Shown here: positions 1-53,847 of the stretch, piece after piece
How positions within the stretch are numbered: the first letter of the stretch is position 1
Layout of the letters: each line of letters begins with the position of its first letter
IMG/VR virus record: IMGVR_UViG_3300045988_101358
Coordinates: 1 to 53,847 of that record
Length of the DNA: 53,847 bases
DNA from: a virus
Reading direction: 5' to 3' (one strand)
Translations under genes and position numbers: made by a program
Notes under the pieces: generated by a model
Database searches by the model: none
What the model saw: the letters and a program-made list of their open reading frames with translations, nothing else
Told to the model about the DNA's origin: nothing

Positions 1-141
1 ACCTGATTGCTCAAATGTCTACGATGATCGATGATAATACTGCCGGACAGTTCCCTGGTCTGTTCGAGACATTCGAAGAAGGCAATAAATATCCGGCCAA
101 GACCATCGTTCGCTACAAGACCGGTCTGTATCGTGTTATTC
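1..141. repeat. Terminal direct repeat identical to 53707-53847. Assembly overlap of a circular or terminally redundant genome; unit length 53,706 bp.
   Basis: Both ends read acctgattgctcaaatgtctacgatg...ggtctgtatcgtgttattc. Compared base by base. Confidence 0.95.
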
Positions 142-401
142 AGGACGTTCCTGAGAACACGGATGGAACCCCGGACTCTCTGGACGGAACATATTTCGAA
201 CGTATCGAACGTCCGGATCTCATGGATCCAGATGAGAATATGAACAATAACGACGTATATTCCTGGCTCTCTCCGGCCAAGATCGATCAGACCTATTCCG
301 AAGGCGATATCGTTTTGTGGAAGGGCTCTAAGTGGCGTTCTGACCGGAACTATAACGCCTTCGAACCTGGTGTTCAGGGTTGGACCGAATATACCGATTG
401 A
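1..401 (+). CDS. 3' portion of the wrap-around tail-fibre-like gene. The C-terminus has CBM5/12-like aromatic repeats.
   Basis: Same frame as 53361 (53706 is divisible by 3). YSEGDIVLWKGSKWRSDRNYNAFEPGVQGWTEY and YPAKTIVRYKTGLYRV resemble carbohydrate-binding CBM5/12 motifs. Lies in the fibre block. Confidence 0.6.
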   Translation, partial: LIAQMSTMIDDNTAGQFPGLFETFEEGNKYPAKTIVRYKTGLYRVIQDVPENTDGTPDSLDGTYFERIERPDLMDPDENMNNNDVYSWLSPAKIDQTYSEGDIVLWKGSKWRSDRNYNAFEPGVQGWTEYTD

Positions 402-421
402 TATTTTAGTAAGGAGTCACC

Positions 422-604
422 ATGGCCCGTATCAACTCATATCCCAAAGCATCATCCATGAATAATGATGATGTTCTTATCATTGATGGAGCCACTGCTG
501 GTACTCGTACGGTGACTCCTCTCACATTGGTATCGAAAGTGGCTGAACCTATTACCAACGACCAGATCGATCAGATGTTTGAGAATCTTAAAGCTAATCA
601 GTAA
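422..604 (+). CDS. Small tail-module protein (60 aa), function unknown.
   Basis: taaggagtcacc-ATG. Tightly packed between fibre genes. Confidence 0.55.
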   Translation: MARINSYPKASSMNNDDVLIIDGATAGTRTVTPLTLVSKVAEPITNDQIDQMFENLKANQ

Positions 605-619
605 ACTAAGGAGTTTCCT

Positions 620-1060
620 ATGGTTGATTTTCTTGGCAGGGGGGGGGTCTCCCACCTAATCACTAAGATGCTCGACACCGTATATCCGGTGAATAGCATT
701 TATATTTCTCTTGATTCTACCTCCCCGGCCTCTCTGTATGGAGGTACGTGGGAGCGCTTCGGTAAAGGCAAGACGCTGGTTGGCGTAGACGAAGCCGATA
801 CCGATTTCGAAACTGCCGGTCTCACCGGTGGGGAGAAGAAACATACGTTGACAAGTGCGGAGATTCCAGTCATTTCTGGAAGATTCGTACAGCAATCAAG
901 CCATGACTATGGCCTGAGTCTTGTTGTTCGTGGACTTGTTAATGGCGCGGACACGCGATATATGGGAATCGGTCCTATTGTACCTGATGGTACTCACGAC
1001 CAAGGACATAACAACATTCAGCCGTATGTGTCAGTCTATATATGGAAGAGGGTCAGCTGA
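620..1060 (+). CDS. Tail-collar-like fibre/baseplate protein, paralogue 1 (current orientation of switch 1).
   Basis: RBS aaggag. MVDFLGRGGVSHLITKMLDTVYPVNSIYISLDSTSPASLYGGTWERFGKGKTLVGV...GLTGGEKKHTLT matches the Gram-positive phage tail-collar/baseplate pattern. C-terminus is NNIQPYVSVYIWKRVS. Confidence 0.75.
   Translation: MVDFLGRGGVSHLITKMLDTVYPVNSIYISLDSTSPASLYGGTWERFGKGKTLVGVDEADTDFETAGLTGGEKKHTLTSAEIPVISGRFVQQSSHDYGLSLVVRGLVNGADTRYMGIGPIVPDGTHDQGHNNIQPYVSVYIWKRVS
639..647 (+). repeat. Poly-G tract (G9) at codons 7-10 of paralogue 1; currently in frame.
   Basis: ggc agg ggg ggg gtc, counted directly. Confidence 0.9.
818..852. repeat. Left arm of the perfect 35-bp inverted repeat of switch 1, inside the paralogue 1 coding sequence.
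   Basis: ggtctcaccggtggggagaagaaacatacgttgac equals the reverse complement of 1267-1301. Confidence 0.95.
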
Positions 1061-1266
1061 CTCGTTTCCAGATATACACACTCACGAATGGTTGAAGATT
1101 GTTATGAGGCTGCCCACCGCCTGCGGCGTTAATATGGCGTGTATCATCCCACCAAGCCTTGTTATAAGATGGTGAAATAAACCACAGAACATTATATCTG
1201 GTGTCTTGAGTTCCATCCTGATACCCAACATGTAATCCATGATTGTGTTTGGGCATTTCGGCTATA
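1053..1266 (-). other. Silent (start-less) alternative C-terminal cassette for paralogue 1.
   Basis: Minus-strand frame is open through the repeat: ...EYHGLTGGEKKHTLT|IAEMPKHNHGLHVGYQDG...GGGQPHNNLQPFVSVYIWKRVS*. No ATG or RBS of its own. Exactly in phase with the repeat (1+3n nt). Carries the canonical collar motif LT-IAEMPKHNHG. Confidence 0.8.
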
Positions 1267-1301
1267 GTCAACGTATGTTTCTTCTCCCCACCGGTGAGAC
1301 C
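1267..1301. repeat. Right arm of the 35-bp inverted repeat of switch 1.
   Basis: gtcaacgtatgtttcttctccccaccggtgagacc is the reverse complement of 818-852. Confidence 0.95.
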
Positions 1302-1341
1302 ATGATATTCCGAAAGGATCCTATTATGGTATCATTTCTCG

Positions 1342-1854
1342 ATGGGGGGTACTTCTCATCTGATTTCTAAGCTTCTCGACACTATATACCCCGTCGGAAG
1401 CATTTATATGTCCGTGAATGACACCAGTCCTGCTGCGATATTTGGCGGTACGTGGGAGCGCTTCGCCAATGGTCGAACGTTGATGGGTGTTAATTCTGCG
1501 GATAAGGATTTTAGTACCCCTGCTCACACCGGAGGTGCTAAGGAAGTTACACATGCGCATCACACTCCGTTCGGTTCAGAACAGGGTGCCAACCAATCAT
1601 GGAGCGCCATGTGGGATCATCGTGGCTCGACCAAGGTTTCCGCCTATGTGGATAACAAAGTCAAGATTAAGAACGGATATACGAACGAACTATATTTCGA
1701 AACGTATGCCGTCAAATCGCCATATCATTTCTATGTTATGGATGGCGAAACCAGTGATAGCAATGCTACTGCAACGATCGGTGCGACATATTCCACTACC
1801 ATGCCAATTCTTCCACCCTATATCACCGTTTATATTTGGCAGCGTCTCAGCTAA
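1342..1854 (+). CDS. Tail-collar-like fibre protein, paralogue 2. Its natural start (ATG 1326, good RBS) is out of frame because of a G6 tract.
   Basis: cgaaaggatcctatt-ATG(1326) encodes MVSFLDGG, then stops at 1368. The long frame starts at ATG 1342 inside the tract: MGGTSHLISKLLDTIYPVGSIYMSVNDTSPAAIFGGTWERF...YITVYIWQRLS. Homologous to paralogues 1 and 3. Confidence 0.7.
   Translation: MGGTSHLISKLLDTIYPVGSIYMSVNDTSPAAIFGGTWERFANGRTLMGVNSADKDFSTPAHTGGAKEVTHAHHTPFGSEQGANQSWSAMWDHRGSTKVSAYVDNKVKIKNGYTNELYFETYAVKSPYHFYVMDGETSDSNATATIGATYSTTMPILPPYITVYIWQRLS
1344..1349 (+). repeat. Poly-G tract (G6) at the position homologous to the G9 tract of paralogue 1. G5 or G8 would join ATG 1326 to the long frame.
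   Basis: gat gggggg tact, counted directly. Confidence 0.9.
1522..1552. repeat. Left arm of the perfect 31-bp inverted repeat of switch 2, inside the paralogue 2 coding sequence.
   Basis: gctcacaccggaggtgctaaggaagttacac equals the reverse complement of 2053-2083. Encodes AHTGGAKEVT. Confidence 0.95.
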
Positions 1855-2052
1855 CTCTTTGCCAGATATAAACAATATAGTACGGCGGGAGAATGCGAAT
1901 CGGATCGCCGCCTCCGGTATCCTTAGTCGTGGTAACGTTTACTCCGGTAGAATCTGGCGCTGAGGCTTCTGCCTTAGGGCCATATCCTGCCTGATGCCCT
2001 CCGGACCACACAGACATACTGTGAGAGTGCGGAGGAAGCTGAGAAACGGTTA
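1847..2052 (-). other. Silent (start-less) alternative C-terminal cassette for paralogue 2.
   Basis: My translation of the reverse complement, in phase with the repeat (2+3n nt): (EVT)LTVSQLPPHSHSMSVWSGGHQAGYGPKAEASAPDSTGVNVTTTKDTGGGDPIRILPPYYIVYIWQRVS*. It has no internal stop and no start codon, so it is absent from the ORF track. Confidence 0.8.
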
Positions 2053-2083
2053 GTGTAACTTCCTTAGCACCTCCGGTGTGAGC
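2053..2083. repeat. Right arm of the 31-bp inverted repeat of switch 2.
   Basis: gtgtaacttccttagcacctccggtgtgagc is the reverse complement of 1522-1552. Confidence 0.95.
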
Positions 2084-2102
2084 TTATCAGAAGGACATTC
2101 TT

Positions 2103-2564
2103 ATGGTAAATTTTCTCGACAATGCCGGAACTCAACATTTCATCACAAAACTGCTCGATACGGTATATCCGGTTAGTAGCATTTATATCACCACTAGCGA
2201 TACCTCTCCTGCGAGTTTCCTTGGAGGCTCCTGGGAGAGGTATGCTAAAGGTCGTACATTAATTGGTGTGAATGAAAAGGACAAGGATTTTATAGATGCG
2301 ACTCATTCCGGTGGTAGCAAGACTCAGATCGTAGATGGTGGGGCCTTCAGGGCTCATATTGCCTTTAATTCTGCTGGACGTTTCTGGTTCCAACAGGATG
2401 AATCGACAGAGCCCTGGAATAGCACATCATCTGTGGATAATGTTAGATATGACTGGAACACTGGGACATGGGGAACTAAAACAGGCATCCGCATATCCAA
2501 CAAACAGACCCTTAATAATCTCCCTCCATTCCAAACAGTCTATATTTGGCGAAGGATCGCGTAA
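2103..2564 (+). CDS. Tail-collar-like fibre protein, paralogue 3. No poly-G tract and no inverted cassette.
   Basis: RBS gaagga. MVNFLDNAGTQHFITKLLDTVYPVSSIYITTSDTSPASFLGGSWERY...PPFQTVYIWRRIA. Confidence 0.75.
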   Translation: MVNFLDNAGTQHFITKLLDTVYPVSSIYITTSDTSPASFLGGSWERYAKGRTLIGVNEKDKDFIDATHSGGSKTQIVDGGAFRAHIAFNSAGRFWFQQDESTEPWNSTSSVDNVRYDWNTGTWGTKTGIRISNKQTLNNLPPFQTVYIWRRIA

Positions 2565-2580
2565 CGAAAGACAGGAAATA

Positions 2581-2931
2581 GTGTCACCTCAGATGTCAAT
2601 GATGGTTACAATATTATGTTCCGTATTAGGCTCATCTGGCATCTGGGGATGCCTTCAGTATTTGTTGAACAGGCATAATTCCGATCGTGATCTCGTCGTG
2701 GGTCTCGCCCATGTACGAATCACGGAATTGGCTCTGAAATACCTCGATCGTGGGTATATCATGAAATCGGAGTATGATGAGTTATACCACTACCTCTTCG
2801 AACCATATTGTCGTGCAGGTGGCAATGGAACATGCGCCGAGCTCATGGAACGGGTGACCAATGAACTCAAGATCTATGATTCACCCTCTCAAATCCCAAA
2901 GGAGTTACTCGAACATGACGAATCCGAATGA
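2581..2931 (+). CDS. Membrane-anchored protein upstream of the holin, function unknown.
   Basis: GTG 2581 lies 8 nt after gaaagac (ATG 2593 is an alternative start). N-terminal hydrophobic MMVTILCSVLGSSGIWGCLQYLL. The long ORF-track N-terminus (2335) overlaps paralogue 3 and is rejected. Confidence 0.55.
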   Translation: MSPQMSMMVTILCSVLGSSGIWGCLQYLLNRHNSDRDLVVGLAHVRITELALKYLDRGYIMKSEYDELYHYLFEPYCRAGGNGTCAELMERVTNELKIYDSPSQIPKELLEHDESE

Positions 2932-3364
2932 TATTCCGACACCGGTTCTGGACGCACAGACCGATAAGGTGAATGACTCTGCGCAGGAAACCGTTTCTGC
3001 ATCGACTGTCGCCCCTTCCGATATGGTCCAGAGTCTGCTGTCTTCAAAGCAGTACAACATTCTCAAGTGGGTGGTCATTATCGTGCTGCCCGCGATCACT
3101 ACCGTTTACGGCACGTTCTCGAATATCTGGGGATGGCCGTACGGTGATCAGATCGTGGCATCGTTCTCCGCTATTACGTTGTTCCTGGGTATCATCATTG
3201 GCGTGTCCACGAGCTCTTATAATATGTCTTCGGCAGGTCCATCCGGTACTCTGGTAGTGGACCGTACTGATGCGAATACCCAGACATATTTGGCGTTTAA
3301 CCAAGATCCGAAGACCATTGCTGATGGTAGCCAGATCACCCTCAACGTAAAGCATGTCAAATAG
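2915..3364 (+). CDS. Holin, Dp-1-like family.
   Basis: aaaggag upstream. KQYNILKWVVIIVLPAITTVYGTFSNIWGWPYGDQIVASFSAITLFLGIIIGVSTSSY matches my recollection of the Dp-1 holin pattern (two TM helices). Confidence 0.6.
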   Translation: MTNPNDIPTPVLDAQTDKVNDSAQETVSASTVAPSDMVQSLLSSKQYNILKWVVIIVLPAITTVYGTFSNIWGWPYGDQIVASFSAITLFLGIIIGVSTSSYNMSSAGPSGTLVVDRTDANTQTYLAFNQDPKTIADGSQITLNVKHVK

Positions 3365-3366
3365 TA

Positions 3367-3392
3367 CGCGATATTTACAACTTCCTTAATGG
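3367..3392 (+). promoter_or_regulatory. Copy 1 of the conserved 26-nt intergenic motif CGCGAR-AWWWACAA-N5-TTAATGA.
   Basis: cgcgat atttacaa cttcc ttaatgg. Confidence 0.5.
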
Positions 3393-3419
3393 TACACAAT
3401 CAAACGAAAGGAACACATT

Positions 3420-3812
3420 ATGGGAGAGTCCAACGAAAACGTATTGACGCTGGATGATGTGAAACAGGATCTGTATACCCAGATCAAGGCAATGGATGCT
3501 AGCACTGATGGCTACACCAATGCTGTGAACAACCTCAAGACGGTTGCGGAAATCGAAAAGATTGACCAAGAGACTGATGCCGCAAGGGCGCAGTCCGATA
3601 TGGCTATCGAAGATCATGAGATCGAAGTTGGCCGTAAGGATGAACCTAAGCGTGCTGATGTCTTTGGCGCGATCAAGTCGATCGATCCGAGAATCGTCCA
3701 GACGGTCATCACAGCGGCGACGCAGCTTGTAGCGCTGAGCACTGTTGTAAGGCTGGAAAACGCAGGTCAGATGGTTCACACCAAAGGTATCAATTGGTTA
3801 CCGAGGATCTGA
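3420..3812 (+). CDS. Hypothetical protein (130 aa).
   Basis: cgaaaggaacacatt-ATG. Confidence 0.65.
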   Translation: MGESNENVLTLDDVKQDLYTQIKAMDASTDGYTNAVNNLKTVAEIEKIDQETDAARAQSDMAIEDHEIEVGRKDEPKRADVFGAIKSIDPRIVQTVITAATQLVALSTVVRLENAGQMVHTKGINWLPRI

Positions 3813-3842
3813 TATGATGCACCACTAGGTGTGTTGTAGTAC

Positions 3843-3887
3843 GAAAGGAAAGTCGCGTTATATTCACGTGGCTTTCCTTTTTCGTTT
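3843..3887 (+). terminator. Hairpin plus T-run (intrinsic terminator candidate).
   Basis: gaaaggaaag...ctttcctttt followed by tcgttt. Confidence 0.45.
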
Positions 3888-3913
3888 CGCGAAATTTACA
3901 ATCATCTTAATGA
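3888..3913 (+). promoter_or_regulatory. Copy 2 of the 26-nt motif. Here it coincides with a sigma70-like promoter.
   Basis: cgcgaa atttacaa tcatc ttaatga. TTTACA (3895-3900), 17 nt, then TATAAT (3918-3923). Confidence 0.55.
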
Positions 3914-3942
3914 TAAGTATAATATCTATGAAAGGATATCTG

Positions 3943-4206
3943 ATGGAGTACACTGATAACGACTACACTAGGGACTTCTTGATTTCGACTGGTCTCACTA
4001 TCATCACCATGATCGCATGGCTCGACGACATTGTAAAAGCTCTCTCGAGCAAGCGCTATGTACGCGCTGCTGGAGGGTTCTTTGGAATGCTGGTGAGCTT
4101 TGCGGTATGGGTGGTGTCAATTGCCTCCAGTTATGAACTGAAGAAACTCTGCGAGTCCGAATCAGATGATGAATCTGAGAATACTGAAAAGATTGAAGAG
4201 ATCTAA
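3943..4206 (+). CDS. Small membrane protein (87 aa, two hydrophobic segments, acidic tail).
   Basis: tgaaaggatatctg-ATG. MEYTDNDYTRDFLISTGLTIITMIAW...FFGMLVSFAVWVVSIA. Confidence 0.65.
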   Translation: MEYTDNDYTRDFLISTGLTIITMIAWLDDIVKALSSKRYVRAAGGFFGMLVSFAVWVVSIASSYELKKLCESESDDESENTEKIEEI

Positions 4207-4209
4207 CTG

Positions 4210-4255
4210 AAAAGGATTGATGCATATTTGCATTGATCCTTTTCTTTTATTTTTG
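4210..4255 (+). terminator. Intrinsic terminator candidate.
   Basis: aaaaggattgatgca...tgcattgatcctttt followed by cttttattttt. Confidence 0.6.
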
Positions 4256-4267
4256 AGAGGAGAAGCC

Positions 4268-4624
4268 ATGGAGTATGTTATCCTGACTATGGCGTTATTA
4301 TTGGTTGGATGGATTGCTTCAAGAGCCGATAAATTCAAATTATCGTCTTCTGTCTATATTGCCGAAGAGGATGATGGATGGGTTGTGTATTCCAGGACTT
4401 TGGATTCCATCATATATTTCGTCGATAAATGGAATGATAATCTGGACATGTACGGGGAGGTCACGCTGTATGATTTCCCTGGTGTGTACTGGAATCAGCC
4501 TGTGTATAAAGTAGATATTGACGGACGCCCACCTCATGAGAACGGTTATATTTACAAACTACATCTCCCAGAAGTCAGTGATGACTTGGGATATAGGAGA
4601 GTATTAAAGAAAAATGAAAATTAA
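4268..4624 (+). CDS. Membrane-anchored hypothetical protein (118 aa).
   Basis: gagaggagaagcc-ATG. MEYVILTMALLLVGWIASR. Confidence 0.6.
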   Translation: MEYVILTMALLLVGWIASRADKFKLSSSVYIAEEDDGWVVYSRTLDSIIYFVDKWNDNLDMYGEVTLYDFPGVYWNQPVYKVDIDGRPPHENGYIYKLHLPEVSDDLGYRRVLKKNEN

Positions 4625-5066
4625 TGATAAAATAAAGACGATTATAGAATGGATTTTGATTGGCGTGCTTGGTGTCATATTTAGTGCCACCATGATATTT
4701 AGCGTATGGTGGAGTATTACGCAAGATCCTGATACTATCGATACAACGCCTGTCGAGATTGTCGGAACCTATGAAGTGCGAGATCTTCATGATGAAAGCA
4801 TTCCTGCCAATATCAAAGTCATTGCAATATATCTCAACGATAACCCTAAGGAACGCTTATACTGGTATGGCACTCTGAATATAGATGCATGCAAAGCCGG
4901 AGATTCATGGACCTCTACAGCATACAATACGTCGGATGAAAAACATAAGCAGTTTGAGTGCTATCCCGATACCGGCGAAATTGGTTTTTATATGAAGAAA
5001 GGAGATACCAAAGTATTCGTCAAAGTCGAACCTGAGCATAGTTCGCGAAATTTACAATGTAGTTAA
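4614..5066 (+). CDS. Membrane-anchored hypothetical protein (150 aa).
   Basis: N-terminal TM segment IIEWILIGVLGVIFSATMIFSVWW. Overlaps the previous stop. Confidence 0.6.
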   Translation: MKINDKIKTIIEWILIGVLGVIFSATMIFSVWWSITQDPDTIDTTPVEIVGTYEVRDLHDESIPANIKVIAIYLNDNPKERLYWYGTLNIDACKAGDSWTSTAYNTSDEKHKQFECYPDTGEIGFYMKKGDTKVFVKVEPEHSSRNLQCS

Positions 5067-5069
5067 TGA
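5044..5069 (+). promoter_or_regulatory. Copy 3 of the 26-nt motif.
   Basis: cgcgaa atttacaa tgtag ttaatga. TTTACA, 17 nt, then TATATT (5074-5079). Confidence 0.5.
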
Positions 5070-5176
5070 GAAGTATATTATCTATAGCATTAGTGGATCA
5101 ATGCGCTCGGAAACGAGAGATCGTCGGTTCGAAGCCGACAGTTTATACTTCTATAATTTTTGGCCAAATCAATGGC

Positions 5177-5202
5177 CGCGAAATTTACAACCCACTTAAT
5201 GA
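5177..5202 (+). promoter_or_regulatory. Copy 4 of the 26-nt motif.
   Basis: cgcgaa atttacaa cccac ttaatga. Confidence 0.5.
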
Positions 5203-5222
5203 AATCTATGAAAGGAGACATT

Positions 5223-5447
5223 ATGTGGGAAGATAGACTTGGATGCTGGTTGGCCGGAATCGGAATCGATCCGTACACATTCTTCACGATCGTATTACTC
5301 GTATGCATAACTGCATTATGCGTATTGGCATATTCGATTGGAAAGGATTCTGTACAGAAAGAAACTCCGAAATCTCAGCCTAAACCGGAACCTAAGGTCA
5401 TTGTCTACCCTCCGGATTGCTTCTATGATCAAGAAAAAGACAAGTAA
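5223..5447 (+). CDS. Small membrane protein (74 aa).
   Basis: gaaaggagacatt-ATG. FFTIVLLVCITALCVLAYSI. Confidence 0.65.
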   Translation: MWEDRLGCWLAGIGIDPYTFFTIVLLVCITALCVLAYSIGKDSVQKETPKSQPKPEPKVIVYPPDCFYDQEKDK

Positions 5448-5451
5448 ACAC

Positions 5452-5491
5452 AAGCCGATTGGCGCGAAAAGCGCTGGTCGGCTTATTCTTT
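5452..5491 (+). terminator. Intrinsic terminator.
   Basis: aagccgattggcgc gaaaa gcgctggtcggctt (14-bp stem including G-U pairs) followed by attcttt. Confidence 0.7.
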
Positions 5492-5506
5492 GAAAGGAAT
5501 TATATT

Positions 5507-5692
5507 ATGAACATCACTGGAACTCAAATCACCGTCTGCGCAGCAGTAGTTGGCATAGTAGCTATCATCGGAGGAGCTGTATACACACTAGGATATGATA
5601 ACGGATATAATAGTGGTATAGATGCAGTCGTTCAAATCAATAGACGTGCTATCGCAGAATTCAATGGTGTATTTGCCAAGAAGGAAAGCTGA
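5507..5692 (+). CDS. Small membrane protein (61 aa).
   Basis: tttgaaaggaattatatt-ATG. VCAAVVGIVAIIGGAVYTLG. Confidence 0.65.
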   Translation: MNITGTQITVCAAVVGIVAIIGGAVYTLGYDNGYNSGIDAVVQINRRAIAEFNGVFAKKES

Positions 5693-5700
5693 ATCATATT

Positions 5701-5907
5701 ATGAATAAATATAAGGCGCATGAAATCCGTATGTGGATTCAAAACATCATTATCCCCGCTGTAGGCATTGGCGCATATGTTCTGAGTCAACATCCAGAAC
5801 TCCTTGACAAGTTCAAAAACGTAGTGACATTTGAATCCATTAAGGAAGAAAATGACCCGCTTACGTTAAGCAAGAAATTCAACAACCCATTCAAGAAGGA
5901 GAACTGA
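5701..5907 (+). CDS. Small membrane protein (68 aa).
   Basis: IRMWIQNIIIPAVGIGAYVLS. Tight packing. Confidence 0.55.
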   Translation: MNKYKAHEIRMWIQNIIIPAVGIGAYVLSQHPELLDKFKNVVTFESIKEENDPLTLSKKFNNPFKKEN

Positions 5908-5910
5908 GCA

Positions 5911-6195
5911 ATGACTGCTCTCTTTGGAAAGGACAATAAAATGACTGTCGAGCATAAGCTGGACCCAGAGTCCATTGAAGAGTCCGTCGACACACTGAAG
6001 GCGGCTTCTAAGAAGAAGGTTCAAGATACTGTCGAGAATGCAACTTCAGATAGGAATGTGAACCGATTCCTCGTATTCACCTTCGGAGTACTCGCTGGTA
6101 TGGCAATCGCGAATACCATGAACGCACGGAGGCCCATTCAGGTTAACGTGCTCCCTACCTCACAAATACCTATGGCTATGTGGGGTAACCACTGA
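5911..6195 (+). CDS. Small protein with a C-terminal TM segment (94 aa).
   Basis: aaggagaactgagca-ATG. FLVFTFGVLAGMAIANTM. Confidence 0.6.
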   Translation: MTALFGKDNKMTVEHKLDPESIEESVDTLKAASKKKVQDTVENATSDRNVNRFLVFTFGVLAGMAIANTMNARRPIQVNVLPTSQIPMAMWGNH

Positions 6196-6204
6196 ATCAT
6201 ATTT

Positions 6205-6237
6205 AGGCCCTGATTTGCACTCAGGGCCTTTATCTTT
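6205..6237 (+). terminator. Intrinsic terminator.
   Basis: aggccctga tttgcac tcagggcct followed by ttatcttt. Confidence 0.7.
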
Positions 6238-6251
6238 GAAAGGATGCAAAC

Positions 6252-6626
6252 ATGTCTGAATATTTCATTGCGCTCGCATTTATCTGCGGCATTATATTGT
6301 GCACGTATTTAACCATGACGTCAGTACTTGGATACAGCAGGCATCCAAGGACCATACAACTTTTCCCTCGATGGACTTGTTACGAAGTCGATCGAGATAA
6401 TTTTAGACTTCTGTTCAAGGATTGGATGGTTGCTGATCATTTTCAGTCTGAATGGAACGAAGCATATGAATTACATCATCGAATCGAATTACCAGAATTC
6501 GAAGGAATTATATTCACCAGTAGAATAAATTCCCCATATACTATTCCAAATGTGGAATATCCGTTTGCTGTAGATCTTGGATCGTTTACTACAGACCTTG
6601 GATCGAACGAACTGTTCACTTTTTGA
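6252..6626 (+). CDS. Membrane-anchored hypothetical protein (124 aa).
   Basis: ctttgaaaggatgcaaac-ATG. FIALAFICGIILCTYLTMTSVL. Confidence 0.65.
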   Translation: MSEYFIALAFICGIILCTYLTMTSVLGYSRHPRTIQLFPRWTCYEVDRDNFRLLFKDWMVADHFQSEWNEAYELHHRIELPEFEGIIFTSRINSPYTIPNVEYPFAVDLGSFTTDLGSNELFTF

Positions 6627-6637
6627 AAGGAACTATA

Positions 6638-6868
6638 ATGAATAGCATCATCGAAATTATCAAGAACTTCTGCATATTTGTGACTCTCTGTACGTTCGCC
6701 GGTCTCTGTGGAGTATGGTTCTTCATATTCTGTCTTGTAGAGCATGACAAGCACTTTGTGGGTACTATTTCTGAGAGAATCCACGATATTTCTCGTGTCA
6801 CTCCTCGCTATATTAAATGGAAGGCCAATCGTCTGCTCGGCGAACAGGTATTCGCTATTGCAGCGTAA
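6638..6868 (+). CDS. Small membrane protein (76 aa).
   Basis: ttttgaaaggaactata-ATG. FCIFVTLCTFAGLCGVWFFIFCLV. Confidence 0.6.
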   Translation: MNSIIEIIKNFCIFVTLCTFAGLCGVWFFIFCLVEHDKHFVGTISERIHDISRVTPRYIKWKANRLLGEQVFAIAA

Positions 6869-6894
6869 TGATATTTCTTTGAAAGGAATCGATC

Positions 6895-7245
6895 ATGACA
6901 ACTATTGAATGTATCCTCTACGGCGTTTTCGCTGCGGCCGCCTGCATAGTTACATATTTCATCGGGCATCATATGGGTATTAAAGAAGGCGTTGATATTG
7001 GCACTACCGGCAGTATTGACAACTTCTGCAAATTCCTCAACTCTAATGATGGCAAGGGCTTCATGCGTCATTACATCTTTGCCCATGAATTGCCGTATTT
7101 GGTCAAAACCATCGGTACCGAAGAAGCTGTAGAGAAAGGTTTGCGTATCGCAGAAGACTACGAATCTCTTAGCGTCGATACGGCTGCTAAGGAGACTATC
7201 GCCGAAGCTGAAGATATTCTGAACGATCTTGGAAAGGAAAACTGA
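6895..7245 (+). CDS. Membrane-anchored hypothetical protein (116 aa).
   Basis: ctttgaaaggaatcgatc-ATG. CILYGVFAAAACIVTYFIG. Confidence 0.65.
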   Translation: MTTIECILYGVFAAAACIVTYFIGHHMGIKEGVDIGTTGSIDNFCKFLNSNDGKGFMRHYIFAHELPYLVKTIGTEEAVEKGLRIAEDYESLSVDTAAKETIAEAEDILNDLGKEN

Positions 7246-7895
7246 TGCATCTCGTACTGGTAGGAGCCACCTGCGCAGGAAAAACAACACTCGCCGAATA
7301 CATGGCGAAACGCGGATTCCGTCGGATTATCACCTATACGACTCGTCCGAAGCGTGATTATGAAATCGATGCCTCGAAGATGAGCCCGATGGAAGTTCGA
7401 TACGCTGATCCGCCGGCCGATTACTTCTTTGTCTCTCAGGACGAGTTCGACAAGGCCAAGGCGAATGGATATTTCGCCGAGACGACCTCATACAACGCGT
7501 CGTTCGGATATTGTGAGTACGGCTCTACGGTTGAAGACTGGAAGAGTTCTGATGATACCGTCTGTGTACTCAATCCGGATGGTGTAAGGCAGCTCAAGCA
7601 AGAAGGCTATGATATTTTCGTAGTGTATATCAATACGGACTTCACCGAATGCATTGATCGAGCTCGCCAGCGTGGCGATGATGACAAGGAGATTGCTCGT
7701 CGCATGGCCCATGATATTACAGATCTTAAGAACTTTGAGAATGAGATCGTGTCGCGTACAGCCAGCCTTGATGCTGATGGAAACGTCATTCCTGGTTCAA
7801 AGCACGAAGAGCATCTGTATGACATCATGATTCCATGTGTTGGTGATCTTGAGAGCGTTGCTCAGAACATCATGAGCGCTCAAAAGAAACACTAG
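7245..7895 (+). CDS. Guanylate-kinase-like nucleoside monophosphate kinase.
   Basis: P-loop GATCAGKTTL, TYTTRPKRDYE, YFFVSQDEFDKAKANGYFAE...YGST, RARQRGDDD. This follows the guanylate kinase motif order. Confidence 0.6.
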   Translation: MHLVLVGATCAGKTTLAEYMAKRGFRRIITYTTRPKRDYEIDASKMSPMEVRYADPPADYFFVSQDEFDKAKANGYFAETTSYNASFGYCEYGSTVEDWKSSDDTVCVLNPDGVRQLKQEGYDIFVVYINTDFTECIDRARQRGDDDKEIARRMAHDITDLKNFENEIVSRTASLDADGNVIPGSKHEEHLYDIMIPCVGDLESVAQNIMSAQKKH

Positions 7896-7899
7896 AACT

Positions 7900-7925
7900 C
7901 GCGAGAAAAACAACTACCTTAATGA
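7900..7925 (+). promoter_or_regulatory. Copy 5 of the 26-nt motif.
   Basis: cgcgag aaaaacaa ctacc ttaatga. Confidence 0.5.
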
Positions 7926-8033
7926 AGGAGATAAGCTTCGTCATTGACGAGGTAAAGAGACTGAAATACGGATTCCTACGTCAAATCAGCCGTCTCCTTC
8001 ATCGTTTGCAAATAAATCTGAAAGGATATTATC

Positions 8034-8789
8034 ATGGGTATGAACGTGCCCGGATTCCTACAGGAGTATTCCCCTGCGATCCTCAGTGGCTGTGCGGTTG
8101 CTGGTGTGATCGGTACGGGAATACTAGCCGCCAAGGCATCTCCTGTCGCTCAGGATATTCTCTACCGAGAGAAATATGAACGAAAAGAAGATCGACTGCC
8201 GATTGCGGATACTGTCAAGCTGACGTGGAAGTGCTATGCGCCAGCAGTCATTATGGGAACGGCCACTATAGCCTGTATTGTGGCTTCGACTTCACAGTCG
8301 AGTGCCCGTAATGCTGCATTGGCGTCTGCCTACGGTCTTGCTTCGGCGTCTTTGAAGGAATATAAGGACGCCGTCATCGAGACCGTCGGTGAAAAGAAGG
8401 CGCAGGAAGTTCATGACAAGGTCGCTGAGCGCAAGCTTGAGCGTGCTGAATATCGTGAACAGGATGTGATTCCTACAGACAAAGGGAACACACTCTGTTT
8501 CGATAGGATTTCCGGACGATATTTCTACAGCGACATCGAGTATATTAATCGTACCATGCTGGATCTCAATCGAACCCTTATAGCTGATGACTGGGTTGAT
8601 CTGAATTGGCTGTACGATCGTCTTGGTTTGGAGAGCATCAATCTTGGCGATCAGCTCGGATGGTCTTCCGAACAACAACCAGAGCTCTCCCCGTCCAGTC
8701 GATTGGCCCCGAATACGGATATTCCATGCTATGTCGTCGACTTCACAGTCGATCCTGTGTTAAGGGCTAACTGTGCGTACAGCTATTAG
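8034..8789 (+). CDS. Membrane protein, paralogue of 10998-11933 (phage family of unknown function).
   Basis: ctgaaaggatattatc-ATG. Motifs shared with 10998: YSP-IL-G-A-AG, S...ARNA...AY, LN..Y..LG....G...GW. Confidence 0.65.
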   Translation: MGMNVPGFLQEYSPAILSGCAVAGVIGTGILAAKASPVAQDILYREKYERKEDRLPIADTVKLTWKCYAPAVIMGTATIACIVASTSQSSARNAALASAYGLASASLKEYKDAVIETVGEKKAQEVHDKVAERKLERAEYREQDVIPTDKGNTLCFDRISGRYFYSDIEYINRTMLDLNRTLIADDWVDLNWLYDRLGLESINLGDQLGWSSEQQPELSPSSRLAPNTDIPCYVVDFTVDPVLRANCAYSY

Positions 8790-8859
8790 GCATATTCTTG
8801 CGAACCTGGAATCGCTACATATGAAGTGGGTTATTCGCCACACATATGGTAAACATATT

Positions 8860-8885
8860 CGCGAAAATTACAACGTGCTTAATGA
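8860..8885 (+). promoter_or_regulatory. Copy 6 of the 26-nt motif.
   Basis: cgcgaa aattacaa cgtgc ttaatga. Confidence 0.5.
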
Positions 8886-8912
8886 CAGGTAAAGTCAACG
8901 AAAGGATATATT

Positions 8913-9065
8913 ATGAACCCGAACATGATGCTTGGCTATGTGCAGGCTGGTGTTGCAATCGTTGGTGGAATCGCCTCCGTTATCGCCGGAGTCGGAACCA
9001 TCGCGAGCCTCAACAATCAGCAAGCGCAGATTACCGCGCAGAATGCTCAGGATCAGGAAAACTGA
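8913..9065 (+). CDS. Small membrane peptide (50 aa).
   Basis: cgaaaggatatatt-ATG. MNPNMMLGYVQAGVAIVGGIASVIAGVGTIASLNNQQAQ... Preferred over the RBS-less 8846-9070 ORF in another frame. Confidence 0.5.
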   Translation: MNPNMMLGYVQAGVAIVGGIASVIAGVGTIASLNNQQAQITAQNAQDQEN

Positions 9066-9090
9066 TCTGAGATAATAAATGTTAAGAGTG

Positions 9091-9128
9091 AGGAGCTCTC
9101 GTAGAAATACGAGGCTCCTTGTTCTTTG
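9091..9128 (+). terminator. Intrinsic terminator.
   Basis: aggagctctcgta gaaa tacgaggctcct followed by tgttcttt. Confidence 0.6.
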
Positions 9129-9165
9129 CCATATTTCAGCAACAACTAACGAAAGGAATTATATT

Positions 9166-9657
9166 ATGCTGAAGAAGACCGTTACCTACCCTGGTTTCGA
9201 AGGCGACGAACTGGTTGACAAGAAGAAGGATATTTACTTCGATATTGATATCATCTCTGCTGCCAAGCTGATGGGTTCTGGCTTCGAGAAGAAGTTGTCC
9301 TTCGTTCAGACCCGTGCTCAGGAAATCGAGAACGCCGTTAAGACCAAAACTATGGACGAGAATGAAGGTAATATACAGCTGCTTGAGATGTTCAGCGATA
9401 TCTTCGAACCGTTCTTCGAAGTGGCCTACAACGAGCGTCGTGGTGACGACCTGGTGAACAAGGATGAGGATGGCGCTCCGCTATTCAAGAAATTCATGAA
9501 CACCAAGGGCTACACTGCTCTGCTGATTGATCTGGTGCAGGACCCTGACGCTGTGGCCAAACTTATTGAAGGTGCCATGCCGAAGAACTTCCAGAACAAT
9601 CCACAATACCAGGCTGCACTCAAGGCTGTTCATGCTCAGGCGTCTGTCGAAGCCTGA
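9166..9657 (+). CDS. Hypothetical protein (163 aa).
   Basis: cgaaaggaattatatt-ATG. MLKKTVTYPGFEGDELVDKKKDIYF. Confidence 0.65.
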   Translation: MLKKTVTYPGFEGDELVDKKKDIYFDIDIISAAKLMGSGFEKKLSFVQTRAQEIENAVKTKTMDENEGNIQLLEMFSDIFEPFFEVAYNERRGDDLVNKDEDGAPLFKKFMNTKGYTALLIDLVQDPDAVAKLIEGAMPKNFQNNPQYQAALKAVHAQASVEA

Positions 9658-9658
9658 T

Positions 9659-9684
9659 CGCGAGAAAAACAATTAGTTTAATGA
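9659..9684 (+). promoter_or_regulatory. Copy 7 of the 26-nt motif.
   Basis: cgcgag aaaaacaa ttagt ttaatga. Confidence 0.5.
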
Positions 9685-9722
9685 AGGGCGGTGCTTAAAG
9701 ATAGCACTGTCCTTCATATTTT
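9681..9722 (+). terminator. Hairpin plus T-run overlapping the 3' end of motif copy 7.
   Basis: atgaagg gcggtgct taaagat agcactg tccttcat followed by atttt. Confidence 0.4.
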
Positions 9723-9738
9723 GAAAGGATAAAATCAA

Positions 9739-10038
9739 ATGGAAAGCAACGAAGTCAAGAACACCCAGATTGACAACACCAACACTCAGGCTGTTGAGGT
9801 CAAGCCGAATGCCGTACAGAACAGTATTGCTCCAGCTACGCCTGCGTATAACAATAACCTTGTGAATACCGGTGTGATTCTAGGAACGGCCGCACTGACT
9901 CTGGCTGCCGGCACGGGCTTATATTTCGGCCTGGCCAAGCTGACCAAGGTCATCAAGGAACGTCTCAACAAGAAGAACGAACCGACCGAGGAAGCTCCTG
10001 CTGAAAAGGAAGAACCCAATAAGGCCGACGAAGACTGA
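9739..10038 (+). CDS. Membrane protein (99 aa).
   Basis: ttttgaaaggataaaatcaa-ATG. GVILGTAALTLAAGTGLYFGLA. Confidence 0.65.
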   Translation: MESNEVKNTQIDNTNTQAVEVKPNAVQNSIAPATPAYNNNLVNTGVILGTAALTLAAGTGLYFGLAKLTKVIKERLNKKNEPTEEAPAEKEEPNKADED

Positions 10039-10047
10039 TATTTGTTC

Positions 10048-10083
10048 GGGCGCTGTGTAAATCGCATGGCGCCCTTTTCTTTT
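10048..10083 (+). terminator. Intrinsic terminator.
   Basis: gggcgc...gcgccc followed by ttttctttt. Confidence 0.6.
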
Positions 10084-10096
10084 GAAAGGATATTTC

Positions 10097-10789
10097 ATGG
10101 CTGAAGTGCCTATGAGTTCCGATCAGGCAGGCAAACCGAAAGTGTCTGCTGGACTCGATCCGAGCAAACTTCCTGGCAATGGATATTTGAGCGATAAGAA
10201 GCTCAAAGAAGCTCCAGATCATAAGGATATTCAGAAAGTTGTTACTAATCCTGTTATTCGTAAGAAAAAGGGATTAGGATCGAAATTCAAAGACGCGTTT
10301 ATGGGCGAAGATGCAAAAAGCATTGCTGAAACCGTGTTGTATGACAATGCAATTCCGGCTATCAAGGATTTCGTCATCAGCGCCGTAAACGTCGCTCTGA
10401 ACATGGCGTTCTATGGTGATGCTCGTAAGGGTATCAACCAGACTTCCTCTAACTCCAGCTTCACCAGCTACAACCGATTTTATCGAGCGGTTGGGAGCAC
10501 GGTTGCTGAAACGGCGCGACGGTCATTGAGTCGATCCGAACGAGCACGATTCGATTTCGATGATATTGTAATCGCAACTCGCAGCGAAGCCGAAGGTGTA
10601 CTCGACACGATGTCTGGTCTTCTTGATCAGTATAAGTTCGTGACCGTTGCGGACTTCTACGATATTGTCGGTGTGACTTCAGGATACACGGACAATAAGT
10701 GGGGATGGGAAGATATTCGTGGGGCTGGCATCAGGCGAGTTCCTAACGGATATGTGATCGATCTCCCAAGACCGGAGGCCGTCAAATAA
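10097..10789 (+). CDS. Hypothetical protein (230 aa).
   Basis: tttgaaaggatatttc-ATG. Confidence 0.65.
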   Translation: MAEVPMSSDQAGKPKVSAGLDPSKLPGNGYLSDKKLKEAPDHKDIQKVVTNPVIRKKKGLGSKFKDAFMGEDAKSIAETVLYDNAIPAIKDFVISAVNVALNMAFYGDARKGINQTSSNSSFTSYNRFYRAVGSTVAETARRSLSRSERARFDFDDIVIATRSEAEGVLDTMSGLLDQYKFVTVADFYDIVGVTSGYTDNKWGWEDIRGAGIRRVPNGYVIDLPRPEAVK

Positions 10790-11001
10790 TGGCCACGCAC
10801 AAAGAACTCTGGAATCTGTTCAAACTTATGTTTCCAGCATATTCCGAGATCGCCAAAGAGTATTTTCAATGCGGTCGTGATGGAATTCGTATTGTTCTGA
10901 AGTCTGGAGTAGAACTCATATTCATCAGGCATGACGATCGCAACTGGTCGTTGGAAACTCGTAAAAGCTTTGTAGAAAATCTTGAAAGGAAACAAAAATG
11001 A
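10789..11001 (+). CDS. Hypothetical protein (70 aa).
   Basis: TAATG overlap with the upstream stop. Confidence 0.5.
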   Translation: MATHKELWNLFKLMFPAYSEIAKEYFQCGRDGIRIVLKSGVELIFIRHDDRNWSLETRKSFVENLERKQK

Positions 11002-11933
11002 CACTGCAAACTGCATTCCATACTGTCGGAGCCAAGATCAACGCATATTCTCCTGAGATCCTGACTGGTGTGGCCATCGCTGCCAATATCGGAGCCATGA
11101 TCTTCGCATCGCGAGCCACGCTTCGTCTGCAAGACCATCTGGATTCTCTCAATGAGAATAAGGAGATTCTTCAGAACGGCGTCGGCAAGAAGGTGTATCT
11201 GAGCGATGACACCGAAGTCGATTACACCGAAGAGATGCACAAGAACGATATGATGGTTTTGTATCGCGATACGATTGTGAAGATCTTCCGCGATTATCTG
11301 CCTGCTGGTGCTCTTGCTGTTGGTTCGATCGCACTCATGATCTCTTCCAACAACATCCACGCCGAGCGCAATGCTGGTATGGCTGCTGCATATTCTGCTC
11401 TTGCCGGAGCGTTCGCCGCATATCGTAAGCGTGTGACCGATGCTGAAGGCTCCGAGAAGGACAAGGAATATCTGCACGGTGTCAAGAAGGAGATCGTCAC
11501 TGAAATCGACGAGAAGGGCAAGAAGCACAAGGTCGAGAAGTTGACCAAGGATGACGGCCCATATTCTCCGTATGCGAAACTCTTCAGCACGATGAATCCG
11601 AACTGGAAGGAAAATCCGATCAACAATCTGACTTTCCTCGAAGCTCAGGAGCGCATTCTGAATGATCGTCTGATCGTGCAGGGATATTTGTTCCTGAACG
11701 ATGTCTACGATGCGCTTGGATTCTCCCGTACTCAGGCCGGCAACATGGTCGGTTGGGTGTACAATCCGAAGGACCCGAACCGTGAGAATGTGATCGACTT
11801 CGGTCTGTATCATCTCACCGGTGATGCAGAAGCCGACGAGCGTCGTGCAGACTTTGTGAACGGTCATGAAGACTCTGTCATGCTCGACTTCAATGTCGAC
11901 GGACCGATCTACGAGATCCTGCGTCAGTTTTGA
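10998..11933 (+). CDS. Membrane protein, paralogue of 8034-8789.
   Basis: cttgaaaggaaacaaaa-ATG. YSPEILTGVAIAANIGAMIFA...AERNAGMAAAYSALAGAF...FLNDVYDALGFSRTQAGNMVGW. Confidence 0.65.
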   Translation: MTLQTAFHTVGAKINAYSPEILTGVAIAANIGAMIFASRATLRLQDHLDSLNENKEILQNGVGKKVYLSDDTEVDYTEEMHKNDMMVLYRDTIVKIFRDYLPAGALAVGSIALMISSNNIHAERNAGMAAAYSALAGAFAAYRKRVTDAEGSEKDKEYLHGVKKEIVTEIDEKGKKHKVEKLTKDDGPYSPYAKLFSTMNPNWKENPINNLTFLEAQERILNDRLIVQGYLFLNDVYDALGFSRTQAGNMVGWVYNPKDPNRENVIDFGLYHLTGDAEADERRADFVNGHEDSVMLDFNVDGPIYEILRQF

Positions 11934-12062
11934 GCCAGCCAGATTCCGTGGATGCGGATATTTCTGGCAGGACATCATGGATTACCCGGGCCTTTATACA
12001 CGAGGCCCGGTAGATGACGTCACAGTGTATCAATACATAGAATTCTGAGAAGGACATTTATC

Positions 12063-12992
12063 ATGAACACCACACAGATCCTAGGATCATTGGCAGTGGG
12101 AGTCGCGATAGGCGCAACCACTGCCTGGTTTTTCTCTAAGAAACACTATCAGGACGAAGCCGAGGCTCGAATCGAATCGATGCGCAAAGAGTATGTGGAT
12201 CGATACGAGAAAGCCAAGGAGGCATATTTCAAAGGAGCTGCACAATACTCCGAAGAAGTAGCGCAAACGACGGAATCTCAGACAAATTTCCGTCGTAAGA
12301 TCCATTGGATGGCGAAGGAACTTGTCAAGCTGGAGATCAAGGATGCCGAAGAAAATATTTCTCCGGAACAATTCAACGCCATGGTCTCTCGATACGAACA
12401 GGATGTCGAATTCGACGAACAAGGTGAACCCATTTGGCCTGAACCTGTCGATTCTATTCGCAAAGATTATATTTCTGATTCGCAAGGAGATGATATGCCC
12501 AAAGTGACCAAGTTTGATTGGAGCACGCTGAACCAGAACGTCGATATTCACGCTGTTGATAGGGCCAACGAAGCCGTCGATACAGAAGTGGATATTTCGT
12601 CGTTTACGGACGGCAACGATGATGACGAAGACCCGGACTTGTCTGAGATCGATCGAGAAGACTCAGACGACCCCTACATCATTTCTCGTAGTGATTTTGA
12701 CACCGAGGATCATTTCGATACCTATGGTCTGACATATTACGATGAGGATGGCATTCTTACCGAATCCGATGGTGATACACCAGTCGAAGATGAATATCGA
12801 ATCATCGGTGATGCTATGGATCATTTCGGGGAGAAGAGTGACGATAAAGACACAGTCTATGTGGCCAACCCAGCTACAGATACAAAGTATGAGATCTGTC
12901 GCATCCATGGTTCATATTCTGAGTATGTTCTTGGTGTCAAACCCGAAAAAGAAAGCCACGGACCTCTGAAGATGAGGAGGTACGATGAGTGA
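12063..12992 (+). CDS. N-terminally anchored protein with a strongly acidic C-terminal half (309 aa).
   Basis: gaaggacatttatc-ATG. ILGSLAVGVAIGATTAWFF, followed by D/E-rich sequence. Confidence 0.65.
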   Translation: MNTTQILGSLAVGVAIGATTAWFFSKKHYQDEAEARIESMRKEYVDRYEKAKEAYFKGAAQYSEEVAQTTESQTNFRRKIHWMAKELVKLEIKDAEENISPEQFNAMVSRYEQDVEFDEQGEPIWPEPVDSIRKDYISDSQGDDMPKVTKFDWSTLNQNVDIHAVDRANEAVDTEVDISSFTDGNDDDEDPDLSEIDREDSDDPYIISRSDFDTEDHFDTYGLTYYDEDGILTESDGDTPVEDEYRIIGDAMDHFGEKSDDKDTVYVANPATDTKYEICRIHGSYSEYVLGVKPEKESHGPLKMRRYDE

Positions 12993-13533
12993 TGCCCGTT
13001 CGGTATATTTTGTATGGCTAAAGTCCGAGATTGCGGTTCAATCCAAAGACCCAGTATTCTCAACCGATCTACTGTTAGAACAGATGTATCAGACACCGTT
13101 CATCTGGGCGGCTGATATTCCTACAGATTCCAATAGAGCTCAGGATGGACAGGGGCTTCGTGAGAAGTTCATACTAGCCAATCCAGAATTCGATATTCTG
13201 GACCTCGCAGGTCCCTGCACCTTCCTTGAGTTCCTCTATGCACTAGCAGATCGTATGGATTACTGGGCTCTGAAAAGCACTGGAGTATTTAACGCATTCT
13301 GGAAGCTTTGTGGAAACTGCGGTCTGGATAGCTATACCGATGAAGTATATCTGACGAATGATCAAGCGCAGTTCCAGGTAGACGGAATCATGCAAACGAT
13401 CATGCGCAGAAATTACAAACCCAATGGTGAGGGAGGATTATTTCCTCTCAAGCACCCTAAGCAAGATCAACGATACGTGGAGATCTGGTATCAGATGAAT
13501 GCATATTTGCTGGAAGATCCCACCTTTTCGTAG
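12985..13533 (+). CDS. Hypothetical protein (182 aa).
   Basis: aggaggtacg-ATG. Confidence 0.65.
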   Translation: MSDARSVYFVWLKSEIAVQSKDPVFSTDLLLEQMYQTPFIWAADIPTDSNRAQDGQGLREKFILANPEFDILDLAGPCTFLEFLYALADRMDYWALKSTGVFNAFWKLCGNCGLDSYTDEVYLTNDQAQFQVDGIMQTIMRRNYKPNGEGGLFPLKHPKQDQRYVEIWYQMNAYLLEDPTFS

Positions 13534-13546
13534 AAAGGAGGCATAA

Positions 13547-16303
13547 ATGCTGGACTTCTTTAAGATTCGCGAACGTGATACGAAAAAAGGAGTCATCGAG
13601 GTCTATCCCGATTTCCTTGTCAAACGTAATGGCGATCTCATGACGAGAGGTAAGGCGTTTTATGCTGTTTGGGATGAAGCAGCAGGTCTGTGGTCCACGG
13701 ACGAGTTTCGACTGATCGAGATTGTGGATATGGAGCTGAGCAAGTATGTGGACGCTAAGAAGTCTGAGAACCCTGAGCGGACATATATTGCCAAGCGCTT
13801 GAGCGATTATGGATCCAAACGATGGGATGATTTCAAACTTTTCCTGTCCAAGGCGCCTGACAATTGCCATGATCTCGATCAGAAGATCATATTTGCTGAT
13901 TCAAAGCCAGATCGAAAGAACTATGCCAGCAAGAAACTTCCATATTCTTTGGATAATGGTAGTTTTGAATCGTATGATGAGCTTATCAGTACGCTGTATG
14001 CTCCTGAAGAACGACAGAAACTTGAATGGGCCATCGGTAGCATATTTACCGGGGACTCAGTCAAGATTCAGAAGTTCATCGTTCTATATGGTGCGCAGGG
14101 TGCAGGTAAGTCCACCTTCCTCGACATCGTTATGCAGCTGTTCAATGGATATTATACGACCTTTGATGCCAAGTCGCTCACTGGATCCAACCAGTTTGCA
14201 ACGGAGGTATTCAAGTCGAATCCTCTTGTAGCCATTCAACATGATGGTGATCTGTCCAGAATCGAGGATAATTCCAGACTCAATTCGATAATCTCACATG
14301 AGCAGATGGCTATGAATGAGAAGTATAAGGCGGTGTATCAGAGCTCCGTCAATGCGTTTTTATTCATGGGCACCAACAAGCCAGTGCAGATCACGGATTC
14401 CAAGTCAGGTCTCATCAGGCGACTCATAGACGTTCAGCCGACAGGTCGAAGGATTCCACCAGAACGATATTTTGTCCTGAAGGATCGAGTGTCGTTCGAG
14501 CTCGGATCTATCGCCACGCATTGTATCGAAGTATATCGCTCCATGGGCCGATACGCCTACGCCGATTATACTCCGCTTGCCATGATGGAAAAGACGGACC
14601 GTCTGTTCAACTTCATCCAGGATAATTTCGATACGCTCGCTGGACAGGAATACACGCCTCTCAAGCAGTTGTGGGACATGTATAAGACGTATTGCGATGA
14701 ATCCAACTTCACGTGGACCATTCCGAAGTTCCAGTTCCGTGAAGAGATGAAGGACTACTTCGAGGAATATTTGCAAAGAACTCAGATTGATGGTACCAGA
14801 TATTATGGTATCTATCATAATCTGAAACAAAACCTCTTTGCGAAGAATCCTCTGGATCTATCGGATAGCGATCAGGAATCCAAGCCATCCAGTCTGGTGA
14901 TGGATCAGAGTACGAGCATTCTGGATGATATTCTGAAGGACTGCCCAGCTCAATACGCCAATTCAACTGGAACCCCCACATTCAAATGGGATCGAGTCAC
15001 GGGAACTCTGAAGGATATCGATACACATAAGCTGCATTATGTGAAGGTCCCGAAGAACATGATCGTGATCGATTTCGATATCAAGAACAACAAGGGAGAG
15101 AAGGACGCTGCGCTCAACATTGAGCAGGCATCCAAACTTCCGCCAACCTATGCCGAATATTCCCAGGGAGGAGCAGGAGTGCATCTGCACTACTGGTGGG
15201 ACGGCGATCCCGACAAACTCAGCAATCTATATTCTGACAATGTCGAGATCAAGGTGTTCCGAGGAGACGCAAGCCTCAGGCGTCGACTTAGTCAATGTAA
15301 CAATCTACCGATCGCCCATATTTCCAGTGGGCTTCCATTGAAGGAGGAAAAACCGGTGATCGATCTGAAGTATGTCAAATCAGAGGCAGGGCTTCGCAAT
15401 CTCATCATGAGAAATCTGCATAAGCAGATTCATCCCGGAACCAAACCAAGTATCGATTTCATCTGTACCATTCTGGACGAAGCATATGAGAACGGCCTCA
15501 AGTATGATGTCACCGACATGAAGCCTGTGATCATAGACTTCGCATCGAAGAGCACACATTGGGCCGACTACTGTCTGAAGGTTGTGAACAACATGAAGTT
15601 CGCATCCGAGGAGAGGAATCGAACTGATCACCCTCTCTATGAAGATGGCGCCATCGCATTCTTCGATATTGAGGTGTTCCCGAATCTGTTCCTGGTGAAT
15701 TGGAAGTATCAAGGCTCGGAGCAGTGCGTTGAGATGATCAACCCTGAACCTGCGGACATGCTGGGTCTGATGAAGCTCAAGCTCATCGGATTCAATTGCC
15801 GTCGGTACGACAACCATCTCATCTATGCACGATATTTGGGTTATGACAACACGCAGCTCTACAACCTCTCGCAGAATATCGTAAACGGCAATCGTGGATG
15901 CATGTTCGGAGAGGCATACAATCTGAGCTACACGGATGTCTATGATTTCTGCTCCAAGAAGCAATCGCTCAAGAAATGGGAGATTGAGCTTGGTATCCAT
16001 CATGAGGAATGGGCTCTGCCTTGGGACCAGCCAGTCGATCCGAAGCTATGGCCGAAGTTGGCGCATTACTGCAACAACGATGTCATCGCTACTGAAAAAG
16101 TGTTCGAAGCACGAGTCGAGGATTGGAACGCCCGAAAGATGTTGGCACGACTGTCTGGTCTGACGGTAAACGACACGACCAACAGCCACGTCATGCAATA
16201 TTTGTTCGGAAACGAGAAGAATCCTCAAAGTCACTTCATCTACACCGATCTCGCCACCGGAAAGCGCTATGCATGGCCTGATGCTCCGGAGTATGTGTCA
16301 TGA
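13547..16303 (+). CDS. Replisome fusion protein: D5/P4-type SF3 helicase, then AEP primase-polymerase, then the family-B DNA polymerase 3'-5' exonuclease domain.
   Basis: Helicase: Walker A GAQGAGKST, Walker B VAIQHDGD, FMGTNKP, GLIRRL. Prim-pol: MIVIDFDIK and SQGGAGVHLHYWW. Exonuclease: Exo I FFDIEVFPN, Exo II IGFNCRRYDNHL, Exo III HYCNNDVIATE. Confidence 0.75.
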   Translation: MLDFFKIRERDTKKGVIEVYPDFLVKRNGDLMTRGKAFYAVWDEAAGLWSTDEFRLIEIVDMELSKYVDAKKSENPERTYIAKRLSDYGSKRWDDFKLFLSKAPDNCHDLDQKIIFADSKPDRKNYASKKLPYSLDNGSFESYDELISTLYAPEERQKLEWAIGSIFTGDSVKIQKFIVLYGAQGAGKSTFLDIVMQLFNGYYTTFDAKSLTGSNQFATEVFKSNPLVAIQHDGDLSRIEDNSRLNSIISHEQMAMNEKYKAVYQSSVNAFLFMGTNKPVQITDSKSGLIRRLIDVQPTGRRIPPERYFVLKDRVSFELGSIATHCIEVYRSMGRYAYADYTPLAMMEKTDRLFNFIQDNFDTLAGQEYTPLKQLWDMYKTYCDESNFTWTIPKFQFREEMKDYFEEYLQRTQIDGTRYYGIYHNLKQNLFAKNPLDLSDSDQESKPSSLVMDQSTSILDDILKDCPAQYANSTGTPTFKWDRVTGTLKDIDTHKLHYVKVPKNMIVIDFDIKNNKGEKDAALNIEQASKLPPTYAEYSQGGAGVHLHYWWDGDPDKLSNLYSDNVEIKVFRGDASLRRRLSQCNNLPIAHISSGLPLKEEKPVIDLKYVKSEAGLRNLIMRNLHKQIHPGTKPSIDFICTILDEAYENGLKYDVTDMKPVIIDFASKSTHWADYCLKVVNNMKFASEERNRTDHPLYEDGAIAFFDIEVFPNLFLVNWKYQGSEQCVEMINPEPADMLGLMKLKLIGFNCRRYDNHLIYARYLGYDNTQLYNLSQNIVNGNRGCMFGEAYNLSYTDVYDFCSKKQSLKKWEIELGIHHEEWALPWDQPVDPKLWPKLAHYCNNDVIATEKVFEARVEDWNARKMLARLSGLTVNDTTNSHVMQYLFGNEKNPQSHFIYTDLATGKRYAWPDAPEYVS

Positions 16304-16524
16304 GCAATACGTATATTTGGTACCGTGTCACGGTGCAGTTGAAGTCTCAGAATGGTGTCACAGAGCAATTCTCATTCGTATTTGAACATTACCCTGCTGC
16401 GTATGAGATTCTCGACGTAGCTGCGAAGAAGGTCAAACATTTGGATGATATTTTCCTCCAATCCATTACAGTCGACAAGGTGATTGCTGATGTGCAAGAC
16501 AAAGGAATCAATCTTGTTCTTTGA
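16300..16524 (+). CDS. Small protein (74 aa) lying between the two halves of the split polymerase.
   Basis: ATGA overlap with the upstream stop. Own ggag RBS. Confidence 0.5.
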   Translation: MSNTYIWYRVTVQLKSQNGVTEQFSFVFEHYPAAYEILDVAAKKVKHLDDIFLQSITVDKVIADVQDKGINLVL

Positions 16525-16535
16525 AAGGATGAATC

Positions 16536-16619
16536 ATGAAAGATTTCTTCGATCTCTTGGGGTCTATCGTACTGATCATCGGAGTTCTCATCATGTGTAA
16601 GTTGCTCGAGTTCATCTAG
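16536..16619 (+). CDS. Hydrophobic micro-ORF (27 aa).
   Basis: ctttgaaaggatgaatc-ATG. MKDFFDLLGSIVLIIGVLIMCKLLEFI. Confidence 0.4.
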   Translation: MKDFFDLLGSIVLIIGVLIMCKLLEFI

Positions 16620-16653
16620 AGTCATCATGGGTAGATATTTGAAAGGATCAACT

Positions 16654-17763
16654 ATGAAGGAATCGGAGCTGATGAAGCCCGATGTGGCATTCCCTGGATA
16701 CAAATACGTCCAGGGGCAGAACATCTACCACGGCATTAATGTCGGACGTGGCGGATATGTCTATGCCGAACCTGGTATGTATAGCAACGTCGGGTTATTT
16801 GATGTGGCATCCCTGCATCCACATTCGATCAAGGAGCTCCACTTATTTGGAGACTACACTGATCGGTATGTGAACATCATGGAGGCCCGTATTGCCATCA
16901 AGCATAAGGACCTCAACAAGGCCAAAGCCATTCTTGGTCCGGCGCTTCAGGGTATTAACCTCGAAAGCGAGCAGGACTTCAAGCAATTGGCCCAGGCATT
17001 GAAAATCGTCATCAACTCAACGTACGGTCTGACCTCAGCAGCATTCCCTAACCGATGTAACGATCCTCGCAACAAGAACAACATCGTTGCTCTGCGTGGC
17101 GCGTTATTTATGGTGGATCTGCAACGGGAATGCCAGAAGCGTGGTTGGACCGTCGCGCATATCAAGACGGATTCCATCAAGCTGCCGAATCTGAATGATG
17201 AGATCAAGGATTTCGTCATGAGTTTCGGTCTGAGGTATGGCTATACATTCGAACTCGAATGCGTCTATGAGAAAATGTGTCTTGTGAACAACTCGACATA
17301 TATTTCCAAGATTGCCGAGGGCGATGACGGTATGCGCCAAAGTAAAGATCCGAACTGCCCTTGGTCTGCCACTGGAGCCCAGTTCCAGCAGCCGTACGTC
17401 TTCAAGACGTTATTTTCCCACGAGAAGATCGAATTCGAGGACATGCGAGAGACCAAATCGGTGACTGGGAAGATGTATCTCGACATGAATGAACGTCTTC
17501 CTGAGGATCAGCACGACTACCAATTCATCGGCAAGGTCGGCCAGTTCACTCCGGTTCTTCCAGGCGAAGGTGGTGGAGTCCTCTATCGAGAGAAAGATGG
17601 TAAATACTATGCCGTCGGTGGAACCAAGGGATATCGCTGGCTGGAGTCCGAATCGGTGAAGAACATCGGCGCCAAGGTTGACCAGAGTTACTATCGCCGT
17701 CTAGTTGATGAGGCGGTGCATGATATTTCCGAGTATGGAGATTTTGAGCAGTTCGCTGCTTAG
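16654..17763 (+). CDS. Family-B DNA polymerase, polymerase (palm/fingers/thumb) part.
   Basis: tttgaaaggatcaact-ATG. Motif A DVASLHPHS, motif B KIVINSTYG, motif C HIKTDSI. Confidence 0.75.
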   Translation: MKESELMKPDVAFPGYKYVQGQNIYHGINVGRGGYVYAEPGMYSNVGLFDVASLHPHSIKELHLFGDYTDRYVNIMEARIAIKHKDLNKAKAILGPALQGINLESEQDFKQLAQALKIVINSTYGLTSAAFPNRCNDPRNKNNIVALRGALFMVDLQRECQKRGWTVAHIKTDSIKLPNLNDEIKDFVMSFGLRYGYTFELECVYEKMCLVNNSTYISKIAEGDDGMRQSKDPNCPWSATGAQFQQPYVFKTLFSHEKIEFEDMRETKSVTGKMYLDMNERLPEDQHDYQFIGKVGQFTPVLPGEGGGVLYREKDGKYYAVGGTKGYRWLESESVKNIGAKVDQSYYRRLVDEAVHDISEYGDFEQFAA

Positions 17764-17777
17764 AAAGGAGGGCTATT

Positions 17778-18068
17778 ATGGGCCCAGAGGATTTCCGGAC
17801 GCTTGTCGAGTATCCGGAGTATGAAATCAATTCAGGAGGCATGGTGCGTAACCGTCACAGGCATGTTATTCTGATGTGGAGACCGGCAACTGTCACAGGT
17901 AAGGCTTGCGTACAACTGAAAGACCCTGAGAACCCCAACCGGCGCGTTATGGTGTCGGTTGCTCATCTCGTGACTTCGGTATTTTCCGATGACGAGATTG
18001 CAGAGTCATCCAAACAATGCATCGAGAACTGGAGGAAATATGACGACTCGGACGAAACTGAGCGGTGA
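17778..18068 (+). CDS. NUMOD4-like domain protein with no nuclease domain (96 aa).
   Basis: FRTLVEYPEYEINSGGMVRN resembles the NUMOD4 motif of homing endonucleases. Confidence 0.5.
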   Translation: MGPEDFRTLVEYPEYEINSGGMVRNRHRHVILMWRPATVTGKACVQLKDPENPNRRVMVSVAHLVTSVFSDDEIAESSKQCIENWRKYDDSDETER

Positions 18069-18324
18069 GGATGCAACCACACAGGCACGTATAATCCTAT
18101 TCACCTATCTGCATGAGCGTGGAGGCACTCTATATTTGTCGGACATCGCCACAACGTGGTTCAACTACACGCTAGGCGGTTGGAAGGCCATGCTCTGCAA
18201 CAAGAACAGTGATGACGATCTTTACTACGAAGTAACGTACGATAATCTGAATGAACGTTACTACGTGGATGAGTATGCTCGTGAAAATCATGCCGAGTAC
18301 GATCCGAGGGAGATATTCGGATGA
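18040..18324 (+). CDS. Hypothetical protein (94 aa).
   Basis: ggaggaaat-ATG. Confidence 0.5.
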   Translation: MTTRTKLSGEDATTQARIILFTYLHERGGTLYLSDIATTWFNYTLGGWKAMLCNKNSDDDLYYEVTYDNLNERYYVDEYARENHAEYDPREIFG

Positions 18325-18644
18325 ACAAACTCGACTTCATGTCTCTGGGCAAGAAGGCCGTGCAGGCATATATTTACAAAGCATATGGTATCGCTCTTGG
18401 TCTCAGAGACTTAACCATGTCCTCATACACTAATAATTCCGAAGGCCAGATCGGCAAATACCGAATCGAGCCTTGGGCCAAAGACCAAACACTGTTCCAA
18501 AACATCTATCAAGTCAACTTCGTATCAGCTAACAAGAAATTCCAGGTCTTCGAATGGAAAGTAAACGATTACGATTCGTTCGAACCATCCTATATTTTAG
18601 CTACGTCACAGACTATCGAAGTTTTAATCAAGAAAAACCACTGA
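18321..18644 (+). CDS. Hypothetical protein (107 aa).
   Basis: gggagatattcgg-ATG. Confidence 0.6.
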   Translation: MNKLDFMSLGKKAVQAYIYKAYGIALGLRDLTMSSYTNNSEGQIGKYRIEPWAKDQTLFQNIYQVNFVSANKKFQVFEWKVNDYDSFEPSYILATSQTIEVLIKKNH

Positions 18645-18657
18645 AAGGAATATTATC

Positions 18658-19266
18658 ATGGCAATCAAAAAGAAGCTCGATCGTGTTAAGCTCGACTCCT
18701 GCGAGATCATCTTCCGCAACTTCTCCGGAACCGGTGGCAAGTTCAATCCCGAAGGCAACCGCAACTTCTGTGTTATTCTTTCCGAAGAAGAAGGCAATGC
18801 ATTGCAGGCTGCTGGATGGAATGTCAAGCGTCGCCCTCCGCGTGAGGATGGTGAACAGCTTCCTCCATACCTCAAGGTGAACATCGGCAAGGACAGCTTC
18901 GAGAAGGGCCGTACCAAGATCTATCGTATGGACGTGGATACTCAGGGCAAGCCTCGTCGTGACGCCAATGGAGATATTGTCAAGGCCGTTCTGGATCCAC
19001 AGACGGTTGGCGGTCTGGATTCGGCTTATATTGTGGACGCTCAGGTCATCCTGTCGCCATATTTCTACGACATTCAGGGTCGCAGTGGCATTTCGGCCTA
19101 TGTGGACGAGATGACCGTCGTGGTACAGATGGACCCCTGGACTGCCAAGTATGAGGACTTCAATTCGGAGAACCCTGACTCGGCCATGAACACTACGACC
19201 TTCGAGGTTGTCGGTGCAAAACAGTTCAATGGTAAGCTTGCCGGAACGGACGATCCTCAGTTCTAA
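18658..19266 (+). CDS. Possible phage ssDNA-binding protein.
   Basis: ctgaaaggaatattatc-ATG. IIFRNFSGTGGKFNPEGNRNFCVILSEEEGNALQAAGWNVK resembles phage SSB-like proteins, and the gene sits in the replication module. Weak call. Confidence 0.35.
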   Translation: MAIKKKLDRVKLDSCEIIFRNFSGTGGKFNPEGNRNFCVILSEEEGNALQAAGWNVKRRPPREDGEQLPPYLKVNIGKDSFEKGRTKIYRMDVDTQGKPRRDANGDIVKAVLDPQTVGGLDSAYIVDAQVILSPYFYDIQGRSGISAYVDEMTVVVQMDPWTAKYEDFNSENPDSAMNTTTFEVVGAKQFNGKLAGTDDPQF

Positions 19267-19760
19267 TGGCACGATATTTCGACCCCAAGGTATGGCGCCC
19301 GATTCCTGGTTTTGAGAACTACGTCTGTGATCGTGACGGAAATGTAGCGAACCGAGATTCGGGCGTCGTCCTTGTCAAGCAACTCCTCAACTGCCGCAGA
19401 TCTAAGGTCACTGGTGAAGAAATCGGCACCAGGGGGTATACCTTGCATTATACCGGACATTACAAGAAAGGCAAGCACACCAATGTTTCTGTAGTGTCCT
19501 GTATTCGCCGTGCATGGCCTGATCTGCCTACTGACCATATTGTTCTGGATGATGTCGAGTACCGTCAATGCTTCCCTGGCAACGACTGGTACTATATTTC
19601 TCAGGACGGTGTTCTGGTCAATCATCGGTATAACGATCGCCGAATCGCGATAAAGATCCGCAAAGATGGAGGCGCCTCTGCACGGGTCAGCATTGATGGC
19701 CGACAAAGTGTCGTCGACATTGACGATCTTGTGGATGCTGTATGGTTCGGCATCAGTTAA
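19266..19760 (+). CDS. Protein with tandem NUMOD4-like motifs and no recognisable nuclease domain.
   Basis: WRPIPGFENYVCDRDGNV and FPGNDWYYISQDGVLVN. Confidence 0.5.
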   Translation: MARYFDPKVWRPIPGFENYVCDRDGNVANRDSGVVLVKQLLNCRRSKVTGEEIGTRGYTLHYTGHYKKGKHTNVSVVSCIRRAWPDLPTDHIVLDDVEYRQCFPGNDWYYISQDGVLVNHRYNDRRIAIKIRKDGGASARVSIDGRQSVVDIDDLVDAVWFGIS

Positions 19761-19774
19761 AGGAAGTGATATTT

Positions 19775-20347
19775 ATGTACGAACAAAACGAGGATGGTAC
19801 TGACACTGATGTGCGCACCATTGAAGAAAATCCTATTGGAACCGAAGAGACAGAGGTTATCGAGATTGCTCAGCCGAGTAAGCTCAGCATATCCTCATTC
19901 CCTTTCGCGCCAGAGTTCATGGTTCCGGAGAAAAAGCGAGCGATCAAGATCCTCGAAGAGGCTTCTGAAGCTTGCGAGGCGTTCAAGAGGTATCTCAACG
20001 ATGGCCCATATTCTCCAGAGGATCAGGTTGAGGCCGCGAAGGAATTTCTGGAGGAGTTCTGTGATACCTTCCAAGTGCTCTTCACAGCTGCTGCCTGTGT
20101 CGGAGTGCAACAGGGACAGCTGGATCAAGCAATGCAGGACTGCTTCCAGAAGAACGTCGACAAAGGGCGATATCCTAACGATGCCTCGGATGTCACCGAT
20201 GAAGACGACGGACTCCTCTTCCCGCCAGAACCTCCGGCCAGTTCTGCGACCTATAACAAACCCCCGCTTGATGAGTTCATGAGTCAATTTGACATTGACT
20301 CTGCGGAGAATTGGAGTAAGGAGGCGATGAAATTCTCTTACCGTTAG
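19775..20347 (+). CDS. Possible MazG-like NTP pyrophosphohydrolase.
   Basis: KILEEASEACEAF...EEFCDTFQVLFTAAACVGV...KNVDKGRY (all-alpha EExxE/D pattern). Weak call. Confidence 0.35.
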   Translation: MYEQNEDGTDTDVRTIEENPIGTEETEVIEIAQPSKLSISSFPFAPEFMVPEKKRAIKILEEASEACEAFKRYLNDGPYSPEDQVEAAKEFLEEFCDTFQVLFTAAACVGVQQGQLDQAMQDCFQKNVDKGRYPNDASDVTDEDDGLLFPPEPPASSATYNKPPLDEFMSQFDIDSAENWSKEAMKFSYR

Positions 20348-20496
20348 AGTCTCCAGCCAAGTTCCGCAACCTATAGCAAGCCTCGATTGATGAGGTCGTA
20401 AGTCAAGCTGGACTGAAGTGAAAAACGGGCCCAGAAATGCCCCTAGAAGGCCCGTAAAGGCCCCTTAGACGGCTTTTCAGCCCAAATAGGTATAAT

Positions 20497-20557
20497 TAGT
20501 CGGGTTTCGGACTTCAGGCCGTTAGAAGCTAATTTCGAAACCCGACTATTTCTCTTT
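20497..20557 (+). terminator. Strong 13-bp-stem hairpin plus T-run.
   Basis: tagtcgggtttcg (26-nt loop) cgaaacccgacta followed by tttctcttt. Sits just after a TATAAT box (20491-20496) and just before the next RBS. Confidence 0.5.
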
Positions 20558-20587
20558 GAAAGGATGAAATCATGGAGGAGGTAACCG

Positions 20588-20863
20588 ATGAGTGAGTATA
20601 ACATACTTAACGAACACCGGAAACAAGTGCTTCGTAAGGTGATTACAGCAATACAGCTCGTGCTCATAGCGATAGCTTTGGGTATCATTATGGGATATTT
20701 CATTCAGCAACATTTATACGATTCTGATAACACGAATCTTGATAGAATCGAGGTAGTACAAGTCACTCTGGATGACACCAGAAGAGTACCTTGCGTAGTG
20801 CAGGATGGGTATATTCGTACCTGTGACTGGACTCATGCCAGTGGGTCAGATAGTCTTGAATGA
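20588..20863 (+). CDS. Membrane protein (91 aa).
   Basis: ggaggaggtaaccg-ATG. ITAIQLVLIAIALGIIMGYFI. Confidence 0.65.
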   Translation: MSEYNILNEHRKQVLRKVITAIQLVLIAIALGIIMGYFIQQHLYDSDNTNLDRIEVVQVTLDDTRRVPCVVQDGYIRTCDWTHASGSDSLE

Positions 20864-20883
20864 TTCTTTGAAAGGATGATATT

Positions 20884-21243
20884 ATGGATCGTAATGAGAT
20901 CAAAGCAGCATTAAAGCTCTTCATCAATACCGAAATCAAACGTAAAGTACACGACTTTCCGAACGGACCTGTATCGTTCAACCATATCGGTGATGAATCG
21001 TTTGAAGATACCGAACATCAGTGGTGGCGTGTAAGCTTCGGGATGGGATCCGAGGTACAGATGTTTCCCGTACGGATCTCATATTCCAAGTGGCTCAATG
21101 CTGTGCAGATCGAACTGTATGGTCTGAAAGGCCGTACCATCCTTGACCGGGCTTATGTACAGCATCATGGTCCCGATGATGGCTTCCAGGAAGTACATTT
21201 CGAAAACGAGTATGAGCCGTTCTTGGAGGATACCAATGCCTAG
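20884..21243 (+). CDS. Hypothetical protein (119 aa).
   Basis: ctttgaaaggatgatatt-ATG. Confidence 0.65.
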   Translation: MDRNEIKAALKLFINTEIKRKVHDFPNGPVSFNHIGDESFEDTEHQWWRVSFGMGSEVQMFPVRISYSKWLNAVQIELYGLKGRTILDRAYVQHHGPDDGFQEVHFENEYEPFLEDTNA

Positions 21244-21667
21244 ATGGCAGACCATCCATAGAGAATCCGAGTACCAGCCTGAGACTGTTATCGTTTCTGA
21301 TGAGTATGGCAGTGAGACCATAGTGAAGAAGCGATATCGTGGGTACAGGCTGGTACCTGATTTCCATAATTACGTTATCAACAACCGTGGCGACATCATC
21401 AATATTCATACCGGAGCGCACCTTGGGGCACGTCTGGACAGCCGCAGAATGTGGCCTACAGTGAAGCTCAGGAAGGGTGTTGGCGATGAAGCTAAGAGCT
21501 TCGAAAGAAGTTTGAGGAAGCTGACTTTGGAGATATTTCCGGAGGACAAGGAGGAGATTGTCGAGTTCTTTGACGAGTGGCAACAGAGCTTTTTGAGGTC
21601 TTCGGAGATCAAAAAGAGGCTCGAAATACAGCAAAAACGGCTTCGTGAGCAGCTGTACAGTCGCTGA
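21236..21667 (+). CDS. NUMOD4-like domain protein (143 aa).
   Basis: ggaggatacca-ATG. YRLVPDFHNYVINNRGDIINIHTG. Confidence 0.5.
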   Translation: MPRWQTIHRESEYQPETVIVSDEYGSETIVKKRYRGYRLVPDFHNYVINNRGDIINIHTGAHLGARLDSRRMWPTVKLRKGVGDEAKSFERSLRKLTLEIFPEDKEEIVEFFDEWQQSFLRSSEIKKRLEIQQKRLREQLYSR

Positions 21668-21681
21668 TTTGGGCGTTTTTT

Positions 21682-21726
21682 GAGTGCTAGATGTGGGCGT
21701 TTGGTCCTGCATCTAGCACTCTTTTT
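21682..21726 (+). terminator. Intrinsic terminator.
   Basis: gagtgctagatg (16-nt loop) catctagcactc followed by ttttt. Confidence 0.6.
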
Positions 21727-21776
21727 GCCTAAAAAACAGGTGTTTTTCATACTAGATATGTGGTAGAAAACAGCCA

Positions 21777-21950
21777 AATGGCGGTTAGGTGGCGGTTTAC
21801 TCAGCGTAATATCTAGTGCGAAAATGGCCAAAAAGTGGCTAAGTGGCGGTTTAGTGGCGGTCAGGTGGCGGTTTACTCAGCGCAACATCTAGCACGAAGA
21901 AATGGCGGAATTCCAACGTTTTCGAGGGGTAAAAGTGGCAAAGTGGCTGT
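21777..21950 (+). repeat. Iteron array: about 10 same-strand copies of RRTGGC(G)GTT-type decamers, including a roughly 40-bp direct repeat (21787-21826 and 21863-21905).
   Basis: aaatggcggtt, aggtggcggttt, aaatggcca, aagtggcta, aagtggcggttt, tagtggcggtc, aggtggcggttt, aaatggcgga, aagtggcaa, aagtggctg. Confidence 0.8.
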
Positions 21951-22030
21951 TTTTACCTATTTTTCCTTAAAAAAATTATTTATAGAAACGTATAAAAAAG
22001 TACCCTTCCAGAAAAGTTTCAAAAGTAAAC
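21951..22030. promoter_or_regulatory. AT-rich segment next to the iterons (candidate DNA-unwinding element, or the promoter region of the helicase operon).
   Basis: tttttacctatttttccttaaaaaaattatttatagaaacgtataaaaaag... Confidence 0.4.
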
Positions 22031-22078
22031 CACCACCACCACCATTTCGTGCAAAACATGTGGTAAGTTAGGAGTTCT

Positions 22079-23329
22079 ATGGTTCAACTAGACAAACATC
22101 AGCTCGAAGCTATCCGAGCTCTCAAATCAGGCAACATTCTTGTTGGTGGCGTTGGAACCGGAAAGACCCGTACAGCGCTCGCATGGTGGCTCTTCAAAGT
22201 CTGCAATGGGCAGAATCAGATTGCTACCCGAAACTCCGACGGAGGAATCACTCGAATCGGCAAGGATATTCCTATGGCGACTCCGACCGACTTGTATGTG
22301 ATTACCACAGCACGAAAGCGAGACTCGAAGGACTGGGAGCTGGAGCTCACATATTTCAGCGAAGTCTCCGGTGTCCGGATAGTCATCGATTCCTGGAACA
22401 ATATTTCAAAGTACAAGGATGTCGCGAACGCATGCTTCCTGTTTGATGAACAACGAGTCGTTGGGTATGGCGCTTGGACAAAGAATTTCCTCAAGATCAC
22501 TCGACAGAACACTTGGTTGTTGCTCAGTGCAACACCTGGCGATACGTGGTCGGATTATATTCCAGTCTTCATAGCCAACGGTTTCTACAAGAACAAGACA
22601 CAGTTCATGGACCGACATGCTGTCTGGGATCGCTATTCCAAATATCCGAAGATCAAACGTTTCGTCGATGAGAACATTCTCTATGGACTCAAACGAAGGA
22701 TCACCGTCAACATGGAAGTCGCCAGGCATACCGTCAGGCACTTCAATTATATTCCGGTTGAGTATGACCACGACAAAGCCGATGATGTTGTGACTCGGAA
22801 ACGATGGAATCCTTTCACCGAAGAACCAATCAAGGATGTCTCTGAATACTGTGCCGTACTGAAGCGAGTGATATTTTCAGATCAGTCCAGATTGGAGGCA
22901 ACATGGAAGATCATCGATGAACACCCACGAGTGATTATTTTCTATAGCTACGATTTTGAACTGGAGAAGATCCGAGAACTCAAGAAATTTCGAGAATGCG
23001 GATTCGAGTATGCCGAATGGAACGGTCATCTTCATGAAGCCGTCCCGACATCCCAGAAGTGGATCTATGTCGTTCAGTACCTTGCTGGTTCGGAAGCATG
23101 GAATTGCATCACGACGGACACGATCGTTTTCTGGAGCCAGAATTACAGCTACAAACAGATGGAGCAATCATGTGGTAGAATCGATCGAATGAATACACCC
23201 TACATCGACCTGAACTATTATATTCTTCGAAGCCGGTCAGGCCTGGATCTTGCCATTAGCAAATCCCTTCGCAAGAAGAAGCAGTTCAACGAGACTCGAT
23301 ATTACTCAAAGTTCTGGGAATCGCGCTGA
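22079..23329 (+). CDS. SF2 (DEAD/SNF2-like) helicase.
   Basis: GGVGTGKT (motif I), LFDEQR (motif II), LLSATPG (motif III), QSCGRIDR (motif VI). Confidence 0.75.
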   Translation: MVQLDKHQLEAIRALKSGNILVGGVGTGKTRTALAWWLFKVCNGQNQIATRNSDGGITRIGKDIPMATPTDLYVITTARKRDSKDWELELTYFSEVSGVRIVIDSWNNISKYKDVANACFLFDEQRVVGYGAWTKNFLKITRQNTWLLLSATPGDTWSDYIPVFIANGFYKNKTQFMDRHAVWDRYSKYPKIKRFVDENILYGLKRRITVNMEVARHTVRHFNYIPVEYDHDKADDVVTRKRWNPFTEEPIKDVSEYCAVLKRVIFSDQSRLEATWKIIDEHPRVIIFYSYDFELEKIRELKKFRECGFEYAEWNGHLHEAVPTSQKWIYVVQYLAGSEAWNCITTDTIVFWSQNYSYKQMEQSCGRIDRMNTPYIDLNYYILRSRSGLDLAISKSLRKKKQFNETRYYSKFWESR

Positions 23330-23339
23330 AATTCCAATT

Positions 23340-23365
23340 CGCGAAAAAAACAACTACCTTTATAG
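23340..23365 (+). promoter_or_regulatory. Copy 8 (most degenerate) of the 26-nt motif.
   Basis: cgcgaa aaaaacaa ctacc tttatag. Confidence 0.4.
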
Positions 23366-23432
23366 AAGAGGAGGAGAATACGCCCAATTATGGTTTATTC
23401 TCTTTCTCTTCCCTTTAGCCGAAAGGTGGGCC

Positions 23433-23729
23433 ATGAAACGAGAAGGAAAGTTTCAGAATGAACTTATCACAGACATCAAGCGACTGTTGCCTGGTTGTAT
23501 CGTGATGAAGAACGACCCTGATTATATTCAGGGCATCCCAGACTTGACCGTGCTCTACAAGAAACGTTGGGCTTGCTTGGAAGTCAAGCGAACCAACAAT
23601 TCTCCCCATCGTCCGAATCAGGATTATTACGTTCAGCTCATGAACTCCATGAGCTTTGCTGCATTCGTATGTCCTGAGAACAAAGACGAAGTTCTATCTG
23701 CACTATTCAAGGAACTGGAAAGACTATGA
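23433..23729 (+). CDS. VRR-NUC-type nuclease.
   Basis: EGKFQNELITDIKRL...GIPDLTVLYKKRWACLEVKR...NQDYYVQLMNS fits the VRR-NUC D...E-x-K...Q pattern. Confidence 0.6.
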   Translation: MKREGKFQNELITDIKRLLPGCIVMKNDPDYIQGIPDLTVLYKKRWACLEVKRTNNSPHRPNQDYYVQLMNSMSFAAFVCPENKDEVLSALFKELERL

Positions 23730-24283
23730 AATTCAATGATCATCATCAACTTGATGGTATGCATTCATTTTTGAGTGCATCGAAGTGGCATTGGGTAAAT
23801 TACGCACCTGAGCATCTCGATGATATTTATCGCTCATCGATGGCTGCACAGCTTGGAACCGAACTTCATGCTTTGGCTTCAGACCTTATCAAGCATGGCG
23901 TGAAGCTTCCGCGCAATAAGAAGACACTCAACCAGTTTGTTAATGATGCTATTGGTTGGAAGATGGCTTCCGAGCAAGTTCTGTTTTATTCTATGAATGC
24001 TTTTGGCACAGCTGATGCTATTTCCTTCGATGGCAAGCTGCTTCGCATTCATGATCTTAAGACTGGAGTCATTCCGGCTCATATGGAGCAGCTTGAAATC
24101 TATGCTTCATATTTTTGCCTTGAGTATGACGTGAAGCCTGAAGACATCGACATGATTCTGAGGATCTATCAGAATGATGACATTGTCGAGGTAGAACCCG
24201 AACCTCAGGATATTCGTGACATCATGGGTAAGATCGTACTCTTTGACAAACGTATTGAACAACTCAAGCAGGAAGGAGTCTGA
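23726..24283 (+). CDS. PD-(D/E)XK (RecB/Cas4-like) nuclease.
   Basis: GTELHAL..., FGTADAISFDGKLLRIHDLKTG, QLEIYASY. Confidence 0.55.
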   Translation: MKFNDHHQLDGMHSFLSASKWHWVNYAPEHLDDIYRSSMAAQLGTELHALASDLIKHGVKLPRNKKTLNQFVNDAIGWKMASEQVLFYSMNAFGTADAISFDGKLLRIHDLKTGVIPAHMEQLEIYASYFCLEYDVKPEDIDMILRIYQNDDIVEVEPEPQDIRDIMGKIVLFDKRIEQLKQEGV

Positions 24284-24284
24284 C

Positions 24285-27182
24285 ATGTTCGTGGTTGACG
24301 AATCTGAACTTGAACATTCCGGAACTCCTCATGCTGGAAGTGTTCCGCATTCCGGTCGATACAAGTGGGGCTCTGGAGAAAATCCAGGTCAGCACGACAA
24401 TTCGTTCAGAACTCAATATAGGAATTTCAAGAAGCAGGGTTTTACTGAAGCCGAAATTGTCAAAGCAATGGGGCTTAAGTCTACTGCTGAACTTCGAGTT
24501 CTAAACAAGGTCAATCGTGAACAGGAAGGCTTCGAGCAGACCCAGCGAGCTAGGAAGCTGATTGAAGAGAACGGATATTCTCTATCCGCAGCAGCTCGTA
24601 AGGTTGGCTTGAGTGAGTCGACGCTTCGCAGTCGTCTTAAGAGTTCTTTCGAAGAGCGAGCTTCTCGTACTTCGAAGGCTGCATCATATTTGCAGGAGCA
24701 AGTCGACAAAGGCGCTCTTGTGGATGTCGGTGAAGGCTCTTGGACTTATCTTGGAGTCTCCAAGGCTGTGCTCGATGCAGCTGTCCGTAAGCTGAAGGAT
24801 CAAGGATATTCTGTTGAGACTATCGAAGTCCCTCAGGTTTCCGATCCCGATCATATGACTAAGATCAAAGTTCTGGCGCCGAAAGGTATGGCTTGGAAGG
24901 ATATTCAGGCTAACAAGAACAAGATTCAAGTGATCGACCACAGCTTTGATGAATCTCCGCTTATTTCCAAATCAGACAAAACGCTCCCTGAGAGCGTCAG
25001 TTCTAAGAGAGTCAAGGTTGTCTTTGATGAGGAAGGTGGAACTCAGCGAGATGGAAATATTCTTGTTCGTCCTGGCGTCGAAGATGTAGCTCTTGGTGGT
25101 AATCACTACGCTCAGGTTCGAATCGCCGTGGATGGGACACACTATCTTAAGGGTACTGCCATGTATGGTGACCCTAAGGATTTCCCTCCTGGTGTCGATC
25201 TCATTTTCAATTCCAACAAACCAAGATCTGTTGGCAAGCTTGGTGCTTTGAAAGAGCTGAAGACCGACAAAGATGGTAAAATTGATCAGAACCTTCCTTT
25301 TGGTGCTGTGACTCGTAAGCTTACCTACACTGACAAGAATGGTCAGGAACATATTTCCAAGATCAATCTTGTTCGTGAGGAAGGCGAATGGGATACCTGG
25401 TCTAGGAATCTTCCTTCTCAGATGCTGTCTAAGCAATCTCGTGAGCTGGCTCATCGCCAGTTGGGCATTGCTTATGAACGTTCTTTCTCTGAGTATCAGG
25501 ATATTCTCAAGCTGAGTAATCCTGCCGTCAAGCGAAAGCTTCTTCAGGAATTTTCTGATGAGTGTGATCGTAAGGCTGTGGATCTCAAAGCTGCTGCGAT
25601 GCCTCGTCAGTCTACCCATGTTATTCTCCCGATTCCTTCTTTGAAGGACAACGAAATATATGCTCCTTCATTCCGTAATGGCGAACGAGTTGCATTGATT
25701 CGATTCCCTCATGGTGGAACGTTTGAGATTCCAGAGCTTATTGTAAATAACAATAACCGTGAAGCTCGACAGCGTTTGGGGAATGGCAAGGGCATGTCTC
25801 TTGATGCGGTTGGTATTAACCATAAGGTTGCTGCTCGACTTTCTGGAGCTGACTTTGATGGCGATACTGTTCTGGTTATTCCAAACAATCGTGGAGAAAT
25901 TAAGAGTACTAATCCTCTTAAGGGTCTTGAAGACTTTGATCCTTCTTCAGCTTATCCAGCATATCCTGGAATGAAGAAAGTCAAGACTGATAAGGCTTTT
26001 AATAAGCAGGCTGAAATGGGAAAGGTCAGTAATCTTATTACTGACATGACCATTAAGGGTGCTACTCCTGATAAGATCGCTCGTGCTGTTCGTCATTCTA
26101 TGGTTGTCATCGATGCTGAAAAGCATAATTTGGATTGGCGTAAATCCTATGAGGATAATGGTATTGCTGATCTTAAACGAGAGTATCAGGGCACTGCTCC
26201 TAATGGCCAGCTTCGTGGCGCATCGACTCTTATTTCTCGAGCATCTGCTACGCAATATGTGAATGCTCGAGAAAAAAATCCTGCAAGATATGGAGGTTCC
26301 ATAGATCCCGATACTGGAAAAATATGGTATAGGGAAACTGGAAAGGGCTCTACGGAAGTTGCTTATCGTGACCCTACCAAACCAGGAAAGAGGCCAGGCT
26401 CTCCAGGTAGGAAGACCTGGGCTTCAGAGCGCAAGTTCCATGCTCTTGTAAAGAAGGGTGAAATTCCGGAATCTACAAAAATTATAGATACCAGGTTTAA
26501 GCCCCGTCTTCAGGAGTCTAAGAAGATGCTTGAAGTAGATGATGCTTTTGAGTTGTCTTCTGGTACCAACATGGAATGGGAGTATGCTACCTATGCTAAT
26601 AGGATGAAGGCCCTAGCTAATGATGCTAGAAAGGCTTTGCTAGCCACTCCTAATGCGCCCTATAGTCCATCCGCCCATAAGGCCTACGCTGAAGAGGTGG
26701 CTTCTCTCAAGGCTAAGCTTAACACAGCCTTGAAGAACAAGCCTCTTGAACGCAAGGCTCAGCTCATTGCCGGTAACATAGTACGCAGCCAGCGCATCTC
26801 TAACCCTGACCTAGACGAAGACGAGTTGAAGAAGCTGCGCACCACAGCGCTTGAGACAGCTCGTGCTAGGACAGGAGCACTCAATGCTGAAGGCAAGCGT
26901 GTAACATTCACTCCACGTGAATGGGAAGCTGTGCAAGCTGGTGCCATCTCCCATACCATGCTCACTGAGCTGCTGAAGAACGCAGACAGTGGTGTGGTAA
27001 AGGAGCTTGCTACACCACATAGTGACAAGGGTAAGATGAACAATGTCTTGATTGCTCGTGCTCGAGCCTTGCTCAATGCAGGCAACATGACACAGAATGA
27101 AGTGGCTGATCTACTTGGCGTTAGTGTTAACACCTTGAAGGCCAACCTCAACCCCAAGTCGAAGTTGAATCAAGAGAGGTGA
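24285..27182 (+). CDS. 965-aa HTH-flanked protein with a beta-prime-like double-psi beta-barrel catalytic motif (candidate YonO/RdRP-like single-subunit RNA polymerase).
   Basis: ggaaggagtctgac-ATG. ERVALIRFPHGGTFEIPELIV...VGINHKVAARLSGADFDGDTVLVIPNN parallels beta-prime R-x-P-x-x-H ... NADFDGDQM. HTH-like segments at the N-terminus (GYSLSAAARKVGLSESTLRSRL) and C-terminus (MTQNEVADLLGVSVNTLKANL). Confidence 0.45.
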   Translation: MFVVDESELEHSGTPHAGSVPHSGRYKWGSGENPGQHDNSFRTQYRNFKKQGFTEAEIVKAMGLKSTAELRVLNKVNREQEGFEQTQRARKLIEENGYSLSAAARKVGLSESTLRSRLKSSFEERASRTSKAASYLQEQVDKGALVDVGEGSWTYLGVSKAVLDAAVRKLKDQGYSVETIEVPQVSDPDHMTKIKVLAPKGMAWKDIQANKNKIQVIDHSFDESPLISKSDKTLPESVSSKRVKVVFDEEGGTQRDGNILVRPGVEDVALGGNHYAQVRIAVDGTHYLKGTAMYGDPKDFPPGVDLIFNSNKPRSVGKLGALKELKTDKDGKIDQNLPFGAVTRKLTYTDKNGQEHISKINLVREEGEWDTWSRNLPSQMLSKQSRELAHRQLGIAYERSFSEYQDILKLSNPAVKRKLLQEFSDECDRKAVDLKAAAMPRQSTHVILPIPSLKDNEIYAPSFRNGERVALIRFPHGGTFEIPELIVNNNNREARQRLGNGKGMSLDAVGINHKVAARLSGADFDGDTVLVIPNNRGEIKSTNPLKGLEDFDPSSAYPAYPGMKKVKTDKAFNKQAEMGKVSNLITDMTIKGATPDKIARAVRHSMVVIDAEKHNLDWRKSYEDNGIADLKREYQGTAPNGQLRGASTLISRASATQYVNAREKNPARYGGSIDPDTGKIWYRETGKGSTEVAYRDPTKPGKRPGSPGRKTWASERKFHALVKKGEIPESTKIIDTRFKPRLQESKKMLEVDDAFELSSGTNMEWEYATYANRMKALANDARKALLATPNAPYSPSAHKAYAEEVASLKAKLNTALKNKPLERKAQLIAGNIVRSQRISNPDLDEDELKKLRTTALETARARTGALNAEGKRVTFTPREWEAVQAGAISHTMLTELLKNADSGVVKELATPHSDKGKMNNVLIARARALLNAGNMTQNEVADLLGVSVNTLKANLNPKSKLNQER

Positions 27183-27187
27183 GACAC

Positions 27188-27433
27188 ATGGAACAATACA
27201 TGCTGTCCACCAAGGACAATCCTTACAGCCCTTGGACTCAATGGACTGCTTGGTATGGTTGGGATGAGCAACATGGTTACCATTCAACCGCTTTGCTCGG
27301 TCGCTTCGCTCGCACTAGCGATACATTGAGTGACATTGATCAAATGAAAGTAGTCAGCGATGCTATAGATAGTATTATAGCTCTGTATTCGGATTCTCCT
27401 TTTATCAAAATTAAAAAACCAGAAAGCATTTGA
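27188..27433 (+). CDS. Conserved phage protein of unknown function (81 aa).
   Basis: MEQYMLSTKDNPYSPWTQWTAWYGWDEQHGYHS. Confidence 0.6.
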   Translation: MEQYMLSTKDNPYSPWTQWTAWYGWDEQHGYHSTALLGRFARTSDTLSDIDQMKVVSDAIDSIIALYSDSPFIKIKKPESI

Positions 27434-27798
27434 GTTTCTGATTTTATAAAATTTTTGATAAAGAGGTCCGAAGACATAGGGGGGGGTCGCGAAAACAACG
27501 ACCCCCTCAGCATCGCCGGCCTCCTGGAAAAATCCCCGGCGGGAATTTTTGATAGAACATTACGGGTTCGCCAGGCAAACAAGTAGCCGGGTGGCCCATG
27601 AATCCTTCTCAGATACCCAGGCTCTCCTTTCAAAGAGCCCAAGAAAGTATGGTGGAACGTAGATTGTGCAGCGAGTTCCTTTCGTTAACCATATTCAATC
27701 TTGGGTAAAGTCCTGGTGAACCCATAAAGTTCTATCACAAACTCTCGTCATATTTCCAGGTGATCTTGCTTTCGAGCTAATTTGGAGGTGAATCACGT
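27434..27798. promoter_or_regulatory. Structured 365-bp non-coding region upstream of terS. Probable packaging-initiation (cos/pac) region.
   Basis: No credible ORF. Several GC-rich hairpins, a G8 tract, and direct repeats atttttgata (27451 and 27545). Lies immediately 5' of the terS-HNH genes. Confidence 0.45.
27479..27486 (+). repeat. Poly-G tract (G8) forming the 5' arm of a hairpin.
   Basis: ataggggggggtcg cgaaaacaa cgaccccct. Confidence 0.85.
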
Positions 27799-28131
27799 AT
27801 GGCTCGACCGAAGAAACTTCAAAAGGACACTCGACCGCTCACTCGACCGGCTGTAACGCCGGAGGGTAGGGAAGATCAGATGATTAGCCTTGCGGTTGAT
27901 CTTGCCGAGAAGCAACTTCGAGAGGGTACGGCATCATCTCAGGTCATTACGCACTTCCTGAAGCTTGCAACCACTCGAGAGAATCTCGAGAAAGAGAAAC
28001 TTCGTCACGAGAATGAACTTCTCAAAGCAAAGACCGAAGTTCTGCAATCTTCGAAGCATGTCGAAGAATTGTATGCGAAAGCTATCGATGCTATGCGTTC
28101 ATATTCTGGCGGCGGTTCTGATGAGGCATAG
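27799..28131 (+). CDS. terS: Putative terminase small subunit.
   Basis: ggaggtgaatcacgt-ATG. MARPKKLQKD...GTASSQVITHFLKLATTRENLEKEKLRHENELLKAKTE. Sits next to HNH and the cos-like region. Confidence 0.5.
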   Translation: MARPKKLQKDTRPLTRPAVTPEGREDQMISLAVDLAEKQLREGTASSQVITHFLKLATTRENLEKEKLRHENELLKAKTEVLQSSKHVEELYAKAIDAMRSYSGGGSDEA

Positions 28132-28537
28132 GTCTTACTCTGAACTTAGGCAACTATCTACATTCAAAGAGCGTTACGACTATCTTAAACTTAACGGGAG
28201 AGTCGGAGCTGAAACGTTTGGTTATAATCGATACGTCAATCAACGATTCTATCGTTCTACTGAATGGAAACATATTCGTGATCAGATAATCATTCGTGAC
28301 AATGGCTGTGATCTTGGAGTCGAAGGTTATGACCTTCATTTGAGAATCTATATCCACCATTTGAATCCCATGACTGTAGACGACATTGATCAAGGTCGTC
28401 AAATGATTCTCGATCCAGACAATCTTATTTGTGTTTCCTTTGATACGCATCAAGCCATCCATTTCGGAGACGAATCTCTTTTGCCGCAAATTCCTATTGA
28501 GCGAATTCCAGGGGATACTTGCCCTTGGCGTTACTGA
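28121..28537 (+). CDS. HNH endonuclease (terminase-associated type).
   Basis: YRSTEWKHIRDQIIIRDNGCDLG...IHHLNPMTVDDI...DPDNLICVSFDTHQAIHFG. Confidence 0.75.
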   Translation: MRHRSYSELRQLSTFKERYDYLKLNGRVGAETFGYNRYVNQRFYRSTEWKHIRDQIIIRDNGCDLGVEGYDLHLRIYIHHLNPMTVDDIDQGRQMILDPDNLICVSFDTHQAIHFGDESLLPQIPIERIPGDTCPWRY

Positions 28538-28553
28538 AAGGATATTTGGTCCA

Positions 28554-28700
28554 ATGAAGATTACGGATATCGTAACCAATAAATTGATAGTCGATGCCAA
28601 TGCAAAATTCGTTATTACTTTTAAGGTCATAGATGGTATCCAGGATTCTTCTGGCATCTTTATCACAGACTCTAAGAGTAATAACATTACAACTTCATAG
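28554..28700 (+). CDS. 48-aa protein resembling the last Ig-like repeat of the next gene.
   Basis: gaaagga upstream. MKITDIVTNKLIVDANAKFVITFKVIDG compares with PVITDIVTTPLTVDSGKTFKITFKVTDK. Confidence 0.4.
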   Translation: MKITDIVTNKLIVDANAKFVITFKVIDGIQDSSGIFITDSKSNNITTS

Positions 28701-28722
28701 CTATTATCTTAAGGAGTATTAT

Positions 28723-29628
28723 ATGGCGGTTAAAACTGCATATGTGATGTTTAATGGTAATAAGATTGCCGCTGTTCTCAATGAGGCAACCGGAAAGTAT
28801 GAGGCCATCGTTACTGCGCCTGCCGCTTCATCATGGTCTCAGCCTGATCATGTGTATAAAGCCGAGGTTCATGCTGAAGATAATGCTGGTAACACTGCTT
28901 CTGTGACTTCTTCTGATGTCACTTATGGCAATCAGTTGAAGATCCGTGTTCTTGAGAAGACCAAGCCCACTGCTCAGATCACCAAGCCGACCAGTGGTTC
29001 GGTTCTTGGCTCCGATGCGCAGGATATTGTTCTGGTTGTCAAGGATGCCGGTGGCTCTGGTCTCAACCTTTCCACCGTGGTCTTCAAGGTCAATGGTTCC
29101 GCCATCGCATCGAGCGCCCTTACCTGGGCCGATGGCACTGACGGAGCTAAGACTGCCACTTACCATGCAACCAAGTTGCCTGATGGCAGCAATACCATCG
29201 AGCTCCAAGTCACCGATAATGATGGCAACGTGTCCGACAAGGCTAGCGTCAGCTTCATCATCTCTACTGCGGCTCCGACGCTCGATGTCACCACCCCGGT
29301 CGACAATCTTCTCACGAACCATTCGTCCGTCACCGTGTCTGGTACCGCTGCCGCTGGCTCCAATGCCGTCACGCTGTCCTCTGTTACCGTCAATGGCAGC
29401 AAGGTCGCCGTTGGCTCCAACGGCGCCTTCTCTACCGAAGTGCAGCTCGCCGAAGGTGCCAACACGATTACGATTGTCGCTACCGATTCTCTCGGTAAAA
29501 ACACGACGGTCGTTCGGCATGTTACCCGTGACTCTACCGCTCCGGTCATCACTGATATCGTTACCACGCCGCTCACGGTTGACTCGGGCAAGACCTTTAA
29601 GATCACGTTCAAGGTCACGGACAAGTAA
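28723..29628 (+). CDS. Ig-like (bacterial Ig/Big-type) repeat protein; possible head decoration or fibre.
   Basis: aaggagtattat-ATG. Repeated beta-rich modules (APTLDVTTPVDNLLTNHSSVTVSGTAAAG...VTVNGSKVAVGSNGAFSTEVQLAEGANTITIVATD). Confidence 0.55.
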   Translation: MAVKTAYVMFNGNKIAAVLNEATGKYEAIVTAPAASSWSQPDHVYKAEVHAEDNAGNTASVTSSDVTYGNQLKIRVLEKTKPTAQITKPTSGSVLGSDAQDIVLVVKDAGGSGLNLSTVVFKVNGSAIASSALTWADGTDGAKTATYHATKLPDGSNTIELQVTDNDGNVSDKASVSFIISTAAPTLDVTTPVDNLLTNHSSVTVSGTAAAGSNAVTLSSVTVNGSKVAVGSNGAFSTEVQLAEGANTITIVATDSLGKNTTVVRHVTRDSTAPVITDIVTTPLTVDSGKTFKITFKVTDK

Positions 29629-29640
29629 TAGGAGATCAAA

Positions 29641-29892
29641 ATGATAGTCCGGTGTTGGGGTGAAATCAATGGAACCCATGTAGACTTTACTCCAATACCG
29701 GACCGTCCGGACTATTGGGAAGGCTATGCTCCCAGAGTTCCTGGTCTTCAGGACATTCAAATTTGGGCTGAGAATGATCGAGGTGCACGTGGCCATGTGA
29801 GTGTTGGAGTGTATGTATATTATCATACCCCAACTGTTGCTCGCATCGTTCTCAGCCCTTATAAGACTAAACTACTAGGCGTAAGCAGTTAG
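29641..29892 (+). CDS. Hypothetical protein (83 aa).
   Basis: taggagatcaaa-ATG. Confidence 0.6.
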   Translation: MIVRCWGEINGTHVDFTPIPDRPDYWEGYAPRVPGLQDIQIWAENDRGARGHVSVGVYVYYHTPTVARIVLSPYKTKLLGVSS

Positions 29893-29903
29893 GAGGTGTG
29901 CTC

Positions 29904-30194
29904 ATGGCCCAATGTCAATTCAAGTTTGGCGAGAAGAAGTATGTGATCATCAGTGTCCGTAGTATTGCCAAGGGCTGCATCGTCGATATTGCTAAGGCCT
30001 CGTGGTTGCTTACTCAGGGTGGCGAGGAAGAAGCTTCTGGTCAGTGCCTTATCGATCGGCAAACCGATGATGAGGTCTGGCTCAAGGCGTATATTAATCC
30101 ACTGAAGAACAATTGCTACTATGATCTTACATTCGATTATAGTGTAGGCGAAGAGCGTTTTCTCTATCCGGTGAAAGTGAGGGTTGTTCCATGA
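29904..30194 (+). CDS. Hypothetical protein (96 aa).
   Basis: aggaggtgtgctc-ATG. Confidence 0.6.
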   Translation: MAQCQFKFGEKKYVIISVRSIAKGCIVDIAKASWLLTQGGEEEASGQCLIDRQTDDEVWLKAYINPLKNNCYYDLTFDYSVGEERFLYPVKVRVVP

Positions 30195-30580
30195 GTTCCG
30201 AAACTGACGACACTCTTATTCAGAACAGCATTCTCAACACCGAGAAGAAGATGCTTGGGATTGATCTCGATGATGACGCATTCGATGACGAGCTTCTTGT
30301 TCACATCAATGGTATTGTTATGACGCTGCATCAGCTCGGCGTCGGTGTTGATCAACACTTTAATGTGGATGACAATACTACTACATGGGATGAACTGCTT
30401 GATAATCGCGATGATCTTCAAGCAGTGAAGACTTACATTTATCTTAAGCTTCGCCAACAGTTTGACCCGCCAACTAATTCATTTGTTCTCACTTCCATTG
30501 AGAAGCAGATCACAGAATTGGAATGGCGTTTAAATGTTCAGGCCGAAGCGACTCATCCTGTGTCACCTATTGGAGGTTGA
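30191..30580 (+). CDS. Possible gp6-like head-tail connector protein.
   Basis: LGIDLDDDAFDDELLVHINGIVMTLHQ... resembles connector/adaptor N-termini. Weak call. Confidence 0.3.
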   Translation: MSSETDDTLIQNSILNTEKKMLGIDLDDDAFDDELLVHINGIVMTLHQLGVGVDQHFNVDDNTTTWDELLDNRDDLQAVKTYIYLKLRQQFDPPTNSFVLTSIEKQITELEWRLNVQAEATHPVSPIGG

Positions 30581-30581
30581 T

Positions 30582-31712
30582 ATGAGAGTCGCTTTCGATG
30601 AACAACCTTCGGATCAGGATCTTCAGCACTTTGGCGTTAAGGGTATGAAGTGGGGCGTTCGTAACTACACCGACAAGAACGGTCGACTCACTGCCGAAGG
30701 ACGAGAGCACTATGCCGAGAAGTCATTAACCAAACATCAGCAGAAGATCTCTGCGAAATGGCAGGCGCGTGGTCTGAGTAAGGCGGATGCTGATGTTCAG
30801 GCTAAGCGACGTGCAGAGGTCGAACGAATGTTAGCCATCACTGGTGGTGTCACGGCCGCAGCTGCCACTGCTTATATTGTTGGTAAGCATCTTGATCGTA
30901 CCACAGACAAACTTCTTGGTAAGGGGTCTGAGGTTGGTCGTGTGGCTACTAATAATAGCAAGAAGATGGAAGACGCCTTCTATGTGTTCGACAATGCTAA
31001 AGATCGTGCCAAGTATGTTGGAATGTATGGCAAAGCTCTTAAGGATCAGGGCGGTACTTCCATATTTGAGAAGTCGCTTAAAGTTGTTGGTGACGTGAAG
31101 GTCGCTTCTCCTGAAACTGGTAGAAAGGTCTTTGCGAATCTTATTTCTCGCGATCCTGAGGTTATGGCATATGCCAAACAGACTTTTCGACTTAGAAGTG
31201 AGTTCGACCCTCTTCCAAATCGTCAAGCGCTTTGTTCGAAAGCTCTTGATGACATCAATCATGGCAAATGGACAAAATCCGCTTATGAGGCTTTCAATAT
31301 CGGGTTGGTAGATCATAGTCCGATCGGTAATAAAGTCTCATCTAAATTCTATAGCCAATTGAAGAAAGACGGCTTCTCTGCTATTCGTGATGTCAACGAT
31401 CATTCGTTCTCCGGTTACAATTCGAAGAATCCTTTGATCATATTCGATAAGGATAAGGTTGATGTTCAATCTGCTAAAGCCTTGTCGAAGGATGTCATTG
31501 ACAAAACCAACGATATGGCCGTTAATGATCTTCTTATGTCTGACGTAACTAAAAGTGTTGCCAAAATCGGTGTGGCGGCGGTTGGAGCCACTGTTGCCCG
31601 TCGGGTTACCAGTCAGATTGCCGAAGATAATTATATTAAGAATTATCTTCTGGATCATCCGAATACCAAGCTTAACCGTGATGGCATTCTTAAGACTCGT
31701 GGGCTAGAATAG
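30582..31712 (+). CDS. Protein with the N-terminal FDE..DLQHFGVKGMKWG motif (family member 1).
   Basis: MRVAFDEQPSDQDLQHFGVKGMKWGVRNY. Confidence 0.65.
   Translation: MRVAFDEQPSDQDLQHFGVKGMKWGVRNYTDKNGRLTAEGREHYAEKSLTKHQQKISAKWQARGLSKADADVQAKRRAEVERMLAITGGVTAAAATAYIVGKHLDRTTDKLLGKGSEVGRVATNNSKKMEDAFYVFDNAKDRAKYVGMYGKALKDQGGTSIFEKSLKVVGDVKVASPETGRKVFANLISRDPEVMAYAKQTFRLRSEFDPLPNRQALCSKALDDINHGKWTKSAYEAFNIGLVDHSPIGNKVSSKFYSQLKKDGFSAIRDVNDHSFSGYNSKNPLIIFDKDKVDVQSAKALSKDVIDKTNDMAVNDLLMSDVTKSVAKIGVAAVGATVARRVTSQIAEDNYIKNYLLDHPNTKLNRDGILKTRGLE
30625..30661 (+). repeat. Perfect 37-nt direct repeat, copy 1 (copy 2 at 34194-34230).
   Basis: agcactttggcgttaagggtatgaagtggggcgttcg. Confidence 0.9.
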
Positions 31713-31722
31713 GAGACGAATA

Positions 31723-33468
31723 ATGGCGTTATCGAACACCGCAGTACCGAAGTATTATGGTGAATTCCGTGACGCCGTTATTCACGGAGAGATTCCAGTC
31801 TGCAAAGAGATTGCGATGGAGATGAATCGCATTGATTCCCTCATTGCAAATCCTGGTATCTACTATGATGAGTCTGCTGTCGAGGGATGGATCAAGTTCT
31901 GCGAGAAAGAACTTACTCTGACCGATGGTACCGATCTTCACCTTCTTGATTATTTCAAGGTTTGGGGTGAAGAGGTCTTTGGATGGTATTATTACGTTGA
32001 ACGCAGCGTATATGTGCCAAACGAAGATAATCATGGCGGCCATTACGAGCGTAAGAGAATTCTCAAGCGCTTGACCAACAAGCAGTATCTTATCGTGAGT
32101 CGAGGCGCAGCTAAGTCTATGTATGACGCCTGTATTCAGGCCTATTTCATGACCGTGGACACCTCGACGACCCATCAGATCTGTACTGCTCCTACTATGA
32201 AGCAGGCGGAAGAGACCATGTCTCCTCTGCGTACCGCTATTACTCGAGCTAAGGGTCCTCTCTTCCAATTTCTCACCGAAGGCTCTCTTCAGAATACTAC
32301 AGGGTCCAGAGCAAATCGCATGAAGTTGGCTTCTACTAAGAGAGGTATTGAGAACTTTCTTACAGGAAGCCTTCTTGAGGTTCGCCCTATGTCTATCGAT
32401 AAACTTCAGGGCCTTCGCCCTCGAATTTCAACAGTAGATGAATGGCTTTCCGGTGATATTCGTGAAGACGTCGTTGGCGCTATCGAACAGGGTGCTTCGA
32501 AGCTTGATGATTATCTTATCATAGCATCTTCTTCCGAGGGTACTGTTCGAAATAGTGCTGGCGATACCATCAAGATGGAGCTTATGGATATTCTGAAGGG
32601 CGACTATGTCAACCCTCACGTGTCTATATGGTATTATCGTCTTGATGATGTTCATGAAGTTAACGATCCGAGCACCTGGCTTAAAGCCAATCCTGGTCTT
32701 GGAAAGATTGTTACCTACGAGACATATCAGCTTGATGTAGAGCGAGCCGAGAAAGCTCCAGCTACTCGAAATGATATTCTAGCCAAACGATTCGGAATTC
32801 CTATGGAAGGTTATACATACTTCTTTACCTATGAAGAGACTCTTCCTCATAGGCGTCAAGATTTCTGGAATCTTCCATGCTCAATGGGTGCCGATCTTTC
32901 GCAAGGCGATGATTTCTGTGCTTTCACCTTCTTGTTCCCTCTTAAGAATGGAACCTTTGGCGTAAAGACTAGATGCTATATTTCTTCCAGAACAATGGCA
33001 AACCTTCCGTTGGCTATGCATCAGAAGTATGAAGACTTTCTTAACGAAGCCAGCCTTCAGGTTCTTGATGGTACAGTTTTGGATATGATGGATGTCTATG
33101 ATGACTTGGATAAGTATATTATAGACAGCAAATATGACGTTCGATGTTTTGGATTCGATCCATATAATGCTCGTGACTTTGTTTCTCGATGGGAAACGGA
33201 GAATGGCCCATATGGTATCGAAAAAGTGATTCAGGGAGCTAAGACGGAATCGGTTCCTCTTGGTGAACTGAAGCATCTATCCGAAGATCGCTCGCTTATA
33301 TTTGATCAACAATTATTCACATTCACTATGGGCAATGCTATTACTCTTGAAGATACCAATGGCAATCGAAAACTTCTGAAAAAGCGTTACGATCAGAAGA
33401 TCGATGCCGTAGCGGCTCTTCTTGATGCATGGGTTGCCTATAAACTCAACAGGGAGGCATTCGACTAA
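31723..33468 (+). CDS. terL: Terminase large subunit.
   Basis: 581 aa. MALSNTAVPKYYGEFRDAVIHGEIPVCKE...YLIVSRGAAKSMY (ATPase Walker A-like) and a C-terminal nuclease region, typical of the Terminase_1 family. Sits upstream of the portal. Confidence 0.8.
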   Translation: MALSNTAVPKYYGEFRDAVIHGEIPVCKEIAMEMNRIDSLIANPGIYYDESAVEGWIKFCEKELTLTDGTDLHLLDYFKVWGEEVFGWYYYVERSVYVPNEDNHGGHYERKRILKRLTNKQYLIVSRGAAKSMYDACIQAYFMTVDTSTTHQICTAPTMKQAEETMSPLRTAITRAKGPLFQFLTEGSLQNTTGSRANRMKLASTKRGIENFLTGSLLEVRPMSIDKLQGLRPRISTVDEWLSGDIREDVVGAIEQGASKLDDYLIIASSSEGTVRNSAGDTIKMELMDILKGDYVNPHVSIWYYRLDDVHEVNDPSTWLKANPGLGKIVTYETYQLDVERAEKAPATRNDILAKRFGIPMEGYTYFFTYEETLPHRRQDFWNLPCSMGADLSQGDDFCAFTFLFPLKNGTFGVKTRCYISSRTMANLPLAMHQKYEDFLNEASLQVLDGTVLDMMDVYDDLDKYIIDSKYDVRCFGFDPYNARDFVSRWETENGPYGIEKVIQGAKTESVPLGELKHLSEDRSLIFDQQLFTFTMGNAITLEDTNGNRKLLKKRYDQKIDAVAALLDAWVAYKLNREAFD

Positions 33469-33953
33469 TGCGTGTAACATTTGATGAGGAACCAACCCCA
33501 GAAGATCTCGAACATTATGGTGTTCTTGGTATGAAATGGGGCCATCGCCGTGTGCAAGTAGCTCAGGCCAAGGCTGCTAAAGCTAAGTCTAAGCTGAGTG
33601 GCACCGAAAGAGGAACCAAGGCTTATTCTAAAGCCAATGCTAAGTATCAGAAGGCTACTGCTAAGGCTCGCACTCGCAAAGCTGTCTATGAAGGCGTTTA
33701 CAGCAATGCTAAAGCTCGTAAGCGTGTTGAGAGGCAGTCTATGGGTAAGACCCTTGCTCAGGCATTCGTCATGGGCGACTTTGGTGCTATGAAGTATAAC
33801 GAGGCTCGTGCTGCTGGTATTAATAGGGGCAGGAGTTTCGTGAATGGAATGGCCGGTGACGTCGCTAATCAGATGCTCTTTAGTCTTCCTAACCAGTTAG
33901 GCGGTGTCGCTAAAGCTAGCAAGGTTCGAAAGTCTTTGAAGTCTAAGGCGTGA
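33468..33953 (+). CDS. Basic protein with the N-terminal FDE..DLEHYGVLGMKWG motif (family member 2).
   Basis: MRVTFDEEPTPEDLEHYGVLGMKWGHRRV. Confidence 0.65.
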   Translation: MRVTFDEEPTPEDLEHYGVLGMKWGHRRVQVAQAKAAKAKSKLSGTERGTKAYSKANAKYQKATAKARTRKAVYEGVYSNAKARKRVERQSMGKTLAQAFVMGDFGAMKYNEARAAGINRGRSFVNGMAGDVANQMLFSLPNQLGGVAKASKVRKSLKSKA

Positions 33954-33958
33954 TTGTC

Positions 33959-34636
33959 ATGTCCAATAAGAAGAATTTCGCCTATACTCCGGATGATATT
34001 CCTTCTCATTGGAAGCTTGATATTTCGGATCGAGAGCATGTCATCATGGCCAAGACAGCTCTGGAAAAGGGCTTTCGTGGCCAAAAAGTCCGTATTCCGG
34101 ATGAAGATATGCCGGCTGTAATTAACAAAGTTAATGCCGCAGCTCGTAAATACAAGCTTTCTCCAATCGGGGAGGAATCGAAAGACACCGTCGAGCACTT
34201 TGGCGTTAAGGGTATGAAGTGGGGCGTTCGAAAGAAGCGTCGGTCTGCTGACTTCAATGAAGCGCAACGTCTTCGTAAGAAGAATCCAGATACTCTTTCA
34301 AACAAAGAACTTCAGACTCTTAATACTCGTATGAATCTCGAAAATCAATACCGTACCAATCGAATTAACAATCAGAGTCAAGCTCGCAAATATGCGAAAC
34401 AGATTTTAGTTGGCACAGCAGTCAGTACAGCTACAGCTATAATGGCTAAAAACTATCCGGAACTAATTTCATCCGGGAAGTCTCTGGCTAGTAAAATTCT
34501 TAATACTCCTCAGGCTAAAGAACTTGTTGTTGACCCTATAGTTGGGGTAAAGAACAACGCCGGTCGTAAAGTAGTTAAGGGCGCCGTTGATGCTGCTAAT
34601 GCTGCTGTGAGCCTTAAACGAAAGTTTAAGAAATGA
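33959..34636 (+). CDS. Protein with an internal VEHFGVKGMKWGVRKKR motif (family member 3).
   Basis: Start at ATG 33959 (GTG 33950 is an alternative). The motif lies about 80 residues in, followed by LSNKELQTLNTRMNLENQY. Confidence 0.6.
   Translation: MSNKKNFAYTPDDIPSHWKLDISDREHVIMAKTALEKGFRGQKVRIPDEDMPAVINKVNAAARKYKLSPIGEESKDTVEHFGVKGMKWGVRKKRRSADFNEAQRLRKKNPDTLSNKELQTLNTRMNLENQYRTNRINNQSQARKYAKQILVGTAVSTATAIMAKNYPELISSGKSLASKILNTPQAKELVVDPIVGVKNNAGRKVVKGAVDAANAAVSLKRKFKK
34194..34230 (+). repeat. Perfect 37-nt direct repeat, copy 2.
   Basis: Identical to 30625-30661. Confidence 0.9.
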
Positions 34637-34677
34637 AACTAACATTTGACGAAGATTATTAAAGAAAGGAAGCTCAT

Positions 34678-36516
34678 GTGGGTAATTTCACAGACAGGCT
34701 GAAACATGCTTGGAATGCCTTTCAGGGCAAACAACCTCTAGGCTTCCCTTATCAGAATCTAGGCTCAAGCTATGGCGTTCGCCCGGATCGCCCTTACTTA
34801 CGTTTGGGCGGTGAGCGGACCATCATTGCTTCGATCTATAATCGGATCGCAGTCGATGTCGCCGCCATCAACATTCAGCACGTTCGTCTCGATCAAAATG
34901 ATAGATTTCTTGAAGAGATCCATTCTGGTCTTGACGAATGTCTGACTGTTCAGGCGAACATCGATCAGTCAGGTCGTCAATTCATTGAGGATGTAGTAAT
35001 CTCAATGTTGGATGAAGGCTGTGTTGCTTTGGTTCCTGTCGACACCGACATCAATCCGTTGAACACCAACGCCTATGATATTCTGTCGATGCGTGTTGGC
35101 AAGATTGAGCAGTGGTTCCCCGAGCATGTTCAGGTTCTCGTCTACAATGAGAAGACCGGACAGAAGCAGGAAGTCGTTCTTCCGAAGAGTAAAGTCGCTA
35201 TTGTGGAGAATCCTCTCTACACAGTGATGAACTCTCCGAATTCGACGCTTCGTCGATTGATCCACAAGCTTAGTCTTTTGGATACAGTTGATGAGGCATC
35301 GTCTTCTGGTAAACTCGACATGATCATTCAACTTCCATACGTGATCAAGACCGATGCTCGTCGAGCAGAAGCCGAAAAGCGTCGCCAACAGATCGAAGAA
35401 CAGCTTTCTTTGTCAAAGTATGGCGTGGCCTATGCGGATGGAACTGAGAAGATTGTTCAGTTGAATAGACCTTTGACTAACAATCTCTTGGATCAGATCA
35501 AGTATCTTCAGGAACAGCTCTACAATCAGTTGGGCATTACTGAGGATGTCTTGAAAGGCACTGGCGATGAAAAGGTTATGCTGAATTACTATAACCGAAC
35601 CATCGAACCAATTCTTGGAGCTATTGCCGATGCTATGAAGCGTAGTTTCTTGACCAAGACTGCAAGAACCCAGGGGCAATCGATCATGTATTTCCGTGAT
35701 CCATTCCGTCTTGTTCCGCTTAATGATCTAGCTGAGATCGCCGACAAACTTACCCGCAATGCTATCGTAACTTCAAATGAATTCCGTGGTGTTCTTGGGT
35801 TTAAACCTGTAACGGATGATCCTCAGGCCGATAAGCTTCGGAATAAGAATATTGCTGCGGTAAATGATGTCAATGGTATTGAAATGTCGAAGCAGCTTCC
35901 TGATGCTGATCAGGAAGAAATCGACAAGGCAATGGCGAATCTTCAGGATCAGGACCGTCAACTCGACGATCTTGAAGCTAATCTTGAACAATCTGCTCTG
36001 GTCCATTATTCTTCGCAGTACTATGACCCTGTGAAAGCTCACGAGTACTACCTTCGGACTCGTGAGCTAAAAGGTCGAACTTCGACTGGAGGTTTGAACG
36101 ATACCGGTAAGGAAGCCCTTACTCAGGTTAAAGCCAAACTTAAGGAAGAACGAGATTCGACAGTCAAGAAGGCGAAGAATGACACTGTTTCGCAAATCGT
36201 CAAGAATACTTCAGCCATGCAATCTCGTATTGATAGTCTGAAGAAACTCTTTGACGGTTTGGGCTCCCAATCTGAGGATGAACAGAGCGCTCAAAAAGCT
36301 CGTATCAAAGATCAGATTGCTAAGCTGCGAGCTCAGAACAGCGAACAGCGTGCAGCTTTGAAGGCTCAGCAATCAAACACGATTCGGAAAGCCAATGCGG
36401 ACTACAAATCCAAAGTAGACGCAGAGACTTCCAAGATCGAGAATGAGGCGTCCTTCAAGAAAGTAAAGAAGACTTCATCGCGAAGAAGGACTTCATCGCG
36501 AAGGAAGAAGTCATGA
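34678..36516 (+). CDS. Portal protein (by position and size) with a basic coiled C-terminal extension.
   Basis: gaaaggaagctcat-GTG. 612 aa, between terL and the protease-capsid gene. Confidence 0.65.
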   Translation: MGNFTDRLKHAWNAFQGKQPLGFPYQNLGSSYGVRPDRPYLRLGGERTIIASIYNRIAVDVAAINIQHVRLDQNDRFLEEIHSGLDECLTVQANIDQSGRQFIEDVVISMLDEGCVALVPVDTDINPLNTNAYDILSMRVGKIEQWFPEHVQVLVYNEKTGQKQEVVLPKSKVAIVENPLYTVMNSPNSTLRRLIHKLSLLDTVDEASSSGKLDMIIQLPYVIKTDARRAEAEKRRQQIEEQLSLSKYGVAYADGTEKIVQLNRPLTNNLLDQIKYLQEQLYNQLGITEDVLKGTGDEKVMLNYYNRTIEPILGAIADAMKRSFLTKTARTQGQSIMYFRDPFRLVPLNDLAEIADKLTRNAIVTSNEFRGVLGFKPVTDDPQADKLRNKNIAAVNDVNGIEMSKQLPDADQEEIDKAMANLQDQDRQLDDLEANLEQSALVHYSSQYYDPVKAHEYYLRTRELKGRTSTGGLNDTGKEALTQVKAKLKEERDSTVKKAKNDTVSQIVKNTSAMQSRIDSLKKLFDGLGSQSEDEQSAQKARIKDQIAKLRAQNSEQRAALKAQQSNTIRKANADYKSKVDAETSKIENEASFKKVKKTSSRRRTSSRRKKS

Positions 36517-36537
36517 TTAAAGAAAGGATAAGTGGAC

Positions 36538-38496
36538 ATGAAGTTTGACTTTAGCGGTTACGCCACTAAGAACAATATTCGTTGTTCTGATGGTCGGACT
36601 ATCATGCATGATGCTTTCAAGGAAATGGATGGTAAGACCGTTCCCCTTGTTTGGCAGCATATGCATGACAATCCAGAGAACGTTCTTGGTCATGCACTTC
36701 TGGAGAATCGCGATAATGGTGTGTACTGCTACTGCTCGCTGAATAACACTCCGGCTGGTGAGAATGTCAAGTCGTTGCTCGAGCATGGTGATATCGACGC
36801 TTTGTCCATTTACGCAAACCAGTTGGTCCAGAATCAGGGAAGAGTTATGCATGGAGTGATCCGTGAAGTATCCGTTGTCCTGGCTGGTGCCAATCCTGGC
36901 GCTCTCATTGATAATGTTGCCATTCAGCATTCCGATGGTGCTATTGACGAGCTTGCTGATGAAGCGGTCATCACTTCTGATGACTACATCTGTCATGCTT
37001 CTGGTTCTGTGGAACCGGATGATTCTGAGGAAGATGATACCGAAGAATCGGGTTCTGATGATAAGACCGTCAAGGATGTGTGGGACACCTTCTCTGAAGA
37101 TGAGAAGAACGTTGCATACTACATGATCGGCACTGCTGCTCAGTCTGGCAATGGAAATTCTGAAGTCGCACAGTCTGCGTTTGCGCATGCTGATGAAGAA
37201 GATCTTCCTAGTGACGATTCTTCTGATGAGGAAGGCCCTACTGTAAAAGACATCTGGGATTCCATGTCGGAAGAGAAGAAAAATGTTGTCTACTACCTGA
37301 TTGGTCAGGCTCTGAAGAATGCAGGTAAGTCGGGCAATAGCGAGTCCGAAGACTCCGCTAGTAATAATCAAAATGGTGGTAAGTCCACCGCTTCAAATGA
37401 AGGAGATAGTTCTATGAAGCACAATGTGTTCGAGAACGATGGAGCTTCGGATTCCATGATCGGATTGGATCATGAGACCGCGCTCACCCTGCTGCATGAT
37501 GCTATGTCTGATACGCAGCTTCGTGGTTCGTTCAAGGATTCCGTCATCGCCCATGCGGATTCTTACGGCATCAAGGATATCGAAATCCTCTTCCCGGATG
37601 CCAAGTCCGTCACCCAGACCCCGGACTTCGTCAAGCGTCGTACCGACTGGGTCGATACCTTTGTGAACGGCCTGCATAAGTCCCCGTTCTCTCGTATCAA
37701 GTCAATGGCTGCGGACATCACTGCCGATGAGGCTCGTGCGAAGGGTTACATCAAGGGCAAGCAGAAGATCGAAGAGATCTTCGGTGTGTCCAAGCGTGTA
37801 ACCCTCCCGCAGACCATTTACAAGAAGCAGAAGCTCGATCGCGATGACATCATTGACATCACTGACTTTGATGTCGTGGTCTGGCTGAAGGCCGAGATGC
37901 AGCTGATGCTGCGTGAGGAAGTCGGTCGTGCTATTCTGATCGGCGATGGCCGTACTGTTGGCGCCGAGGGTAAGATCAACGAGGAGAACATCCGCCCGAT
38001 CTGGACCGACGATGAGTTCTACACCATCCATAAGGATGTCCAGGCGTTCGATCCGAATACCCTGACCACCGAGCAGGGTTCTGCCCTGATCAAGACCATC
38101 ATCTCGTCCATGGATGAATACGAGGGCAACGGAACTCCGACGCTCTTCGCTTCTCCGGCCACGATTACCGCTCTGCTTCTTCTTGAGGACAAGATCGGTC
38201 GTCGTCTGTTCAACAACCTAAGCGACCTTGCGTCCGCTCTGGGTGTTGCCGCTGTGGTGAAGGTCCCGGTGCTCAAGGGCGCTCATCGTAATGTAAGTGG
38301 CGCTGAGAAGGATCTGGTCGGCATCATCGTCAACCCGGCGGATTACTTCGTCGGTGCTGACAAGGGTGGCGAGCTCAACTTCTTCGACGACTTTGATATC
38401 GACTTCAACCAGTACAGGTACCTGTACGAGACTCGTATGTCTGGTGCTCTGGTGCATCCGAAGACGGCCATCGCGCTCGAAGCCCCAAAAGCGTGA
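36538..38496 (+). CDS. Prohead protease, acidic scaffold-like linker and HK97-type major capsid protein, all fused in one ORF.
   Basis: N-terminus: FSGYATKNNIRCSDGRTIMHDAF...VPLVWQHMHD...REVSVVLAGANPGA (HK97-family prohead protease). Acidic linker with the duplicated motif TVKD(V/I)WD(T/S)(F/M)SE(D/E)(E/K)KNV(A/V)YY(M/L)IG. C-terminal about 330 aa is capsid-like. Confidence 0.7.
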   Translation: MKFDFSGYATKNNIRCSDGRTIMHDAFKEMDGKTVPLVWQHMHDNPENVLGHALLENRDNGVYCYCSLNNTPAGENVKSLLEHGDIDALSIYANQLVQNQGRVMHGVIREVSVVLAGANPGALIDNVAIQHSDGAIDELADEAVITSDDYICHASGSVEPDDSEEDDTEESGSDDKTVKDVWDTFSEDEKNVAYYMIGTAAQSGNGNSEVAQSAFAHADEEDLPSDDSSDEEGPTVKDIWDSMSEEKKNVVYYLIGQALKNAGKSGNSESEDSASNNQNGGKSTASNEGDSSMKHNVFENDGASDSMIGLDHETALTLLHDAMSDTQLRGSFKDSVIAHADSYGIKDIEILFPDAKSVTQTPDFVKRRTDWVDTFVNGLHKSPFSRIKSMAADITADEARAKGYIKGKQKIEEIFGVSKRVTLPQTIYKKQKLDRDDIIDITDFDVVVWLKAEMQLMLREEVGRAILIGDGRTVGAEGKINEENIRPIWTDDEFYTIHKDVQAFDPNTLTTEQGSALIKTIISSMDEYEGNGTPTLFASPATITALLLLEDKIGRRLFNNLSDLASALGVAAVVKVPVLKGAHRNVSGAEKDLVGIIVNPADYFVGADKGGELNFFDDFDIDFNQYRYLYETRMSGALVHPKTAIALEAPKA

Positions 38497-38585
38497 CCCC
38501 GGCAGCTCCGACCGTCAGCCCGGCAACGGGTCAGGCGTTCGGTAAGAATGTCGGGGACCTTCAGGAAGGAGTGAGCATTGACTAA
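38493..38585 (+). CDS. 30-codon ORF starting at GTG within the capsid stop (GTGA). Possibly the detached N-terminus of the next gene.
   Basis: VTPAAPTVSPATGQAFGKNVGDLQEGVSID*. Removing T 38583 would join it in frame to NVTGTLKYV... Confidence 0.3.
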   Translation: MTPAAPTVSPATGQAFGKNVGDLQEGVSID

Positions 38586-38877
38586 CGTCACTGGCACTCT
38601 TAAGTACGTGACCGACTTCACTGGCTTCAGTGAAACGGCTGGTGAACAGGAAGGTAACTTTCTGGCTCTGACTGTCGCCGTTCAGGATGGGGCAACCTTC
38701 TCTGTGGGCGGCCCTAACAAGAGCAAGGTGCAGGGGCGTCTTGTCGTGGTTCGTGTCACTGACAAGACTAAGCCAGTTGTCATCACTGCCACCAAGAACG
38801 GTCAGAAGTCTACTGAAGAGCTGAATCTGAGCGGTCTTACCCTCACGGCTAAGCCTGCTCATTCTGCTCTTGCCTAA
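38578..38877 (+). CDS. Small head/neck-module protein (99 aa, TTG start).
   Basis: ggaaggagtgagca-TTG. TNVTGTLKYVTDFTGFSETAGEQEGNFLALTV. Confidence 0.5.
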   Translation: MTNVTGTLKYVTDFTGFSETAGEQEGNFLALTVAVQDGATFSVGGPNKSKVQGRLVVVRVTDKTKPVVITATKNGQKSTEELNLSGLTLTAKPAHSALA

Positions 38878-38888
38878 GGAGATTCAAA

Positions 38889-39230
38889 ATGGTGCGATTT
38901 AGTGGAAAAGTAGGCTTTGCCGAAACTCGTGAAACCGCACCTGGCGTGTGGGAAGAATTCATCCTTGAACGAAAGTACAAGGGCGACGTTATTCGCAACG
39001 CGAGGAGATGGGAGAATGGCGAGAATCTGAATTCGACTCTGGTTGTCAACAATCAGATCAGCATTCTCGCTGACTCCTATCTCTACTCCTATTTCTTCAA
39101 TGTAAGGTATGTGGAATGGATGGGCACTCGATGGTCCGTCACTAACATCGAGGTCAATCGACCCCGACTTTTGCTGACGATCGGAGGTGTGTATAATGGA
39201 CCGCAGAATAAAGCTTCAGACGATTCTTGA
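38889..39230 (+). CDS. Head-tail joining module protein (113 aa).
   Basis: aaggagattcaaa-ATG. Lies between the capsid and tube genes. Confidence 0.5.
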   Translation: MVRFSGKVGFAETRETAPGVWEEFILERKYKGDVIRNARRWENGENLNSTLVVNNQISILADSYLYSYFFNVRYVEWMGTRWSVTNIEVNRPRLLLTIGGVYNGPQNKASDDS

Positions 39231-39516
39231 GGATTGCATGGGTGAAGTCGGTAAGGCTGAACGACATGTATATTTTCAACCGCCTGAGAAAACGGCTATT
39301 CAGTATCCATGTATCATCTATTCAAGAGACTATGGCGATACCCAATTCGGTGATAACGTACCATATACGTTTGTCAAGCGCTATCAGGTAACGGTCATTG
39401 ATCGTATTCCTGATAGCCTTTATGTGGATAGAGTCGCAGCTCTTCCGATGTGTACCTTCCAACGTCATTATACGTCTGATAATCTTAATCATGACGTATT
39501 CAATCTTTACTTTTAA
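39196..39516 (+). CDS. Head-tail joining or tail-completion module protein (106 aa).
   Basis: ggaggtgtgtata-ATG. VYFQPPEKTAIQYPCIIYSRD...YQVTVIDRIPDS...DNLNHDVFNLYF. Confidence 0.5.
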   Translation: MDRRIKLQTILEDCMGEVGKAERHVYFQPPEKTAIQYPCIIYSRDYGDTQFGDNVPYTFVKRYQVTVIDRIPDSLYVDRVAALPMCTFQRHYTSDNLNHDVFNLYF

Positions 39517-39527
39517 GGAGGTATCCC

Positions 39528-40244
39528 ATGGCAGCTATTGTGTGGGATAAGTCTGGTGAACGTACGTATGAGACTGGTGTCGATCACGGCGTTCTGTATC
39601 CGTACAACAAGGCGACCCACGCCTATGATAATGGTGTGGCATGGAACGGTCTGACCACTGTTACCGAGTCTCCGTCTGGCGCTGAGGCTTCTGCCCAGTA
39701 CGCTGACAACATCAAGTACCTGAACATGGTCTCTGCTGAGGAGTTCAGCGCCACTGTCGAGGCATTCACTTACCCGGACGAGTTCGGCGAGTGTGATGGT
39801 ACTGCCGAGGTGGCTCCTGGTGTTAAGATCGGTCAGCAGAACCGTAAGACCTTCGGTATGACTTACCGTACCGTCTTTGGCAATGATACCGATGCCAATG
39901 ACTACGGCTACAAGCTGCATCTGATCTATGGTGCGCTTGCTGCTCCGTCGGAGAAGGCTTATGCAACCATCAACGACTCTCCTGATGCTATCAGTTTCAG
40001 CTGGGAGGTTTCGACCACTCCTGTGAACGTGTCCGGCTTCAAGCCGACTTCGCTCCTCGTGATCGATTCCACCAAGGTCAACAAGACCAAACTTCAGGCT
40101 CTGGAGAAGGTCCTGTATGGTTCTGATGAGAAGGCTGGCGCCAATCCTCGTCTGCCTATGCCGGACGAAGTGGTGAACATGCTCAAGGAGACGAGTTCTC
40201 TGAGTGAAGATGTTCCTGGTGTGACTGACGTCACTGTTGCTTGA
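39528..40244 (+). CDS. Major tail (tube) protein.
   Basis: aaggaggtatccc-ATG. YETGVDHGVLYPY...GVAWNGLTTVTESPSGAE...YADNIKY...VEAFTYPDEF is typical of siphovirus tube proteins. Followed by a strong terminator. Confidence 0.75.
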   Translation: MAAIVWDKSGERTYETGVDHGVLYPYNKATHAYDNGVAWNGLTTVTESPSGAEASAQYADNIKYLNMVSAEEFSATVEAFTYPDEFGECDGTAEVAPGVKIGQQNRKTFGMTYRTVFGNDTDANDYGYKLHLIYGALAAPSEKAYATINDSPDAISFSWEVSTTPVNVSGFKPTSLLVIDSTKVNKTKLQALEKVLYGSDEKAGANPRLPMPDEVVNMLKETSSLSEDVPGVTDVTVA

Positions 40245-40255
40245 TAACATACATG

Positions 40256-40305
40256 CCCCAGACGATCATATAGTGGTTCGTCTGGGGCTTCTTCTCTTTA
40301 ATTTT
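40256..40305 (+). terminator. Intrinsic terminator after the tube gene.
   Basis: gccccagacga (12-nt loop) tcgtctggggc followed by ttcttctctttaattttt. Confidence 0.75.
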
Positions 40306-40319
40306 TATGTGAGGAAGAG

Positions 40320-40871
40320 ATGCTGGTATTAGTGATCCCAGATACTGAATTCTTGGATACTGAACATAGAAAGTTTGTGACTCGACGTGGAGCCACTCTC
40401 CATCTCGAGCACTCACTGATCTCCGTTTCAAAATGGGAGTCAATTCATCAGAAGGCCTTTCTTGGTAAAGCGCCAAAGACTCTTGATGAAACCATCGATT
40501 ATGTTCGATGCATGACTCTCGATAAAAATGTCCCTGATTATGTCTATAATTGCATCACCAACGAGAATATTCAGGCAGTAAACGATTATATTGCTAATCC
40601 TTATTCTGCAACCAAATTCTTTGACAGCAGGCATAGTGGAGCGAAATCCCAGTCTCAGGACACTATGACTTCTGAAATCATCTACTATCTGATGTTTGCT
40701 TACAGCATTCCTAAGGAATGCGAAAAGTGGCATCTTAATCGACTTCTGACATTGCTGCGTGTATTCGATTTGAAATCGAATCCTCAAAAGAAGATGTCCA
40801 GACGTGATCTTGCGGCTCAGAACCGTAGACTCAATGAAGAACGTCGTAAAAAACTCCATACGAAAGGATAA
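40320..40871 (+). CDS. Tail assembly chaperone-like protein.
   Basis: LHLEHSLISVSKWESIHQKAFLGK...ETIDYVRCMT matches a TAC family common upstream of tape-measure genes in Gram-positive phages. Confidence 0.55.
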   Translation: MLVLVIPDTEFLDTEHRKFVTRRGATLHLEHSLISVSKWESIHQKAFLGKAPKTLDETIDYVRCMTLDKNVPDYVYNCITNENIQAVNDYIANPYSATKFFDSRHSGAKSQSQDTMTSEIIYYLMFAYSIPKECEKWHLNRLLTLLRVFDLKSNPQKKMSRRDLAAQNRRLNEERRKKLHTKG

Positions 40872-40874
40872 GTA

Positions 40875-41966
40875 ATGCAAGGTATTGATATTTCGAATTG
40901 GCAGGCTGGTATCAACGTAGCCGCCGTTCCGTGCGATTTTGTTATTTCCAAGGCCACTCAGGGCACTGGTTATGTAAGCCCGGATTGCGCTCGTCAGGTT
41001 GAACAGGCTCTTGCCGCCGGTAAGGCTGTTGGCATCTATCATTATATTAATGGTGCCGGAGCAGTCGCCGAGATGGACTACTTCTACAATAACTGCAAGG
41101 GTTGGATGGGCAAGGTTGTCTGGTGCCTTGACTGGGAATCCCAGGAGAATGGCGCTTGGGGCAACACCGGATATCTCGACCAGTGCATCAAGCGTCTGGC
41201 TCAGCTTACTGGAAAGCCTCCTATCGTATACGCGTCTGCTAGTGCCTTCCCGTGGAACGTTGCTAGCGCAAATAACTGCGGTACTTGGGTTGCTCAGTAT
41301 GCCAACATGAATGCTACCGGCTATCAGGATTCTCCGTGGAATGAAGCTGCATACAACTGCGCTATTCGTCAGTATTCTTCGGCTGGTCGTCTGCCTGGTT
41401 ACAACGGCGCCCTGGATCTTAACAAGTTCTACGGTGATCGTGCAACTTGGAACAAGTATATCGCTGGTGGCTCTGGTAATGCCCCCGCCCCTGCACCTGC
41501 TCCGGCGAGGAAGTCGAACGATCAGATCGCTTCTGAGGTGATCGCCGGCGCTTGGGGTAACGATCCTGATCGTTCCAATCGCCTTCGTTCTGCCGGATAC
41601 GATCCTGCTGCGATTCAGGCCATCGTTAATGGCCGCCTTGGCGGAGGTTCTTCCTCTGGACGCACTTACGTGGTTCAGCCTGGCGATACTGTTTCTGGTA
41701 TTGCAGCTAAGTTTGGTGTTCCGACTTCGGCCGTCAGTGGTTTCCGTTCTGGCAACCCCAATCTCATCTATCCTGGTGAGACTTTGACGATCGGCGGAGG
41801 TTCTGCCCCAGCTCAGTCCAATGTGCTTCGCTACACCGTTCAGCCTGGCGATACTGTCTCTGGCATAGCTGCTAAGTTCGGTGTTGGTATTGGTGCTGTG
41901 AGTGGTTTCCGTTCCGGTAACCCCAATCTCATCTATCCTGGTGAGACCCTTACGATCAGGAAGTGA
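40875..41966 (+). CDS. Endolysin: GH25 muramidase plus two C-terminal LysM domains.
   Basis: MQGIDISNWQAGINV...FVISKATQGTGYVSP...GIYHYINGA...CLDWE (GH25). Two copies of Y(V/T)VQPGDTVSGIAAKFGV...GNPNLIYPGETLTI (LysM). Confidence 0.85.
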   Translation: MQGIDISNWQAGINVAAVPCDFVISKATQGTGYVSPDCARQVEQALAAGKAVGIYHYINGAGAVAEMDYFYNNCKGWMGKVVWCLDWESQENGAWGNTGYLDQCIKRLAQLTGKPPIVYASASAFPWNVASANNCGTWVAQYANMNATGYQDSPWNEAAYNCAIRQYSSAGRLPGYNGALDLNKFYGDRATWNKYIAGGSGNAPAPAPAPARKSNDQIASEVIAGAWGNDPDRSNRLRSAGYDPAAIQAIVNGRLGGGSSSGRTYVVQPGDTVSGIAAKFGVPTSAVSGFRSGNPNLIYPGETLTIGGGSAPAQSNVLRYTVQPGDTVSGIAAKFGVGIGAVSGFRSGNPNLIYPGETLTIRK

Positions 41967-41972
41967 CAGTTT

Positions 41973-42257
41973 ATGGCTAAAGATCTTGAATGGCCAGCCA
42001 TCTACGCTTACGAACAGAGTGATACATGGCAGGGGCGACTAAAGGGTGAATACTATGCTCTGGTCAAGCGTATTCACGACCTTGAGAAGTACATTAAAGG
42101 TCTTCGGAACTATAACCCTCGCCTGAGTGGTTATATTGCTCCAGCATCCAATCTTCCTAAGACTCCAGTCGGTGTATTGGAAGCTCAGTTGACTGCGATG
42201 AAGACGTATCGTGATGTTCTCAAGGATCGAGCTTCCAGAGAGTCTATCGATCTCTGA
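41973..42257 (+). CDS. Hypothetical protein (94 aa).
   Basis: aggaagtgacagtt-ATG. Confidence 0.6.
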   Translation: MAKDLEWPAIYAYEQSDTWQGRLKGEYYALVKRIHDLEKYIKGLRNYNPRLSGYIAPASNLPKTPVGVLEAQLTAMKTYRDVLKDRASRESIDL

Positions 42258-42269
42258 GAGGAGTTCAAA

Positions 42270-42653
42270 ATGGGAGTGACAGTAGAAGTTAAAGGCGATT
42301 GGAGGAACACTATCAAGTTTCTATCCGATCTTAAAGTCTCTTCATCAAAGCTCCGCTCTGTTCTTGAAGAGTGTGGGCGTGAAGGTGTAGCCGCTTTGTC
42401 TGCTGCCACTCCCGTTGAATCCAGTTTAACCGCTAGCTCGTGGGATTATGAGATTCATTCTACAGCTAATGGTTATCAAATCGACTGGATCAATACAAAT
42501 CTTCATGAGGGTGTCCCGATCGCAATCATCCTCCAATATGGGCATGGCACTGGAACCGGCGGCTATGTCGAAGGCAGGGACTACATTAATCCCGCCATGC
42601 GACCTATATTTGATAAACTCGCTGATAAAGCTTGGAAGGCGGTGAACTCGTAA
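42270..42653 (+). CDS. HK97 gp10-like tail/neck component.
   Basis: AALSAATPVESSLTASSW...GHGTGTGGYVEGRDYINPAMRPIFDKLADKAWKAV. Confidence 0.45.
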   Translation: MGVTVEVKGDWRNTIKFLSDLKVSSSKLRSVLEECGREGVAALSAATPVESSLTASSWDYEIHSTANGYQIDWINTNLHEGVPIAIILQYGHGTGTGGYVEGRDYINPAMRPIFDKLADKAWKAVNS

Positions 42654-45600
42654 TGGCGAACATTGATCAGCGCGTCGTAACGCTTAAACTTGACAGCTCG
42701 TCGTTCCAGAAGAACGCCAATGATGCCATCAAGACCATCGATAAGCTTACTCAGTCTTTGAGTAAGCTGAGTTCTTTGAAGGTCAATGACACTCTTAACA
42801 AGTCTCTATCAAGCGCTAATTTCAGCAAGCTTTCCAAGAGCGCTCAAGACAGCTTTGCTCAAATCGACAAGGCATCTAAGAATGTTAAGTTCCAATCTCT
42901 AATTTCCAATGCCGGAGCAGCATTCAGTCAGATTTCGGTCAAGGCTGGGCAAACGACTCTTGAGGGTTTGGCTAACAGTGTTCAAGCAATCGGCGACAAG
43001 TTTAATAGCCTTCGACTTATCGCTATTGGTACACTGACCAATATTGCTAGTCAAGCTGTCTCTTCCGGTGCGCAACTCGCTAAGAGCTTCACTATTGAGC
43101 CTATCATCGATGGTTTCCGTGAGTATGAGCTTCAGCTGAACTCGGTTCAGACAATTCTGGCTAATACGGCGTCAAAGGGAACAAACATTGATCAGGTCAA
43201 TGCAGCTCTGAATGAGTTGAACACTTATGCTGACCAGACAATCTATAACTTCTCTGAGATGACTCGTAACATCGGTACCTTCACTGCTGCCGGTGTTGAT
43301 CTGGACAAGTCTGTGGCCTCGATTAAGGGTATTGCAAACCTTGCCGCTATGTCGGGCTCGTCCTCACAGCAGGCATCGACTGCAATGTACCAGCTTTCGC
43401 AGGCTATCGCCGCCGGTAAGGTTCAGCTTATGGACTGGAACTCGGTGGTCAATGCCGGTATGGGTGGTGAGGCCTTCCAGAATGCTCTGAAGCGTACCGC
43501 GCAGCACTTCGGCACCGACGTCGACTCGATGATCAAGAAGTACGGATCATTCCGAGAGTCGTTGACCAAGGGCGAGTGGCTTACCACTGATGTTCTGACC
43601 GAAACCCTGAAGCAGCTGTCTGGTGCATATTCTGAGGCGGATCTGGTCGCTCAGGGCTATAGTGAGGATCAGGCTAAGGCCATCGTTGATATGGCCAAGA
43701 CTGCTGAAGACGCAGCAACTAAGATCAAGACCTTCTCTCAGCTTATGGATACGCTGAAGGAAGAGGTTGGCTCTGGTTGGGCAACCACATGGCAGATTCT
43801 GATGGGTAATTTCGAGGAAGCTCGAGATTCCTGGACTGCCATTGGTAATCAGCTTCAGGCTTCTATCGGACAGGTGTCCAAGGCCCGTAACGATCTACTC
43901 CAGGGATGGGCGAATCTCGGCGGTCGTAAGGAACTCTTCGACAGCCTGACCGACTCCCTCAAAATGGTAGCATCGTGGATCACTCCTATCAAGCAGGGAT
44001 TCCGCGATGTCTTTCCTCCCACTACTGCTCAGCAGCTCTTCGATATCACCAAGGGTCTTCATCAGTTCATTAAGGATGCCACCCTGACTTCGGATCAGTC
44101 CGAACGTCTTCGTGGTGTGGTGAAGACCCTGGCCTCCGGACTGAAATATCTTCTCGATGCTTTGAATGGAGCTCGAGAGGGTCTGTCCAAGATGATTGGC
44201 GGCGTAAAGGGTGTCATCAACGGTCTTTTGTCCATCTTTGATGGCGTAGCCAAGCTTACACAGTCGCTAACTGGTGGAACCAATGCCGCCAATGCGTTCA
44301 ATCAGGCATTTAGTCTAGTCGGTTCTGGTCTGAATGGCGTGGCCAAGATCCTCAGCCTTGTTGGTGTTGGTTTCTCGACACTAGCAAGCGCTGTCGGCAA
44401 TTCGCTAGGTAAGATTTCTGGTGGTATCAGTAATCTTACCGCTGGTACTGGTCAGATCCTCTCCAGTATCGTTACCATGTTCCAGAGCGTGTTCGGAGCC
44501 CTTCCGACGCTGCTGAATTCTGTCACCAATGGTATCGGTAACATCTTTAATAATGCGTTCAAGAACATCCCGTTCAAGGATATTCTTGCCACTGTTAATG
44601 AAGTTATCAAGACCATCATGATGTGGAACATCAATGGTATAATCCAAGGCTGGAAAAAGAACGCCAAGGACGCTCAGAGTATTGCCGATAAGATCCAGGA
44701 TATTGTAGCCTCCTTCAAGTCTATTCCTGAAAACATTACCAAGGTTCTGGACAAAACCAAAGACTCTATTTCCGCCTTCACCATGTCGATTAAGGCGAAT
44801 ATTCTTCTGAAGATTGCGGCGGCCATTGCTGTTCTGGCTGTGTCGCTCAAGCTTCTGAGTAATATTCCTCTTGATAAGCTTGCCTCTTCCTTGGGTATGC
44901 TTGCCGGTGGCATGACCGTGTTCGGCGGTATGGCACTTGGCTTCATCATCGCTCTTGACAAACTCTTCAAGGGCGCAAAGCGCATGGCGAAGCTCATGGT
45001 GCTCGTGCAGCAGTTCGGTAAGATGGCTAAGGCTATGGTTATATTTGCCGCCGCCATTCGAATACTAGCTGATGCTATGACTGTCTTTGGCGATATGGGC
45101 TGGGGCCAGATATTTAAGGGTGTTGTAGCCATTGGCGCTCTATCTGGCGTTCTGGTGGCAGTCTCAAAGCTTATGAGCGGCACCAAGGGCATGGCCAAGA
45201 CGTCCATGATGCTGATCGTATTCGCGGCAGCTATCAAGATTCTTGGTTCTGCTTTAAAGGGCATTGGCTCTCTCGACTTCCACATTATTGCTAAAGGTCT
45301 TTTAGGCATTGGTGCATCCACTGCCATCATGATCGTTGCAATGAAATCCTTGAATAAGGGTATGACGAAGCTGGTAAAGTCCGGCATCATGATGCTGACA
45401 TTTGCCATCTCGATGAAGACCATGGCTAGCGCTATCAAGAGCTTTGAAGGCATTGACGTCAAGACAATTGCCAAGTCTCTCGGTGCTCTTGGCGCAACAA
45501 TGTTGATTCTCTCCATCTATACCAACAAGATGAAGAGTGCCAACATCAAGACTGCTGCTACATCCGTCGCTTCGCTGATGCTATATGCTGAGGCATTGAA

Positions 45601-48600
45601 GCAGATGGGTGAGGCTATTGCTGCGTTCAATGATATTTCCATCGAAGGCGTCGGTAAGGCCATCCTCAGTATTGGGGCACTTCTTACAGAATTCGTTCTG
45701 TTTACGAAGCTCGCCAAGGCTGACAAGATCGGTGAGACTGGTGCTGCTCTTGCTGCCATGGGTGCTGCTGTTCAGCAGTTCGCTCAGGGTGTCGAGATCA
45801 TGGCCAAACTCTCTTGGGAAGAACTTGGCAAGGGTATCGTCGGTGTTGGGGCCGGTCTGACCATCATGGTCTCGGCTATGCGCTTCATGCCGAAGAATAT
45901 GCTCAAAGAATCTGCCGGAATGGTTGTGTTCTCCCTCGCGTTGAACGTGATGGCGAATGCGCTCAAGGAAATTGGCAGTATGAGTGTCGATCAGCTAGCC
46001 AAGGGCATCCTCGCCCTCGGTGGAGCGCTCTCCGTTATGGTCATCGCATTCAAGGCCCTTGATAGCACCAAGGGTTCGACTACCAAACTGGCCGCTTCTA
46101 TGCTGCTGTTTGGTATCTCACTTTCGATGATCGCAGGGCCAATCAAAATGCTGGGCGAAATGCGGACCAAGCAGGTCGCCCAAGGCCTTATCGCTATGGC
46201 TTCCGCCTTCGCCGTAATTAGTGTGGCTGCCAAACTGCTCTCCGGTATGACTGGGCAGATGCTCAAACTTGCTGGAAGCATGGCCGCTATTGGTGCTGCT
46301 ACGATCGTGCTGGGTCTTGGCCTTACGGCTATGATCTATCCTATCGAGAAGCTGGCCGGTCTTGGTTCGGAGGGGCTCGCACAGGGCGTTGGCGGCCTAG
46401 TGGCTGTCATTGGCACTGTCGCGGTACTCATTCAGAGCATCAACATGATGCCTAAGCTGAATCTCAAGGCTGTGGCGTCAATTGCTATAATGGCCGTCGT
46501 TATTGCCGGTGTTGGTGCCATTGTCAAACAGTTGGCTCAGCTTCAGCCGGGCGCGGCGCTTCAGGCTGCTACCGGTTTAAGTGAAGTCCTTCTGTCTGCT
46601 TCAGCATCTCTGGCTATTCTGTCGAAGATCAATGTCAGTGGTGCAGCCGTAGCTGTAGCGGCCCTTGGTGTTCTCATCGCTGGTGTGGCAGCTATCGTTG
46701 CTGCGGCTGGTGCCCTTGCTCAGATCCCTGGAGCCAAATGGCTCATGGGTGAGGGCCAGGCGTTCTTGCTTCAGATTGGCCAGGCTATCGGCGGCTTCTT
46801 CGGAGGCATTGTCGGTGGCGTTGTTGGTGGCGTCATGTCCACCATAGCTGGTCAGCTTCCAGCTATGGGCAGCGCTCTGTCCGATTTCTTCAATAACGCT
46901 AAGCCGTTCTTCGACGGCATGAGCGGAATGGGCACTGGCGTTCTTGATGGTGTGAAGAATTTGGCCCTTGCTATGGTGGCGCTCACAGGCGCAGAACTGT
47001 TGCAGGGGATCACCAACTTCCTTACCGGTGGAGGCTCTAGTATCGGAAAGTTCGGCCAGCAGATTGCCGAACTTGGACCATATCTGAAGAAATTCGGAGA
47101 ATCGGTTAAAGGTCTGGACGCAGGATCGGTTGAAGCTGCGGCTAATGCAGCCAAGGCTCTGGCTGAGTTCGCCAAGAACATTCCGAATGAAGGCGGATGG
47201 GCTGCCAAGATCATGGGTGAGAATGATATTGCCGCTTTTGGCATGAAGCTCATCCCATTCGGCACGTGCATCAAGACGTTCTCTGACGAAGTCAAGGGGC
47301 TTGATGCTGGTGCTGTTGAAGCCGCCGCCAGTGCTGCCAAGGCACTTGCTGCATTCGCCAAGAACATCCCGAATGAAGGCGGATGGGCCGCTAAGATCAT
47401 GGGTGAGAATGATATTGCTGCCTTTGGCAAGAAACTCGTCCCGTTCGGAAAGGCCATTAAGGAATATGCTACAGCAGTAAAGGGTGTCGATGGCTCGGTC
47501 ATCCAATCCTCCGTCAATTCTGCCAAAGCAATTTCTGAGTTCGCCAAGAATATTCCTAATTCTGGTGGACTTGGCACCTTGTTTACCGGTGACAACGATA
47601 TCGCTGTATTTGCTTCGAAGCTTGGACCGTTCGGCACTGCTATGTCGGACTTTGCCAAGAATCTTGGTAAGAATTTCAAGCCGGAAACGGTGACCGCTGC
47701 GGCCAATGCGGCCAAGGCAATCGCTGAATTGGCGAATAATCTTCCGAATAGTGGCGGTCTAAAGCAAGCATTCAGCGGAATCAAAGATCTTGGTGAATTC
47801 GCTGGTAATCTTAAGGGTCTTGGAACAGGCATCAAGGATTACGCGAATTCCGTCAAAGATATCAAGCCAGAAATGGCTGATAGCATTCGCAATTCGGCTA
47901 ATGCCATGTTGGCTATTGCTGATCTTCAGAAAGCCCTTCCGAAGATCGGTGGTTTTGGCGATGTCTTTAGTGGCGTTCAGGACTTCAGCACGTTTAATGC
48001 GCAGTTGAAGCCTCTTGGTGAGGCAATTAAAGACTATGCTGATTCGGTCAAGGACTTCAATCCAGAAACAGTGTCGCTTATCCAAAATTCTATTAATGTT
48101 TTGACGGAATTTGGTAAGCTTCAATCTGCTTTGCCAGCTGTTGGCGGTGTTGCACAGGCATTCAATGGTACTCATGACTTCTCGGTTATGGGTTCTCAGC
48201 TTGGGAGCCTTGGCGATGCTCTGGAAGATTACGTCGGGTCCATAACCACGGCCATGACCCCCGATATAGTGCCGTTGATTCAGTCGTCTATCGACTGCCT
48301 GAACGCATTGGGTGGCCTGCTGAATTCGCTTCCGGCGATTGGTGGTATAGCACAGTTCTTTAACGGTCATCAGGATTTTAGTGTTCTGAGCGGAGGTTTG
48401 ACGGGCCTCGGCAGCGCTATGTATGACTATGTGACATCCATATCCACTGCCATGACCGTGGATACTGTACCAGTCATTCAAGGGTCTATTGCCTGCCTGA
48501 ATGCATTGGGCGGCCTACTGAACAGTCTGCCACCTGTGGGTGCTATTGGTGACTGGTTTACCGGTCATCAGGATTTCAGTGTTCTGAGTAACGGTCTCAG

Positions 48601-50566
48601 TAGTCTAGGCGATGCCATGTATGAGTACGTGACGTCTGTGGCTACTGCTATGACTATGGATACTGTTCCGGTTATTCAGGCATCTATTGCCTGTCTGAAT
48701 GCCTTCGGAGGACTCCTTAACACTCTTCCGAATGTGGGAGGTATCAATAGTTGGTTCCAAGGACAGAAAGACTTCAGCTCTCTGAGCAATGGTCTTCCGT
48801 CTTTGGGCAGTGCTCTGAGCAGTTATGCATCCTCGGTTTCCAGTATTACACCAGATACAGTAACCTCTATCGAGGCTTCGGTCAAGGCCGTCGCGGCCAT
48901 GGCGAAGATTCAAAATAGTCTCTCTGAGACTGGTGGTGTCGCTGGATGGTGGAATGGCGATAAGGGTAATGCCTTTGAAGGTCTCGCCAACCAGATGCAG
49001 TCCGTGTCTAAGGCTGTGGCCGCTTTGGCCAAAACCGGCGTCAATATGGAGAACGTTAATGCTGCCATTAACGCTGTCAATCGAATCAAGTCTATGGCGA
49101 ATAGCCTGGCTGGATTCAATGGGGCTGGCATTCAGGCGTTCAAACAGTCCATGGAGAATGTTGGCGATCTTGGCCTGGGTAAGTTCTCGAAGAGCATATC
49201 CACAGCAGCCACCAGCGCAGTCACATCACTCTCGCAATTCGGAAAGAATATATCGTCTCAGACGAGTTCTGTTCGGTCCGTATTCGACGGTATTAGGTCG
49301 ACCATATCCAGCTCTGCCAGTTCGATGAGTACTGGTATTACCACAGCCATCGCTACAATGACTCTGTCGGCAAATACCGGTGTTTCCTCGTTGCTTATGG
49401 CTATGCAGGCCATGAGCGCTGGTATCACATCATCTATGATGTTTACAGCTACGGCTGTAACGGCAGGATCTATGATGGTGATTGCGGCATTCACTATGAT
49501 GAACGTCGGAATGAGTGCCTCTCTGTCCGGAACATCAGCAATGATATCCGGAGCCATGGCTGGCATTTCAGTGGCGATCATGGCTGGCGCGGCTATGTCC
49601 TCAGGTGCTGTGCAGATGCTCGTCATTACAATATCTTCTGGTATGGCACAAGTGGCATCGGCTATGATATCTGGCGGTGCCGGAGTAAGCGCTGGTGCTG
49701 CGATGATCGGTACTGGCCTGAATCTGGCAGTCATGTCCTCGGCCGTTGCCACGGCCCGAATCAACCAGAATATTCAGAGCGGTCTGCAAAGCGCTGTAGC
49801 ATCTATCAGGAACTATTCTGGTCAGTTCTACAACGCTGGACGCACCGCGATTCAGGGTATGGTTGATGGTATGCGTTCGGGTGGAAGTGGCGCTAGGGGT
49901 GCTGCTCAAAGCGTCATGCGGTCCGCTCTGAACGCCGTACAGGGATATTACGACGACTTCCGTAGTACTGGCGCATATGCTGCCAGTGGCTTTACCCAAG
50001 GCATTAAAGATAACATCAATAATGCGGCCAATGCTGCTGCTCGTATGGCTCATGCTGCGTCGGATGCTGCGAATCAAAACCTCAAGGTGCATTCACCTTC
50101 GAGGGTGTTCGCCAACATCGGTCGATTCGTGTCTCTTGGCTTCGCCAAGGGTGTGGTCGACAATACCAGCGTAGCTACGGATTCCGTGACGAAGATGAGC
50201 ACCTCTGTCATCGATGCTTTCTCCCAGGCTGTTAGCAGTCTTGGAGATGATATTAATGGCAATCTGGATCTCTCACCGACAATCACTCCTGTATTGGATC
50301 TGTCGGCTGTCAGTACGGATGCGTCAAAGCTCACTACCATGCTGGACACGACGTCTCCTCGTATTAGAGCTTCGGTGATTGGTGCACCATCCAAGACTGT
50401 GCGTGGTTCTGACCCAGACAGTAAGAATTCTGACACTTCGAATAGCGGTCCTTCGCTCTCGTTCGTTCAGAACAACTACTCGCCTAAGTCGCTCAGTCGT
50501 ATCGATATTTACCGCGATACTAAGAACCAGTTTAGCCAACTGAAGGGAGTACTGGATAAGATATGA
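42653..50566 (+). CDS. Tape measure protein (2,637 aa).
   Basis: TAATG start. Giant, alpha-helical, repeat-rich ORF between the chaperone region and Dit. Long hydrophobic repeat block plus about 10 tandem 60-aa repeats. Confidence 0.85.
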   Translation: MANIDQRVVTLKLDSSSFQKNANDAIKTIDKLTQSLSKLSSLKVNDTLNKSLSSANFSKLSKSAQDSFAQIDKASKNVKFQSLISNAGAAFSQISVKAGQTTLEGLANSVQAIGDKFNSLRLIAIGTLTNIASQAVSSGAQLAKSFTIEPIIDGFREYELQLNSVQTILANTASKGTNIDQVNAALNELNTYADQTIYNFSEMTRNIGTFTAAGVDLDKSVASIKGIANLAAMSGSSSQQASTAMYQLSQAIAAGKVQLMDWNSVVNAGMGGEAFQNALKRTAQHFGTDVDSMIKKYGSFRESLTKGEWLTTDVLTETLKQLSGAYSEADLVAQGYSEDQAKAIVDMAKTAEDAATKIKTFSQLMDTLKEEVGSGWATTWQILMGNFEEARDSWTAIGNQLQASIGQVSKARNDLLQGWANLGGRKELFDSLTDSLKMVASWITPIKQGFRDVFPPTTAQQLFDITKGLHQFIKDATLTSDQSERLRGVVKTLASGLKYLLDALNGAREGLSKMIGGVKGVINGLLSIFDGVAKLTQSLTGGTNAANAFNQAFSLVGSGLNGVAKILSLVGVGFSTLASAVGNSLGKISGGISNLTAGTGQILSSIVTMFQSVFGALPTLLNSVTNGIGNIFNNAFKNIPFKDILATVNEVIKTIMMWNINGIIQGWKKNAKDAQSIADKIQDIVASFKSIPENITKVLDKTKDSISAFTMSIKANILLKIAAAIAVLAVSLKLLSNIPLDKLASSLGMLAGGMTVFGGMALGFIIALDKLFKGAKRMAKLMVLVQQFGKMAKAMVIFAAAIRILADAMTVFGDMGWGQIFKGVVAIGALSGVLVAVSKLMSGTKGMAKTSMMLIVFAAAIKILGSALKGIGSLDFHIIAKGLLGIGASTAIMIVAMKSLNKGMTKLVKSGIMMLTFAISMKTMASAIKSFEGIDVKTIAKSLGALGATMLILSIYTNKMKSANIKTAATSVASLMLYAEALKQMGEAIAAFNDISIEGVGKAILSIGALLTEFVLFTKLAKADKIGETGAALAAMGAAVQQFAQGVEIMAKLSWEELGKGIVGVGAGLTIMVSAMRFMPKNMLKESAGMVVFSLALNVMANALKEIGSMSVDQLAKGILALGGALSVMVIAFKALDSTKGSTTKLAASMLLFGISLSMIAGPIKMLGEMRTKQVAQGLIAMASAFAVISVAAKLLSGMTGQMLKLAGSMAAIGAATIVLGLGLTAMIYPIEKLAGLGSEGLAQGVGGLVAVIGTVAVLIQSINMMPKLNLKAVASIAIMAVVIAGVGAIVKQLAQLQPGAALQAATGLSEVLLSASASLAILSKINVSGAAVAVAALGVLIAGVAAIVAAAGALAQIPGAKWLMGEGQAFLLQIGQAIGGFFGGIVGGVVGGVMSTIAGQLPAMGSALSDFFNNAKPFFDGMSGMGTGVLDGVKNLALAMVALTGAELLQGITNFLTGGGSSIGKFGQQIAELGPYLKKFGESVKGLDAGSVEAAANAAKALAEFAKNIPNEGGWAAKIMGENDIAAFGMKLIPFGTCIKTFSDEVKGLDAGAVEAAASAAKALAAFAKNIPNEGGWAAKIMGENDIAAFGKKLVPFGKAIKEYATAVKGVDGSVIQSSVNSAKAISEFAKNIPNSGGLGTLFTGDNDIAVFASKLGPFGTAMSDFAKNLGKNFKPETVTAAANAAKAIAELANNLPNSGGLKQAFSGIKDLGEFAGNLKGLGTGIKDYANSVKDIKPEMADSIRNSANAMLAIADLQKALPKIGGFGDVFSGVQDFSTFNAQLKPLGEAIKDYADSVKDFNPETVSLIQNSINVLTEFGKLQSALPAVGGVAQAFNGTHDFSVMGSQLGSLGDALEDYVGSITTAMTPDIVPLIQSSIDCLNALGGLLNSLPAIGGIAQFFNGHQDFSVLSGGLTGLGSAMYDYVTSISTAMTVDTVPVIQGSIACLNALGGLLNSLPPVGAIGDWFTGHQDFSVLSNGLSSLGDAMYEYVTSVATAMTMDTVPVIQASIACLNAFGGLLNTLPNVGGINSWFQGQKDFSSLSNGLPSLGSALSSYASSVSSITPDTVTSIEASVKAVAAMAKIQNSLSETGGVAGWWNGDKGNAFEGLANQMQSVSKAVAALAKTGVNMENVNAAINAVNRIKSMANSLAGFNGAGIQAFKQSMENVGDLGLGKFSKSISTAATSAVTSLSQFGKNISSQTSSVRSVFDGIRSTISSSASSMSTGITTAIATMTLSANTGVSSLLMAMQAMSAGITSSMMFTATAVTAGSMMVIAAFTMMNVGMSASLSGTSAMISGAMAGISVAIMAGAAMSSGAVQMLVITISSGMAQVASAMISGGAGVSAGAAMIGTGLNLAVMSSAVATARINQNIQSGLQSAVASIRNYSGQFYNAGRTAIQGMVDGMRSGGSGARGAAQSVMRSALNAVQGYYDDFRSTGAYAASGFTQGIKDNINNAANAAARMAHAASDAANQNLKVHSPSRVFANIGRFVSLGFAKGVVDNTSVATDSVTKMSTSVIDAFSQAVSSLGDDINGNLDLSPTITPVLDLSAVSTDASKLTTMLDTTSPRIRASVIGAPSKTVRGSDPDSKNSDTSNSGPSLSFVQNNYSPKSLSRIDIYRDTKNQFSQLKGVLDKI
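47080..48990 (+). repeat. About 10 tandem ~180-186-nt (~60-aa) repeats inside the tape measure gene.
   Basis: Units such as VEAAANAAKALAEFAKNIPNEGGWAAKIMGENDIAAFG, VEAAASAAKALAAFAKNIPNEGGWAAKIMGENDIAAFG, ... VPVIQGSIACLNALGGLLNSLPPVGAIGDWFTGHQDFSVLS. The first two units are near-identical at the DNA level (offset 186 nt). Confidence 0.85.
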
Positions 50567-51567
50567 TTAAGTCAGTGACTGTCACTAATCCATCCGGTGA
50601 ATCTCTTGAGATGGTATTGACCGACCCCGTGACCTCAGGATTTAATATCGTTGAGATCACGGGGATCGGCCCCTCTAATGCCTCGATCAACACCACTGAA
50701 TTGGTGACATACGATGGCTCTGTGTATAATTCCGCACGTGCACAGCAGCGTAACATCGTATTCACCTTGCAGTTCTGGGAAGACGACGTCATGGGTCCAA
50801 AATATAGGCCCGAGTCGGAGTGGACCAGGATGTCGATCGAGGATATTCGTCATCAGTCCTATCGATATTTCCCAATCAAGCAGCGAGTGGAACTCTCGTT
50901 CAAGACGGATACCCGTACGCTTGACACCTATGGATATGTCGAGAAGAACGAACCGACGATATTCGCCCAAAAAGAATCCGCACAGATCAGCATCATATGC
51001 CCTGAGGCATATTTTGATCTTGGCGGAGACTACAAGACTCAGACAACAGATTTCTCTTCTGTAGAGGCACTGTTCGAGTTTCCGATTAAAAATACGGGAA
51101 CGATGAAGGGTGAATGGGAGAACAACAATACTAGTGTAGCCTCTGTGAACACCCCACAGACTGAATTCTCCCGTATTGTGCTCACTATGGAAAAAAATCT
51201 GTATTATTCTGGTGATGCCTCGACGGGTATCACCATTCAAATTCGTATTGACGGTACCGTGAGCGGTTTGAGCGTTACCAATGTCAATACGAAGGAAGAG
51301 TTCTCTCTTGATGAGGCGATTCTTGAGAAAATTATTGGCGGAAAGTTGAAGACTGGCGACGTGATTACCATCTGTACGACGCAGGGTCGGAAATCTGCTA
51401 TATTTACACGAAATGGCGTGTCGATGAATATTCTGAATGCTGTCAGTCGTGTATCCACATGGCTACAGATCCGCCCTGGCGATAATGTGTTCTCCTTTGC
51501 AGCTGCTGAGGGTTCATATTACGCTCACGTCATCATTCAAAACCGAACTCTGTTTGAGGGGGTGTAA
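50563..51567 (+). CDS. Distal tail protein (Dit).
   Basis: ATGA overlap with the TMP stop. MIKSVTVTNPSGESLEMVLTDP...FNIVEITGIGP is typical of siphovirus tail component N-termini. Confidence 0.7.
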   Translation: MIKSVTVTNPSGESLEMVLTDPVTSGFNIVEITGIGPSNASINTTELVTYDGSVYNSARAQQRNIVFTLQFWEDDVMGPKYRPESEWTRMSIEDIRHQSYRYFPIKQRVELSFKTDTRTLDTYGYVEKNEPTIFAQKESAQISIICPEAYFDLGGDYKTQTTDFSSVEALFEFPIKNTGTMKGEWENNNTSVASVNTPQTEFSRIVLTMEKNLYYSGDASTGITIQIRIDGTVSGLSVTNVNTKEEFSLDEAILEKIIGGKLKTGDVITICTTQGRKSAIFTRNGVSMNILNAVSRVSTWLQIRPGDNVFSFAAAEGSYYAHVIIQNRTLFEGV

Positions 51568-51568
51568 G

Positions 51569-52699
51569 ATGTCGGACTTGTATATTCTGAACGAAAAATT
51601 CGAGACCCACGCCATCGTGGACACATACAAGTCCTTCATCTGGACGGAACGGTACTACGAGGCCGGAGATTTCGAAATCGTAGTACCGGCCTCCAAACAG
51701 GCTTTGGAGATATTTAAGGACGGGTATTACATCGAATACCCGGATCTTACCAAAGATATTCCTGGTCTTACGCCACAGGTATGCGTCATCGAGAAGCGAG
51801 AGATTGCCACAGATGTTGAGACCGGTAACGTCTTGACCATATCTGGACGAGATGCGCTGTCATATTTGGATCGACGCATTATTTGGAAACAGACTAACAT
51901 CAAGGGTAAATTCATCGATGGCATTAAAGCTCTTTTGGATGCAAATGTCATTAACCCTTCTGATGCCAATCGCAAGATGCCTATTTCCTGGATAGATCCT
52001 AAGACCAAGGCCATGGACAACTATAAGATCGACGCTCAGTATCTTGGCGAGAGCCTCTATGACACTCTGGTGAATCTGGCAAAATCATATCATGTCGGTA
52101 TGGAGATGTATCCTTTGCTGGATGATCGTGAAGGAGTTTTTAACTTTCACCTTTATCAGGGGGCTAATCGTTCATATTCTCAGACCGATAATTCGTATGT
52201 TGTATTCTCTCCGCAGTTCGATAATCTAATTAACGCTAATTGGATCAATGGTTCTGCCGATTGGAAGAACACCACCCTTATTGGTGGAGAACAGGATGAG
52301 AACAAGCATCGTAAATATACCGCCATCGCTGATAACGGATCATATTACTCCGGAATCAACCGTCGCGAGATATTTACAGACGCTTCCGGTGTCTCGTCCA
52401 AAATCGAGGGTACCGACAAGACCATGAGCGATGCCGAATATACTCAGAAACTCGTTCAGGCCGGCAAGGATACCTTCGCCGAACACCAAATCGATACCTC
52501 ATTCGAGGGTAAGGCCGAAACCACTCGCATGTTCCGATACAATCATGATTTCTTCATGGGAGATATTGTGGAGGTCATCGATGCATATGGCAATCAATCC
52601 TCATCCCGAATCACCGAATTCGTACATTCCGAAGATGAGAATGGTACGGATTCATATCCTACATTCACCTCGCTAGATAAGAAGGAGTTGACCAAATGA
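51569..52699 (+). CDS. Tal-like / Sipho_Gp37-like baseplate hub protein.
   Basis: MSDLYILNEKFETHAIVDTYKSFIWTERYYEAGDFEIVVP, and its position after Dit. Confidence 0.6.
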   Translation: MSDLYILNEKFETHAIVDTYKSFIWTERYYEAGDFEIVVPASKQALEIFKDGYYIEYPDLTKDIPGLTPQVCVIEKREIATDVETGNVLTISGRDALSYLDRRIIWKQTNIKGKFIDGIKALLDANVINPSDANRKMPISWIDPKTKAMDNYKIDAQYLGESLYDTLVNLAKSYHVGMEMYPLLDDREGVFNFHLYQGANRSYSQTDNSYVVFSPQFDNLINANWINGSADWKNTTLIGGEQDENKHRKYTAIADNGSYYSGINRREIFTDASGVSSKIEGTDKTMSDAEYTQKLVQAGKDTFAEHQIDTSFEGKAETTRMFRYNHDFFMGDIVEVIDAYGNQSSSRITEFVHSEDENGTDSYPTFTSLDKKELTK

Positions 52700-53328
52700 C
52701 CATTTCATATGGTTTCTATAACTCTCTCAATCATGATAGGGTATATGATGCCGATACGGTTGGCTCCATCTTTGACGGTGTTATCGAAGATGGCGTATAT
52801 TCTCAGATTGGAAAACATTTCAAAGTCTCTGTCAAAAGTGGTATGGATATCACCGTTGGCTCTGGTCGTGCATGGGTCTGGCACACATGGCTCTATAACG
52901 ACCAGAACTATCAAATGCATATTGATGCAGCTTCCGGAGCTTTGGATCGTTGGGATTACGTCTGTATCAAGATTGATAAGTCTCCTGGTGTCCGTGCGTC
53001 CAGTATCGTTGTGGTTAAGGGTACTCCATCATCCACACCTACCGACCCCGTTCCGAAAGACACAAACCTTGTACACTATCTTAAGTTGGCCAAGATTGTC
53101 ATTTCCAAGGGTACGACCACTTTGTCGGATGGACGGATCACCCAGCTTGTTGGCACATCCACCACACCTTTTGTGCAGAGTCCTCTCAAGACGATCGACA
53201 TCGACTATCTGCAAGCGAAGTGGAATGCGGACTATCAGTACATGCTGAACAACATGCATTCTGCTCCGGGTGGTTATATTCCTCTGACCAATGCTCAGAT
53301 TGATGCTATGTTCCCAGCTGGCAAATGA
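52696..53328 (+). CDS. Baseplate/fibre-anchoring structural protein (BppU-like N-terminus).
   Basis: aaggagttgaccaa-ATG. YDADTVGSIFDGVIEDGVYS...VGSGRAWV...RWDYVCIKID. Confidence 0.45.
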   Translation: MTISYGFYNSLNHDRVYDADTVGSIFDGVIEDGVYSQIGKHFKVSVKSGMDITVGSGRAWVWHTWLYNDQNYQMHIDAASGALDRWDYVCIKIDKSPGVRASSIVVVKGTPSSTPTDPVPKDTNLVHYLKLAKIVISKGTTTLSDGRITQLVGTSTTPFVQSPLKTIDIDYLQAKWNADYQYMLNNMHSAPGGYIPLTNAQIDAMFPAGK

Positions 53329-53360
53329 TATTTTCAACAAATCAATGAAAGGAGCGCGCA

Positions 53361-53847
53361 ATGCGCATTGTTGATAAAGATAACAAAGAACTCGATCCGA
53401 ATAAACTGGATCTTCGTAAGGGGCATCTGGTGGATGACAAGATCTTCGTCAAGCACCATGATGCTCAGGAGAAGGTCGAGGAAGTCTCTCATTATGAGAC
53501 CGTTCGTTTCTATTCGAATGGCGGCATGGATGTCGAGAAGGTCATTGACACCCCTGGCCAGGAGGCTAAGGATGCCTATGACGAATATGAGGATGTCCAG
53601 CGCTACATCGAGTACACTCAGAGCGAGTTGGACACTCAGGACAAGAGCACTGCCACTGCCGTCGTGAATGGTAACATGAACGATCAGATCATGACGGCTA
53701 TGCCCTACCTGATTGCTCAAATGTCTACGATGATCGATGATAATACTGCCGGACAGTTCCCTGGTCTGTTCGAGACATTCGAAGAAGGCAATAAATATCC
53801 GGCCAAGACCATCGTTCGCTACAAGACCGGTCTGTATCGTGTTATTC
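53361..53847 (+). CDS. 5' portion of a wrap-around tail-fibre/receptor-binding-like gene. It continues at 1-401 once the overlap is collapsed (248 aa total).
   Basis: ATG 53361 follows tgaaaggagcgcgca. The frame (MRIVDKDNKELDPNKLDLRKGH...) stays open to the window end and is in phase with ORF 15-401. Confidence 0.7.
   Translation, partial: MRIVDKDNKELDPNKLDLRKGHLVDDKIFVKHHDAQEKVEEVSHYETVRFYSNGGMDVEKVIDTPGQEAKDAYDEYEDVQRYIEYTQSELDTQDKSTATAVVNGNMNDQIMTAMPYLIAQMSTMIDDNTAGQFPGLFETFEEGNKYPAKTIVRYKTGLYRVI
53707..53847. repeat. Second copy of the 141-bp terminal overlap (equals 1-141).
   Basis: Identical to bases 1-141. Confidence 0.95.

Follow-up and report, generated by a model that had tools for sequence, protein, structure and literature searches.

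A single-chain two-barrel RNA polymerase-like protein encoded next to the cos site of a phage genome, its candidate promoter and its possible link to the virion

In this study, we analyzed the whole of a 53,847-nucleotide stretch of viral DNA (the window), the circular genome (53,706 bp) of a cos phage, and in particular its penultimate gene before the cos site, a place that the equivalent gene also has in relatives. The full ORF extends over 24216–27182 on the + strand, and its ATG at 24285, preceded by the ribosome-binding site GGAAGGAG, gives a protein of 965 residues, confirming the reading frame (24285–27182) that a preliminary description of this DNA had proposed. The stop codon of the upstream exonuclease gene lies 1 nt before this ATG, and the equivalent start residue is common to all homologs of the polymerase. 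The gene is at the end of the replication/nuclease block, with whose genes it is translationally coupled, as is typical of middle genes, and its position is that of PHROG 4291 members, with a conserved order of endonuclease, exonuclease, polymerase, small gene and cos. The features at this end of the block are:

24285–27182, + strand: single-chain two-barrel RNA polymerase-like gene, 965 residues (ORF and start codon, PHROG 4291, AlphaFold and Foldseek)
27179–27433, + strand: small conserved gene, 84 residues, phrog_4303, always directly after the polymerase gene
27480–27550, unstranded: cos region, matching the physical ends of phage Mudcat and similar to P162 and 1706

Equivalents of the phrog_4303 gene are gp95 in Mudcat, gp82 in P162 and orf76 in 1706. 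The cos region has a G-rich hairpin and then the right genome end, ...CATCGCCGGCCT, at 27511–27522, with the left genome end starting CCTGGAAAAATCCCCGGCGGG; the cohesive ends of Mudcat are 9-base and 3' (PMC5513430). Iteron-like repeats were noted at 21766–21875, and neither Rfam nor tRNA searches gave a match anywhere in the window, the 323-nt gap within the split DNA polymerase gene included. The phage encodes its own primase-polymerase fusion of about 1300 residues, and because of this separate enzyme we rejected the 965-residue protein as the phage primase or DNA polymerase.

The preliminary description had proposed, from a double-psi beta-barrel signature, that the protein is a beta-prime-type single-subunit RNA polymerase candidate, and this is supported by structure comparison, profile matches and conserved motifs. 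The check it had suggested, an AlphaFold model (pLDDT 82.6, pTM 0.71) searched with Foldseek, found a two-barrel RNA polymerase fold, whose absence it had named as refuting evidence: the best match was QDE-1 (E 5e-8, probability 1.0), followed by the non-virion RNA polymerase gp62 of P74-26 (E 3.9e-6), with RDR2 at E 2e-4 and beta'/Rpb1 at about 5e-3. The probability was 1.0 for the first 18 matches, and a viral protein labelled 'RdRP' was also matched. The predicted structure thereby supports placement of the protein in the two-barrel (double-psi beta-barrel) RNA polymerase superfamily, as a single chain with the beta-like barrel before the beta'-like one.

The protein matched PHROG 4291 ("RNA-dependent RNA polymerase") over practically its full length (E = 0, 1104 bits, residues 15–956 against positions 13–906 of the 909 in the profile). 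Full-length homologs with 36–48% identity were found in at least 250 deposited phage genomes, and when grouped at 50% identity the family forms at least 1,221 clusters. The cultured phages that encode it number at least 250, and teaching collections keep many of them. The identical protein was found only in metagenome assemblies. GenBank records label some members 'RNA-dependent RNA polymerase' and most 'helix-turn-helix DNA-binding protein', and a 2021 preprint (bioRxiv 10.1101/842583) described the same protein as a helix-turn-helix (HTH), an RdRP-like region with DxDGD and a further HTH. The identity of the family is already known from these three sources, and what is new here is the genome context suggesting a virion-borne enzyme and a dedicated early promoter. 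All 10 tested members matched the Pfam RdRP profile PF05183 at positions 426 to about 510, around DxDGD, with 13.2–19.1 bits in each case against a cut-off of 23.8 bits that none of them reached. Searches of PDB sequences with the whole protein, the family profile and the catalytic core gave just HTH proteins or noise; the relation to known polymerases is visible only through profiles and structure. No biochemical data on any family member were found in the searchable literature.

The following regions were distinguished in the protein, from the N-terminal to the C-terminal HTH region:

24405–24707, + strand: N-terminal helical region with two HTH units, residues 41–141
25002–25379, + strand: first (beta-like) double-psi barrel region, residues 240–365, from the strand pattern of the model and invariant columns
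25611–25883, + strand: second (beta'-like) double-psi barrel, residues 443–533, with R473-F-P475-H476 and the predicted metal-binding D523-F-D-G-D527; hhalign against the YonO family aligns RxPH and DxDGD
25941–26240, + strand: conserved helical segment after the catalytic loop, residues 553–652, including MGKVSNLITDM and VRHSMVVIDAEKH
26886–27149, + strand: C-terminal HTH region, residues 868–955

The DFDGD motif is exactly where it had been described (25851–25865), at residues 523–527, and D.DGD has just two occurrences in the six frames of the 53.8-kb window, the second of them in a non-coding frame. The segment on the R-x-P-x-x-H side, ERVALIRFPHGGTFEIPELIV, is present as described, although its coordinates are 25683–25745 and not 25681–25743, a difference of 2 nt; R-F-P-H corresponds to residues 473–476 (25701–25712). 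A downstream segment that had been likened to an LG-x-I-x-N element, EMGKVSNLITDM at 26013–26048, aligns with IGEISNNITK of YonO in a profile-profile comparison. Across 56 aligned homologs, R473, P475, H476, D523-F-D-G-D527, M578, G579, N583, L584, D587 and M588 are invariant, the last six belonging, with H604, D610 and H614, to the invariant residues of the helical segment; D523-F-D-G-D527, R473 and P475 are invariant also in 32 aligned homologs. The D.DGD pentapeptide occurs in all 268 retrieved homologs, as counted by regular expression and not at an aligned position, and its first match is DFDGD in 266 of them, so that the acidic triad, whose lack of conservation the preliminary description had named as evidence against a polymerase, is conserved. 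Invariance in aligned homologs, down to 38% identity, extends to RxPH and some 80 further positions of the core. The universal presence of DxDGD together with this invariant core argues for selection on catalysis. In the first barrel D256-G257, R279 and K289-G290 are invariant in aligned homologs, and by their order and spacing D256, R279 and K289 may represent the conserved D/R/K set of two-barrel polymerases, which in QDE-1 comprises one acidic and two basic residues, D709, R738 and K743 (PMC2919709).

The HTH flanks had been described as two N-terminal segments and one C-terminal segment; they are real, and the N-terminal count stood, while the model probably has two at the C-terminus. Residues 92–122 matched Pfam HTH_23, HTH_8 and Sigma70_r4_2, and residues 922–956 matched HTH_3 and HTH_7 above their curated cut-offs as well as HTH_24, with AlphaFold helices at residues 41–62 and 100–118 in the N-terminal region and at 877–909 and 920–955 in the C-terminal one. 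Matches to sigma-70 region 4 and LuxR-type HTH domains recur among the homologs. That such flanks are foreign to YonO was borne out by the lack of any Pfam match to YonO and of HTH annotation in its relatives.

A 26-nt element, CGCGWAAWTTACA-N5-YWTAATGA, was identified at eight sites in the window, where none was expected, all of them on the + strand:

3367–9684, + strand: early region with seven copies of the element, starting at 3367, 3888, 5044, 5177, 7900, 8860 and 9659
23340–23365, + strand: one copy upstream of the endonuclease-exonuclease-polymerase operon, at the same spot in L003, L008 and Mudcat (55497)

All eight sites are between ORFs, most of them just upstream of a ribosome-binding site. 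The same 26-mer is present at seven sites in the Arthrobacter phage Mudcat, including one before the endonuclease-exonuclease-polymerase genes, a recurrence on which we rejected an element specific to the phage of the window, and a variant is present at 12 sites in the Lactococcus phage 1706, in which the Shine-Dalgarno sequence abuts the element; in all three phages the sites stand at early gene units. A plain sigma-70 promoter was likewise rejected: the TTACA and TATAAT blocks of the element are 5–6 nt apart, which is not sigma-70 geometry, just two of the eight sites also fit a near-consensus sigma-70 promoter (TTTACA-17-TATAAT), and the element occurs in phages of Arthrobacter and, as a variant, Lactococcus. 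The early region is, in addition, enriched in sigma-70-like promoters and intrinsic terminators, and on account of this and of the two sigma-70 fits the element sites could be read by the host polymerase, either by itself or aided by a factor from the phage. The late region is co-directional over roughly 29 kb and is not enriched in sigma-70-like promoters or terminators. Its 275-nt leader had no promoter-like site, and neither in the window nor in Mudcat or 1706 does a copy of the element precede the late genes. Comparative genomics supports the 26-bp element as the best candidate promoter for the polymerase.

Evidence pointing to the virion comes from the homologs and from the N-terminus of the protein. 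The gene product of orf75 in phage 1706, which is 38% identical over its full length, carries the depositors' label 'structural protein', which we take to rest on virion mass spectrometry, and the note to gp106 of ReqiPepy6 repeats the statement. It is also possible that the 1706 protein is non-structural and co-purified in the virion preparation. In one actinophage clade the head module contains the polymerase gene, which either follows the portal gene immediately (P0128) or forms an in-frame fusion with it (P0135); the fusion comes from a single metagenomic contig. Regions related to the domain of unknown function DUF7211 are:

24309–24392, + strand: disordered N-terminal peptide of the polymerase, residues 9–36, family motif LxH(Y)G...SGRY(P/K)WGSGxNPxQ, DUF7211-like
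30534–31712, + strand: DUF7211 protein 1, 392 residues, immediately upstream of the large terminase gene (PF23847 E 1.2e-9)
33468–34636, + strand: DUF7211 proteins 2 and 3, 161 and 228 residues, between the large terminase and portal genes (PF23847 E 2.2e-9 and 9e-10)

The N-terminal peptide (pLDDT <50) has the invariant residues H11, G13, S23, G24, R25, G29, S30 and G31. PF23847 (DUF7211) was weakly matched by 7 of 24 polymerase N-termini (best E 0.0012), and the three best non-self matches of an HMM of the motif, also weak (E 0.025), were DUF7211 proteins. DUF7211 was found on head-module proteins in every relative examined. The positional equivalent of DUF7211 protein 1 in 1706, orf7, is deposited as a 'structural protein', and the arrangement of proteins 2 and 3 is the same in L007 and Mudcat. 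The domain forms the N-terminal tag of proteins of several kinds, among them a 2H phosphoesterase and a toxin-like deamidase, and in 2H-polymerase fusions the polymerase motif occupies the place that DUF7211 has in other proteins. Relatives were searched with a degenerate DNA pattern; tblastn with a DUF7211 protein returned just eight phage records because these proteins diverge quickly. A literature search on DUF7211 and on the virion proteomics of the relatives gave nothing usable.

On balance, we lean towards the protein being a DNA-dependent phage transcriptase that is probably packaged in the virion. By analogy with the superfamily, catalytic magnesium would be bound by D523, D525 and D527 in the loop of the second barrel, and the site for the nucleotide and the RNA 3'-end would further comprise R473 and P475 as well as three first-barrel residues, D256, R279 and K289. 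As a double-stranded DNA phage goes through no RNA stage, and as three or four HTH modules flank the core, the enzyme is expected to be DNA-dependent and promoter-specific, and the 'RNA-dependent' label in databases would be a name transferred from Pfam RdRP. The 26-bp element, heading early gene units as well as the polymerase operon, would be read by the polymerase. The enzyme would be synthesized alongside the structural proteins and attach inside the capsid, close to the portal, via its disordered DUF7211-like peptide; it would then enter the cell with the DNA and initiate early transcription there, like the enzymes of N4, crAss-like phages and P23-45. Against this stand the need for a 108-kDa protein to pass a long siphovirus tail and the coupling of the gene to replication and nuclease genes, which suits a middle gene. 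A broader reading, which we offer only tentatively, is that the family represents the virion RNA polymerase of Gram-positive siphoviruses; that the DUF7211-type peptide, LxHYG...G(R/M)(Y/K)(P)WG, is a general capsid-loading tag common to other ejected cargo (basic internal proteins, the 2H phosphoesterase and a papain-fold deamidase toxin) and is replaced by portal fusion in one clade; and that the HTH modules read a 26-bp early promoter carried with the lineage across two host phyla.

A rather unlikely alternative, which nonetheless has to be taken seriously, is a YonO-type transcriptase that is not part of the virion: the host would transcribe its gene in the course of infection, and the resulting enzyme would go on to transcribe the long late operon across cos. 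The gene is immediately upstream of the late operon, like yonO in SPbeta, and YonO itself transcribes late genes as a single operon (PMC5467207). The early region looks host-transcribed, and the absence of a sigma-70 excess from the co-directional late region and of a promoter-like site from its leader would also suit such an enzyme. However, the 26-nt element does not precede the late genes in any of the three phages compared, and the label of 1706 orf75, the portal-linked variants and the DUF7211-like N-terminus are left unexplained.

The other alternatives are far less probable. A role in replication, whether in the synthesis of RNA primers, in transcription that activates the origin or in DNA synthesis of the kind performed by archaeal PolD, would agree with the place of the gene at the end of the replication/nuclease block and with the iteron-like repeats, and PolD shows that the fold can polymerize DNA (PMC10770324), but we consider it improbable given that the phage already has its primase-polymerase fusion, the closest folds are all RNA polymerases and one clade has the gene in its head module. 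Marginally less credible is a true RNA-dependent RNA polymerase that uses transcripts of the phage or the host as templates for double-stranded or antisense RNA. Its best structural and Pfam matches are indeed eukaryotic RdRPs, and QDE-1 has both activities (PMC9508822); against this, the characterized phage relatives of the clade, YonO, crAss gp66 and P23-45 gp64 and gp96, are all DNA-dependent (PMC5467207, PMC10770324), the multiple HTH modules point to recognition of double-stranded DNA, and a double-stranded DNA cos phage has no RNA stage. The least probable is that the polymerase core has lost catalysis and serves as the scaffold of a protein that binds DNA as a regulator or assists in packaging: although most GenBank records name an HTH DNA-binding protein and the gene adjoins the cos site, the conservation of DxDGD, RxPH and the remaining core is against it.

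Single-chain two-barrel RNA polymerases have rarely been studied, with YonO, crAss gp66, P23-45 gp64 and gp96, and QDE-1 constituting essentially all those characterized, and they bear on the origin of cellular RNA polymerase. If promoter recognition is built into the proposed transcriptase, a single chain would constitute a minimal holoenzyme, and a defined 26-bp promoter, if true, could provide an orthogonal transcription tool for Gram-positive bacteria. If packaging uses a short peptide tag common to other cargo, that tag could serve to load proteins into phage capsids.

The nearest known systems are the PHROG 4291 relatives in the actinophage-Lactococcus-Faecalibacterium supercluster (1706 orf75, ReqiPepy6 gp106 and Mudcat gp94), which have the same domain order, the same cos position and the small gene after. 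None of the homologs in isolated phages is more than 48% identical to the window protein, and nucleotide similarity did not exceed 90 bp. QDE-1 and RDR2, eukaryotic cellular RdRPs (PF05183), have in common with it a single chain, a beta-like then a beta'-like barrel and the DxDGD loop, at 10–12% identity and a global TM-score of about 0.28; they work in RNA silencing and are not annotated with HTH flanks, whereas the window protein has such flanks and a phage context. YonO, the characterized DNA-dependent single-chain two-barrel RNA polymerase of the Bacillus prophage SPbeta, is of similar size, and its RxPH, DxDGD and GxxSNxIT motifs are collinear with those of the window family, in the same order and spacing (hhalign). 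Relatives of YonO also touch Pfam RdRP, and both genes are just upstream of a late structural operon. In contrast, YonO lacks HTH modules, its family consensus shows no DUF7211-like N-terminus, and its C-terminal Cys4 cluster has no counterpart in the window protein. Membership of the YonO family was not indicated, as hhalign of family against family gave E 0.022 and a probability of 2%, hhalign against the single YonO sequence gave only an irrelevant 19-column match, and the homolog searches of the two had none in common among the best matches listed. [quoted passage not shown] The window protein is much smaller than phi14:2 gp66 and N4 vRNAP, has HTH modules and no tape measure fusion, and its proposed place in the virion is suggested by the depositor label of one homolog and by gene context. 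The fold of P74-26 gp62 and P23-45 gp64 is its second-best structural match (PMC10770324), and the working proposed for it is the same as that of the virion polymerases: a packaged enzyme, delivered with the DNA, that would act at conserved early promoters.

The polymerase encoded in the window is a newly seen member of a family already known computationally, and is predicted, with high confidence, to be a catalytically competent two-barrel nucleotide polymerase. Its ORF (24216-27182, + strand) has an ATG at 24285 that gives 965 aa, follows a ribosome-binding site (GGAAGGAG), lies 1 nt downstream of the exonuclease stop codon and specifies a start residue common to homologues. The preliminary description had proposed a single-subunit RNA polymerase with an ADFDGD motif, and its position for DFDGD (aa 523-527, nt 25851-25865) agreed exactly with ours; the segment ERVALIRFPHGG... 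that it pointed out was present as well, starting at nt 25683, 2 nt away from where it had been placed. EMGKVSNLITDM lies at nt 26013-26048, and D.DGD had just two matches in a six-frame translation of the entire window, the second of them in a non-coding frame.

An AlphaFold2 model of the polymerase, with an input alignment of 56 homologues, was confident (mean pLDDT 82.6, pTM 0.71), disorder being limited to residues 1-38 and to short linkers. The top match among viral models was a protein called RdRP, and Foldseek searches against the PDB returned known two-barrel RNA polymerases.

Foldseek matches of the polymerase model in the PDB
Neurospora QDE-1: E 5e-8, probability 1.0
P74-26 gp62, non-virion RNA polymerase: E 3.9e-6
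Arabidopsis RDR2: E 2e-4
Bacterial beta' and eukaryotic Rpb1: E about 5e-3

Between multi-domain proteins that are 10-12% identical, low global TM-scores are to be expected, and here they were about 0.28. Invariant residues in the homologue alignments comprised D256-G257, R279 and K289-G290 in the first-barrel region, R473, P475 and D523-F-D-G-D527, and M578, G579, N583, L584, D587 and M588, while the DxDGD pentapeptide was found in 268/268 retrieved homologues (DFDGD in 266/268). With the eight residues that are invariant among two-barrel polymerases as reference (PMC2919709), the order and spacing of the D256, R279, K289 region suggest that it holds the putative first-barrel catalytic residues. 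The matches to QDE-1, P74-26 gp62 and RDR2, together with the conserved acidic triad, therefore leave the proposal of an RNA polymerase standing on both points at which it had been exposed, the fold and the triad.

Against PHROGs, the polymerase matched phrog_4291, "RNA-dependent RNA polymerase" (E = 0, 1104 bits), over residues 15-956 and profile positions 13-906 of 909. Pfam helix-turn-helix (HTH) matches at aa 92-122 and 922-956 exceeded curated cut-offs; a match to Pfam RdRP (PF05183) at aa 514-614 was sub-threshold. Full-length homologues of 36-48% identity were identified by tblastn in at least 250 deposited phage genomes, with hosts including Arthrobacter, Gordonia, Streptomyces, Rhodococcus, Lactococcus and Faecalibacterium, under the names "helix-turn-helix DNA-binding protein", "hypothetical protein" and "RNA-dependent RNA polymerase". 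Identity to isolated-phage homologues is at most 48%, and identical sequences were metagenomic only. A large protein collection held at least 7,991 clusters of homologues at 90% identity. When only the catalytic core was used as query, exhaustive searching gave at least 1,221 clusters at 50% identity; almost all are 880-1040 aa in length and have the core in a constant position. According to a 2021 preprint, which noted its DxDGD motif, its N- and C-terminal HTH domains and its similarity to Pfam RdRP by HHpred, the protein is encoded by the signature gene of a supercluster of actinophages and Lactococcus and Faecalibacterium phages (10.1101/842583), and an earlier review counted the protein of Lactococcus phage 1706 among "YonO-like" proteins (PMC2919709). 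The RNA polymerase idea is supported, though anticipated by the phrog_4291 label and the preprint (10.1101/842583). No biochemical study of any family member was found in the literature searched.

We consider it likely that the polymerase is a DNA-dependent transcriptase for phage genes. A true RdRP, as the database names would have it, is a minor alternative, and the "RNA-dependent" label was probably carried over from the Pfam family name. All ten family members tested singly matched Pfam RdRP over the same profile stretch (E 6e-4 to 0.036), and all ten scored under the gathering score. The two-barrel enzyme gp66 of crAss-like phages, a characterised phage relative, is DNA-dependent. The same holds for two other characterised cases, YonO and the P23-45 enzymes gp64 and gp96 (PMC5467207, PMC10770324). 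A replication enzyme is similarly a minor reading; the gene stands beside nuclease genes, and the window phage encodes its own primase-polymerase. So is a catalytically dead scaffold.

A 100% identical terminal repeat (bases 1-141 and 53707-53847) shows that the assembly in the window closes into a circular genome of 53,706 bp. Arthrobacter phage Mudcat, which has 9-base 3' cohesive ends (PMC5513430), has at its physical right and left ends the same sequence as the window's cos (...CATCGCCGGCCT / CCTGGAAAAATCCCCGGCGGG, at 27511-27522/27523); the ends of Lactococcus phages P162 and 1706 are similar. The end sequence, the G-rich hairpin listed below and a second hairpin with a T-run just inside the left genome end are common to the window, Mudcat, P162 and 1706. 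In the right arm the polymerase gene comes last but one; the arm's order (endonuclease, exonuclease, polymerase, 84-aa conserved gene, cos) is unchanged in Mudcat, P162, ReqiPepy6 and 1706, and the left arm carries an HNH gene, large terminase, portal, protease-capsid fusion, tail genes and holin.

Features of the window
620-1060 and 1342-1854: tandem genes matching tail-fibre/baseplate-type PHROGs
13547-16303 and 16627-17763: split primase-DNA polymerase (phrog_4210), 323 nt between the ORFs
21682-21721 and 21927-21958: strong terminator-like hairpins either side of the GTGGCGGTTTA-type repeats
21766-21875: GTGGCGGTTTA-type repeat, four overlapping copies, within a 367-nt gap 5' of the helicase gene
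24285-27182, + strand: polymerase gene
27480-27550: cos region, G-rich hairpin (GGGGGGGGTCGCGAAAACAACGACCCCC) 5' of right end CATCGCCGGCCT
30534-31712, 33468-33953 and 33950-34636: DUF7211 proteins, three copies
36532-38496: prohead protease-major capsid fused gene (phrog_3270)
41673-41957: internal tandem duplication, 120 nt x2, inside ORF 40875-41966
47105-47476: internal tandem duplication, 186 nt x2, inside the 2644-aa tape measure gene

A protease-capsid fusion has likewise been noted in Arthrobacter cluster AM/AU phages (PMC5513430). The primase-polymerase is one unsplit 1305-aa protein in phage 1706 and in the comparison locus L007, and is also split in a 78%-identical relative (L003), which has a 71-aa ORF in the gap; Rfam detected no intron in the primase-polymerase gap. 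The GTGGCGGTTTA-type repeats with their flanking hairpins are a possible replication origin, and a conserved 47-nt N-terminal segment common to ORFs 620-1060, 1342-1854 and 2103-2564 suggests diversified receptor-binding modules.

A promoter-like element, TCGCGARAWWWACAAYNNNNTTAATGA, occurred eight times in the window versus 0 expected, on the + strand and between ORFs in 8/8. Seven copies lie at 3367-9684, from directly after the holin gene, the last of the late region, and one at 23340, ahead of the endonuclease-exonuclease-polymerase operon; the candidate promoter sequence for the polymerase is the 26-bp element CGCGAAATTTACAATCATCTTAATGA. The same 26-mer (CGCGWAAWTTACA-N5-YWTAATGA) occurs seven times in Mudcat (shuffle mean 0.15), with six copies at the start of the early region and one in the gap 5' of the endonuclease-exonuclease-polymerase genes; identity between the two polymerases is only 45%, and no nucleotide similarity links the genomes. 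Phage 1706 has 12 copies of a variant, ACAWG-TTTTACA-N5-CTATAGTAGA (shuffle mean 0.1), 12/12 of them in the early and middle region. The core common to these versions is TTACA-N5-(C)TATA(A/G)T, whose blocks are 5-6 nt apart, unlike sigma-70 -35/-10 spacing. Because phages that infect Actinomycetota and phages that infect Bacillota keep the element in both sequence and position, the simplest reading is that it is the target of a common phage-encoded factor, and the HTH-bearing polymerase is the obvious candidate reader. Near-consensus sigma-70 promoters are also formed by two of the eight window copies, and the early region is enriched in sigma-70-like promoters (25 vs 14.6 +/- 4.3) and terminators (15 vs 5.6 +/- 2.0), with no enrichment of either in the late region. 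A Shine-Dalgarno sequence abuts the element in 1706, so that transcripts starting 7 nt past TATAGT would lack it. The 1706 core ACACTATAGTAGA (locus L136) resembles positions -5 to +6 of the T7 promoter (CACTATAGGGAGA), a likeness that is probably coincidence and would fit transcription starting within the element.

A link between the polymerase and the virion is suggested by four independent leads. The structural proteins of phage 1706 were reportedly identified by mass spectrometry of virions. Its orf75, a full-length polymerase homologue (38% identity, E 4e-176), was named "structural protein" by the depositors in a record where most ORFs are "unknown" (EU081845), and the ReqiPepy6 record repeats that label. 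In the apparent in-frame fusion protein P0135 (1789 aa, SRR12949875), a portal domain (PF04860, E 2.9e-29) is followed by a stretch of about 660 aa and then by the polymerase, and the gene lies between terminase and protease-capsid genes (L009, 1866-7235). On a second contig, the gene for the 1809-aa polymerase P0128 begins right at the portal stop codon (L010, 229-5658). The polymerase is the C-terminal part of both giant proteins, which belong to high-GC actinophage head modules. Neither has the family's usual N-terminal motif or its first HTH unit, and the last HTH is missing from P0135 too. DFDGD is kept in both. P0128 has in addition a region that looked kinase-like by eye and a weak DUF3626 match.

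The disordered polymerase N-terminus carries a family-invariant motif, LxHYG..R.SGRYPWGSG, weakly like DUF7211 (PF23847): 7/24 N-termini matched (best E 0.0012), and the three best non-self matches of a motif HMM in a 1,181-segment database were all DUF7211 proteins. Such proteins flank the terminase gene in the window, L007, Mudcat, P162 and 1706, whose DUF7211 protein orf7 is likewise labelled structural. There were 209 instances of DUF7211 in at least 120 viral contigs (L011-L130; a lower bound), about 80% within the first 30 residues. The domain (HYGVKGMKWG) is often repeated, often has K/R/A-rich (basic) tails after it, occurs on several proteins around terminase and portal genes, and has partners as varied as a 2H phosphoesterase (L089) and a papain-fold glutamine deamidase toxin (L018), a pattern in which it behaves as an N-terminal tag. 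Four polymerase variants (P0068, P0096, P0112 and P0192) have an N-terminal 2H phosphoesterase (2'-5' RNA ligase-like) domain ahead of HYG...WGSG, the polymerase motif standing exactly at DUF7211's place in 2H-DUF7211-type proteins. A faint match to the 2H domain family was also seen in the prohead protease protein of L009.

Overall, we lean slightly towards a packaged polymerase that starts early transcription, core claim included; packaging of the polymerase itself has close to an even chance, if not a little less. None of three proposed links, polymerase to virion, N-terminus to DUF7211, and family to a conserved early promoter, was found in accessible literature, and all three are open to testing with cultured phages. 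Rather unlikely is a YonO-like late transcriptase that stays out of the virion, a reading to be weighed against the structural label of orf75 and the lack of the element ahead of the late genes in the window, Mudcat and 1706. No further RNA polymerase was found among roughly 30 larger ORFs scanned in the window, and in SPbeta, too, yonO sits just upstream of the late operon. The YonO family (23-member alignment) and the polymerase family gave a marginal profile-profile match (E 0.022, probability 2%), and in this same marginal alignment RxPH, DxDGD and (M/I)GxxSNxIT are collinear in the two families, with similar spacing.
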